A stretch of 62,651 nucleotides of DNA, the filler included, from Nemertoderma westbladi (taxonomy: Eukaryota > Animalia > Xenacoelomorpha), in NCBI GenBank assembly GCA_032718475.1. It is 4 parts of 4 records of this genome, joined end to end, with 100 filler letters (N's around TTAATTAATTAA, not from the genome) between each part and the next. Parts side by side here need not be neighbours in the genome. Positions count along the whole stretch, not along the records: positions 46,031 to 59,430 come from JAUCBJ010004111.1; 3 more parts are not named here. The stretch is one strand, 5' to 3'. The translations under genes were made by a program, and so were the position numbers. Shown in pieces: positions 1 to 62,651 of the stretch. A model generated the notes under the pieces. The model saw nothing but the letters and a program-made list of their open reading frames with translations. It was not told the DNA's origin and ran no database searches. The stretch's first letter is position 1. The number at the start of each line of letters is the position of its first letter.

Positions 1-1
1 C

Positions 2-3000
2 GAGTTCTTTAAATGTATAAGGCCAATCTTTCCTGAAAGACTTCACCTGATCGGATTGGGCATGAAATACATTTCTAATAGGGAATCGATCTGCCAGGAA
101 ATTATGGAATGGTATTGGTCTACATTTGTCAATGTATTGTGTACATCCCATCCCACATACAACAGTTGGAAAACATTTATCATTCATCAACTTTGTAAAC
201 TTGGCTAGATCTAGTGCTTCCATTGTTTCATTGTATTCACGAAGTTCTTGAGTAAAGTCCATCATAATTGTTTTAGTGGGATGAATATCGATCTCATTGA
301 TAACATCTCTCCAGCTGTTCCTGAACTCATCTGCTAATAAGTTGAGAACATCCTGAGCTCTTAAACCTGTTATCTTATTCATTAGACCACTAAAGATAAA
401 GGATGGCCAGCCACATGACCATGGTGGATGCCGTTTATGAAGATTCTTTGATAAGTATATAGAACACTCCTTGCAGAGTACAAACTCATGTTCATGCTCA
501 CGAAGAAGGAAACCCCAGTCCCGGCTGGCAGTCTTCCTTGATATACGTAACTGCAATGGGTGTGCAGGAGTTCTAATACGCCTGCAGTTCTCACATACTA
601 CAGCATCCTCAAGAATTACCACCTCATCAAGATCTTCCATGTCATCATCATCACTGTCAGGAATAGCACAATCAGCCATCAATAATAATGCATCATCATC
701 CTCATCATCCAACTCTGGAATAATAAGCTCTCGGATAGTGTCATGCCGAAGAGCATCTTCATCCTCATCAAATCCACCCCATTCCATTGCATCATTACAC
801 TCATCTAAGGTAGGGTCAACAACTGAGTTTTGAGGTTCGCCTGGTTGTTGGAGTTGCGACTGAGGTTGTGGATGAGGTTGTGGATGAGGTAGGGGTTGAG
901 GTTGAACTAGAGGTGGGTCTCTAGAGCTCACTGAAGTATTTCTAGGTGGTAGTGGTATCGGGTGTGTTCTTGAAGGGGGTGGCATATCAGCAGAAGTAAC
1001 CCTTGGTATGAAAGCATAGTAGTGCTGCTCTTCATTGCTATGTGCAATCACAACCCTAGGTGTCCCCAGAACTCCAACTTCCATAATAAATCCTCTACCA
1101 CCCTCAGTAGTAAGCACCTCAAACAAACGCCCATATATTCGACCAAGGGCCTCCAGTACAATAGAGTTTCCAAAAACCCTACCACGTGATTGGGTCAATT
1201 GATTTACAAACTGGTGAAAGTATCTCGGTTCGAATGGGCCCGGGGCATATTTCGCAAAATATTCATCCCAGTTCTCTCTAAAATATCTTTGCGCTTTCTT
1301 CCTCATCATCAGAGGTGGGTCATTAAGAGATGTATCTGATCTTCTGATTGCATGGAACATGCAGTCACCATCCCCACGGACATCAACAAGATGTAGTTCT
1401 CTGTTCCTTGCTTCACTTTGAAACCAAAGTAGTGCATTGGTCTGTACAGCCCAGGAGTTAGAAGGCTGTGGTGAAGGTGGAGTGGGTAGTGGCGAGTGAT
1501 CTTCTTGAGATATTGAACTATCTATTATACCTGTTCTTGATTGGTTTGTTGGCACATCAACTGATCGAGATAGTGTGCCGATTGATGGTTGGGATGATAG
1601 CGAAACTTGTTCATCAGATGCCGAAGGATGGGTTGATTCTGTAGTAGGTATTACACAAGTTTCCTTTGCACCATGTGATGTATTGGGTGAAAGAAGGCCA
1701 CTTCCTGGAGTGGAAACTTGTGAAACTGAATCAATACCTAACCCTGATCTTGTAACAATGTTATATCGACCCATACACTCTACACTACAATATCTCTTCC
1801 TGTAGTAAGGGATCGGCTTGTTACATTCTCCACAAGTTCTTACGGGCCGTAGACTCTCCTGTAACCGTGTTGTTTGTATCTCTATATTAGAAGACATGTC
1901 ACTGACAGACTCCCAATCACTATTATCTGAATAATCTTTCTGAGTTGCCTGATACTTTTCTTTGCAAGTTCTACTGCAATATTTCCCTCCTACACGAATA
2001 GTTGCAGAGCAAGTCCTACAAGTTCCTGATTTCTGCGGCTGTAGATTAGTAACATAACAACCTCTACAAAGGTCCTTCCCCCTTCGTGTATTATTCATTT
2101 CACAATTCTTACACTTTGCAGCACTATCTGTTTTTCTACCATCTGGTACATCCTGCTGACTACTCCAGTCTATTAATCTCTGCTCATCCCAGTATTCTCC
2201 AGCAGATGACTCTGAACCACTTCCTCCCTTCCTACTAACATAATTCTTCTTGTTGTGTTTATCTCCACATTTCTGACAATACAAATAATCTCCTCTTTCG
2301 ATATGTCTCCTGCATATGGTGCAATAATTTCGTCGGCGACCACTGCTACGACTATGAGGTGATGTATTTGATGTCAGCTCTGGATCTGTAATCTTAGTTC
2401 TTCCAACAACCTTATCCCACTTGTCCGTGTTTATAGCTCCACTTGATGTTACATTGGTCCTTGACTCCGGCTGCGAGCTTTCCAATGAACATTCCAAACT
2501 CGACTGGTAGCTGTCAGACTTTCGAGGATTATGTTGAGAACTCTTTCGGCGTTTGAAATTACACTTCTTACAATATACAAATCTCTCACCAATAAAAATG
2601 TTGCAATCTATACACCGCTTTGTTTTCTTTCTCATCGAAGCACCTGTGGTGCTGCTGGTGGACTCCATCTCACTGTTATCTGATACAATAGGACGTAGTA
2701 TATCTTCCCTTCTAAGTCCTCTGTAGTATCCTTCATTTCTAGGGACTGGTGCAGCTACAGTTCTCTTCACTGTATTTCTTACATTTCCAACTGTGTGCCA
2801 TCCACCTTTATCAGTGACTGTCTTTCGCTCTTTCCTCTTCCCACTATATTCTGGTGTTGTACTTAAGTCACTCCCAGATCGAGAGTGGGAATAGGTCACG
2901 TGTCTTCTCTTCCCTCCAGTTTCAGCTTTATGGCTCATATGTCGGACACAAAATCCACAATAAAGTCCTGAACCCATAAAACATTTGTTGCACTGATGAC

Positions 3001-3793
3001 ATCTCCCATCTCGGTGTACACCCATTGCCACATTAACATCACCAGCTACTGACTCTCTATCCATCTCTCTCAAACATCGCCGACAATAATCTTCATTACC
3101 CTCCTTGGTGGTCATACAACATCGTCCACATCTTCTCTCTGGTTCTCTTTCCGAAACACTAACAGATTCGTTTCCAACCATTACATTATCCAATGGACGA
3201 TACTTCCGTTTCGGCACTCGGGACCATCTTCCTCTTTCGTGTTCCTCGACCTTTATACCTTCAATCACACTTTCCAACTCTGGCCATTCACTAATACCCG
3301 ACTCCAGGTCTGAGGTGTTCTGAGGTCCGCCTACTCCACCACCTTGTACCTGTAAATTCTTAATTTCATTATTAGTACCTACATCAACAATCGGCTCATG
3401 AATACTGCCTTCAATACCTAAATCAATACCACGAACACCCATATCATCACTCGTACCAAAACCAATATCCGCAATGTCTTCAACATTTTCACCATCACCG
3501 AGTTCCATATCATCCACACTCACATCCACACTCACATCCACACTCTCATTAACACTCCCTACAACATTCATAATATCACCACCAACATTCACATCACCAT
3601 AACACTTATCTTTACTATTTCCAAGATAAGTAGGAGAGTTCTTAACTGGGGTAGGGATAGCAGTAGATATAGTAGGTGGGCATGCAGATAGAGAAGCAGT
3701 AGAGCATGCTAAGGTAACAGAAAGACAAGGACAGACATCAAACTTTTTCTTACTGTAAAAACGATGACAATACGAACAACGGGCAGGACCCAT
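2..3793 (-). CDS. Large intronless ORF (>=1264 aa, runs off the left edge): zinc-ribbon array + OTU cysteine protease + Cys-rich region; probably the N-terminal half of a Helitron-like transposon protein
   Basis: Hand translation from ATG 3793 finds no stop to position 2 (MGPARCSYCHRF...). Seven CxxC-x10-11-Cxx(x)C motifs lie at ~3135-1775. The OTU motif VDVRGDGDCMFHAI has Cys at 1361-1363, with FGNSIVLEAL and EQHYY (His 1022-1024). A PQ-rich and acidic linker follows, then CENC...CKEC...WPSFIF...CGMGC. The ORF track omits it because no stop lies in the window. The element assignment is inference. Confidence 0.85.
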   Translation of the reverse strand, partial: MGPARCSYCHRFYSKKKFDVCPCLSVTLACSTASLSACPPTISTAIPTPVKNSPTYLGNSKDKCYGDVNVGGDIMNVVGSVNESVDVSVDVSVDDMELGDGENVEDIADIGFGTSDDMGVRGIDLGIEGSIHEPIVDVGTNNEIKNLQVQGGGVGGPQNTSDLESGISEWPELESVIEGIKVEEHERGRWSRVPKRKYRPLDNVMVGNESVSVSEREPERRCGRCCMTTKEGNEDYCRRCLREMDRESVAGDVNVAMGVHRDGRCHQCNKCFMGSGLYCGFCVRHMSHKAETGGKRRHVTYSHSRSGSDLSTTPEYSGKRKERKTVTDKGGWHTVGNVRNTVKRTVAAPVPRNEGYYRGLRREDILRPIVSDNSEMESTSSTTGASMRKKTKRCIDCNIFIGERFVYCKKCNFKRRKSSQHNPRKSDSYQSSLECSLESSQPESRTNVTSSGAINTDKWDKVVGRTKITDPELTSNTSPHSRSSGRRRNYCTICRRHIERGDYLYCQKCGDKHNKKNYVSRKGGSGSESSAGEYWDEQRLIDWSSQQDVPDGRKTDSAAKCKNCEMNNTRRGKDLCRGCYVTNLQPQKSGTCRTCSATIRVGGKYCSRTCKEKYQATQKDYSDNSDWESVSDMSSNIEIQTTRLQESLRPVRTCGECNKPIPYYRKRYCSVECMGRYNIVTRSGLGIDSVSQVSTPGSGLLSPNTSHGAKETCVIPTTESTHPSASDEQVSLSSQPSIGTLSRSVDVPTNQSRTGIIDSSISQEDHSPLPTPPSPQPSNSWAVQTNALLWFQSEARNRELHLVDVRGDGDCMFHAIRRSDTSLNDPPLMMRKKAQRYFRENWDEYFAKYAPGPFEPRYFHQFVNQLTQSRGRVFGNSIVLEALGRIYGRLFEVLTTEGGRGFIMEVGVLGTPRVVIAHSNEEQHYYAFIPRVTSADMPPPSRTHPIPLPPRNTSVSSRDPPLVQPQPLPHPQPHPQPQSQLQQPGEPQNSVVDPTLDECNDAMEWGGFDEDEDALRHDTIRELIIPELDDEDDDALLLMADCAIPDSDDDDMEDLDEVVILEDAVVCENCRRIRTPAHPLQLRISRKTASRDWGFLLREHEHEFVLCKECSIYLSKNLHKRHPPWSCGWPSFIFSGLMNKITGLRAQDVLNLLADEFRNSWRDVINEIDIHPTKTIMMDFTQELREYNETMEALDLAKFTKLMNDKCFPTVVCGMGCTQYIDKCRPIPFHNFLADRFPIRNVFHAQSDQVKSFRKDWPYTFKEL

Positions 3794-5221
3794 GTTAATA
3801 ATCACAAGTACAAACAAAAACACAAAAAGAAAACAACAAGAAATAAATAAAATGTAGATAAAAATAAATATAGTTAAAAATAAATGTAGATATAAAGATA
3901 TAAAGATATAACAGTCAAGGGATTAGTAACAAAATATTTTACAGATTATACTTATCTAACAACCCTGCTGTCGTTCGCTACAAAACTTAATTTGTAACCT
4001 GTTAAAAATTAAAATTTACCCAATAAAATTTAGATATAAGTAATTTAAAAGACATATTTATAGAATATAAAAATTACTTTACTGGAATATGCTTTCATTT
4101 AATATAATAATATGATATGAAATGAAATATGGCTGATGTATGTGTATAATTAAGAGCCAGATGGAATTATACTACCAACCAGTAGATAATGGGTGAATGT
4201 AAGAAATATACAAAATAAAAGAGGTAAACAATAGAAGAATATCATGGAAGAACTGAAGAAGACATGAAGAGGTATAACAAGCGCGACAACTACTAACGCA
4301 TAAACTGTCCTTGAAAAGCTTATTACCACCAATCTTACTACAAGAAAAATGTAGCTGAAAGGGGATTGAACTCAGTACTAGGAGGTTCCAAGACCAACGC
4401 TCTAAAAACTTAGCCACTACGCCCTATGAATGAACCCTATAAAACCTAGTATGGTGCCTTACAAAAAGTTTAACAATAACAATGGAGTGAATACTAGAGG
4501 TCTCGCTATGCGGACCTAAAAAAATGTTGGTTTATAACAACAGTATGAAAGAGTTAAATGAGGCGAACAGAAAATAAATGATGATTAGATGAAAATACAC
4601 TAAAATATTATACAACTAAAATTTCTCTAAAATATTACATTGTAATGCAATGGCATCAATCCTAAAACAAATCTCTGTTAATCAAAACAAAATCTACCCT
4701 CAAATAGAAACGCACCAAATTTATTTCGCATTACAAATAATTATTTGTCACCAAAATTTTCCTTCACTAAAAATAATTATTCTATCACTAAAAATCATTA
4801 TTCTCCACTATTAATAAATTGATTTCCACTAAAAATTATTATGTTGGAAAGGAAAAATAAAGTAATTTTCAACAATATACCATTGACTTGATCTTTCCTC
4901 TACCACAGATCTGTTTTTAAGAATGTTGCTGAGTGACAGCTGTTTTTTTTACTATAAGATAGTGTCCCTTAATGCAAAATATCCCAGTCATTACAAACTT
5001 AAGTCAACCAATAAATCTATCCTATGTCCTTAGTTAGACCGTTCAAAAAATTAATTAGTAATACATAACCATTAAGCAGCAATACAATATACAATTAATT
5101 GCATTGCAAGATATACTGAATATAGTTAGTAAAATTAATTAACTAAGTACTGTCTGTATCTAACAAGAAAACGAAACGAAAAGCTTAAACTTTTTACAAC
5201 AAAACAAACAACCGTGATCGG

Positions 5222-6494
5222 GGATTGAACCCAAGATTTTTATATCTAAAGTCATGCTCTATACGGAGTATATTGAAATTTTAGATAAATCATAATAACA
5301 ACAATAATAATAAATAATTACGTTCTTTTGGAGTCATAATGGCGCTAAATGACAGCAAAAACCAAATGTGTGTTTAGTGGAATTCATAAATTAAATTTAT
5401 TTAATTTAAAAAATAAAGGGAAAGGAGCAGGTTATAGTGGTTGTGTTTTCTAGCCAAAACAATACACGAGACTTTAGTTACCTTGCGTTCAATTAGTGCT
5501 GAAAATCATAATTTTCACTTGTGGTTGGATCAAAATAGTGATGTTCTAGAATAATTTAATTAACGTGCAATAAACTTTAATTCAGTGGGAAATGAATCAA
5601 ATTGGCGTAGTAGTAAGTTATGTGCCCATACCTCTGACGTAATCATATTGAAAAATGTTTTAAGACTAAAAGGGACCAGCTTACACCATGCCCGGAATAT
5701 TGTGTCATAAATCAGTGACATTTTGAACAAATTTTTAAAAGCGTTTGAAAAAGGTGTCTTAGTCAATATTGGCCCAGTTCCACGTCAGTTGTTTTTATAT
5801 AATATAGTGATTTGTTAACTGTTAGAAAGCTGGTCATTTTAGGAGTCGAAATATGTAGTACATTCTGAATTTCATCGAAAAATAGCTGAGATATGGGCGT
5901 TGAAATGTTGCATGGTTTTTTATCTATGCGGCGAGGCTATTTTATTCTATTAAATAAATAAACCATATTCTGGAACATTTGAATAGCCATGTACTGGTAT
6001 TACTATAGAGATAATGCATAGCTGTCCAGCCACTAATGAGATAAATAAAATGTTCTAGAACATGATGCAGTTTTTAAATAGAATAAATGGATTACAGCAG
6101 AAGCAAATATATGTGGAATATTTGAATGCACGTATCTCAGCTATTTTCCAACCAAATTCAAATAATTTTACATATTTGGAATCCTTGCACCACTTAGCTT
6201 TCCATCAGTACAGACAAGTCACTACATGGTTGAAGAAAACTGCGATGTAATTGGTGCTCTGGGATTGACCCAAGATTTTTATATCTAAAGTCATGCTCTA
6301 TACGGAGTATATTGAAATTTTAGATAAATCATAATAACAACAATAATAATAAATAATTACGTTCTTTTGGAGTCATAATGGCGCTAAATGGCAGCAAAAA
6401 ACAAATTTGTGTTTAATGGGTTTCAAAAAATAATTTTATTTAATTTAAAAAATTAAGGGAAAGGAGCAGGTTATAGTGGTTGTGTTTTCTAACC
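5222..6494 (+). repeat. Direct duplication of ~230 bp (5222-5455 and 6261-6494) of a dispersed repeat
   Basis: Near-identical text gggattga(a)cccaagatttttatatctaaagtc...gttatagtggttgtgttttcta at both sites. A more diverged partial copy lies at ~43808-43976. Confidence 0.85.
5684..6262. mobile_element. Partial copy of a palindromic Tc1/mariner-like MITE family
   Basis: Starts TA|CACCATGCCCGGAATAT. Internal sequence matches the copies at 16165-16918 and 23837-24813. Confidence 0.6.
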
Positions 6495-6495
6495 A

Positions 6496-9400
6496 GTTGT
6501 TGGAACTGGGGAAGGTGAAATGGTTGCTTGAACTGGGGAAGGTGGAATGGTTGCTTGAACTGGGGAAGGTGGAGGGGTTGTTGGAACTGGGGAAGGTGGA
6601 ATGGTTGTTGGGCCTGGAGAAGGTGGAATGGTTGTTGGTACTGGGGAAAGTGGAATGGTTGTTGGAACTGGGGAAGGTGGAGTGGTTTTTGGGACTGGAG
6701 ACGGCGGAATGGTTGTTGGAACTGGGGAAGGTGGAATGGTTGCTTGAACTGGGGAAGGTGGAGTGGTTGTTGGAACTGGGGAAGGTGGAATGGTTGTTGA
6801 GACTGGAGAAGGTGGAGTTGTTGTTGGAACTGGGGAAGGTGGAATGGTTGCTGGAACTGGGGAAGGTGGAATGGTTGTTGTGACTGGAGAAGGTGGAATT
6901 GTTGTTGGTACTGGGGAAAGTGGAATGGTTGTTGGAACTGGGGAAGGTGGAGTGGTTTTTGGGACTGGAGACGGCGGAATGGTTGTTGGAACTGGGGAAG
7001 GTGGAATGGTTGCTTGAACTGGGGAAGGTGGAGTGGTTGTTGGAACTGGGGAAAGTGGAATGGTTGTTGGGACTGGAGAAGGTGGAATGGTTGTTGGAAC
7101 TGGGAAAGGTGGAATGGTTGCTGGAACTGGGGAAGGTGGAATGGTTGTTGTGACTGGAGAAGGTGGAATTGTTGTTGGAACTGGGGAAGGTGGAGTGGTT
7201 GTTGGAACTGGAGAAGGTGGAATGGTTGTTGGAACTGGGGAAGGTGGAATGGTTGTTAGAGCTGGGGAAGGTGGAGTGGTTGCTTGAACTGGGGAAGGTG
7301 GAGTGGTTGTTGGAACTGGGGAAGGTGGAATGGTTGTTGGGACTGGAGAAGGTGGATTGGTTGTTGGAACTGGGGAAGGTGGAATGGTTGTTGGAACAGG
7401 GGAAGGTGGAATGGTTGTTGGGACTGGTGAAGGTGGAATGGTTGCAGGAACTGGGGAAGGTGGAACGGTTGTTGGAACTGGGGAAAATGGAGATGTGGTT
7501 GGAACTGGGAAAGGTGGAGATGTGGTTGGAACTGGGGAAGGTGAAATGGTTGCTGGAACTGGGGAAGGTGGAACGGTTGTTGGAACTGGGGAAGGTGGAG
7601 ATGTGGTTGGAACTGGGGAAGGTGGAGATGTGGTTGGAATTGGGGAAGGTGGAATGGTTGCTGGAACTGGGGAAGGTGGAACGGTTGTTGGAACTGGGGA
7701 AGGTGGAGATGTGGTTGGAACTGGGGAAGGTGGAATGGTTGTTGGGACTATAGAAGGTGGAATGGTTGTTGGAACTGGGGAAGGTGGAATGGTTGTTGGA
7801 ACTGGGGAAGGTGGAATGGTTGTTGGGACTGGAGAAGGTGGAATGGTTGTTGGAACTGGGGAAGGTGGAATGGTTGTTGAAACTGGGGAAGGTGGAATGG
7901 TTGTTGGAACTGGGGAAGGTGGAGTGGTTGTTGGATCTGGGGAAGGTGGAATGGTTGTTGGAACTGGGGAAGATGGAATGGTTGTTGGAACTGGGGAAGG
8001 TGGAATGGTTGTTGGAACTGGGGAAGGTGGAATGGTTGTTGGAACTGGGGAAGGTGGAATGGTTGTTGGGACTGGAGAAGGTGGAATTGTTGTTGGAACT
8101 GGGGAAGTTGGAGTGGTTGTTGGAACTGGGAAAGGTGAAGTGGTTGCTTGAACTGGGGAAGGTGAAATGGTTGTTGGAACTGGGGAAGGTGGAATGGTTG
8201 TTGGAACTGGGGAAGATGGATTGGTTGTTGGAACTGGGGAAGGTGGAATGGTTGCTGGAACTGGGAAAGGTGAAGTGGTTGCTTGAACTGGGGAAGGTGA
8301 AATGGTTGTTGGAACTGGGGAAGGTGGAATGGTTGTTGGAACTGGGGAAGATGGATTGGTTGTTGGGACTGGAAAAGGTGGAGTGGTTGTTGGAACTGGG
8401 GAAGGTGGAATGGTTGTTGGAACTGGGGATGGTGGAATGGTTGCTGGAACTGGGGAAGGTGGAACGGTTGTTGGAACTGGGGAAGGTGGAATGGTTGCTG
8501 GAACTGGGGAAGGTGGACTGGTTGTTGGAACTAGGGAAGGTGTAATGGTTGCTGGAACTGGGGAAGGTGGAATGGTTGTTGGTACTGGAGAAGGTGGAAT
8601 GGTTGTTGGAACTGGGGAAGGTGGAATGGTAGTTGGAACTGGGGAAGGTGGAATGGTTGTTGAAACTGGGGAAGGTGGAATGGTTGTTGGAACTGGGGAA
8701 GGTGGAACGGTTGTTGGAACTGGGGAAGGTGGAATGGTTGTTGGGACTGGAGAAGGTGGAATGGTTGTTGGAACTGGGGAAGGTGGAGTGGTTGTTGGAA
8801 CTGGGGAAGGTGGAACGGTTGTTGGAACTGGAGAAGGTGGAATGGTTGTTGGAACTGGGGAAGATGGAGTGGTTGTTGGGACTGGAGAAGGTGGAGTGGT
8901 TGTTGGAACTGGGGAAGGTGGAATGGTTGTTGGAACTGGGGAAGGTGGAATGGTTGCTGGAACTGGGGAAGGTGGAACGGTTGTTGGAACTGGGGAAGGT
9001 GGAATGGTTGCTGGAACTGGGGAAGGTAGAATGGTTGTTGGAACTAGGGAAGGTGGAATGGTTGCTGGAACTGGGGAAGGTGGAACGGTTGTTGGAACTG
9101 GGGAAGGTGGAGATGTGGTTGGAACTGGGGAAGGTGGAGATGTGGTTGGAATTGGGGAAGGTGGAATGGTTGCTGGAACTGGGGAAGGTGGAACGGTTGT
9201 TGGAACTGGGGAAGGTGGAGATGTGGTTGGAACTGGGGAAGGTGGAGATGTGGTTGGAACTGGGGAAGGTGGAGCGGTTGTTGTAACTGGGGAAGGTGGA
9301 GATGTGCTTGGAACTGGGGAAGGTGGAGATGTGGTTGGAACTGGGGAAGGTGGAATGGTTGTTGGAACTGGGGAAGGTGGAATGGTTGCTGGAACTGGGG

Positions 9401-12400
9401 AAGGTGGAACGGTTGTTGGAACTGGGGAAGGTGGAGATGTGGTTGGAACTGGGGAAGGTGGATATGTGGTTGGAACTGGGGATGGTGGAATGGTTGTTGG
9501 GACTGGAGAAGGTGGAATGGTTGTTGGAACTGGGGAAGGTGGAATGGTTGTTGGAACTGGGGAAGGTGGAATGGTTGTTGGAACTAGGGAAGGTGGAATG
9601 GTTGTTGGAACTGGGGAAGGTGGAATGGTTGTTGGAACTGGGGAAGGTGGAATGGTTGTTGGGACTGGAGAAGGTGGAATGGTTGTTGGAACTGGGGAAG
9701 GTGGAGTGGTTGTTGGAACTGGGGAAGGTGGAACGGTTGTTGGAACTGGAGAAGGTGGAATGGTTGTTGGAACTGGGGAAGGTGGAATGGTTGTTGGAAC
9801 TAGGGAAGGTGGAATGGTTGTTAGGACTGGAGAAGGTGGAATTGTTGTTGGAACTGGGGAAGGTGGAGTGGTTGTTGGAACTGGGAAAAGTGAAGTGGTT
9901 GCTTGAACTGGGGAAGGTGGAATGGTTGTTGGAACTGAGGAAGGTGAAATGGTTGTTGGAACTGGGGAAGATGGAGTGGTTGTTGGGACTGGAGAAGGTG
10001 GAGTGGTTGTTGGAACTGGGGAAGGTGGAATGGTTGTTGGAACTGGGGAAGATGGAGTGGTTGTTGGGACTGGAGAAGGTGGAGTGGTTGTTGGAACTGG
10101 GGAAGGTGGAATGGTTGTTGGAACTGGGGAAGGTGGAATGGTTGCTGGAACTGGGGAAGGTGGAACGGTTGTTGGAACTGGGGAAGGTGGAATGGTTGCT
10201 GGAACTGGGGAAGGTAGAATGGTTGTTGGAACTAGGGAAGGTGGAATGGTTGCTGGAACTGGGGAAGGTGGAACGGTTGTTGGAACTGGGGAAGGTGGAG
10301 ATGTGGTTGGAACTGGGGAAGGTGGAGATGTGGTTGGAATTGGGGAAGGTGGAATGGTTGCTGGAACTGGGGAAGGTGGAACGGTTGATGGAACTGGGGA
10401 AGGTGGAGATGTGGTTGGAACTGGGGAAGGTGGAGATGTGGTTGGAACTGGGGAAGGTGGAGCGGTTGTTGTAACTGGGGAAGGTGGAGATGTGCTTGGA
10501 ACTGGGGAAGGTGGAGATGTGGTTGGAACTGGGGAAGGTGGAATGGTTGTTGGAACTGGGGAAGGTGGAATGGTTGCTGGAACTGGGGAAGGTGGAACGG
10601 TTGTTGGAACTGGGGAAGGTGGAGATGTGGTTGGAACTGGGGAAGGTGGATATGTGGTTGGAACTGGGGATGGTGGAATGGTTGTTGGGACTGGAGAAGG
10701 TGGAATGGTTGTTGGAACTGGGGAAGGTGGAATGGTTGTTGGAACTGGGGAAGGTGGAATGGTTGTTGGAACTAGGGAAGGTGGAATGGTTGTTGGAACT
10801 GGGGAAGGTGGAATGGTTGTTGGAACTGGGGAAGGTGGAATGGTTGTTGGGACTGGAGAAGGTGGAATGGTTGTTGGAACTGGGGAAGGTGGAGTGGTTG
10901 TTGGAACTGGGGAAGGTGGAACGGTTGTTGGAACTGGAGAAGGTGGAATGGTTGTTGGAACTGGGGAAGGTGGAATGGTTGTTGGAACTAGGGAAGGTGG
11001 AATGGTTGTTAGGACTGGAGAAGGTGGAATTGTTGTTGGAACTGGCGAAGGTGGAGTGGTTGTTGGAACTGGGAAAAGTGAAGTGGTTGCTTGAACTGGG
11101 GAAGGTGGAATGGTTGTTGGAACTGAGGAAGGTGAAATGGTTGTTGGAACTGGGGAAGATGGAGTGGTTGTTGGGACTGGAGAAGGTGGAGTGGTTGTTG
11201 GAACTGGGGAAGGTGGAATGGTTGTTGGAACTGGGGAAGGTGGAATGGTTGCTGGAACTGGGGAAGGTGGAACGGTTGTTGGAACTGGGGAAGGTGGAAT
11301 GGTTGCTGGAACTGGGGAAGGTAGAATGGTTGTTGGAACTAGGGAAGGTGGAATGGTTGCTAGAACTGGGGAAGGTGGAATGGTTGTTGGAACTGGGGAA
11401 GGTGAAATGGTTGTTGGGACTGGAGAAGGTGGAATGGTTGTTGGAACTGGTGAAGGTGGAATGGTTGCTGGAACTGGGGAAGGTGGAACGGTTGTTGGAA
11501 CTGGGGAAGGTGGAATGGTTGTTGGAACTGGGGAAGGTGGAATGGTTGTTGGAACTGGGGAAGGTGGAATGGTTGTTGGAACTGAGGAAGGTGGAATGGT
11601 TGTTGGGACTGGAGAAGGTGGTATGGTTGTTGGAACTGGGGAAGGTGGAGTGGTTGTTGGAACTGGGGAAGGTGGAACGGTTGTTTGAACTGGAGAAGGT
11701 GGAATGGTTGTTGGAACTGGGGAAGGTTGAATGGTTGTTGGAACTGGGGAAGGTGGAATGGTTGTTGGAACTGGGGAAGGTGGAATGGTTGTTGGAACTG
11801 GGGAAGGTGGAATGGTTGTTGGAACTGGGGAAGGTGGAATTGTTGTTGGAACTGGGGAAGGTGGAATGGTTGTAGGAACTGGGAAAGGTGGAATGGTTGT
11901 TGGAACTGGGGAAGGTGGAATGGTTGTTGGGACTGGAGAAGGTGGAATGGTTGTTGGAACTGGGGAAGGTGGAGGGGTTGTTGGAACTGGGGAAGGTGGA
12001 ACGGTTGTTGGAACTGGAGAAGGTGGAATGGTTGTTGGGACTGGAGAAGGTGGAATGGTTGTTGGAACTGGGGAAGGTGGAATGGTTGTTGGAACTGGGG
12101 AAGGTGGAATGGTTGTTGAGACTGGAGAAGGTGGAATGGTTGTTGGAACTGGGGAAGGTGGAATGGTTGTTGGAACTGGGGAAGGTGGAATGGTTGTTGG
12201 GACTGGAGAAGGTGGAATGGTTGTTGGAACTGGGGAATGTGGAATGGTTGTTGGAACTGGGGAAGTTGGAATGGTTGTTGGGACTGGAGAAGGTGGAATG
12301 GTTGTTGGAACTGGGGAAGGTGGAGTGGTTGTTGGAACTGAAGGTGGAATGGTTGTTGGGACTGGAGAAGGTGGAATGGTTTTTGGAACTGGGGAAGGTG

Positions 12401-15250
12401 GAATGGTTGTTAGAGCTGGGGAAGGTGGAGTGGTTGCTGTAACTGGGGAAGGTGGAACGGTTGTTGGAACTGGGGAAGGTGGAGATGTGGTTGGAACTGG
12501 GGAAGGTGGATATGTGGTTGGAACTGGGAATGGTGGAGTGGTTGTTGGAACTGGGGAAGGTGGAGTGGTTGTTGGAACTGGGGAAGGTGGAATGGTTGTT
12601 GGGACTGGAGAAGGTGGAGTGGTTGTTGGAACTGAGGAAGGTGGACTGGTTGTTGGAACTGGGGAAGGTGGAGTGGTTGTTGGAACTGGGGAAGGTGGAA
12701 TGGTTGTTGGGACTGGAGAAGGTGGAGTGGTTGTTGGAACTGAGGAAGGTGGACTGGTTGCTGGAACTGGGGAAGGTGGAATGGTTGCTGGAACTGGGAA
12801 AGGTGGAATGGTTGCTGGAACTGGGGAAGGTGGAATGGTTGTTGGAACTGGGGAAGATGGAGTGGTTGTTGGAACTGGGGAAGGTGGAATGGTTGCTGGA
12901 ACTGGGGAAGGTAGAATGGTTGTTGGAACTAGGGAAGGTGGAATGGTTGCTGGAACTGGGGAAGGTGGAATGGTTGTTGGAACTGGGGAAGGTGGAATGG
13001 TTGCTGGGACTGGAGAAGGTGGAATGGTTGTTGGAACTGGTGAAGGTGGAATGGTTGCTGGAACTGGGGAAGGTGGAACGGTTGTTGGAACTGGGAAGGT
13101 AGAATGGTTGTTGGAACTGGGGAAGGTGGAATGGTTGTTGGAACTGGGGAAGGTGGAAAGGTTGTTGGAACTGGGGAAGGTGGAATGGTTGTTGGGACTG
13201 GAGAAGGTGGTATGGTTGTTGGAACTGGGGAAGGTGGAGTGGTTGTTGGAACTGGGGAAGGTGGAACGGTTGTTTGAATTGGAGAAGGTGGAATGGTTGT
13301 TGGAACTGGGGAAGGTTGAATGTTGTTGGAACTGGGAAAGGTGGTATGGTTGTTGGAACTGGGGAAGGTGGAGTGGTTGTTGGAACTGGGGAAGGTGGAA
13401 CGGTTGTTTGAACTGGAGAAGGTGGAATTGTTGTTGGAACTGGGGAAGGTGGAATGGTTGTAGGAACTGGGGAAGGTGGAATGGTTGTTGGAACTGGGGA
13501 AGGTGGAATGGCTGTTGGGACTGGAGAAGGTGGAATGGTTGTTGGAACTGTGGAAGGTGGAGGGGTTGTTGGAACTGGGGAAGGTAGAACGGTTGTTGGA
13601 ACTGGAGAAGGTGGAATGGTTGTTGGGACTGGAGAAGGTGGAATGGTTGTTGGAACTGGGGAAGGTGGAATGGTTGTTGGAACTGGGGAAGGTGGAATGG
13701 TTGTTGAGACTGGAGAAGGTGGAATGGTTGTTGGAACTGGGGAAGATGGAATGGTTGTTGGAACTGGGTAAGGTGGAATGGTCGTTGGGACTGGAGAAGG
13801 TGGAATGGTTGTTGGAACTGGGGAATGTGGAATGGTTTTTGGAACTGGGGAAGGTGGAATGGTTGTTGGGACTGGAGAAGGTGGAATGGTTGTTGGAACT
13901 GGGGAAGGTGGAGTGGTTGTTGGAACTGAAGGTGGAATGGTTGTTGGGACTGGAGAAGGTGGAATGGTTTTTGGAACTGGGGAAGGTGGAATGGTTGTTG
14001 GGACTGGAGAAGGTGGAATGGTTGTTGGAACTGGGGAAGGTGGAGTGGTTGATGGAACTGGGGAAGGTGGAACGGTTGTTGGAACTGGAGAAGGTGGAAT
14101 GGTTGTTGGAACTGGGGAAGGTGGAATGGTTGTTGGAACTGGGGAAGGTGGAATGGTTGTTGGAACTGGGGAAGGTGGAATGGTTGTTGGAACTGGGGAA
14201 GGTGGAATGGTTGCTGGAACTGGGGAAGGTGGAGCGGTTGTTGGAATTGGGGAAGGTGGAGATGTGCTTGGAACTGGGGAAGGTGGAGATGTGGTTGAAA
14301 CTGGGGAAGGTGGAATGGTTGTTGGAACTGGGGAAGGTGGAATGGTTGCTGTAACTGGGGAAGGTGGAACGGTTGTTGGAACTGGGGAAGGTGGAGATGT
14401 GGTTGGAACTGGGGAAGGTGGATATGTGGTTGGAACTGGGGATGGTGGAGTGGTTGTTGGAACTGGGGAACGTGGAGTGGTTGTTGGAACTGGGGAAGGT
14501 GGAATGGTTGTTGGGACTGGAGAAGGTGGAGTGGTTGTTGGAACTGAGGAAGGTGGACTGGTTGCTGGAACTGGGGAAGGTGGAATGGTTGCTGGAACTG
14601 GGAAAGGTGGAATGGTTGCTGGAACTGGGGAAGGTGGAATGGTTGTTGGAACTGGGGAAGGTGGAGTGGTTGTTGGAACTGGGGAAGGTGGAGATGTGGT
14701 TGGATCTGGGGAAGGAGGAGATGTGGTTGGAACTGGGGAAGGTGGAGATGTGGTTGGAACTGGGGAAGGTGGAGATGTAGTTGGAACTGGGGAAGGTGGA
14801 ATGGTTGTTGGGACTGGGGAAGGTGGAGTGGTTGTTGGAACTGGGGAAGGTGGAATGGTTGTTGGAACTGGGGAAGGTGGAGTGGTTGTTGGAACTGGGG
14901 AAGGTGGAACGGTTGTTGGAACTGGGGATGGTGGAGATGTGGTTGGAACTGGGGAAGGTGGAGATGTGGTTGGAACTGGGGAAGGTGGAGATGTAGTTGG
15001 AACTGGGGATGGTGGAGATGTGGTTGGAACTGGGGATGGTGGAGATGTAGTTGGAACTGGGGATGGTGGAGATGTGGTTGGAACTGGGGGAGGTGGAGAT
15101 GTGGTTGGAACTGGGGGAGGTGGAGATGTGGTTGGAACTGGGGATGGTGGAGATGTGGTTGGAACTGGGGAAGGTGGAGATGTAGTTGGAACTGGAGATG
15201 TGGTTGGAACTGGGGAAGGTGGAGATGTGATTGGAACTGGGGGTGGTGGT
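6496..15250. repeat. 27-bp G-rich minisatellite, ~324 units (consensus GGAACTGGGGAAGGTGGAATGGTTGTT); minus strand reads (TTIPPSPVP)n
   Basis: The periodicity is directly visible, and all + strand ORFs here are 9-aa repeats. Higher-order duplications exist, e.g. a 1188-bp offset between 9901 and 11089. Confidence 0.97.
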
Positions 15251-16164
15251 TAAATAAATGCCTTTACTTTTTGTATTTTATTGGGAAGGAATTAATTTTA
15301 GTCACCTAATCATTCATCATTTTGACTTCTTGATGACATGGCAATACACCCCAACTCCAGCAAACTCTAAACTAATAATACGTGATATAAAATGCTCTAC
15401 AAAACATGCTGGCAGAACAAAAAATCACTGTTTATACTAGTTTCTTTGAAACCAGAACCATTGGTTAAACACCCTATCTCCAACAAATCAGCTTACATTG
15501 AATGGCAAAACAGCCTATAATTTTATTTCATCACATTAATCCCTTTTCGTCATCTCTCACCATCTATTCTATTAAAAAATCTAAGTTAGCCTGTAAAGTT
15601 CCCTTAGGACCAATTATCAGCGATTTCTCACAATGTCTTCAATGTTGAATTAGGGGAAACGCGTTTAGGTTAATATCTCAAAATGTGTTTTTTTAGGATA
15701 GGGTGTATTGCCAAACAACGGCAGAACAGCTACTTACATAACTCTATAAAGTAATAACTCTAAGTATAACTCTAAAAAAAATAATGGTAATATTGATATG
15801 TTAGACAAACAATTGTAGTGGAGAGGCTTGCCGAAAAAAATATGACAAAGGTGTCAAAAGTTCTTTAGAGTAACTAAGGGTATAAAGATGGCAAAAATAC
15901 CATGTTCCTAAAAATATCTGTAAATAAACATATATTTAATGTAGGAAATTGTGAAGATATTGGCACAATAAAATCCAAATAAAAGGCCTCTGCCTTCCTA
16001 ACGGAGAATAGGAATCGAAATAGTGACGTTCTGGAATTATTTAATTATTCTGCAATAAACTGTTATTCATTGGGAAAGTGACGTTAACGTTGTAGTAAGT
16101 TATGTGTCCATTACTCTGACGTAATCATATTTATAAATGTTTAAGACCCAAAGTGACCTGCTTA

Positions 16165-16918
16165 CACCATGCCCCGAAATTTGTAACAGATAGTTTTACA
16201 ACCCTCCTTCTGCCTGGGTGAGCCAGATATATTTTCGCTTCCAATCTTAAGCTACAAGCTTATAAAAAGGGTGTCTCCATCGATATTGCTCCAGCTACAC
16301 GCCAGTTATTCACCAACATACAGTTATTATTTTGTACTGATGAAAAGCTGGCTGTGCAAGGATTCCAAATATATAACACAATATGAATTTCGTTGAAAAA
16401 TAGCCGATATATGGGCATTGGAAAGTTCCATGGTTTTTCATCTGCGCAAAGGTATTTATTATATTCGATTAAATAAATTCACCATATTCTGGAACATTTG
16501 ACTAGCCATGTAAGTATTATTATAGAGGTAATGCATAGTTGCCCAGCTTACTTATGAGATAAATAAAATGTTGCAGAACATGAGGCAGATATTAAATAGA
16601 ATAAATTGATTGCAGCAGAAGCAAAAATATATGTACAATATTTGATTGCCCATATCTCAGCTATTTTCCAACCAAATTCAAATATTTATACATATTTGGA
16701 ATCCTTGCACGGCCAGCTTTCCATCAGTACAAACAAACCACTATATGGTTGAAGAAAACTGCGGTGTAATTGGTTCAATATCAACGGTGACACCCTTTTC
16801 TAACTGAATAACCCATTAAGGAGGAGGGAGGTGAAACTATCTTTGTTTCAATATTATAAAAATATTTGGGGTTGGGGCCATGTCAATGAATTACGACAAT
16901 ATATTGCTGGGCATAGTG
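16165..16918. mobile_element. Palindromic non-autonomous DNA transposon (Tc1/mariner-like MITE, TA target)
   Basis: TA|CACCATGCCCCGAAAT ... ATATTGCTGGGCATAGTG|TA, with long internal inverted arms. Further fragments at ~16960-17285 and ~37180-37393. Confidence 0.7.
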
Positions 16919-17873
16919 TAATTATGTTTGACTTATTGCTACAAACAAGCCTCCATTCATAGCTGAGATATGGGCGTACGAAAGTTGCATGGTTATGCAT
17001 CTGCGCAAGTCTAATTTACTCTATTAAATAAATACACACCATATATTGGAACATTTGAATAGCCATGTAATGGTATCATTCAAGAAGTATTGCATAGTTG
17101 CCCAGCTAGTTATGAGATAAATAAAATGTTCCACAACATGGTGCAGTTATAGAATAAATTGATTGCAGCAAAAGCAAATACATGCGAAACTCGAACGCCC
17201 ATATCTCAGCTAATTCCCAATCAAATTGAAATATTTTTACATATTTGAATCCTTGCACGACCAGTACATTCCGGGGCGTAGTGTAATTATATTTTACGTA
17301 TATTGCGGTCAACAGGGCTTTATTCAGTGTCTCAATTTAGAACGATTTACACAAATTCTTTCTTGGGTTATTCCTTCCTAATGAATATAATCGTCAAGCT
17401 CAAAGCCGTTTTTAAAGCCACTAATTTTTGCACCTTCGTGCAGCCCATGAATAACTGAAGTAAACTGGTTTATACAGTTTGGCACAATAGTAATTGGTTT
17501 TTGTGGTACAAGGTATATGCCACACAAAGATACACGTCATACTGTGTAACAAACAACTATCAATTCGTTGTTCCGGTGATTTCGACATAATCCAGATCTC
17601 AACCCCGCATAAATTTACACTTTCCATTGTTCATGGAAATAACTTTGTATTCGAGTACCGGGAGAATTCAGAATTCATGGAATCCATTTTTGAGAACATT
17701 TTTTCGAAAACAGTAAGAGTTATGATTTCGATTTGGGTATATAACATTAACAAAATGCCAATTTATAACCTCTTTATGTAAGTTAGCAATGTGGGGTTAA
17801 TATGGTTGAATCAAAATTTCATATATCGGTTAATTATATAAAATGAATAGTTATTTAAAGTTAATTAACTCAC

Positions 17874-17985
17874 AAACAACTGTAACAGCGCTGGTCCCGT
17901 TAGAGCTCCACAGCAACAGATCCGTCACAAGAACCGGAAGAGAACAACGTAGAAGATCGCGTCGTAGTTCCTCCGTTGGTTGCAG
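17874..17985 (-). other. Candidate internal exon of an unknown gene
   Basis: GC-richer island bounded on the minus strand by cattgcag| and |gtgagt. One open frame (LQPTEELRRDLLRCSLPVLVTDLLLWSSNGTSAVTVV). No homology recognised. Confidence 0.3.
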
Positions 17986-19431
17986 CTGCAATGTACAAAT
18001 ATAAACAAATTACTCATCCGTAACACAAATAATCAATGCCTACAGTTACATGGGTATGTCACTATATTTGATTTGGTTTATTACCCCAGAATCCATTATA
18101 ATAAATGTTGCTCTAAAAGTTACCTAAAAGGGAAACTAGTTCATTAAAAATGTATTATATTTGATAGATAAAAAATTGGCTGATATTCTCAAATAATGCA
18201 TAAATTAATTTAATAAAAAGGACATCGCATAATTATAAAGGTCGCCAAGTCTGCAATAAGGAAATATATTTTAAGACAAAACAGGACGAGCGTAACGATT
18301 ATTTGTTATAATGAAAAAGAATATCGCGTTCACTATATATTCCTATACAATAAACCACCTGGAGTCACCTATTAAACGCATCCCCAAGTATAAATATCGC
18401 CAGTCTGTGTGTTAAGCAATTTGACTAAACTCAGCAGTAACTGGCAGTTTTGATGTTTTTCGTAGTTAAGTCCTAATGCTGCTGCTGCAAGACATAATGA
18501 CCATAGGACCTAAAGACACGTTTTAGATAACCGATCGTGCTAGGTAAGCAAAATGATAGACAGGCATTGACCAACTACCGGATATTGAACAATTCTATTG
18601 TGTTCCACTAGATGGTGCTACATATTTATAGCATGGTCTAAGAAACGACTTTTTCAATTAATTAATTAATAAACAGCACAGTTATGGGCGTTGAGCAATG
18701 TTTGCTACTACTTCCGTGTGAGGTACATGTCGCGGGTTTTGTACTTGTAGGGGGGGGGGGGGGGGGGGGGGGGGGTTCGACTCATGCTGCCCTCACAGCT
18801 TCTAGTATTACGGAATCCGAATATCAGAGCGTCTCATGAACCCACGATAGTGACCAGTTATTTTACAAATAAATAAAAGTCAATAATCGTAGCTGATTGG
18901 CTAATATGAAATGTTATACGTTTATTGCAACAACTAAAATAAAGAAAGTAATTAACATTGTAAATATTTATTTAAAACTGTTGTTTGTGTAGTGGTATTA
19001 TTTGGCAATGGTACATGCTATATGCAACAAAATGGGACCAGTAAATATGAATGGTGCTTAAGACTCAATGTTACAAAACACATGCTACACAAAGGTACTA
19101 TAATTATACAATGCCACAATGGTAAATGATTCACAAAGGTACGGGGTGCACAGTAGTACAAGCTACACAATGATTGGTGATAGTGATTGGCTTGTACTAA
19201 TGTGTACTGCCGGCGGACCCAGTAACATCGCACAGTTATAAAGTCGGTTTCCTTAAAAGCAGGTCTTTAATAAATGTCATTGGTTGTCTTTCACTTATAT
19301 TCTCACAAGCAGACTTCCACAGCAAAAGGTTCTGTACAGGTGGATTTTGCCTGCGAAAAAGTGCGAGCAATCTCCATCCTGTATCTCTGCAGGGTGATGC
19401 TGTGTCTTGGCAATACGATTTCGCCATAATA

Positions 19432-20100
19432 ACTACTACTACTAGTATCGGCATGCTGCATTGCAGCTGCATTTTTAAGAATGCTGTGCCGGCTTGTCGA
19501 CAAAATTGCGCCGCCACAACTCCCTATCACCCATGACATTTGCTAGATTGCTTACTGGATCATCTGCATCTTCAAAGCCAGTGTCCTTTAAGATGCGTCT
19601 CAAGAAAGTCATGGGCTGTCCACCATGCTTATTCACTCCATGAGGCTGCCAAAGTACAAGATTATGCACTGGCTGGTCCTAACGACGAAAGCAATGTCCT
19701 GCAAAGCGGAGGCGATTTTGTTCTAGTGTCAAGCTTGGGGGAACCAATGAGACACCTCCAATGTTATATAGTGTCTGGTTGGAGATGTGTGCATTGTACT
19801 TGACACAATGAACCCGGCGTAGCATTCTTGTGAATGTGCCATCCAGAGATTTGGTGTCCTCAGCAGTTAGGGCCCAGCATGGACTACCATAGAGGAGTAC
19901 TGGTACTACAGCTGCTCTTAATAATCGGGCCTTAAGTTTCCGATTAATTATCGGTGACTTCCAAATCCTTGAAAGCCTATTCAAGGCTGCCCATGCCTTT
20001 CCCTTACGTATTCGAAGATCCTCACCTGACTTCCGGATCCATGCTCACAGGTAACAGAAGTCGTCAACATGCTCAAGCATACCATCCTTTGAGCTTATGC
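19432..20100 (-). mobile_element. 5'-truncated RTE-clade LINE fragment
   Basis: Encodes the RT C-terminal region (KAWAALNRLSRIWKS...VLLYGSPCWALT...RLRFAGHCFRR) with stops/frameshifts. (TAG)n 3' tail at 19432-19445. Confidence 0.88.
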
Positions 20101-20946
20101 TCATCCGATTAGAGACTTGCTGAGAAGTTTCAAAATTAACTGTCAAAATTTTGGTCATAATAACACCCCATTGCTTATCTGTAGCACTGCGCATCATAGG
20201 CAGAGTTGTGCAACCTGCGCTGCATCCTGGTACACAATGGAACTCAGTGTTAAATTACTAGCTTTTTATGAGTTATTCGCATATAGTCCGCTGATATAAT
20301 TGTCATGCCTAATAACAATTTTGCATTGATAAAATAACATGCCAAACAGCCATAGCTGCAGTGGTTAAGATTTTCAATAGGAAAGACTGAAAAGATTATA
20401 TTGCTTCATGCATAACCCTTCAGTAACTAACACATAATCATTTATAAATTAATATAACTGATAAACCAAGTACAACAGTTTATTAATTCTCTTTCTCCTG
20501 ACTTTTACGTCCTATATTAAATACGGAAATATTCTGAATTCGGTGCATTAAGACTACTGTACTATATATTTATATGCTACAATCTACATACTAGTTGCAT
20601 ACATGGTAATATAGGCTGATTTCATAAACCAAGTTCTTATTAATTTCAGTCTCATAAAATAATATAATGAATTCTTCATTGTTATACAGCATTTACATTA
20701 CTGCATCAATTTACATGAATTTATATGACTTACCATAATATTACTAAGTAGTTAACGTAGGTTACTAAAGTACTATAAGCAATTAATTCTCCGAGAAACA
20801 AATGGCCGTCCATAGCATAGCCCCGTGACTAACAGACTAAATAAATCTAAATCGTACGTAAGTTGAAGACATTACGTATCCGACGTATGTAACTTAGCAT
20901 ATTGATGGTGTTCTAATTTCTTAGGATTTAGCAAAATAAATATATA

Positions 20947-21947
20947 GGTATAACTTTTCGCCGTATCCGTATGTATTTGCCGTATCCGTATGCACATACG
21001 CGTATGTGCGTATGTAATGGATTCCTATGGAGAATAATCCGTATGTGATTTTAAAGATTAGGCATTGCGGACCAGTAAGAAGTGCACAGCACACATGCAG
21101 ACTGAAGACAGGTAGGCCTACTTAAAAGCGATAGTGATTTAAAGAGTGCGGCTGCCGCTACCTAATGGCAAATAAACATTGTAGGTCCAGCATGAGTGAC
21201 AGATGATGTCCTTCAGCCCCGGGATGCGCCACAGCGCTTGTTTTATTGTACTAACTGACACTGGCCGCCCGGTTGGACTTAGATTAATTAATTACTGGCA
21301 CCCGGTTGCACTCGCTGACACGTGGTTTGACTAACTGGCACTAGGTTGGTCTTGTTGGCACTTGGTTGCATATGGTTAACTAAATACTGGCCCCGAAACG
21401 GCGAAAGTAAATGTATATTATATGTTAATAAATTCACAAAGAAGGACAGACTGGCACGACGGTTTTCAATATCTGTGCGAATGTTTATTCCCTTCGCATT
21501 CTCATTGCTGCTTCTATCAGTCTATACTATGTTAGTGCCATATACTGTAGCAACCAACAACATTCTATAGACACAAGACAGGTTGGTGGAAAAACAGTTC
21601 AAAAATAAATCACAGTTGGTTAGTTTCCCAAGCGGCGTCAAGAAGAGTTAACTGGTTAATAGGTACTGCACTGCTGGCGCATCCCGGGGCTGGCGGACAC
21701 CGGCTGTCACTCATCCTAGACCTGTCCTGCATTGTTTATTTGACAAAAGCCTATTTGACATAGCCTACTCTTTAAATCACTTAGCTTTAAGTAGGCTTAC
21801 CTGTCTTCAGTCTGCATGTGTGCTGTGCATTTCTTACTGGTATGCAATGCCTTCTTATTATTCTCCATAGGAATCCATTACATACGCATATGCATATACG
21901 GATACGGCAAAAGCATACGGATACGGATACGGCGAAAAGTTATACCC
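20947..21947. mobile_element. MITE with long (~300 bp) inverted arms, PIF/Harbinger-like termini
   Basis: GGTATAACTTTTCGCCGTATCCGTA...ATGGATTCCTATGGAGAATAA is mirrored at 21857-21947. The inner arms (gtaagaagtgcacagcacacatgcagactgaagacagg) are mirrored at ~21799-21838. Confidence 0.8.
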
Positions 21948-22667
21948 GAAATATATTTCTAAAATAAGTTTTAAAATAATTTTGCGAATTTGGGTACGTG
22001 CCGTATAGTCGAGTCAATCTAGCAAAATACCCATAAGAAATTCGGAATCAATCCGAACCACATTATATATTACCTAGTTAATGACAAAAAAAGTCTATAA
22101 ATTTTATTTTGCAGATCATTATGTTTATTCATGTAAATTCTGCGTAAATTTGCATAACACAAGCAAAATAAAATGTAGGGAAGAGAAAGTGGCAAATTGG
22201 TGATGTTCCAGAATAATTTAATTAATTTCACAATAAGCTGTGATTCAATGCTGCAATGTGAAATTAGTAATCTTTCCACTGGCGTGTTACACATTAATTG
22301 CTATATTTCCGATATATTAAGGTAACCGTTGTAAAATAATTATATAATTCCACTACTGCAAGGAAATGTAATAATTTCCAATAATGTTAGTGAAGATTTT
22401 TCACATATTAAACTTAGGATTGCTGTAGGCCTATTGAATTTAGGTGTAATTAATTTATTTGTTTTAGTTTAAAAATCACAATAAAAATGGCTGGATTTTT
22501 TTGGGAATAAGGGTATTTTAGATCGACAAATCTAATGGACTGGGTTACGTAACCCCGTTCTGTAGAGAAGTAAGCTTCCCATTTCGTACCAGCCAAAATG
22601 GTAGTAAAAATGAAGAAATAGTTATACAAATTTCCGTTGCTCCGGAAACTAAATTGGTAACTAATAA

Positions 22668-22925
22668 ATGGGAGAATATTTTAGGCTCGTTAAGCCAAAG
22701 AATGCCTGTTCACCACCATGGGTGATCTTCCACAGGAAACCCTTCCACTCTGTTTCCCAAGTTGCCTTGGTTCCCATTTATCGACCACTGAAGGATGAAA
22801 GCCGGGGTTGGGCTAGGCTGCAGCATTTAAAGCACTGTGCCCAAACAGTGCTACCCCATCTAGGGATCGAACCCTGGCTCCCTAATCGGAAGCACAGTAA
22901 TGTCACCACTAGACCAAGCTGCTGC
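22668..22925 (-). mobile_element. tRNA-derived SINE with Deu/Nin-like core
   Basis: Minus strand has A box TGGTCTAGTGG, B box GGTTCGATCCC, then ctttcatccttcagtggtcgataaatgggaacc. Flanked by direct repeats ttggtaactaat (22654-22665; 22926-22937). Confidence 0.75.
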
Positions 22926-23316
22926 TTGGTAACTAATTGATTGGTAAAATTGGTAACTAATAATAAGTGAATTGTTGTGAGGCGAGTGACGCGGTGAATC
23001 AAATATACAATGTAAATAGGACAATATGATAGTGCTCTCCATAGCGAAAAATATTAAATAATAAATTAATAATAAAATAATAAATCAATAAATCGGTAAC
23101 TATGTAGCAGTGCATAGCACATAGTTCAGTCAATCGATAGTCATTGAGCTAAAGTTTGTCTACGCCAAGTTTGGAGAAAACCCCACCAATACAGCAATAA
23201 GTTACCTTGTTTCTATGTAAAATCCATATTGCGATCCATGAGGAAAGAAACAGTAAATTGAAGGTGATCCGCATAATATATTTTTATAGACTTTGTTGGG
23301 GTATTTATAAGGTAAT

Positions 23317-23416
23317 NNNNNNNNNNNNNNNNNNNNNNNNNNNNNNNNNNNNNNNNNNNNTTAATTAATTAANNNNNNNNNNNNNNNNNNNNNNNNNNNN
23401 NNNNNNNNNNNNNNNN
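23317..23416. other. Artificial contig spacer (N44-TTAATTAATTAA-N44)
   Basis: 100-bp linker carrying a stop-codon-rich palindrome; identical at three places. Confidence 0.98.
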
Positions 23417-23836
23417 CCTTTTACTTACACTTAGATTCAAAACAATTTACGTGATCATCAGTAAATGCGACTCAGGACGTACAAATAGGATATCAATGTC
23501 AGTGTCAGTGTAAGCATATTCTAAAGTGGTTGATTGATATATAATTAGCAATTAGGTATTTTAATTGTATTACTTATATATATATATATATATATATATA
23601 TAATGTACACAAAAAAGTTTCAAATTTAAATTTGCTTTTAATAAAAAGTTTATCTTTAAACTTGGAGTTTCCGTAATACACTGGACTGGTTATAAATTCA
23701 ATATTATAAAGCTAATACAAAATTCACTTAAGCCAAATGGCATTACTTACGGCACAACTTAATACGCTTTCCCTCGAACAATTTGTGATCTTACCCTATT
23801 TAACATTTAAATGAGGAGCTACATGTATAACAACTA

Positions 23837-23876
23837 CACCATGTACTGGAATATAGTGTCGTAATTCAGTGACACG

Positions 23877-23917
<41 letters not shown>

Positions 23918-24813
23918 CAAATTTTTCTACAAATCTTAATGATATTGCATGAAATTTGAAACAGAGATAGTTTCACCTCCCGACCACTACTGACTGGGAG
24001 AGCCAGAATTTTATTTTTGCTTTCAATCTTTAGCTACAAGCGTTTGAAAAAAGTGTCTCTTGCGATATTACACCTGTTACACCGCAGTAATTTTTCAATG
24101 TTAGAGTGATTTATAGGTACAGTTAGAAAGCTGGCCATACAATGACTCCAAATATATATCACAATGTGAATTTCGTCGTAAAATAGCTAAGATGTGAGTG
24201 TTCGAAAGTTGCATGGTTTTACACGTCTGCGCAAGGCTATTTTATTCTATTTTATAAATACACCATAATCTAGAACATTTTGTTTATGTATGAATAGCTA
24301 CAGAATAGTATGATTATAGAGTTATTGCATTGTTGCCCAGCTACGTAGGGGATAAACAAAATGTTCTAGAATAAATATGGTGTATTTATTAAATATAATA
24401 AATAACCTCGCGCAGGTGTAAAACCATGCAACTTTAGAACGCTCATATCAGCTGTTTTTATGACGAAATTCAGATTGTGATACTTGGAATCCTTGTATGG
24501 CCAGCTTTCTAACTGTACCTATAAATCACTATACTATATACCACTATATCTATATGTAAATATATCACTATAAATCACTATAGAAAAATAACTGCGGTGT
24601 AACTGGTGTAATATCGCTGGAGACACTTTTTTTAAACGCTTGTAGCTAAAGATTGAAAGCAAAAATAAAAATCCTGGAAGAGGAAGGTGAAACTAACTTT
24701 GTTTCAAATTTCATGCAATCTCATTAAGATTTGTAGAAAAATTCTACAATAGGGGGGGGGGGGGGGGGGGGGGCATGTACCTGAATAACGAGACTATATT
24801 CCTGGACATGGTA
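23837..24813. mobile_element. Palindromic ~1 kb Tc1/mariner-like MITE (same family as 16165-16918)
   Basis: TA|CACCATGTACTGGAATAT...ATATTCCTGGACATGGT. Poly-C at ~23877-23914 is mirrored by poly-G at ~24752-24773, and the arms are reverse complementary throughout. Confidence 0.8.
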
Positions 24814-26419
24814 CAACTATGTGTAGCAAGTATTATAGTCTTAATTGTTTTTTTCTATTGTTTTTTTGTTCTTTTATTTCTAATTGTTTTCTTCTTTTTT
24901 TTATATTGTTTGTTCAAACTGTAATTTTTTTAATAAGTATTGTTGGTGATGGTACTAGTAGATAGATACATCTTTTAGATGAATTTATTATGTGCCTCGT
25001 ATATGGCAGTCTGTAAACGTTTGATAACAAAATACTTTTAGAATTTCATATTTATTTACAGTTTAAATTCGTGTTTTTGGAATTTAAATTATAAAAATAC
25101 AAATTATTTAGTATTCACATTACTTGGAATAAATTCTAATGAATAATATTTCACATAAATTTGGAATTTAAGAATTCTGTGATATTTTAATCCATGCCTG
25201 ACTGAATACACCCTGAATACTCTGTGACACTTCAAAAAATATTTTTATTTATAAATTTATTTTCAATAGCGTAATTCGTTAGTCAATTAGTCTGACGACT
25301 TCTAGAGTAATTGTATCTGTCTTTGAAATTAATCATGTTGCCGATATATTTAATGCAGTGAGTGAATGTGTAGGTAGGTACTGTTGTAGTAATATGTCAA
25401 TATTAATTTTTATTTAATTATATTTGTATCTAAATAGTATTTGGTGCGTATATATTAATATGTTATGTGCAGCTATCATTTTTGTATCTACACTAACTAT
25501 ATCTTGCGGTACCTGTGGTGTCCATCTATAATTATTATCATATCAATTTAAAATGTTGAAACTTAAAATATATAATCAATATATTATTTAATATTAATAT
25601 ATTTACGTTTGAAATAAATGGTTATTAATTTTTTAATAACATGATTTTCGTAAATGCTCAGCGACTTTAAGTTCATTTATATTAAAACTTAACTAAATGA
25701 AAAATGTCCGTTAATCTAAAGTCTAGCTTCTTGTTACCAGTACCTGGTTGGTTAGGAAGGTAAAGCTGAGTGACGGAACCCACAAAAACAATTATTCTTC
25801 ATTAATTATCCTTTGCTTTGGTATCAATTTCCTTTGTCAAATGGAAACCCATAGGCTACAGTGCTTCCGAACCAACTGGTGTGTTAATTTTTAATTGGAA
25901 TGTTTAAATTTTTTGCAACTCTTATTAATCTTAAGGGACGGAATCAACCAGCGGCTGTGTAAGTATGGAGCTCTTAGTCAGTAATTATTATTCTAACTAA
26001 AACACCTGCTGAAAATAGGTTTTACCGGTAGCTGCATAATTACACCGAGGATTGTTGGTTTGTGGCTTCTGGTAGGTTCATGTCATTCTGGAGTCACTAC
26101 CAAAATCGATATTAGTTTAAGAAAAAAAACAATCATTATTCCCAACTTTGTGTGATTTCTTAATATACTGTAGTGGAAACTATATGGTAAGCGTTAAAAG
26201 TAGTAAGCAATATTAAGAATTTCACAGGGAAATTAGACCCCCCCCCCCCCCCCCCCCCTCCTAGAATAAGTCCACTGTGCAATTTTTTCTAGGAAATTTA
26301 GCCAGGGGGCAATTTTTTCCTTAGTAAATCATGCCCCCCCCCCCCCCCATCCTCAGGACAATTTGCCTCCCTCAAAAGACTGGAAACTGGTACGATACCG
26401 GTGTGGGGGGTGCGGTGTG

Positions 26420-26563
26420 GGAGTGGGGTGGGTTTGTAATCAATCTCAGAGTCAGATGGAAGGGGGTAGGGGACTGGTTGATTATTATTACTGGGAGGTG
26501 GGGTGGGTTTGTAATCTCAGAGTCAGATGGGAGGGGGTATGGGACTGGTTGATTAGTATTACT
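26420..26563 (+). repeat. Two-copy ~70-bp tandem duplication
   Basis: ggggtgggtttgtaatc..tcagagtcagatgg..gggactggttgatta.tattact occurs twice. Confidence 0.8.
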
Positions 26564-27873
26564 AACAATAAATGAAACTGTAACCTGTTATATTGATTTT
26601 AATTTATTGTTTTGGTTAGAATAACGTGCCACTGTAACCTTCTCCTTTCAGTTAATTGATAAATTTAACATGAAGACGATATATTAATTCACCGAGATCT
26701 AATCTCTACTATAATCTTCGCCGCGCTCTGATTTTAAACTTCCCGCTCTGTAATTTAAAGAAAGGGTTACCGATATGCTGTGGATGGAATAATTTAATTA
26801 AATAGTTATTGTTTGTTTTAATCTTTTGTTTTTAGAATTAAAGAAAGCATAAATAAATAAATTGAATACAACAAACAGCACATATATAAATGCAACGTTT
26901 AATATACTAAAAAAAAAACTAAAAGTTAAGACTAAAAAGCTTAGATTAAAAAGCTTAACATAGCGAACGTAAACGTAATGGTATGATGCGTCCTACATGT
27001 GCAGAGAGATAGCATAATTTAATTCATTCAGGACTTTTTACAACAAAGTTTATTTGTTATTTTATGTGTCTATTTACGCTGCGTGTCCGTTTCGGAGTTA
27101 AGAAACTATTAAAATAACGTGTTTCCCGAAAAATCACCTTGCCAAAAAATGATTTAAAAATACTAACTAGATTACATTAATAAATTAAAATGTAACGAGC
27201 GAAATCCAAATTCATGGTTAGCATTCAAGACTCCCCGCTAAACCTCACTGTAACTTATAGATCTTTCTATACAACTACTAATAATACTCCAACTAACTAC
27301 TATATTAAATCGCTTACAGGCTAAATTAAATACAGAATAATAACTACTTCATAATCCAACATAGATCGCACCAATTACAAAAAGTCAAACGGCATAGTAT
27401 AAAAACCCTATCGTAGTAATTATATTTAATTAATTATATAAGTAATCGTTGGTTTATTATTTATTATAAGTGACACAATTTAATAACAAAGATCAATACG
27501 TTTATTACAACTTAATCAATTTGTAGCAATGTGTTGGGCTGGGCACATACGATGTAACATTTCTTGAGGAAACTGAATAAAAAATATAACTAATATATGA
27601 GTAGAAAATGTTGATTGTGGACAGCCAAACCCTTAATTGTACACGTGCCTGAGATTTGAGAAAGGGCATGCACTAAACCCCTAGCAGGTGTGAGAGCGTG
27701 TGGAGCTATATAATTAGCCAATAGAAACGAAAGCATTGTGTTTGTGGGAGGCAATACAACAATTATATGTCACAGTTATAAAATATTTAAGGATATAATC
27801 TACACCCCCACTTATACTTATAGTATTTCGTATATTATTATACCGGTTAGGTGTTGTGACGTAGCTTTGGTAA

Positions 27874-29443
27874 TTAAACAGAAGTTTCACTTTGCAACCT
27901 CAGAATAAATCGATTGCGGTTTCGGGTCTATATAAGTTTCCCTGATGCGGAAGAAAGGGAGCCGGGCGACGTAGACAACGAGCGAGACCTCGGCCTGTCT
28001 GCAGACGGAAACCGAGGGCCCATCGGAGATACCGTTAACGACCTGATGGTCGCTGATGAGTTCCCAGTACTCGATGGGGTGCAGTTCGCTGGAGTTTGCG
28101 ATCACGGGTCCCGGTCTCGTGTACCTCTCCAGGAAGGCCAACGCGCTGAACTCCATACTGATGGTCCAGGCGAGATGGTTGATGATATTGTCCAACGTGT
28201 AGCGATGCTGCTGTCTGGTAACACGGAGGTACTTTTGCAGAGCTCGCGCCATAGACGGGAATATCGTTTGTGCTGACTCCAACGGTTCCATAACAGACAA
28301 CCCCGATGGTCTACCTTCATCGTACTCGTAACGCTTTATGTGAGCGAACGCTTCTTCCGCCGCTATTATTAGACGAGCTTCACGCTTTTTTACGCGGCGC
28401 TGGAAATCCTGCTCGTGATAGAATCGGTGGTTGTGCGTGGAGTCGCGCATTCCTAGCGGCGGCTGCGATCACAGCTCTAGACGCGCCGCTGCTCCCTGCG
28501 TCCGACGGCTCCCCGTCCAGATGGTACAGCGTGAAGCTCCCCCAGACCCCCGTTAGAGACGCTCCCGTTGCCAGGGTGATGGGACATGTTGACCAGAGCG
28601 GGGTTACTAGACTGGGAAATCTTTGTAGTACTGCTCGAGCACCCAGGATGCGGTCTCCTGCACGCTGAGCTGGCCCACGTTGTAGTACCGAGATTCCCCG
28701 TCTATGGTGCGCACCACCTTTACTGTGTAGCAGCACCGCTGGTGTCGTATCTCTATGAAAATAAGCGCTAAGTAGTGGATAAATAGGAGCCCGTCTACAA
28801 GAGTCACTGAAAAGTCCACTATCGATTTATAGTCGCGGTCTTTATAACGAATTATGCGGAACCAAAAGAATAACCAATAGGAGACGCATAGAGTGAGGGT
28901 TAGAAGACGTAACGCCACTTTACACATATTGATGGCAGGAAGGTAGGAGCGCGGTTGGCGGGCGTACAAACCGTAACTCCCAATCGCTAAAACGAGTAAC
29001 TTAAACGCGATGCTGATGTAGTAGCCGTCGCATGGTGTGCCGCACGGTTCCGTGTCCCACATAAGCATGGGAACCAGGAGGAAGGCTACTGGCGAAACGA
29101 ACGCGACCATGCACACGAATAGCGTGGTCATACAGGTGGCGACGTCATGGCAACGGTACCACCAGTCGCTATGGATACGGTCCCGGAAGTAGCCGGTGTA
29201 AGTGTCGCCGTGGCCGGCCCCTGAGTCACCCCCGTTGGACGAGTTCTCGTGCTCGCTCGTTAGGGTCGTTAGGGCCTCCCAGCCCCGCTGTTTCTCGTCG
29301 TTGGTCTGGGGGAGGATCTCCAGGTTGACCACAGAGTCTCTAGACGGCGGGTTGGGTTCGCCCTCAGGGTGGTAACGGGGCGAGCCGTTCGGGCGAAGGG
29401 GCATCTCAGATTCGGAATCCATCAGTTGGGTGAATGCAGTCAT
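27874..29443 (-). CDS. Vang: Van Gogh/Strabismus planar cell polarity protein, intronless; frame broken by >=4 single-base insertions (probably assembly errors)
   Basis: Four TM segments and DGESRYYNVGQLSVQ..WVLEQYYKDFPV. After frame correction it continues YNPAL...SRAVIAAAARMRDSTHN...EEAFAHIKR...MARALQKYLR and ends in the PDZ-binding motif RLQSETSV* (TAA 27876-27874). Removing 4 nt gives 521 aa. Confidence 0.93.
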
Positions 29444-29819
29444 TGGGCGGTAGAGGGCGGCGTCTTACATTCACAGAGTGAATTTTATACGTCTTTTAAT
29501 TGAAGGCAAAGCATAAACAATAGGTAAACCAATGAGCTAACAGTTGGCTCAAGGTATAAGTAGAAGACTCAAATTTCGGACGATGGATAATCGGTTAGGT
29601 ACTTGAAGAATTTTTGATGAACATATGATAACATATGAGAGAGAACCAGAGAATCCAAGTAAATACGTTGAAATTAATTTTTAAAATATGCAATGTGTAA
29701 TCTATAAAGTCTATAAGTATTCTATAAATTATAACAATAACCCTTACACAGCTACAAAATACATTTTCTTAAATTAGTTTTATATTAATCTTAAAAGTAG
29801 GTAAAATAAAATAAACTTA

Positions 29820-30334
29820 GGCCCCCCTCACACGGAGCAACTTGTTTCTGCAACTTGTTTCTGAAACTTGTTGCTGGACCCCCTCACACACAGAAACAAG
29901 TTGCTGCAACTTGTTTCTGCAACTTGTTTCCGAAACTTGTTTCAGCAACTTGTTGCTGGCCCCCCCTCACACACAGAAACTTGTTGCTGAAGAAAATAAC
30001 AATTATTTCCAAATAAATAGCTAACATGTCCAGTCATTTGTATATAATATCACATCACTCAAATTATCTAATATTAGCTAGTATCAAAATGGAATGTAAT
30101 AAAAGTTTTTCAAAAAGTTGCTGGGAATATAACTTCCAGCAACTTGTTGCTGGACTCCCTCACACACAGAAATAAGTTGCGGAAACAAGTTGCAGAAACT
30201 TGTTGCTGGAGTCCTCACACACAGAAACAAGTTTCGGAAACAAGTTGCAGCAACAAGTTTCTGTGTGTGAGGGGGTCCAGCAACAAGTTTCAGAAACAAG
30301 TTGCAGAAACAAGTTGCTCCGTGTGAGGGGGGCC
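29820..30334. mobile_element. PIF/Harbinger-like MITE with internally repetitive TIRs
   Basis: tta|GGCCCCCCTCACACGGAGCAACTTGTTTCTGC... is mirrored by ...GTTGCTCCGTGTGAGGGGGGCC|taa. Multiple AACTTGTT subrepeats. Confidence 0.85.
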
Positions 30335-30601
30335 TAAATCATTAACATAAATAACTTTGTAATAAATTAAAGACATTTTTTTATTAAAATAATTTTATTA
30401 TCAAGTATATCAAATTAAATCATCGTTTTACTTTAATATAAAAAATAATTTTTAATACTTTTAATACATTTTAGGAAATAATTAAAATTGTATGGAAAAT
30501 CCTTTAATCCTTAAATGCTACGTGCATTATACACGGCAACGAATCAAAAACGGAAAGACCGATTAATAGATTAATAGATAGCAAATAATTCCTACTTTGT
30601 T

Positions 30602-30632
<31 letters not shown>

Positions 30633-33269
30633 GGGGGGGGGTACAGAGACGGAAATACACTACTCTCACAAACATCCAAGGTACGAGGTAAGACTAAACG
30701 ACAACCTTCTTGGGTTTGGAATGTTGCAAATATAAGATTATTATGTAATACAAACTGTTTATCTTTCCCGCTGTAAGACAATCAATAAAATATAAAGTAA
30801 ATTCCAAGAATAATATCGATTAGTATTAACGGTACTATTCAGGGCCAAATTCCAGGAAACAGTATTATAATTATAAGCCTAGCCATTATTATTATAGCAA
30901 AAACCATTTCAGGCAGAATAAGTTCCCTATTAGTTTTCTGAACATGACAAGACTGTAGTGAGATATCGTATTAGAAATCCTTAAATAATATATTGGGAAG
31001 CAGCTGGGTTTATATCAATACCTAAAGACAGTACGTCTGCAAGTGTAGAAGGGCAGACTGCCCGTCGTCACTTCTCATTACAGACCCTCTCCCTGGGATG
31101 TAACACTACAACCAATTACACCCAATGTATGGCACGATTCCTAGTCTGCGCACAGTAGATGATCCTGGGACACTTAATCAACCAGGATACCTGCTAGTCT
31201 GTATTAGAATTGTTCACTAATGAATTATGTTTCAGACGAATGTTATTGAGTGAATGACTCAGCCTCGGGGCTTTAAGTTAAGTGGTAGTTGAGTGGTCTG
31301 AGCTGCTGGTATTATTGAAGGTCTACTATGTCTGTCTCCACTGGAAGTGGGAATACTTAAGTATACAATAGTGTGTCAGTGTCAGTAAGAGTAAGTACCT
31401 GTTTGTTTAAGATCTCGAGTTGCCCAGTGTCACGTCACCGTCAGCCTTCTCTCACTACTCTACAGTATTCAATTAATAATTGAATTTAAATTGGATCGCA
31501 AATTGTTGGATTCAATACAGATATCAATCAACAAAATGCACCAAAACCAACAACACACTAGTTATTAAAACACAAATTCCAAATATATTAGTAAAATAAC
31601 AGATACAGAGTGAATCAGACTTCTAATACGATATTAATCTTAATAATTATTTGAAAACGGCTTTTCAGGATATTCAGGTGGTCGGTAAACCAATGAACAC
31701 TCCCAAGTATTCCAAACCAATAAATATTATAATTATGTTGTATATTCATTCCATCGAATAATTCTTCATCAATATATAAGTAAAAATAAAATCTACCAAT
31801 ACCGCCGGCTAATTGACTTTTAACAGCTGTTGTACTGAAAGAAAAACGCTTATTTACAACTAACTCAACTCACTATATATAATACCACTACATCAAATTG
31901 CTGCTCTTGTCCAGCAAAGGTGATGATGATTAAACATCAATGGTTATTTACTGGTGGTTTTACGACGCGATCGCCGCAATTACAAATCTACTTATTGTAA
32001 ATTCACCACGAGTAACCAGATAAATAATATGTACGCAGCACAACAAAAGGAAAGCATTATGCAATGCAGCATAATAAAATCCCCTAAACAAACACTATTA
32101 AGAAGATTTAAAAATTTACACACGAGTGAAGAGGACGTGCCATACAATTTGGATTTATTACGGTGGATACGGGATTAGATAGTTGCACGCGATATTCCTC
32201 CTAACCACTGGTTGGGTAGGCAGGCTGGCAGTGCAGGCAATCCCGGCAACCATGCGGAACGGCTACTGTACCAAAGGGACTGATTCACCAGGGAGTGAGT
32301 ATAATGGCTCGGGGGATGACAGAGCCAGTCCGGTGTTTGCAGAGAGTGCCTGTAGTTAGCGCTTGGCCATGGATGGGGACAGCCGCGTACAAAACCACTG
32401 CTTTCCAGGAGCTGCACTGTAAGCCGATGAATCATAGCGGCTTTGTTTTGCTCAATAGAGTGCCAAGCATTCCTTTGACAGCTCTCATGGGAATCGATAT
32501 AATGAATAGTACACACGTGAACCCTCCCTTGAGTTTCTTGACACCTTGCGTAACATATTTATTTACTACAACAGGCATTGTTAATGATTACAAACAATTA
32601 TTATTGGATGTTTGAAAATGTTTCAAGGATATTTGTTTGGAAACAAAAGACCGGGGGCAACGAGAAGGTTTCTCTCTCTCTTGGTGTTGTTATTTGTCAG
32701 GCAATAAGGGTGCCACTCTATCTTCCAAGGTTAAACACTGCAGAACTTCCGAACGCAGTGATTTACTCCACCAGTAGAATGATGACCTGACAACGCAACG
32801 CTTTGTTTTCGGAATAGATAGGAAACTGCAACCGGCTCGACCACGGATATCGAAACCAGTAGTTAGTTATTCAATTCAGATTTTTAGGTAGAATTTTCAC
32901 CTGTACCAGGTTGGTTATATATAGTTAAATAAATCAATAAAGTTAACAACCTGAATTGTCCATCGTGGCCTTTATATTTGTATCTTGAACCTCGCGAGAC
33001 TTTGGGAAATGTACAGCACTAGAGTTTGTGTCTATAATGAACTTTCACACGAACCTAGACTGAGTTCTGGTACAGCTGTAAAACACAATTAGTTCCTAAC
33101 GACTCGGGTGGCAATTGCCGATGTTATCTGTCGTCCGCGATCCACTGCTGTCAAACTGTCCTCATATTATACCAGAACATCAGGGCGGAACGAGAAGTTG
33201 ACAAAAATACTGTCTGGAATTGCTCGACCTTATTCGCTGTGATATTTGAAATATTCTCTAATTGTAGGT

Positions 33270-33920
33270 ACTACTACTACTACTAGGATCGGAATGCTGC
33301 ATTGCAGCTGCATTTTTAAGAATGCTGTGCCGGCTTGTCGACAAAATTGCGCCGCCACAACTCCCTATTATCCATGACATTTGCTAGATCATCCGCATCT
33401 TCAAGGCCAGTGTTCTTTAAGATGCGTCTCAAGAAAGTCATGGACTGTCCACCATGCTTATTCACTCCAAGATTAATACAGTACAAGATTAGTACAAGAT
33501 AAGTACAAGATTATGCACTGGCTGGTCCTCACGGCGAAAGCAATGTCCTGCAAAGCGGAGGAGATTTTGTTCTAGTGTCAAGCTTGGGGGAACCAATGAG
33601 ACACCTCCAATGTTATATAGTTTCTGGTTGGAAATGTGTGCATTGTACTTGACACAATGAACACGGCGTAGCATTCTTGTGAATGTGCCATCCAGAGATT
33701 TGGTGTCCTCAGCAGTTAGAGCCCAGCATGGACTCCCATAGAGGAGTACTGGAACTACTGCTGCTCTAAATAATCGGACCTTAAGTTTCCGATTAATTCA
33801 GGGTGACTTCCAAATCCTGGAAAGCCTATTCAAGGCTGCCCTTGCCTTTCCCTTACGTATTCGAAGGTCCTCACCTGACTTCCGGATCCATGATCCCAGG
33901 TAACAGAAGTCGTCCACATG
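33270..33920 (-). mobile_element. 5'-truncated RTE LINE with 12-bp TSD
   Basis: Same family as 19432-20100, with a (TAG)n tail. TSD CTAATTGTAGGT at 33258-33269 and 33921-33932. Confidence 0.92.
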
Positions 33921-36306
33921 CTAATTGTAGGTGAATCTCACTTTGTGCAAATCGAAATGGATTAGTTAAAGATGGGAGAACCCGGAACCACTTAAACCAT
34001 TCCCTCAACTTTCTTCCCACCTCTGCACCCTCTTTACAAGCCGCCTTCAGACCCAAATCGTCTCGTTTGACATTTGGTAACCTTCCCCCAGTCACCACAG
34101 ATCTCCAACCAGTCCATATTACCATGTACACCAGTGGATGTGTCTCATTAGCCGCCCCAACCTTGACACCATCCCGTGCCCGTTTGGTGGCCTCATGGGG
34201 AATCAAAGCCAATATCTTTCTTGAGACGCATTTTAATGGAATTTGTTATAATGATGCTGATACTCTTGCGAAAAAAGTGTTGTTATGCGGTGCAATTTTG
34301 TCGATACGTCAAGCGCTTATAACAACCTGCCAATTATAAATATATTCTTCCCGTTCCCTTTTCCAATAACAGCATAATAAATACCTAATTATCAAAATAA
34401 ATTTCTAATTATCACTATTCCCTGGAGCTTGTTACCTCCCTCTAGCGGAATTCGCGAATACTTGAACCATCCTGATCTCGTTTATGCTTATCAAACGAAT
34501 GTGACGTACATTTATTATAACTAACGAAAGGACATACTAATTAATTGTTTTGTAAGTAAATTAATTTAAGTTTATTTTATTTTATTTGTAAGTAAAGTAA
34601 TTGTAAGTAAAATTGTCCATGTAATAATGTACAATGTCATAAACTAATGGTAAATGTATGGTTAAGGCTTTCCTCACTAAAGTGGCTCGCCCCACGAACC
34701 AATTTAACGCGCCTCTTCAATTTAAGGTTATAGTTTAACCTACTGTTGTAATAAAGTATCTATTATAGCTAAGAGTAAAATGCTTTCAGTTTTTAATGTC
34801 ATGGTAAAATAAATAGAACGTGTCCCAGAGAGTTGGGCAATTACTGTAATGGAAAAGTAAGGATATTCACCCCGGTTGATTGAGTTCAGTTCATTAAGGT
34901 TTATGATTCACATTAACTCGTTGGTAGAAGATGGATGAATAAAGGGCGGGGCAAATTGGCCTAACGATATTCAACTCTAATGGACGCAACACGGTTACCA
35001 TTTCCAGTAAATCTCTCCGTAGGGGTTAAAGTGGCGAATAACCAATCAAATAGCCGCCATGCCTGCGACGTAATATTCCGGAAAATACAATGGAATTCCA
35101 CGAAACTTAATAATACAATTATTTATAAACAGACGACCCGATACTATCAGTTTTACCTGTGGGTAAGCAACAACAACTTGGCCGAATTTCAGTTACCTAG
35201 GCCTACTGAAATTCAAGTTTTACACTTATTGGACGATTAAGCTTATGCTACTCTTCTTAGGAATTGGTTCAACAGAATGGCTTGAAATTTAGAGGGGAAT
35301 TAATTTTGCATGTGTCGCTTTGCATGTGTTGAACCTCACATTTTTGTGTCTCTGAACCCTAAAATTAGGTGAAAATAATTTTTTGTGCTACAAAACATCG
35401 TCTGGACTGTGTAAGAATAACCAAACAAAATATTTTTGAAATTTGCGCCAAAATGGCTCCGTAATGGCCAAAAGTGCCATTTTGTGCCAAAGGCTATTTT
35501 TCCACCAATATTGAAATTTGCCAAAATTTGGAATATAAGTTCAGAAGAAACCTGCATCCAATTGTTCTGATCAAATTTTGCCACAAATGCTCTGGAGACT
35601 TTTTAGATCAAAAAGGCCCCAAAAAAAGGGCTTTTTTTGGCCTTTTTGATATAAAACGGCTCCAGGGCATTTCCAACCAAATTTGTTCAGAAGAAGTATG
35701 GAGAAAAGTAATCTTAACACGTGTACCATATTTCAACTCATTTCAGTTAAAATTGGAGGAGAAATACAGTAGCCTTTTTCAGTAATGTCCACGAACAAGA
35801 AAAAAGTATTGGAAAGAAGCACTTTTTGCCACTAATTTTAATTTACCGAAATGTTTTTTATTTTTGTTTACCGAAAAGTTGTTCTCTACCGAAAAGTGTT
35901 TGCGGGAAAATTAATCATAAAAAGTACGACTAATTGTCTTATTTTTAAAAATATTAGTGAGAAAAAGGAGATTTTTCAAATAAAATATTTATTTTTAAAA
36001 ACACTGTAATGTATATAAACCCATTCTACAGTAGATCATACTGACCACGTCCACAAAATTTCAACCCAATTCCGCAACTGTTGCAGGAGATAAGTGGAAA
36101 ACATCCAGCCACAGAATTCAAATTTTCTAATATTTAACAAATTCGAATTTTACTTCAAAAGTAATCTTTTGTGCTTCTAGACCTACTTGTGAAAACAATT
36201 GCATATTACTGAAATCAACCAGAAAACACTTCACTCTGCTGCATTTGACTCTTCACTTCTCTTCATTAAGTGTTTGGAAGAGTTTACTTGTGTAGTGAAA
36301 GTGTTT

Positions 36307-36424
36307 ACTTACTTTTATTCAAACCACCCATCATCTTCCAAATACAGGTACACCTACTTAATTTACTTTTATCCTAACCACCCCTCTTCTTCCAAATACA
36401 GGTACACCTACTTAACTTACTTTT
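36307..36424 (-). repeat. 54-bp tandem duplication starting at a splice donor
   Basis: Minus strand: AAAA|GTAAGTTAAGTAGGTGTACCTGTATTTGGAAG... occurs twice, followed by a third AAAAGTAAGT. Confidence 0.8.
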
Positions 36425-39400
36425 TTCTCTCAATATTAACAACGGTTTGTTCTTTCATCTTCTCATTGGTATCTGTCATGTCTTTTTTTAACGCCCTTTT
36501 CTCTTCTTTAGCCTCTGCTCTTTCTTCTCCCATTGTCTCCTAAACATAAATAATTTGTAGCAATAAGTCATGAAATGATGGGTACACAGAACATAAATGT
36601 CATAACGGCAATTAATAGTAGTGTTGGGCTAGACACAGATTGGGCTAAGCCAGGGCCTTCATAAAATAAAGTTATTTTATGAAGGCCCTGGCTAAGCCTA
36701 TCTACTGTGGGAGAGTGGGGCGAGCCACGAAGTGGAAGAGGTCACACACAGATACTACTGTACTAATCGGACGATCACACTCATTAGTCTCATAGTGATA
36801 TTCTAATTGAAGCCAACATTAGAGGGTTACCTACAATATAATACCTTATCTACTACTGTACAAGGGCAATCATAGTATGTAGACCCATATCGGGTGAATT
36901 TAAACATAAATGCACAGTTATATTTATCTTCAACCACTACAGGTATTAATATTTCTTTAAATAAGCTGAATTATTTTGATTTTTGCCCCCAATTGGATGA
37001 TTTTATTCACTGAAACATTTAGTTATTTCACTCCGAGTACTCGGTACTCCGCACTAACCCTACAATAACATTACAGAAAGGGGCCTTCTAGAGTCGCACT
37101 GTGTTAAATAGTGGATAAAATAAAAGCACCTGTCGTCTTCTTAGCAAAGCTTTTTTCTACTAAATAAAATACCAAATTCTAGAACATTTTTATGTATGAA
37201 TAGCTACTGTACGTAGCTATTGCATTGTTGCCCAGCTACGTATGGGATAAACAAAGTGTTGTTGATATTGTGTATTTAATAAATAGAATAAATGATCTGC
37301 ATATGTAATACATGCAACTGGGGGGGGGGGGGGGGGGGGGCAGGTACCCGCCGAATAACGACACTACATGTACTGTATATTCCAGGACATGGTTTATTCG
37401 GTTACAAAAACCCTAGTACAGTAAAATAAAAACAGTACCGCTATAATTTCATTCCATTTAGTTAACTACTGTAAGAAAAAACCAAGGCAACATACGTATA
37501 TTCTAGAACACAATATTATTTGTAGGCATATTGTTGCTACGTTGCTTAGTAATAGGAGTTTTAACGTGGAGGAAAACATTCAGTCTGCTGTGCATAGGGT
37601 AACATACCACCGGTACCGCTACAGTAAAGTTCGTTGATGCTGTGTTTTAATTAAATATCAATGAATTCTAGAATTCAGGAGTCCTTGATAAATACAGTGT
37701 TTCAATAATATTGTGTAATAGTGATTGTTATTAATATTTTCATTGATAGATAGTATCTTTATTTAATCATCTATCATGGGCGTTTATTGCCGGGCGTTCG
37801 GCTGCGGCAGAAACAGTAAGAAAATGCCCAGGTTGAGTTTTTTCCGGTTCCCGAAGAACAACAACCTCTGCCGAATCTGGCTGGAGAACTGCGGCAACGA
37901 AAAGCTCCAGGAGAAAACAGTGGAATCTTTGCACAAGAGCTGTCGCCTGTGCGCCATACATTTCGAGGACCGAGAATTCTTCGATCCGGTCCACAAGAAC
38001 ATGTTGAACAAGGGAGCCATTCCTACCGTGTTCGACATGAGCAAACGTGTATGGCCGATAACTAAATGGGCCGAGAACAACGGCAAAGAGAACAGCGTGG
38101 GTCTGTGGTACCACAACCAGAACTACATAAAAGTAGACATAGGAGCGATTCGGAGTGAATTACTGGCGGAGGTTGGGCGTTCGAGGTCGTACGGTAATCG
38201 CTGGGTCTCAATGCGTCCCAGAGATCGGCTGTTATTGGCTATTTACCGGAGAAAATTGGTACAATCGAAGAGGAGATTGAAGGTTGTCGCAAATACGGTG
38301 GGAGAAGGGAAACTGAAACATTTGGAGAAATTAACTCCTGTTCAGATGGAAATAATTCAGATGAAAATAAACGCAATAGTCCGAAAGCAAAGCTCAAAAT
38401 AATGTATAGACACTCTGTTTTCAGTTATACAGTATATAGGCCTACGGTAATGTAGGCCTACAGTTTAGCTGACCTACAATTTGGTATAAATGAAGCAGGA
38501 ATACATGTAGGCCTACAGTTTGTATGTACTGTATAGTTCAGTAAGATGCGATAATTTTATTTTACAAAATAATTGTACTGAATGAACTCAAACTAATTAA
38601 ATATTTGTTATTTAATACATTTATATAAATTCTTTATTTTAAATTCCATATTTTATTTAATTTGTCTCCAATCAATCCTCCAAGTTAAATTTGACTTGAT
38701 TTGATAGTTACATGTTTTCACACGTATATACGCCTCCTGGCTACACAGATTAGAACCTATGCTATACAGTATAGGCCCACAGTTAGTTGCCGCACACATT
38801 ACATTACAGTAGGCTAATGTTCTTATAGTGCACTGTTTTGTAAACCTACAGTACACATAGACTACATTCCGTTATTTACCTGCAGTTTCACCATTTCTTG
38901 CTGCAGCCCAGCAATTTTTTGATTTGTTTCACGAAGTTTATCTCGCATTTCATTTAATTGAATATGTTTTCTGAAAAATAAAACAGGAAGGATAAATGTA
39001 TAATTCTATATTTTGTGCCTCACGATACTGGGACTTGACAGTGTGAAATGTGCAAAAATAATTTATGCAGTAAAACAATTCAATAAGCTTATTCACAGCT
39101 TATTCGCAGTATTTAAATTAGGGCGATTATTTTTTCTAATTTCAAATTTAATTCAATAGTTTTGCAATTTTCTTTTATGTATTATACACTACTGTATGTA
39201 TATCGATAAGTTTTCACTGCAGGTTGTTTCTGATAAATATAGGCGAGGGAGGGGGAGGGGTGGGTGTTAATTGGTAGTTAATGGTTATCACATTAAAGTA
39301 AAGTTCAATATAATTTTAAGTATAAACTTACACAGCTTTATCTGACATGCATTCATTTAAATCAGTTATAGCACTCCTGTGCTCACCCGAAATCAGTTCC

Positions 39401-39545
39401 TTTTCTGGCCGCAGCATGGCGTTGTGTTTGTCAATGACACTGATTTTCACTTCCATGTCAGCTATGTGTCGGTTAATGGCTTTTAGGCGATTTCGCAAAC
39501 TGTTCAGTTGATTGGCATTTGACTGTCGTGCGGATTGAACAGCGG
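36421..39545 (-). CDS. Three internal exons (39545-39332, 38970-38880, 36539-36421) of a coiled-coil protein, CCDC175-like
   Basis: Canonical AG/GT sites with compatible phases 1-2-0-2. Joined peptide: AVQSARQSNANQLNSLRNRL...HNAMLRPEKE...MSDKAVKHIQLNEMRDKLRETNQKIAGLQQEMVKLQETMGEERAEAKEEKRALKKDM. The family name is from remembered motif similarity only. Flanking exons were not located. Confidence 0.7.
36651..36690. mobile_element. 40-bp TIR-only palindromic insertion with 7-bp TSD
   Basis: gctaagc|CAGGGCCTTCATAAAATAA-AG-TTATTTTATGAAGGCCCTG|gctaagc. Confidence 0.65.
37776..38402 (+). CDS. THAP-domain protein (208 aa), intronless, nested antisense in an intron of the coiled-coil gene
   Basis: C2CH THAP signature: CRAFGC...FFRFP...W...LCAIHF...AIPTVF (AVPTIF box). 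Basic helical C-terminus. Confidence 0.88.
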   Translation: MGVYCRAFGCGRNSKKMPRLSFFRFPKNNNLCRIWLENCGNEKLQEKTVESLHKSCRLCAIHFEDREFFDPVHKNMLNKGAIPTVFDMSKRVWPITKWAENNGKENSVGLWYHNQNYIKVDIGAIRSELLAEVGRSRSYGNRWVSMRPRDRLLLAIYRRKLVQSKRRLKVVANTVGEGKLKHLEKLTPVQMEIIQMKINAIVRKQSSK

Positions 39546-40638
39546 CTGCAAAGTAATTCAATAACATAATCAAATCATGTTGAAATACTGTACAAACATC
39601 AAGTCTAATACCGGCAGATCTCCTATGCATTTTATTCGCACTCCTGCCTTTGAGGTGATCCAACTGGGACTGCGCACACTCTTAAAATGGGAAAGTCAAA
39701 ATCGTTTAAAAGGTAAATCTAAAAAAGACCACAATCTTAAAATTCCGATGAGGGAGAACACTAGTCAAACGCCAAAGGTGATCGGATGGAGAAGTTGTAA
39801 CATGGTGTTAAATACAATAGTACACGTATCTCGGAGTAACATTTCAACTTTCGACGCAATAAAATTTCATTCATCATCTTCTCCCTCCAGGAGAAATCGA
39901 CGTAAACAGCCGAATACTCCCAAAAATATAACTGTAATCTGTTCTATTGATTTTCGTTTATTGTTTTGGTTAGAATATTTGCGTCAAGTCCCCCCACCAC
40001 CACCCCCCCCCCCCCCCCCACCCCATCCCCGAACCTGACTCGGGTTTTAGGCTACGTACATTGACACATTATCGCAGTTAGGCCCTACAGTTAGTTATTG
40101 TTACAGAAGTAATTATTATTGTTAGTGTTAGTTGTTTGCCACTGTTTTGCCGTAGTTGGTAGTGTACAGTTCAGCAGTTCGGCGAAGGCGTCTCGTCTGT
40201 CTCATAGACAGGAGTTACCTGAACTGTAATAACATCAGAACACACTTCCATTCTGCAGCTGTGAACTGTTGCAGCTGCATAGTATTGCGGTAGCCTACAA
40301 CACAACAGTATAGAATATACCTGATTACCTGTATACTTGACCGCTAGTCTATAACCGTATGTCTGTATGTCCGTTACTGTCTTACAGTATTACTGGGGTA
40401 ATTACAGACCCTGGGGTGTTGGCGCAGTTCGGTAGGGTGGGGTAAATACAGTAGTATGCTCCATACACCATAGAGACTGTTTCTGTGTTGGGGGCGGGCA
40501 AAGGATTTCATTTTAAATTTCCCTCTTACATTGGTTGCCTAGTAACGTCGGCTGGTGGTGGGTATTGTTTAACATTAACGTTTTATTATCTATGTGAATA
40601 AATGAGACTTAAAGAGTTAAAAAAAAAAAAAAATTACT

Positions 40639-42281
40639 GGGGTATATATTTTGCGTAGAGGTATAGCCTATATAGAGGCTACATGAAGGTAGGAGTAGCC
40701 TACATGTAGATGCACGTGTAGGGTGAATGTAGGTAGGTGTAGTCCCATAGATATTAATGTAATTTATGTGTCAACTTGCAGTAATGTGATACACGGTCGT
40801 CAATCAGGATGTATGGCAATAATCTCTGATCTCCACGGTACAATACGGTACATCAACCTGCAGACCTGTCTGCTGTCAGACAACAGGTTTTACTGCATAC
40901 TGCAGTACTGTATAAATATCAAATATCGCGTTCTGATTATACTAAAGTCCCTTACTCGTCATAAATATTAGGCCCTAATAAATTTGAGTATGCTAACGCC
41001 ACGAAAGGCATCGTTCCATTAGATTAACTCGTTCTGATTTATATGTTTATTGAGTAACCTAAACAAACAGCCATCATCGCGGGGACTATAGTCTACCAGA
41101 AACCCTGACCCCCCTCTGCCCCTCTTTATCTGTTTATCAACCATACATCCATGGGACTTGAACAGTACTTCATCATTGAAATGTTTTGGACGTTTTGTTT
41201 TGAAAGTAAAAATAGAGAAGTCTGGAAGTTTTGTTTGTTTTAATTTTTCAGGCAGTCACATTCCACCAACCAGCAACGGTCCCATCCCTTCCCACTATCA
41301 CGCGGACCACCACACTGTTTCATTATAAAGTATTCCCATCTCGATGATGGGAAATAATCAGTAATCCGATGGGGTTCAAATCCCATCTCGAAGTAACAGC
41401 AAAACAATAACACGAAAGTCAATAGCTTTACAGTTATATTTGATTGCATTGAAAGTTAATAGAAAGAAGAAGTTAAATTGCATATCCATTAAAATATCAT
41501 GAAATTGATACGGCAGTTTATAGTAGATTAGAACGGCCACAGCAAGATTTATAAAATGGAAAATAAGTAAAATCAGCACACAATATTATCAATATAGACA
41601 TTGAAGACAATTTAATAAACAAATATTATAAAAAAATATCTACTAACAATCAATACATGATATATATAATATATATACATCAGCGAACTACCATCGCCAC
41701 TCTGGTTCAATCAGTCAGTCCGGTATCATTGTTAGCGTTTTGTTGAATCACCCACTCATCCTCAGACCCTCATGGACACCGACGACGAGCTCTAACCCTA
41801 ACCGTTAGTCGATTCCTCCTTGACTGGAAACATCAGGTTCGGGCCGTTCGGCCCATACAAAGTCATTAGCCTCCATGCCTGAACCCGCAGGATCATAAGA
41901 TCTACAGTATGTATCGGTATATCGTTCAGTCGTTTTTTCCTTTGTCAGTACTGTAGTATTGATAGGCTCCGTCTCGTGGGTATTCAGAGGACCCCCATTC
42001 GACGTATTCGCATCTCCTCCTGGTTGTTTCGGGTACCACCGCCCGCCATATGCGCATCTCTTCGTGGTTGTTCCGGGTACCACCCCCGTTCGCCGCATTC
42101 GCATCTCATCGAGGAAGTTCCGGTCCGGGTACCCCGTGTAGGCATATTCATTCATCATTGTTGTTTTTAAAGACCTACCTACACCTACCTACATTCACCC
42201 TACACGTGCATCTACATGTAGGCTACACATACCTACATGTAGCCTCTATGTAGGCTATACCTCTACGCAAAAGTTATACCC
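40639..42281. repeat. ~100-bp inverted repeat pair (40639-40742 / 42179-42281) enclosing ~1.4 kb
   Basis: GGGTATA..TTTTGCGTAGAGGTATAGCCTA...GTAGATGCACGTGTAGGGTGAATGTAGGTAGGTGTAG and its reverse complement. Confidence 0.85.
41805..42158 (-). CDS. Hypothetical 117-aa protein
   Basis: GC-rich, coding-like composition similar to neighbouring genes; A-rich start context (aacaacaATG); divergent from C1QBP. No homology recognised. Confidence 0.5.
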   Translation of the reverse strand: MMNEYAYTGYPDRNFLDEMRMRRTGVVPGTTTKRCAYGGRWYPKQPGGDANTSNGGPLNTHETEPINTTVLTKEKTTERYTDTYCRSYDPAGSGMEANDFVWAERPEPDVSSQGGID

Positions 42282-42384
42282 GTAATACTGTATCATATCA
42301 GTATAATCCTACCTATAATCGTAGGGGCCTACTGCAGTACTGCTGTACTGACTGACTATATAGTATATACCCGAGTACTGGAGT

Positions 42385-43215
42385 ATGGCTTTACGATTCT
42401 GTATACGTTCCTACGGCAAGCTGCCGAATTCAATATCTACCCATAAACCCAAAGTCGTCGCTTTCGCTAATATATTCAGACAAAGGAATTCCTTGGCTTT
42501 CTCACAACACAAACTCTGCGCCAACATATCTCGATGGACACCGCGGCAAGTCGGAAACTCGCACTCGGTGTTACTTCAACCTCTCCGAAAGGACACCACC
42601 TCGGCGAACTACAACTCCGAGGGCGACAAAGAATTATCCGGATTTCTCGAGGAAGAAATCAAAATGGAGAAAGAACAATCAGTTCCGGCACCGACACTTT
42701 CCGGCTACAATATTGAGAAAAACGGCGCAGAAGTTACTTTTTCTCGGCAACTTGGCGGAGAAGAAATAGTTATAAAGATGAATATAAATAAATCATTGGA
42801 AATGGGCAGTCAGAGCCAGGACGACGAACAGGATTTAAACGAGGCGGGTAATATGGGGAGCATAGCGAGTGTGCCGGTAATAACGATAGATATACGGAAA
42901 CCCGGGAGTAGGATGATGAGTATAACAGGCACCTTTACTGAGGATATCCTCAGGAAAGACCTTGACGGTGATATTAATGTGCTTGAGGTGCAAGAGGTTG
43001 CTCTGCATGATGGGGAATGGAAGGATTCAACTTATTCAGTGTCCGGGGATGTTATGGACCAGACGATGTACGATCTGATTCTAGGGATGTTGGAGGAAAG
43101 AGGTTTGGATGCCGACTTTCTGCAGTCGTTGCAGCAGTTTAGCACTTCGTATGAACACAGACAGTACGTTGGGTTCCTGCAGGAGTTTAAGCGGTTTGTA
43201 GACCACACTAATTAG
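42385..43215 (+). CDS. C1QBP: C1QBP/p32 (MAM33 family) mitochondrial matrix protein, intronless
   Basis: Basic N-terminal presequence; EGDKELSGFLEEEIKMEK; YSVSGDVMDQTMYDLILGMLEERGLDADF...YEHRQYVGFLQEFKRFV. Confidence 0.92.
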   Translation: MALRFCIRSYGKLPNSISTHKPKVVAFANIFRQRNSLAFSQHKLCANISRWTPRQVGNSHSVLLQPLRKDTTSANYNSEGDKELSGFLEEEIKMEKEQSVPAPTLSGYNIEKNGAEVTFSRQLGGEEIVIKMNINKSLEMGSQSQDDEQDLNEAGNMGSIASVPVITIDIRKPGSRMMSITGTFTEDILRKDLDGDINVLEVQEVALHDGEWKDSTYSVSGDVMDQTMYDLILGMLEERGLDADFLQSLQQFSTSYEHRQYVGFLQEFKRFVDHTN

Positions 43216-43976
43216 ACGTGTAAGTCTCAGCGTTTACGGCGCTCTTTAGTCAGTCGGGCAGATGATGCAGGTCTACTAATGATTGATCGCAATCTGCAGA
43301 CTGAATCTCATTTGTCTTCGTTCGCGAAGAATATTTCTATAAATATATGCCGTTTATTAACTAAATAAACTGATACAATGTCACTGTTTTGCTACTATAA
43401 TGTGCTCCTTATTGTGGAACCATCTTGTGTTAAAATATAGTTAAAAATTAGATCACAAACGTTATCAATTTGAATCAATAACTTTCCCATCATTTTGAAT
43501 AATGATAAAAGAACGAAATGTTAATTGTAATTGTCTCCCAAAAGAGTTGTAATTTTATCTATCAATATTATTATAATTCCGAACAACTTCATAAAATCAA
43601 ATCTAAAAAACTTAATAAAATCCAATCTAAAATCCTTTCCGTTGGGGGGAGTGTTGGGGGATATGAGAAGGGTACGTAATAATAAATTGTCCTCTCCATG
43701 TCTCATAATAAAATTAATTTTTCTAACAAACCGCCACGCCCCCATCCTTATTGCTTAAAATTTGCAACAGTTGGCCTACTGTAATAGATAATACCATGTT
43801 TTGAGCCAATGGCGCAATTTTACCGCAAACACCAAATGTGTGTTTAGTGGATTTGACAAATTAATTTGATTTAATTTTAAAACATTAAGGGAAAAGAGCA
43901 GTTTAACAGTGGCCGTTTTTTCTAACCAAAACAATAAATAAGACTTATTTCCCTTGCGGTCAATTTGCGGTGGCGA

Positions 43977-45565
43977 CAGTGCCGGATTAAGCCTCTGGTG
44001 GCCCTAAGGCACATTTTAGTAATTTCCAAAAATGGCCCGAAAATTTATATTTTTCCGCAAACCCTTTCAAAAGAAAAAGCTGCTAAAAACAACTGAAATT
44101 GTGAAAATGTTGCGATGGAAATGTACAGTATTTTCGTTGGATGACTGCGTGCAAATAGTACTATTTTGTGATAGACAAAGTGTAGCAGTTACAAAATCGG
44201 TTCTAGAAGATCCAAATGGCGATGTTTTACAAACCAATATTCACGATTGTAGCCCTAAAGATGCTAAACATTTTGGTCTATTATGTTTAATGGAAATTGA
44301 GTTAAAAATAAAAAAGTAGTAGGGAATTTAGTGATGAAAAAAGTCAAAATCGACAAACTGATAAAAAGGTTGTTTTATACAGAGAGGCATAAATATCAGC
44401 AATATATTATGTTGTTGAAAAGAGCAGTTTTGAGGTCAAAAAATAATTCAATGTTGAAAACAGATATCACCTTTTATGAAAGCCCTTCTTTCAAACAGCA
44501 AAAAATTGTGTAAATTTTCGAAAATTTCATTTCTGTAGGGGTTATAGTGAGCCCCCTTAAAGCTGACTGGTCCCTGTAGGTATTTAGCAATTTTGATCGG
44601 ATCGTGGAAATGTGTTATTTATTTGCTGTAGGGTAGGTTTCACTTTACTTATCTTTACTGGACTTGCTGAGAAATATAACACACCAAAAGTGTGGGGCTT
44701 TAGTGCAAAGATATAATATTTCTGATCTAGATTTGGACTTGCTGAGAAAGTAATGTTTTTCGATAAGAGAACAGTCTCGGAAATAAGTACTTTTTGTCAC
44801 TAATTTTAATTTACCCAAATTCAATTATGCTGTCCGAGAGTTTTAGGTTTTGCAGGAATTGCACCTAAAATGCCAAATTTGACACCTAAAATGCAAAATG
44901 CAATACACGAGGGCAGAACATCTGAATTTCGGTTAAATTAAATTACAGTAGTGACAAGAAGTTATTTCTGACACGGTTTTTTTTATCAACAACTATTTTA
45001 TCTACAATTAATTTATCCTTTTTTTTTATCTATTAGGGCCTATATTTATAAAACCCGTTTCCGGTGAAAAAAATTAATTTCGCACTGCCATCTCCAGGCC
45101 GTACAAATTTACGACCTTGATTTACGATGTACAGTATTTCCAGTATGCAGGCATGTCACCACGTCATTATTTAGTTGTTCTGGAAAGTTTTAATTACTGT
45201 ACATACAGTAACTACTGTACAAATAAATCCCCACAAATAAACAAATTAAATTCTCCATTGTTCATAATAAGCACTTTAAAGTTTTACTGCCCATGTTTTA
45301 TTATTTCCCTGCTATCAGGTCTTGAACTAATAACACAAGCAGCTGTCGGTCGATTGAGCTACAATTTTGCAATTTCTACCACAAATCTAGTGATAGGAAG
45401 TAGTCGAAAGATGCACTTTTGTTCTGTTTTCTAGAAATTTTAGTGAGAAAAAATGTGGACTTTTCAGATAAAAATAATTTTTTTCACAGGAATGACTCGC
45501 TGAGAAAAAATAGCCCGTATTTTCGTCTGGCCCTAAGGTCGTACCTTAAGGTTAATCCGGCACTG
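43977..45565. mobile_element. Non-autonomous hAT-like element inserted in an older repeat
   Basis: TIRs CAGTGCCGGATTAA / TTAATCCGGCACTG. 8-bp TSD ggtggcga / gctggcga (1 mismatch). Subterminal tggccctaagg at both ends. Confidence 0.85.
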
Positions 45566-45930
45566 GCTGGCGATCACAATAATTGTCAATTAAAGTCAAT
45601 GTGCGCCACTATCTGTATGTTTTCACTGTTTATTGAGAGAGAAATTACTGTTTCTCTAACAATATTGCGCACAATAATGATTTATTGAAGTTTACAACCA
45701 ATGGTAACAGTAGAGATTAAATTACCAACTTACGCAAATAAAGTAAATGATTTATGTATTTATAACATAATATTCAATAATGGAATACTAAAAATATTAG
45801 AATATTATTTGTTTTGAAGTCCGTCACCCGCGCTGATTAAGTTCAAATAAAACTACTGTACTAAAGTAGATATGAACTCTGATCCGAACCAAATAGCTCT
45901 TCCACTGAAATATCGAATTTAACAAGTAGT

Positions 45931-46030
45931 NNNNNNNNNNNNNNNNNNNNNNNNNNNNNNNNNNNNNNNNNNNNTTAATTAATTAANNNNNNNNNNNNNN
46001 NNNNNNNNNNNNNNNNNNNNNNNNNNNNNN
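45931..46030. other. Artificial contig spacer
   Basis: N-TTAATTAATTAA-N, 100 bp. Confidence 0.98.
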
Positions 46031-49000
46031 GCCCCTATGCCCTTTATTGTTTGGGTTCCTATTTTCCCAGCTGATATAATAATATTAACTCCACACAGCG
46101 CCCCTATGCCCTTTATTGTTTGGGTTCCTATTTTCCCAGCTGATATAATAATATTAACTCCACACAGCGCCCCTATGCCCTTTATTGTTTGGGTTCCTAT
46201 TTTCCCAGCTGATATAATAATATTAACTCCTCACAGCGCCCCTATGCCCTTTATTGTTTGGGTTCCTATTTTCCCAGCTGATATAATAATATTAACTCCA
46301 CACAGCGCCCCTATGCCCTTTATTGTTTGGGTTCCTATTTTCCCAGCTGATATAATAATATTAACTCCACACAGCGCCCCTATGCCCTTTATTGTTTGGG
46401 TTCCTATTTTCCCAGCTGATATAATAATATTAACTCCACACAGCGCCCCTATGCCCTTTATTGTTTGGGTTCCTATTTTCCCAGCTGATATAATAATATT
46501 AACTCCACACAGCGCCCCTATGCCCTTTATTGTTTGGGTTCCTATTTTCCCAGCTGATATAATAATATTAACTCCACACAGCGCCCCTATGCCCTTTATT
46601 GTTTGGGTTCCTATTTTCCCAGCTGATATAATAATATTAACTCCACACAGCGCCCCTATGCCCTTTATTGTTTGGGTTCCTATTTTCCCAGCTGATATAA
46701 TAATATTAACTCCTCACAGCGCCCCTATGCCCTTTATTGTTTGGGTTCCTATTTTCCCAGCTGATATAATAATATTAACTCCACACAGCGCCCCTATGCC
46801 CTTTATTGTTTGGGTTCCTATTTTCCCAGCTGATATAATAATATTAACTCCACACAGCGCCCCTATGCCCTTTATTGTTTGGGTTCCTATTTTCCCAGCT
46901 GATATAATAATATTAACTCCACACAGCGCCCCTATGCCCTTTATTGTTTGGGTTCCTATTTTCCCAGCTGATATAATAATATTAACTCCTCACAGCGCCC
47001 CTATGCCCTTTATTGTTTGGGTTCCTATTTTCCCAGCTGATATAATAATATTAACTCCACACAGCGCCCCTATGCCCTTTATTGTTTGGGTTCCTATTTT
47101 CCCAGCTGATATAATAATATTAACTCCACACAGCGCCCCTATGCCCTTTATTGTTTGGGTTCCTATTTTCCCAGCTGATATAATAATATTAACTCCACAC
47201 AGCGCCCCTATGCCCTTTATTGTTTGGGTTCCTATTTTCCCAGCTGATATAATAATATTAACTCCACACAGCGCCCCTATGCCCTTTATTGTTTGGGTTC
47301 CTATTTTCCCAGCTGATATAATAATATTAACTCCTCACAGCGCCCCTATGCCCTTTATTGTTTGGGTTCCTATTTTCCCAGCTGATATAATAATATTAAC
47401 TCCACACAGCGCCCCTATGCCCTTTATTGTTTGGGTTCCTATTTTCCCAGCTGATATAATAATATTAACTCCACACAGCGCCCCTATGCCCTTTATTGTT
47501 TGGGTTCCTATTTTCCCAGCTGATATAATAATATTAACTCCTCACAGCGCCCCTATGCCCTTTATTGTTTGGGTTCCTATTTTCCCAGCTGATATAATAA
47601 TATTAACTCCTCACAGCGCCCCTATGCCCTTTATTGTTTGGGTTCCTATTTTCCCAGCTGATATAATAATATTAACTCCTCACAGCGCCCCTATGCCCTT
47701 TATTGTTTGGGTTCCTATTTTCCCAGCTGATATAATAATATTAACTCCACACAGCGCCCCTATGCCCTTTATTGTTTGGGTTCCTATTTTCCCAGCTGAT
47801 ATAATAATATTAACTCCACACAGCGCCCCTATGCCCTTTATTGTTTGGGTTCCTATTTTCCCAGCTGATATAATAATATTAACTCCACACAGCGCCCCTA
47901 TGCCCTTTATTGTTTGGGTTCCTATTTTCCCAGCTGATATAATAATATTAACTCCCCACAGCGCCCCTATGCCCTTTATTGTTTGGGTTCCTATTTTCCC
48001 AGCTGATATAATAATATTAACTCCACACAGCGCCCCTATGCCCTTTATTGTTTGGGTTCCTATTTTCCCAGCTGATATAATAATATTAACTCCTCACAGC
48101 GCCCCTATGCCCTTTATTGTTTGGGTTCCTATTTTCCCAGCTGATATAATAATATTAACTCCACACAGCGCCCCTATGCCCTTTATTGTTTGGGTTCCTA
48201 TTTTCCCAGCTGATATAATAATATTAACTCCACACAGCGCCCCTATGCCCTTTATTGTTTGGGTTCCTATTTTCCCAGCTGATATAATAATATTAACTCC
48301 TCACAGCGCCCCTATGCCCTTTATTGTTTGGGTTCCTATTTTCCCAGCTGATATAATAATATTAACTCCTCACAGCGCCCCTATGCCCTTTATTGTTTGG
48401 GTTCCTATTTTCCCAGCTGATATAATAATATTAACTCCACACAGCGCCCCTATGCCCTTTATTGTTTGGGTTCCTATTTTCCCAGCTGATATAATAATAT
48501 TAACTCCTCACAGCGCCCCTATGCCCTTTATTGTTTGGGTTCCTATTTTCCCAGCTGATATAATAATATTAACTCCTCACAGCGCCCCTATGCCCTTTAT
48601 TGTTTGGGTTCCTATTTTCCCAGCTGATATAATAATATTAACTCCTCACAGCGCCCCTATGCCCTTTATTGTTTGGGTTCCTATTTTCCCAGCTGATATA
48701 ATAATATTAACTCCTCACAGCGCCCCTATGCCCTTTATTGTTTGGGTTCCTATTTTCCCAGCTGATATAATAATATTAACTCCTCACAGCGCCCCTATGT
48801 CCTTTATTGTTTGGGTTCCTATTTTCCCAGCTGATATAATAATATTAACTCCTCACAGCGCCCCTATGCCCTTTATCGTTTGGGTTCCTATTTTCCCAGC
48901 TGATATAATAATATTAACTCCTCACAGCGCCCCTATGCCCTTTATTGTTTGGGTTCCTATTTTCCCAGCTGATATAATAATATTAACTCCTCACAGCGCC

Positions 49001-50238
49001 CCTATGCCCTTTATTGTTTGGGTTCCTATTTTCCCAGCTGATATAATAATATTAACTCCTCACAGCGCCCCTATGCCCTTTATCGTTTGGGTTCCTATTT
49101 TCCCAGCTGATATAATAATATTAACTCCTCACAGCGCCCCTATGCCCTTTATTGTTTGGGTTCCTATTTTCCCAGCTGATATAATAATATTAACTCCTCA
49201 CAGCGCCCCTATGTCCTTTATTGTTTGGGTTCCTATTTTCCCAGCTGATATAATAATATTAACTCCACACAGCGCCCCTATGCCCTTTATTGTTTGGGTT
49301 CCTATTTTCCCAGCTGATATAATAATATTAACTCCACACAGCGCCCCTATGCCCTTTATTGTTTGGGTTCCTATTTTCCCAGCTGATATAATAATATTAA
49401 CTCCACACAGCGCCCCTATGCCCTTTATTGTTTGGGTTCCTATTTTCCCAGCTGATATAATAATATTAACCCCCCACAGCGCCCCTATGCCCTTTATTGT
49501 TTGGGTTCCTATTTTCCCAGCTGATATAATAATATTAACTCCACACAGCGCCCCTATGCCCTTTATTGTTTGGGTTCCTATTTTCCCAGCTGATATAATA
49601 ATATTAACTCCACACAGCGCCCCAATGCCTTTTATTGTTTTGGTTCCTATTTTCCCAGCTGATATAATAATATTAACTCCTCACAGCGCCCCTATGCCCT
49701 TTATTGTTTGGGTTCCTATTTTCCCAGCTGATATAATAATATTAACTCCTCACAGCGCCCCTATGCCCTTTATTGTTTGGGTTCCTATTTTCCCAGCTGA
49801 TATAATAATATTAACTCCTCACAGCGCCCCTATGCCCTTTATTGTTTTGGTTCCTATTTTCCCAGCTGATATAATAATATTAACTCCTCACAGCGCCCCT
49901 ATGCCCTTTATTGTTTGGGTTCCTATTTTCCCAGCTGATATAATAATATTAACTCCTCACAGCGCCCCTATGCCCTTTATTGTTTTGGTTCCTATTTTCC
50001 CAGCTGATATAATAATATTAACTCCACACAGCGCCCCTATGCCCTTTATTGTTCGGGTTCCTATTTTCCCAGCTGATATAATAATATTAACTCCTCACAG
50101 CGCCCCTATGCCCTTTATTGTTTTGGTTCCTATTTTCCCAGCTGATATAATAATATTAACTCCTCACAGCGCCCCTATGCCCTTTATTGTTTGGGTTCCT
50201 ATTTTCCCAGCTGATATAATAATATTAACTCCTCACAG
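46031..50238 (+). repeat. 69-bp tandem array (61 units, truncated by the contig edge) derived from a DENND1 splice acceptor plus exon start
   Basis: Unit: CGCCCCTATGCCCTTTATTGTTTGGGTTCCTATTTTCCCAGCTGATATAATAATATTAACTCC(A/T)CACAG. The next copy of cacag|CGCCCCTATGCCCTTTAT at 50239 continues into the real exon. Confidence 0.95.
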
Positions 50239-53200
50239 CGCCCCTATGCCCTTTATCGTCGGGGTCCATTTATCCCTTCTACCCTACGTGGATACGATGA
50301 ACGCCGTAGTCTTCGATATCGATACAAACAAACTCGTAAATCCCCACGAAGATATCAAGTTAATCCCTCAAGGAATTGTGAGTTTAGGTTTATTTTATTA
50401 ATTAACTGTAATAATAATCATAATCCTAATCGCCTTTATTGCCGAATTGTAGAGAATGTTTTGGGATATGTAACTTGATCTTTATATTCTATTGGGGTAT
50501 CTGTAGTGTTAATAGATAGTTGAAAACCCAAATTCCAAATGTGGGTTAGGAATAGCCAGGGTTTTTAATTGACCAAATGTTCTATGGCACTGGCGCCAGG
50601 CGCCATAGAGAATTTAATACTACCACTACTACAGACAGATACTACCGCCGTACTACTTTACCACCTACTAGTAGTTTCGCAGTGGGCTTACGGCGTAGTT
50701 TATTTGCTCAGCAAAAATAAATAAAAATTAAACAACTAACATTCATATTAATTAATATAACATAATTAATATGATGAAAATGAATGAAAAGGACTAGAAT
50801 TGCTCAACATCGGGTAACATTCTGGTATACCTAAAATATGTGAGAATTCAAAACCTAACAAATAATTGTAATCCTTTATATAAATATATAAATAAACTTC
50901 TAACTTTACGTTTCAAATTCAATTCTTGCAATTTTTAATGATACTATTACCTACAACGGAAGTGAAATTTTTGAAAATGTAGAAAATTTTGAAATGTTGA
51001 TGTTTTTGTACTGTTTTAACTGTTTTGAAGTTTGATAGAACGGCTTTACTGTAATGGGTTGACATCGGTTTTCGCCAGCATTGAATTATTTTTTTACCAC
51101 AAAACTGCGATTTACTTTTTTATTTTTACTCAATTGTCATCATAAACCTTCTTTAGGGCTACAATCGGGCAGCCTTGAATAGGCTTTCCAGGATTTGGAA
51201 GTCCCATGGAATTCATGGGAAACTTAAGGTTCGATTATTTAGAGCAGCAGTAGTTCCTGTACTCCTCTATGGAAGTCCATGCTGGGCTCTAACTGCTGAG
51301 GATACCAAATCTCTGGATGCCACATTCACAAGAATGCTACGCCGGGTTCATTGTATCAAGTACAATCAACACATCTCCAACCAGACACTATATATAACAT
51401 TGGAGGTGTCTCATTGGTTTCCCCAAGCTTGACACTAGAAAAATAACCGCCTCCGCTTTGCATGATATTGCTTTCGCCATGAGGACCACCTAGTGCATAA
51501 TCTTGTACTTTGGCAGCCTCATGGAGTGAATAAACTTTAGATATTAGTGCTCATACAAAAGCTGGTGGAGTAAAGAAAGCAAATGGTTGGATAGTTATCC
51601 GCGCCCTCCCTGCCTTATAGGTAACAGCCAAGAGAGAGGATCTTTCGGGTTGCCTCCGGTGCTTCGTGTTTCACACTTTCACGGATAGCTTTACACAATG
51701 GGCAATGGTATCGTTTATTGATTTGGTTATGAAGACACGCTTCCGTAACCGGCTCGTTCCCTTCATTTTGCAACGATATCGTTTAAAATTACCTTGGATA
51801 CTAAAATCAGCTGTGATACTTTTCCTAAATTGCCGTTTTTTACTGTGTGAAACTTAAAAATGTTCAACTTTAATAATTTAACCTATCACTAATATTCATA
51901 TAATACTTAACCTATTTTATAATAATTATAATTATAAATTTGTCTTCAGAGTCAGGTTGCCAAACTTTTTGCGAATTCTATATTAATTAATCTATGTTTT
52001 TGTGTCACGTTGTCAGCTTATCTGTGTAAATTTAAGGTAATTTAATATCGTATCTGTATATAAAATATAATTATTTTCCGTGTAATTACTCTAACTTTAA
52101 AGTGAAAATGGGGCATGGGGCATCAAAGTTGTAAACATTTTTACTTATTGCAACATTTCATGTATTGAGTAATAAGTTATATCAAATTGTAGCCTGATTG
52201 TAGCGTTTATGGTTTTGCCTTTATTGGAACAATCTGCTATAGTTGGTGTTAGCTAGTATTTCAATTTATTAATAATATAAAAAGTTTATTTGTTTACATT
52301 GGTAACCCTTAGTACAACCGTAAATCAATTTCGAAGTTACAGCTGTTAATAACAAAACACTGAACAAACACATTTAAGTTATGTGGTAATTATGTATAAT
52401 ATAGGATTTTTTTTATTCCTAAATTAATAATAATGTTAAATAATAATCCGCACAATTTTGTTTTAAGGATCTTTTGACATAAATTTTAATATAATTTATA
52501 AACTGGCCGCTTTTGGGGTTTGATACGTCTCCAGCCTGGGGCCAATGACTCAAGTTCATCCATCATTGTATTGAAACGATTATTCCAATTTTCTATAACC
52601 TCATCAATATCTCTCTTCTCCAATGCACCAGGTTTCTTGAATGTTGATTTGGGAACTTTACGTATTTTTTTCGGCACCATAACTTTGTTTACCTTTTCCA
52701 TCTGACTCTGGTTCTCTACCTCTTTCAGGCTGTCTACGTTTTTCGTTTGGTTCCTAAGGTGAGGCAGGCTTTTGCTGAATGTTTGTTTAGTGGTAGCAGA
52801 GAAACTTCTTCTACTATATTCACTAGTTACTCGCGATACGCCTTTACCTTCTGTGATTTTGGCTACAGATATCTCCTTGTGACCTGGAAGTTGTTTCGCT
52901 TCCAAGGATTTAGATGAGATTTGATTTTGAGCAGAGATTTTCCTGGATTTTCTAGCTGTAGCCATTGTAGTAGCTTTCCTCATAAAACTATCTTGTGATG
53001 TTTTGTTATCTTTATCTTCCTTTAGTGCCAATCCCGCTTTCTTTGGTTCAGGTTTCAAATTTTTAACGGGTAGTTTATCGCTCTTCCTTCTATTTCCCTC
53101 TGGTTTATTGACTGATTCTCGTTTCAAAGTGGAGTTTGAGTTTGTTACCAGCTCTGTTGGGGCCTCACGAATTGATTCTATGCTAATATTTTGCAATCCC

Positions 53201-56200
53201 TTGGCGACTTGTGTGGTCAACTCTTGAATCTCACCCTGGTAGAACTCCTCCGCAGTAAGCTCGTAGACACTTTGCTTAACGACATCGCGATTGGGAGTGA
53301 TGGAGTCAACCGTGCCGAACACTAACTCCTTCTCTATCGGCGGTATATATTCGGGCATCCCCGAGCTGATCGGGTACCCAACGTTGGAAAGAACACGTAT
53401 CGCATCCAGTCGCGTCTTGTACACCGGGTGTTCCGACTGATCGCGCATTAACTTCATTACGAGGTTGTTTCGCAGCGAGCCCAACAAGGGAACCGCGTAG
53501 TTCACTTCTATAATCGAGTCGCATATCATCTGGTAGGTGTGCGGATTGGCATGTTCTAGAAGGTTAACTAATCTACGGATGACGCTTTCAATGAAAATTG
53601 TCCGTTTGTTCTGTTGCAGCTCAGGTTCAGTCGATTCCTGATTATTGATGTCGAGAATCTGTTCGGATCCCTGTTGTAACTTATACCACGGTCGTTGGAT
53701 TACTTTACCAACAAGCATCTGATTGTCGCCATCCAAAACAAACCGGAGTATTGCTTCCAATGAATACGCAACTGATCTAGTATTAGTTGGAGACAGCATC
53801 AGGAACAACTCTTTCGCCCCTTTATCAATGTAATCGCGATTGTTCTTGAAGCATCGTATAATCTTGGAGGACATTGTTAGACCCCCTTCGTGGTCGAATC
53901 TGCGGTATACTGGTCTGACTTCGTCCGACCCCCTTTTTTCTTTTGCAACTATTTTATGTTTGTGGATATCAATGAGGTCATCTTCAACGTTGTTAAACAT
54001 GTCGTCAATGTTCGGATCATCCATACGAGGGTATCCTCCTGGAGGACTAACCATGAACTCTTGGTCTGAGGCGTGGCATGGTGGTGGAGGAGGTAGCTCC
54101 TTTCCATCAAAAACAGGTGATATTGATGACTCCGTGTGATCAGAAGTAGATTCACCATCTGCAATATTACTCTGTTTCTCTGGTGATTCCCTAGCTTTTA
54201 GCTTGTATTGTTTCTCGATCACTTCATCCAGCTGTTTGTCGATATAAAGATAGTCATTATCAACCAATCTCTTTAAATAATATTTTGGGAAACATTGTGA
54301 GACACAAACGTAGCGAAGGTATTGAACCGCCGCTACTAGGATGTCAGACCGATCATTTGCGAACACCACACCAGATACCGGACCATCGAATACAAGCTCA
54401 CGAACAAGTTCAGCCTTGAAGTTCCATATCTTAAACATTCGGTCACAGCCGGATGTTACAAAGAGTCCGGTGTCTGGCGAACTGCAAAGTCCATTAATCT
54501 GGGCTTCGTGGGCTGTTTCGGAATCTGGAGAAGCCCAAATGACGTCTCCTCTTTTGTTCACTTCACGGATGATTGTTGGCTGGGGCAATCCTTCACAAAT
54601 CTGACATTGAATTTTCCGGCTGTGGAAGGTGATAATTTTTACGGATTTCTCAGGAAGAACAACGCAAAGCACATTACGTATCATAGCCATATAAAGCGGA
54701 CACTTTGGACCAATAACGACTCGCTCAATTTGCAGCTTAACCTTTAGCAAATCCACAATGACAATCCTCCACAGCTTGATGTAACCTTGTCTACACGCTG
54801 AAGCTAAATGACATGAAGAACCGACACAGACAGTGTGAGCGCCCCTCCCAAGGTGGCTGTAGGACGATGTCATACATTGAATGGGATCTTTATGTGCTCG
54901 ATGCCAGTGGGACATAGTATAAGAACAACTATAGATTACGGAAATACACCCGTTTATGTGTCCCCCCATGATCATGCATCCCCCAACATCGTCAACAATA
55001 AACTGCGACACATCAACAGCAACCAAACAAAGCGTATGGCTCTTAGGCTGATAAGAAGTTTTCTTTTGTACGGGATCGCAACTGAAGTCTGCAACTACAA
55101 TTTCGTGAGTTTCAGCCAAGACCATAACTAAGTTGCTCATGCATGGATCGTAAGCCCAAGCTTCGAGATCCTTAGTGCCGCAGACACGGCCAGGATTAAA
55201 TGACATTTCCACCACGCCCGTAAGAGCGTTTACTAGACGCATAGTCCAATCTTCAACAGTAATTAACAGTTTTGGGGATTGTTTGTAAAACGTTATTTTT
55301 TTCATTCTTGTTATGGCGGAATCGCGCTGAACTATTTGCGCGAACTCTTCATGAACGCTGGCGATATCAAAGAGATACAAGGCGCGGTTGGTCCAACAGT
55401 ACATGTGAGACTTAGAAACCAATTCGATATCCCTTATTGTAGTATTCAGAGCGCATTTGTAGACTAGAGCGAAGTTATCCATTCTCCACATGGTTATTAC
55501 CCCTGATTGGCAGGCCGCTATAAAGAATGGGTCTGTTGGATGAATAGACAGTCCTGTGATTGGATGTTCGTGAACGTTGTCCATCCTGCGTATTACTTTC
55601 AATGAAGTGGCGGTCAGTATTCGCAATGACCCGCTCTCCATGCCAACAACAAAGTAGTTATTGGTTGCGTAATAAATCCATCTAGAAGCTACATTTGGAA
55701 GCGTAAAAGGATGAAACGATACTTCATCCTCGAACGTGCAGTCTAACATGTGTAGGCCGGTATTGGTGAGAACAAACAGATTATCAAGAACATCCTCGTA
55801 ATGTATTCTTTTAACAACCTCGTCATGGCCGATGATGCATGTAAAATTGAAATACTCGTGTATAGATGCTAATTTAACTTTCCAAAAACGAAGACTTCCT
55901 TTATGGCCGGTAACTAAAGTGTCGCTGGTTTTTATGTAAAATATACAAGTAACCGGATCTCGTAATGGGTGTGAGCACGCTTCGGTAAAACTGTAGGATC
56001 GCCCCCCAAGAACCTTGATGGCGGCCTGATCGCAGCAGTAACACACGGCGAAGGTGCTACCCGGTACATGGACCAATAATGTGCTGCAGAAACTCAAAGG
56101 GAATGTGGACGAGCTAACTTGTTTTGTGATGATGTCGAAGGACCAGTACTGGACATTGGAAAAACAGGTTATTGGGTTCTTATACAGACACATAAATTCA

Positions 56201-59200
56201 AATACGTCTTCTGTGGTTTTGTGAGACACAGCCAGTAGAGAACGTGATACATTCATTTTTGCTGCTCGTTTTGGTCCATTTGGAATCAGAGAAAATTCAT
56301 CGCTTGCTCCTGTCTTTGTTTGTAAATACTCGAAAATATCACGTTGTACACGCCCCCATGCCTTTATCGCACGCCTCACCCCAGGACTATCTTTTATTAT
56401 TATATTTGCCATAATTTAAAATTATAGAGGTAGTTAGTGCGAACTATGTTACAGTTCAATGATTTTAGCTAGCCCTGGTCAAATAAATGTATTAAATTCT
56501 AGAAAATTGTTATGGTTTCTGTGCGGGAAAATTACATTTTTACTGCACGGATAGTGTGGCTTATGTAATTTTATCTTTCTGCTGCGAAGTTCTAATTATG
56601 TTCTTATTTTGTTAGATTTCCTCCCTAAAATCCGGTATAAAGTCCCAAGTTGGTTACGGAGACAGTTTCTCTCGACTGTTCCTTCGGACTCTAGTAGATA
56701 TATTTGGTAATTACCGGGCCGGACTGCAGTCCAAGGATAACTCGCTAAACTTCAACCGAGACCGGTTCATCGAGTCCTTCCCGCCGCAGCACAGACCCTT
56801 CATGGAGGACATGATGGAGTTGCAGACCTTCCAACAGTTCATCGACAGTCGTCTCGAGTTGCTTCTCTCCCCCTCCGGATTCTCGGACGAGTTCGAGCTG
56901 GAAATCAACGCGAGTCGCGCCGCTAAGAAGAACCTTGACTCCACCACAATCGCGAATATGAAACGAACCGGCGAGAATGTTTTACATTCGGTTAAAAGCA
57001 AAGCGAAACTCCGGGCCAAGGACACCGCTGCGTTGGCTAAGCTCGGTATGAAACACGTTCGTACGAAGTTGGTGCAACGCGATGATGGTTCCATTGGACA
57101 CCCGTTCAATACCACCAAAACGGTTAGTTTATTAGCTTCTGGTGCAGTCCACATGGATACATTGCAGTTTTAGGGCACAGCGGAATTTCTAAACAATGCC
57201 AATGGTAATTGTAGTCCCGCCATGAGGGATAATTCCCTGTTTTGGCAAAGATATGTTGAGAAACAGATGCCATGTGCATCAAATTGCTAAAATATTAGTT
57301 TTCTATTTGAAAAGTGCTAAATTTCGAAAAATGCTAATTCGTTACGAAAAATTATCATTTTTATAGGCATTTTACATTTTAACATAATAAGAATACATTT
57401 AATGGTACTGAATGAAACGCAGAGAATATTTATTATTTTGATTTATTATTTGATTATTTTGTTGTTTTTGGAAATTCCTAGCATTCCTAGCAGCTATCAC
57501 CACCCCCCCCCCCCCCCCCCACACCCCCCGTCTCTCCACTATAAAATATAGTGGTTTTTATTTTTATTGTGATTTAACTTGTCAATATTTTGAGGTCCAC
57601 AAATCTGATGGGTTGGATTACAATCCCTCGTTTAGTCCAGTAATTAGTCCCTAGTATGTTGTACCAGCCAAAATGATAAACTGATTAAATTACTAACAAA
57701 TTAACTTTGTGGAATTAGCAAAATAATAAAAAACTCACGGATAGATTGTGAATAATTTTATGGTTACCTGCGTTACCCCATTTGTTTCACCATTTTTGGC
57801 TATTTATGTATTTATATATTGCAGCCAACGGACTCAAATAACACGGTGGCGGCCGCGATCCATCGAGCCGGCACAATGGAGACTCTGAGTCCGCCACGGA
57901 CCGCGACCGTTTCTCGGAGCGGAAGTTCCCCGATGTCGCGGCCCCAGTCCTCGGATCGGTCGATGGGCCGTAAACCCAACTCCTGTGCTAACCTACTGGG
58001 CGGTCTCGGAACGGGAGATCTGGAGGATGATCTAGCTGCTACTGCGTTGGTAGGTTTAGTTTGTATCGCTGCAAAAACATATCTGGCGGAGCAATGTAAG
58101 AAAACGCGAAAGTACCAAAAATTATCTATTACATGAATAACAAATATATTTATTATCCGTAATATCATATCCATTGATAATAATCGTATATAAGTAAATC
58201 GAATTAGTTTTACTTAGATGAACTTCTACTTTATTCCCCTCTTTATTCTCTTTCCCCCCTTACTATACGTACTCCACTTTATTTCCCGTCTTTATGTTAT
58301 TTCCCTCTCCATATACGTACTCTACTTTATTTCCCCCTTTATGTTATTTTCTCCCCTTCCTATACGTACTCTACTTTATTTCTTATGTGCTCTACTTTAT
58401 TTCCCTCTTTATGTTATTTCCCCCTTCCTATACGTATTCTAGTTTATTTCCCTCTTTATGTTATTTCCCCTTCCTATATGTACTGTACTTTATTTCCCTC
58501 TTTATGTTATCTCCCCCCTTCCTTTACGTACTTTACTTTATTTCCTTTTTATGTTATTTCCCCCTTCCTTTACGTACTCTACTTTATTTCCCTCCCCAGT
58601 CGCACTCACCTCCGGGTAACCTCCGCGGCAGCTCTTCCACTTCGGACCTCCTCGACATAGACGTTCTGTTCCCGCGGATCTCCCCGCACGGGAGTCCGCT
58701 CCGTCGCCAACTCTCCCCGATCGCGGACCTCCCGTCCCCGACGGACGCGGACCGCGGTAGCCCGTTCTACACACCCGAGTCGACGCCGCCCCAACGCCGT
58801 AAACAACCCAAACCCCAACCGCCCCCGCGGCCCAACCGCCGTCGTCCGCAGGTCGACCTGCTGACCGACGAGGCCCCCTACCGGTACGACTCAGTATACA
58901 GCAGTCAGTCTAACGACGTGGATCGAGACGAACTGTTCACATCGTCGGTGGACGTCCTCAGCGGACCGAGTGGAGTCGATCTGTTAACCGACGAGGGGAA
59001 CCCGCGCCCACAGACACTGTACCCAGTCTCCGGGGACACCTTCAGTCTCCCTCAGGGCATGTCGTTGCCTTGGCAACAACCGCGACCCCGCCTGATGGAA
59101 CATCGGACAGACACCCCCTCGAAACATTTACCGAGAAGTCCAGTAAAGAGTCCGTTGCTAGCTCTCAGTTCCTCCGGGTCCGAATCTTCTAATCGGTCCT

Positions 59201-59382
59201 CCATCGATCTCCTCACTGAGATTCAACACGATTTGAACTTTTTAATTTCGCCGCAGGATGGAGCTGACTACTCGTTGCATAGCAACGTGGAACTGTTGGC
59301 AGACTTGGACCCCATCCCCAGCTGGGAGTCACAGTCGAATACTTTAAAACGGCATACAGACACTTGGGAAACGTTTGAATGA
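50239..59382 (+). CDS. DENND1: DENN domain protein 1 (connecdenn, Rab35 GEF family), 3' exons 50239-50377, 56616-57122, 57825-58049, 58600-59382; 5' part outside the contig
   Basis: APMPFIVGVHLSLL...VVFDIDTNKL | ISSLKSG...FGNYRAGL...LQTFQQFIDSRLELL...GFSDEFELEIN. Canonical splice sites with phase-0 joins. C-terminal WETFE (WxxF-acidic AP-2 motif) and repeated DLL motifs. Confidence 0.9.
51168..51533 (+). mobile_element. RTE LINE fragment in the DENND1 intron
   Basis: LNRLSRIWKS...VLLYGSPCWALTAEDTK; same family as the 19.4 kb and 33.3 kb copies; frameshifted. Confidence 0.88.
52486..56412 (-). CDS. WDR87: WD40-repeat protein, WDR87/WDR97-like (1308 aa), intronless, nested antisense in a DENND1 intron
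   Basis: Multiple WD repeats, e.g. HEAQINGL...FVTSGCDRMFKIWN followed by VFANDRSDILV, which resembles WDR87. Then a helical region and a K/S-rich tail. The ORF is secure; the orthology is tentative. Confidence 0.7.
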   Translation of the reverse strand: MANIIIKDSPGVRRAIKAWGRVQRDIFEYLQTKTGASDEFSLIPNGPKRAAKMNVSRSLLAVSHKTTEDVFEFMCLYKNPITCFSNVQYWSFDIITKQVSSSTFPLSFCSTLLVHVPGSTFAVCYCCDQAAIKVLGGRSYSFTEACSHPLRDPVTCIFYIKTSDTLVTGHKGSLRFWKVKLASIHEYFNFTCIIGHDEVVKRIHYEDVLDNLFVLTNTGLHMLDCTFEDEVSFHPFTLPNVASRWIYYATNNYFVVGMESGSLRILTATSLKVIRRMDNVHEHPITGLSIHPTDPFFIAACQSGVITMWRMDNFALVYKCALNTTIRDIELVSKSHMYCWTNRALYLFDIASVHEEFAQIVQRDSAITRMKKITFYKQSPKLLITVEDWTMRLVNALTGVVEMSFNPGRVCGTKDLEAWAYDPCMSNLVMVLAETHEIVVADFSCDPVQKKTSYQPKSHTLCLVAVDVSQFIVDDVGGCMIMGGHINGCISVIYSCSYTMSHWHRAHKDPIQCMTSSYSHLGRGAHTVCVGSSCHLASACRQGYIKLWRIVIVDLLKVKLQIERVVIGPKCPLYMAMIRNVLCVVLPEKSVKIITFHSRKIQCQICEGLPQPTIIREVNKRGDVIWASPDSETAHEAQINGLCSSPDTGLFVTSGCDRMFKIWNFKAELVRELVFDGPVSGVVFANDRSDILVAAVQYLRYVCVSQCFPKYYLKRLVDNDYLYIDKQLDEVIEKQYKLKARESPEKQSNIADGESTSDHTESSISPVFDGKELPPPPPCHASDQEFMVSPPGGYPRMDDPNIDDMFNNVEDDLIDIHKHKIVAKEKRGSDEVRPVYRRFDHEGGLTMSSKIIRCFKNNRDYIDKGAKELFLMLSPTNTRSVAYSLEAILRFVLDGDNQMLVGKVIQRPWYKLQQGSEQILDINNQESTEPELQQNKRTIFIESVIRRLVNLLEHANPHTYQMICDSIIEVNYAVPLLGSLRNNLVMKLMRDQSEHPVYKTRLDAIRVLSNVGYPISSGMPEYIPPIEKELVFGTVDSITPNRDVVKQSVYELTAEEFYQGEIQELTTQVAKGLQNISIESIREAPTELVTNSNSTLKRESVNKPEGNRRKSDKLPVKNLKPEPKKAGLALKEDKDNKTSQDSFMRKATTMATARKSRKISAQNQISSKSLEAKQLPGHKEISVAKITEGKGVSRVTSEYSRRSFSATTKQTFSKSLPHLRNQTKNVDSLKEVENQSQMEKVNKVMVPKKIRKVPKSTFKKPGALEKRDIDEVIENWNNRFNTMMDELESLAPGWRRIKPQKRPVYKLY
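58225..58599 (+). repeat. ~47-bp pyrimidine-rich tandem repeat (~8 units) ending at the last DENND1 acceptor
   Basis: tatacgtactctactttatttccctctttatgttatttccccttcc units. The last one runs into tttatttccctccccag|TCG (58600). Confidence 0.88.
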
Positions 59383-59430
59383 AATAATGTTTAGAATCAC
59401 TTTATTCCGTTGCAGGTGGATAAAAAGAGA

Positions 59431-59530
59431 NNNNNNNNNNNNNNNNNNNNNNNNNNNNNNNNNNNNNNNNNNNNTTAATTAATTAANNNNNNNNNNNNNN
59501 NNNNNNNNNNNNNNNNNNNNNNNNNNNNNN
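59431..59530. other. Artificial contig spacer
   Basis: N-TTAATTAATTAA-N, 100 bp. Confidence 0.98.
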
Positions 59531-59737
59531 TATAGAGTTATTCGTCCAGTTTAAATTACTTAATAATTTATAAATCTATGGATGTTAAAAATCATAATAA
59601 AATATTTAATTTTCTATTAAATCTGCTTTAAAAAGTAGGAATTAAGTATCTCATTTCTCTATTAATATTTAAGATATAATATTAGTAAACATTATTATTG
59701 TTTTGGTTCGGAAATAGAAAAAATGAGCAAGCACGTC

Positions 59738-59807
59738 ACCGAGGGTTGAACCAGCGCTATACGTACATTTCGGCCTATCAGGCCTAACCAGTTCAGCCAC
59801 TTGCCCC
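59738..59807 (-). other. Degenerate tRNA-like/SINE head
   Basis: Minus strand ggggcaagTGGCTGAACTGGttagg...GGTTCAACCCtcggt has A/B-box-like motifs; no convincing acceptor stem. Confidence 0.4.
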
Positions 59808-60099
59808 TGACACTTACTCTCCCACGTAATACACTTCTACAGAACAGGCGGTCTTAAGTTGCATATTCCTGCTGTTGCAGTAACAGCTCAACTGAAATTC
59901 TTTTAATTCTTTTTTTATTTTTTGTAGATTTTTGAATAATAATTTTCCAAAAGTCACTGTGACGTTGGGTTCGACATTAAACATTTCCTGTCCCAAGACA
60001 AACGACAACCAGCAATATTCCACTCTCTATGAAACAACCAAACATGGTTAGTAGTTTCTTTTAATCTTATTTTACTTATTATTATTAGTGTTTTGGGTG

Positions 60100-60602
60100 G
60101 CTTGGGTAGCTCTATCAAAAATGGATACCATCTGGAAATCAGATCTCTCCAGGAACCTGAAGACTTAAGTTCTTTCGAGCCACAGTGGAAATTGTACTTT
60201 TATACGGGTGAGACCTGGACACTGACTAAATCACTTGAACAACGAATTGATGGTTGCAACACAAGACTACTAAGGGCAGCCCTAAACATCAGCTGGAGAC
60301 AACACATTACAAACACCGAGCTCTAGGGTACAATATTACCTGTATCAACCACACTCCGTGAACGCAGATTACAATTCAGTGGTCACTGCTGGAGAAGTAA
60401 AGACGAGGTCATACCAGATCTACTTTTCTCGCAACCAACACATGGAAAGCGTACCCGTGGACGACCGGTTATAACATATATAGACCAGCTTGAAAGGGAT
60501 ACTGAACTTGGGAGAAACAAAATTGCGACAACTATGGAGAATCGGGAAGCCTGGAGGGATCTCATTTCCACTGTCCGAGTTCGCTCGACCTAGTAGTAGT
60601 AG
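60100..60602 (+). mobile_element. 5'-truncated RTE LINE (second family) with TSD
   Basis: ETWTLTKSLEQRIDGCNTRLLRAALNISWRQHITNTEL...RLQFSGHCWR...GRP. (TAG)n tail. TTTGGGTG at 60092-60099 and 60603-60610. Confidence 0.88.
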
Positions 60603-62651
60603 TTTGGGTGAATAAGTGGTTACAAATTATTCTAACTTTGGGCTCAGCTTGGCAAAGTCGGCATAGACGTCCAGGTTGGATCGAACTATAGTGACCAACC
60701 TGGAGGTCACCAGTTCGATCCCACCTGGACGTCAATGCCGGCGAAATTCTGCCTAACAAAATTTTACTTATATGACAGAATTAGTAAACGTAGCACTCGG
60801 TAGCATTAACATTGACAAAGCTTTGACAAAGTTTTAAGCTGCAAAGACGACAGAAGTGTGCGTTAGCGTGTGCTTGTTCTATAGGAGCGTTCTGGTGAGA
60901 GAAAACTTGGTTGTAAATTGGCATAAATGTAGATAAATTGGTGAGTTCTATGGCTGTTTGCGATGGTGGAGGTGTTGCGATGTGGGGCGGCCGGCGATGT
61001 ATGCAAGACCCAGACTAGTAGGATAGAAAATCTACTATAACAAGTCGAGGGAGCACGTTCAGTGGAATTGAGGTTCTTCCTAGTTTAATTAATGATCCTC
61101 TACATTTAAAAAAATTTCGTTTCTTCCAAGACCCTTTTCACTTTTATTGAAGCTGACGACCAGATTATTATCAATGGTCACCAAGTTTCCATTAACATTA
61201 AAAGTCATGTATTTGGTCGTGGCAATCCAACCTCCTTAACATCATTATCCACTTTATCCAGTAGAAGCATCTGTTAGCGTATTATAGAAAGCAGGACGAT
61301 GGCAAATGCAAAGTTGGTGTCAGTGACTGACTGTATGAGATTAATATATATGCCGCTTATAATTAGATATATATATAATAAGCATAGATCGGATAGCAAA
61401 AATCTTAGCTTAATAATATATGAAATAAAAGCTTGATATATTCCGTTGTTATATATGTTGGAAAACTGTCCTTACTATTTGCGCCTTACCAATGCTAGTA
61501 GTTTGATTTCGATTTTCTCCGACATTTACTCTCCCGGAGTAACACATCTACATCTACTGTATTATGCATGTATACCTGCATCAATCAATTTATTTCCCTA
61601 GGGCTGCTAGCGCAGTACATAAAGGCAGTTCAAACCTATCGCTTGGTCCACTTACTCACCCTAACCAGCATATGCTACTTACTGATTTGAAAATTACGTC
61701 TTTTCCTTTGAGACTACATTTCCAGGAGTAATATGGCTAATGGAAACTTTTCTATTATCTATGCCAATGCTATTAATGCATAAATCTGAAACTCATGTTA
61801 TCCTTAAGTTTATGGTCTCATGTGATATTCCCATAATCTTACATGGCTTCATTAGATGGAAATGTATTTTTGAGAAAGCCCCTAACTTCTACTGACTAAT
61901 TATTATTTCCAATTTCAATTGGAATCGATGGCGATATTGTATACTTGAATACTTGCATGGGTTGCAAGCAAATATAATGGATCACTTAAGAAACGCAAGA
62001 CAATGATCATTTATCACTCTTATTACAGTAATTAGTATATTAAATGCAAGTCAACTAACTCATGTTAGCCCAGATCCATCATAACAATAATTGTGGTCTT
62101 AAATGCCTAACGATGGCGCATTCTCAACTCAGTTACGCGCGTCCATACTCCATTCACGTCAAACAAATAGTAATTACAAATTTGTTTGTGGAATTGTAAT
62201 GGTTTTTACTTTGTTGAACCTGTCACACTTTATGTCTCTTGTCTTTCCTAGAGCTTGCAATTACTTTATCCGTGTTGTCTGATGCGTCTTTCCTTTATAG
62301 GCCTAACACAACACTCGGTCCGTCCAGGTCCAATTGAGGTGGTATGCAGGTGGGTTGTAGCTTAAGGATAATTGAACCGCGCGCTGCTCATTGTGAGTGA
62401 GAATGACATCTGTTGATGTGGAAATATTCCACAGAGAGTAAACATTCCTGGTTTGGAAGCAGAATGTGTAAACTCTATTGGTAGATTGATTGTTCCTTAT
62501 CTCCGAATGTAACAACTAACTGTGGTTTTGGATAAACTCAGGATTACATTGAGGGTTTCAACTGCGCGTATATACATATAGAGCCCCGTGTGGTAATCAA
62601 TATACCCTTATTAGCAGCTCAGCACACACATGTTCGCTGCTCAGGAATGCA

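What the first reader, a model, noticed from the sequence alone, without database searches (positions are those of the whole stretch)
46031..50377. A DENND1 intron-exon junction amplified >=61 times, in frame: an array of alternative or decoy 3' splice sites
Seen: each 69-bp unit is the start of a conserved DENN-domain exon (APMPFIV) plus an intron tail with a branch-like TTAAC and CACAG, and a second TTTTCCCAG. The 62nd junction (50238/50239) is the true exon, which ends at gtgagt (50378). Units are 23 codons and stop-free in the exon frame, and the commonest variant (CCA/CCT) is synonymous. Copies differ from the real exon partly by CpG loss (atcg>attg), and a few units retain CG. Inference: either the spliceosome ignores ~120 upstream AGs, half in a context identical to the true site, or acceptor choice adds n x 23 aa inside the GEF domain. 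It could also be an intermediate of intron gain by tandem duplication.
Basis: partly seen in the sequence, partly recalled or inferred. Interest (0 to 1): 0.78.

Follow-up and report, generated by a model that had tools for sequence, protein, structure and literature searches.

The report
Mirage repeat copying a spliced junction
An intron of an animal's DENND1 gene ends in at least 61 head-to-tail copies of its own splice acceptor and exon start, yet the one spliced transcript seen joins only to the last copy, so this is a large example of the tolerated "mirage" repeats known from lancelets, with the twist that most of each copy likely derives from the end of the previous exon rather than from intron DNA.

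Summary
The array is real. It has 61 ungapped 69-bp units (46031-50238) ending in the true DENND1 exon (50239-50377). It starts at a contig spacer, so 61 is a minimum, and the gene's 5' half is absent. Unit-matching contigs are far deeper than the exon contig in two DNA samples. One run holds a spliced contig that joins the upstream exon straight to 50239 and 50377 to 56616, with no unit included. The n x 23 aa isoform idea therefore has no support. This is a 'mirage' minisatellite (lancelets; compare human CBS 844ins68, F7 IVS7), and the scan has already noted many in this genome. New here: the 'intron tail' resembles the end of the upstream exon. It matches at 22 of 30 columns (51 of 50,000 random 30-mers reach that score), and its translation matches homologues' IFIPVLP motif (8 of 5,000 shuffles). 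The unit therefore looks like a spliced exon-exon junction plus ACAG, which also explains the open frame. Its origin is probably RNA-templated repair or duplication plus deletion at an old intron; intron birth by duplication is not excluded. The array's 5' end was not seen.

The parts
45931..46030 (.). 100-base spacer/gap (N44, 12 letters, N44); the array is cut here and its 5' end is unseen
   Evidence: same spacer at 23317-23416 and 59431-59530; no upstream DENND1 exon to its left
46031..50238 (+). Minisatellite of 61 x 69 bp forming the 3' end of a DENND1 intron; 9 distinct variants at 8 positions; T at -6 enriched towards the exon
   Evidence: T in 8 of the first 30 units and 21 of the last 31, Fisher P 0.002; all other variants lie in units 41-60
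50170..50187 (+). Last unit nt 1-18: exact copy of the first 18 nt of the true exon (APMPFI)
50189..50203 (+). Last unit nt 20-34: ambiguous joint; 9 of 15 nt match the exon's continuation, but it encodes VWVPI, like the homologues' upstream IFIPV
50205..50234 (+). Last unit nt 36-65: likely decayed copy of the upstream exon's last 28 nt; now carries the putative branch point (CTGAT, A at 50214) and the pyrimidine stretch; an out-of-frame second AG ends at 50210
   Evidence: hand alignment to the loose-end letters (22 matches, 6 mismatches, 2 one-base gaps); null; frame
50235..50238 (+). ACAG: the 4 nt between the upstream-exon-like part and the exon start; holds the acceptor AG that is used
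   Evidence: sequence; spliced contig begins at 50239
50239..50377 (+). True DENND1 exon (139 nt, phase 2 to phase 0), end of the DENN domain
50378..56615 (+). Next intron (GTGAGT...TTAG), 6238 nt, crossed by the spliced contig
   Evidence: loose end behind 50377 equals window 56616-56645
56616..57122 (+). Next DENND1 exon (dDENN domain); its 3' end is inferred from a GTTAGT donor

Best explanation
The array is an intronic minisatellite whose last unit supplies the splice acceptor of a DENND1 exon; the spliced transcript seen uses only that last acceptor, likely because only it is followed by a complete exon with a strong donor 139 nt away, and the unit likely began as a copy of the spliced junction (end of the upstream exon, ACAG, start of this exon). 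Shown: the array; its overlap with the exon; multi-copy presence in two samples; one exact splice to 50239; no good donor inside the units; statistical likeness of the unit to the upstream exon's end. Inferred: (1) exon definition picks the last site, as in lancelet mirages and CBS 844ins68. (2) The founding event duplicated about 63 nt in spliced-mRNA coordinates through imperfect homology between exon +20..+38 and the upstream exon's IFIPVLP codons. This happened either by RNA/cDNA-templated repair or by genomic duplication followed by loss of all but 4 nt of the copied intron. (3) The upstream-exon copy decayed into today's branch point and pyrimidine tract. (4) Slippage or unequal exchange amplified and homogenised the unit, and the protein fixes the last 18 nt. 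The open frame is inherited from coding DNA rather than selected.
For:: X4 contig (2950 nt, depth 59) matches 50239-50377 with 0 differences. Its letters behind 50377 equal window 56616-56645, and its letters before 50239 read as the upstream DENN exon; unit contigs are much deeper than the exon contig in X1, X2 and X3 (e.g. X3 612.6 vs 25.9; X1 1735.7 vs 17.4; a sign of many copies, not a count). X3, from a second sample, has a contig running 50227-50470 across the unit/exon joint; the best GT/GC 9-mer in the array matches 5 of 9 donor positions (one copy; all others 4 or fewer), against 7 of 9 for the two real donors; the DENN match extends into the last unit (human DENND1A 225-239 with a 2-residue gap; 29.5 to 32.8 bits); unit peptide vs 81 distinct homologue 20-mers is reached by 8 of 5000 nucleotide shuffles, 11 of 5000 dinucleotide shuffles and 0 of 3017 window 48-mers before an AG. 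The hand-counted DNA score of 24 is reached by 51 of 50,000 composition-matched 30-mers (6 of 20,000 when anchored). VWVPI in fixed register is reached by 70 of 200,000 random 6-change versions of the exon's own continuation; known cases splice normally.
Against: Only one spliced contig from one run, which the tool labels 'DNA?'; contigs drop rare forms. The likeness to the upstream exon was noticed after the fact; amino-acid shuffles reach the score in 157 of 5000; the DNA score was counted by hand on 30 letters only. Unit nt 20-34 also match the exon's own continuation (9 of 15). That the intron is old rests on recall of a vertebrate intron at this codon, not on a call: none of 80 homologous loci (51 distinct junctions, 22 with two or more tblastn segments) has an intron there. 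RNA folding gives no structural reason for the choice (junction unpaired probability 0.26 at the true site vs 0.22-0.38 in 58 decoys).
Confidence: 0.6

Rival explanations
1. Plain mirage: the unit is simply the old intron tail plus the exon start, and its likeness to the upstream exon's end is chance. Splicing works as in the best explanation.
For: This is the described anatomy of mirages. Unit nt 19-43 align to the exon's continuation (P 0.027). Both sequences are C/T/A-rich, and the test was post hoc.
Against: Protein- and DNA-level likeness fall in the same register, ending 4 nt before the acceptor. Over unit nt 35-49, 11 of 15 letters match the upstream exon against 3 of 15 for the downstream exon (hand count).
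Confidence: 0.17
2. Intron birth by tandem duplication: this lineage had no intron here. A 63-nt coding segment (21 codons) was duplicated, one copy gained an AG and the first copy a GT, and the whole intron is the amplified, decayed duplicate.
For: The unit equals a spliced junction in a 21-codon register. None of 80 homologous loci has an intron at this codon, although 22 of the 51 distinct ones give several tblastn segments. The mechanism is documented, and mirages were proposed as its source.
Against: The mRNA junction has no AG|G proto-splice site (the upstream exon ends TC), so donor and acceptor would both have to arise anew in one register. The locus set is biased towards uninterrupted exons (best 80 of 208 kept; one of three patterns spans the junction) and its hosts were not identified. 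I recall a phase-2 intron at this codon in human DENND1A (untested; the search found no paper), and three other recalled positions agree with segment ends.
Confidence: 0.13
3. Functional alternative acceptors: some transcripts use upstream CAG sites and add n x 23 hydrophobic residues to the DENN domain, and selection keeps the frame open.
For: 69 = 23 codons, open frame, and net indels against the spliced sequence sum to +6. 6 of 9 distinct variants are synonymous (null mean 2.8, P 0.023).
Against: The one spliced contig has no unit. The excess falls to P 0.055 by site and 0.10 without the exon-state variant. An open frame is expected from coding ancestry and by chance (52%). 102 of 111 long homologues carry an APMP-like motif, and those printed show no repeat of it.
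Confidence: 0.07
4. Assembly expansion of one or a few copies.
For: The array ends at a contig break, and no long read was seen.
Against: Variants are ordered along the array. Unit contigs are tens of times deeper than the exon contig in three runs from two samples.
Confidence: 0.03

Closest known systems
Amphioxus 'mirage' minisatellites (globins BflGb6 and BflGb9, Adh3, troponin C, PGBD5); PMC3087553 and PMC3902484, matching passages read
   Same: Tandem copies spanning an intron/exon border, acceptor side included (BflGb6); splice signals reiterated; normal splicing reported; concerted evolution.
   Different: At least 61 copies against 3-6 for BflGb6. The unit's 'intronic' part looks like the upstream exon's end, which the passages read do not describe.
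Human CBS 844ins68; seen through passages of PMC2630376 and PMC1802585; the primary paper, PMID 12228232, was not held
   Same: A 68-bp duplication of an intron/exon junction giving two identical 3' splice sites; the distal one is used and the mRNA is normal.
   Different: Two copies only; out of frame; made of true intron plus exon start. G runs between the sites are reported to steer the choice; not tested here.
Human F7 IVS7 37-bp VNTR and related donor-side minisatellites (6-16, CBS IVS13, lamin B2, PDGF); PMC1557585, abstract, introduction and passages read
   Same: A minisatellite whose end monomer spans the exon border; pseudo-sites mostly silent; the site next to the exon wins.
   Different: Donor side, 5-25 copies; in 6-16 and CBS IVS13 the nearest pseudo-sites are used a little.
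[quoted passage not shown]
   Same: Intron sequence that resembles flanking coding DNA in tandem.
   Different: Needs AGGT or AGGC proto-splice sites or a cryptic donor in the duplicate. The junction here has none, the units carry no good donor, and it is not shown that the intron is new.

Membership tests
Mirage minisatellite | Tandem repeat whose unit spans an intron-exon border of the host gene | tested here: met
Mirage minisatellite | Splice signal reiterated in the copies | tested here: met
   60 upstream CAG junctions, 26 identical to the true site over -26..+18
Mirage minisatellite | Normal splicing to the authentic site | tested here: met
   one spliced contig in one run; rare forms not testable with contigs
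Mirage minisatellite | Length instability between alleles | tested here: inconclusive
   depth ratios differ between runs, but contig depth is no copy number
Mirage minisatellite | Intronic part of the unit copied from pre-existing intron | tested here: inconclusive
   it is intron today, but resembles the upstream exon's end; ancestral state unseen
Intron gained by tandem duplication | Intron sequence similar to flanking exons | tested here: met
Intron gained by tandem duplication | AGGT-like proto-splice site in the duplicated coding segment | tested here: not met
   the spliced junction reads TC|C; best donor-like 9-mer in units 5 of 9
Intron gained by tandem duplication | Intron absent in outgroups | tested here: inconclusive
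   absent in 80 of 80 loci, a biased set of unidentified hosts; vertebrate intron at this codon recalled, not tested
Intron gained by tandem duplication | Donor lies in the first copy of the duplicate | not testable with these tools
   array's 5' end is outside the contig; no genome held
Recursive-splicing (ratchet) array | AG|GT junctions that regenerate a donor | tested here: not met
   junctions are AG|CG and AG|CT
DENND1/connecdenn gene | DENN then dDENN domains with best hits to DENND1 | tested here: met
   uDENN half not in the window

The most novel reading that the evidence does not exclude
The intron itself was born by tandem amplification of a 21-codon piece of DENND1 coding sequence, and its branch point, pyrimidine tract and acceptor evolved from former codons. 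In a genome full of splice-junction satellites, this amplification would then be a working engine of intron gain whose source sequence is still readable.
Probability: 0.13. Interest if true: 0.72.

Novelty: new variant of a known kind. Interest (0 to 1): 0.4.

Why it matters
As a mirage it is one more case of a known, tolerated repeat, and the scan has noted dozens in this genome. It is still a clean natural test of how one acceptor is chosen over 60 near-identical ones upstream. The added point is the unit's make-up: if the acceptor region really descends from the previous exon's codons, this locus records either RNA-templated repair or intron birth, two processes for which source sequences are rarely identifiable. 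One long read through the array's 5' end and one look at the vertebrate gene structure would tell them apart.

Tried and rejected
No genome was held for this window. No RNA holder was listed by the run search; this blank is no evidence on expression. X4 had no contig on the unit (50170-50237) or on unique intron stretches; lack of cover is not used as evidence, only the joins are. No contig entering the array from its 5' flank appeared among the loose ends. Three word-index protein searches found nothing; the HMMER search did. The unit was not found in JGI metagenome contigs. The upstream exon's end and 5' DENND1 exons are not in the window (111 homologues of 450 aa or more out of 173 proteins, P0127 left out). 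The idea that the unit's tail is a decayed copy of exon nt 40-71 was rejected (P 0.46-0.88). RNA structure hiding the decoys was not supported. Recursive splicing was rejected (no AG|GT). The second AG (TTTTCCCAG) would shift the frame and meet TGA at once. The units alone hit no Pfam family. Paper searches for a minisatellite built from a spliced junction, for acceptor-side arrays beyond lancelets and for DENND1A intron positions gave nothing usable; a search of earlier scan notes for the spliced-junction reading gave none. The library lacks most subscription papers, including the original Adh3 mirage and CBS splicing papers; no supplements were read. The organism was not identified beyond 'animal-like'.
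Full report
Observation. The window holds 61 ungapped 69-bp units from 46031 to 50238, followed by a 62nd copy of the exon start that continues as a real exon. The exon is 50239-50377, 139 nt, followed by GTGAGT. It matches the end of Pfam DENN weakly (E 6.7e-4) and human DENND1A/B chain residues 240-286. The next exon, from 56616, carries dDENN, and named relatives of its best hits are mostly DENND1A. The array starts directly at a 100-base spacer that recurs at two other places. Neither the upstream exon's end nor any 5' exon (111 homologues by tblastn and profile) lies in the window, so 61 is a minimum and the 5' end is unseen. There are 9 distinct variants at 8 positions. T at -6, the state of the true site, rises from 8 of the first 30 units to 21 of the last 31 (P 0.002), and all other variants lie in units 41-60, as in an ordinary homogenised minisatellite. 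Of 122 AGs one is the true site; 26 of the 60 upstream CAG junctions equal it over -26..+18.

Is it real? Four runs from three samples hold the stretch. In X1, X2 and X3, contigs on the unit are far deeper than the exon contig (X1 1735.7 vs 17.4; X3 612.6 vs 25.9). The tool warns this is no copy number; I take it only as multi-copy. X1 may be the window's source (no differences over the exon). X2/X3 are another sample with many intronic differences, and X3 has a contig running 50227-50470 across the unit/exon joint.

Which acceptor is used? Run X4, labelled 'DNA?' by guess, holds a 2950-nt contig that matches exactly 50239-50377 with no difference. Its letters behind 50377 equal window 56616-56645, and its letters before 50239 are not unit sequence but translate by hand as the DENN residues that precede APMP in homologues. 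It is therefore a spliced form that uses the last acceptor. This is one contig of one run; contigs drop rare variants, so minor isoforms are not excluded. The units have no good donor (best 5 of 9 consensus positions in one copy vs 7 of 9 for the two real donors) and no AG|GT, and folding shows no difference in accessibility between the true junction and 58 decoys. The most likely selector is exon definition: only the last AG is followed by a whole exon and a strong donor. That step is inferred from known cases, not tested.

In-frame argument. An open frame survives in 52% of shuffles of unit nt 27-67. Six of nine variants are synonymous (P 0.023), falling to 5 of 8 sites (P 0.055) and 4 of 7 without the exon-state variant (P 0.10). 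This is inconclusive.

What the unit is made of. Searches with the last unit plus exon extend the DENN match into the unit: Pfam positions 140-186 instead of 155-186, and human DENND1A 225-239 with a two-residue gap. Against 81 distinct homologue 20-mers preceding APMP, the unit peptide's score is reached by 8 of 5000 nucleotide shuffles, 11 of 5000 dinucleotide shuffles, 157 of 5000 amino-acid shuffles and 0 of 3017 window 48-mers before an AG. At DNA level, unit nt 36-65 align by hand to the last 28 letters of the upstream exon printed, with 22 matches, 6 mismatches and two one-base gaps. That score is reached by 51 of 50,000 composition-matched 30-mers, and 6 of 20,000 when anchored at the junction. 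Codons VWVPI (nt 20-34, almost wholly outside those 30 letters) fit the homologues' IFIPV in the same register; 70 of 200,000 random six-change versions of the exon's own continuation do as well. Against this: the tests are post hoc, and nt 20-34 also match the downstream exon at 9 of 15. I read that overlap as the imperfect homology that seeded a duplication 63 nt long in spliced coordinates. The unit is thus probably exon start + upstream-exon end + ACAG, a spliced junction with four extra bases. This also explains the open frame without selection.

Origin. Two routes keep an old intron: repair templated by RNA or cDNA, or a genomic duplication of exon end, intron and exon start that then lost all but 4 nt of the copied intron. 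A third makes the intron new. None of 80 homologous loci has an intron at this codon (74 by pattern, 6 by eye; 51 distinct junctions, 22 with two or more tblastn segments). The set is biased (best 80 of 208 kept; one of three patterns spans the junction). From recall only, human DENND1A has a phase-2 intron here; three other positions I recall agree with segment ends, and a paper search could not confirm it. The spliced junction lacks an AG|G proto-splice site. I therefore favour the old intron.

Comparison. Earlier notes on this genome (73 of 79 notes fit the first look-up, 8 shown each time, unreviewed) pointed to lancelet mirages. I then read the matching passages: tandem duplications of intron-exon borders on both sides, 3-6 units in BflGb6, no interference with splicing, and a proposed route to intron gain (PMC3087553; PMC3902484). 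Human CBS 844ins68 is a two-copy acceptor duplication that uses the distal site (passages of PMC2630376 and PMC1802585; primary paper not held). F7 IVS7 and four other genes are donor-side counterparts (PMC1557585 abstract, introduction and passages). Intron gain by tandem duplication is covered in PMC4974935 (abstract and introduction), PMC3443670 and PMC3629103 (passages). I found no description of a mirage unit holding the upstream exon's end, in a library that lacks most subscription journals.

Verdict. Real, silent as far as seen, and of a known kind that is common in this genome. The likely exon origin of its acceptor region makes it a variant worth one follow-up. Interest 0.4.

Noticed in passing
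window 52486-56412 (-): Intronless 1308-codon WD40 ORF (WDR87/WDR97-like by Atlas features; WD40 by Pfam) nested antisense inside the DENND1 intron after the exon.
   Followed up: partly
window 58218-58599 (+): A second, diverged tandem array (about 8 x 47 bp, pyrimidine-rich, only one internal AG) runs up to the likely acceptor of the last DENND1 exon at 58600, and is open in that exon's frame.
   Followed up: partly
window 6496-15195: 322 copies of a 27-bp unit; on the minus strand it reads as a Pro/Ser/Thr-rich mucin-like repeat over long open frames. Coding status unknown.
   Followed up: no
window 51122-51665: Fragment of an extremely abundant dispersed repeat (summed contig depth tens of thousands of times single copy in X1-X3; weak DUF6451 hit), probably a retrotransposon piece.
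   Followed up: partly
window 23317-23416, 45931-46030, 59431-59530: Three identical 100-base spacers; the pieces they join need not be neighbours.
   Followed up: yes
window 28607-29461 (-), 37767-38399 (+), 42364-43212 (+): Strabismus/Vang exon, THAP-domain ORF and an intronless MAM33/C1QBP ORF on the piece before the array.
   Followed up: partly
L016, L017, L021, L022, L028, L037-L041, L045: Homologous loci appear to have an intron 3 (L016) or about 15 codons after APMP, a position this gene's exon reads through.
   Followed up: no
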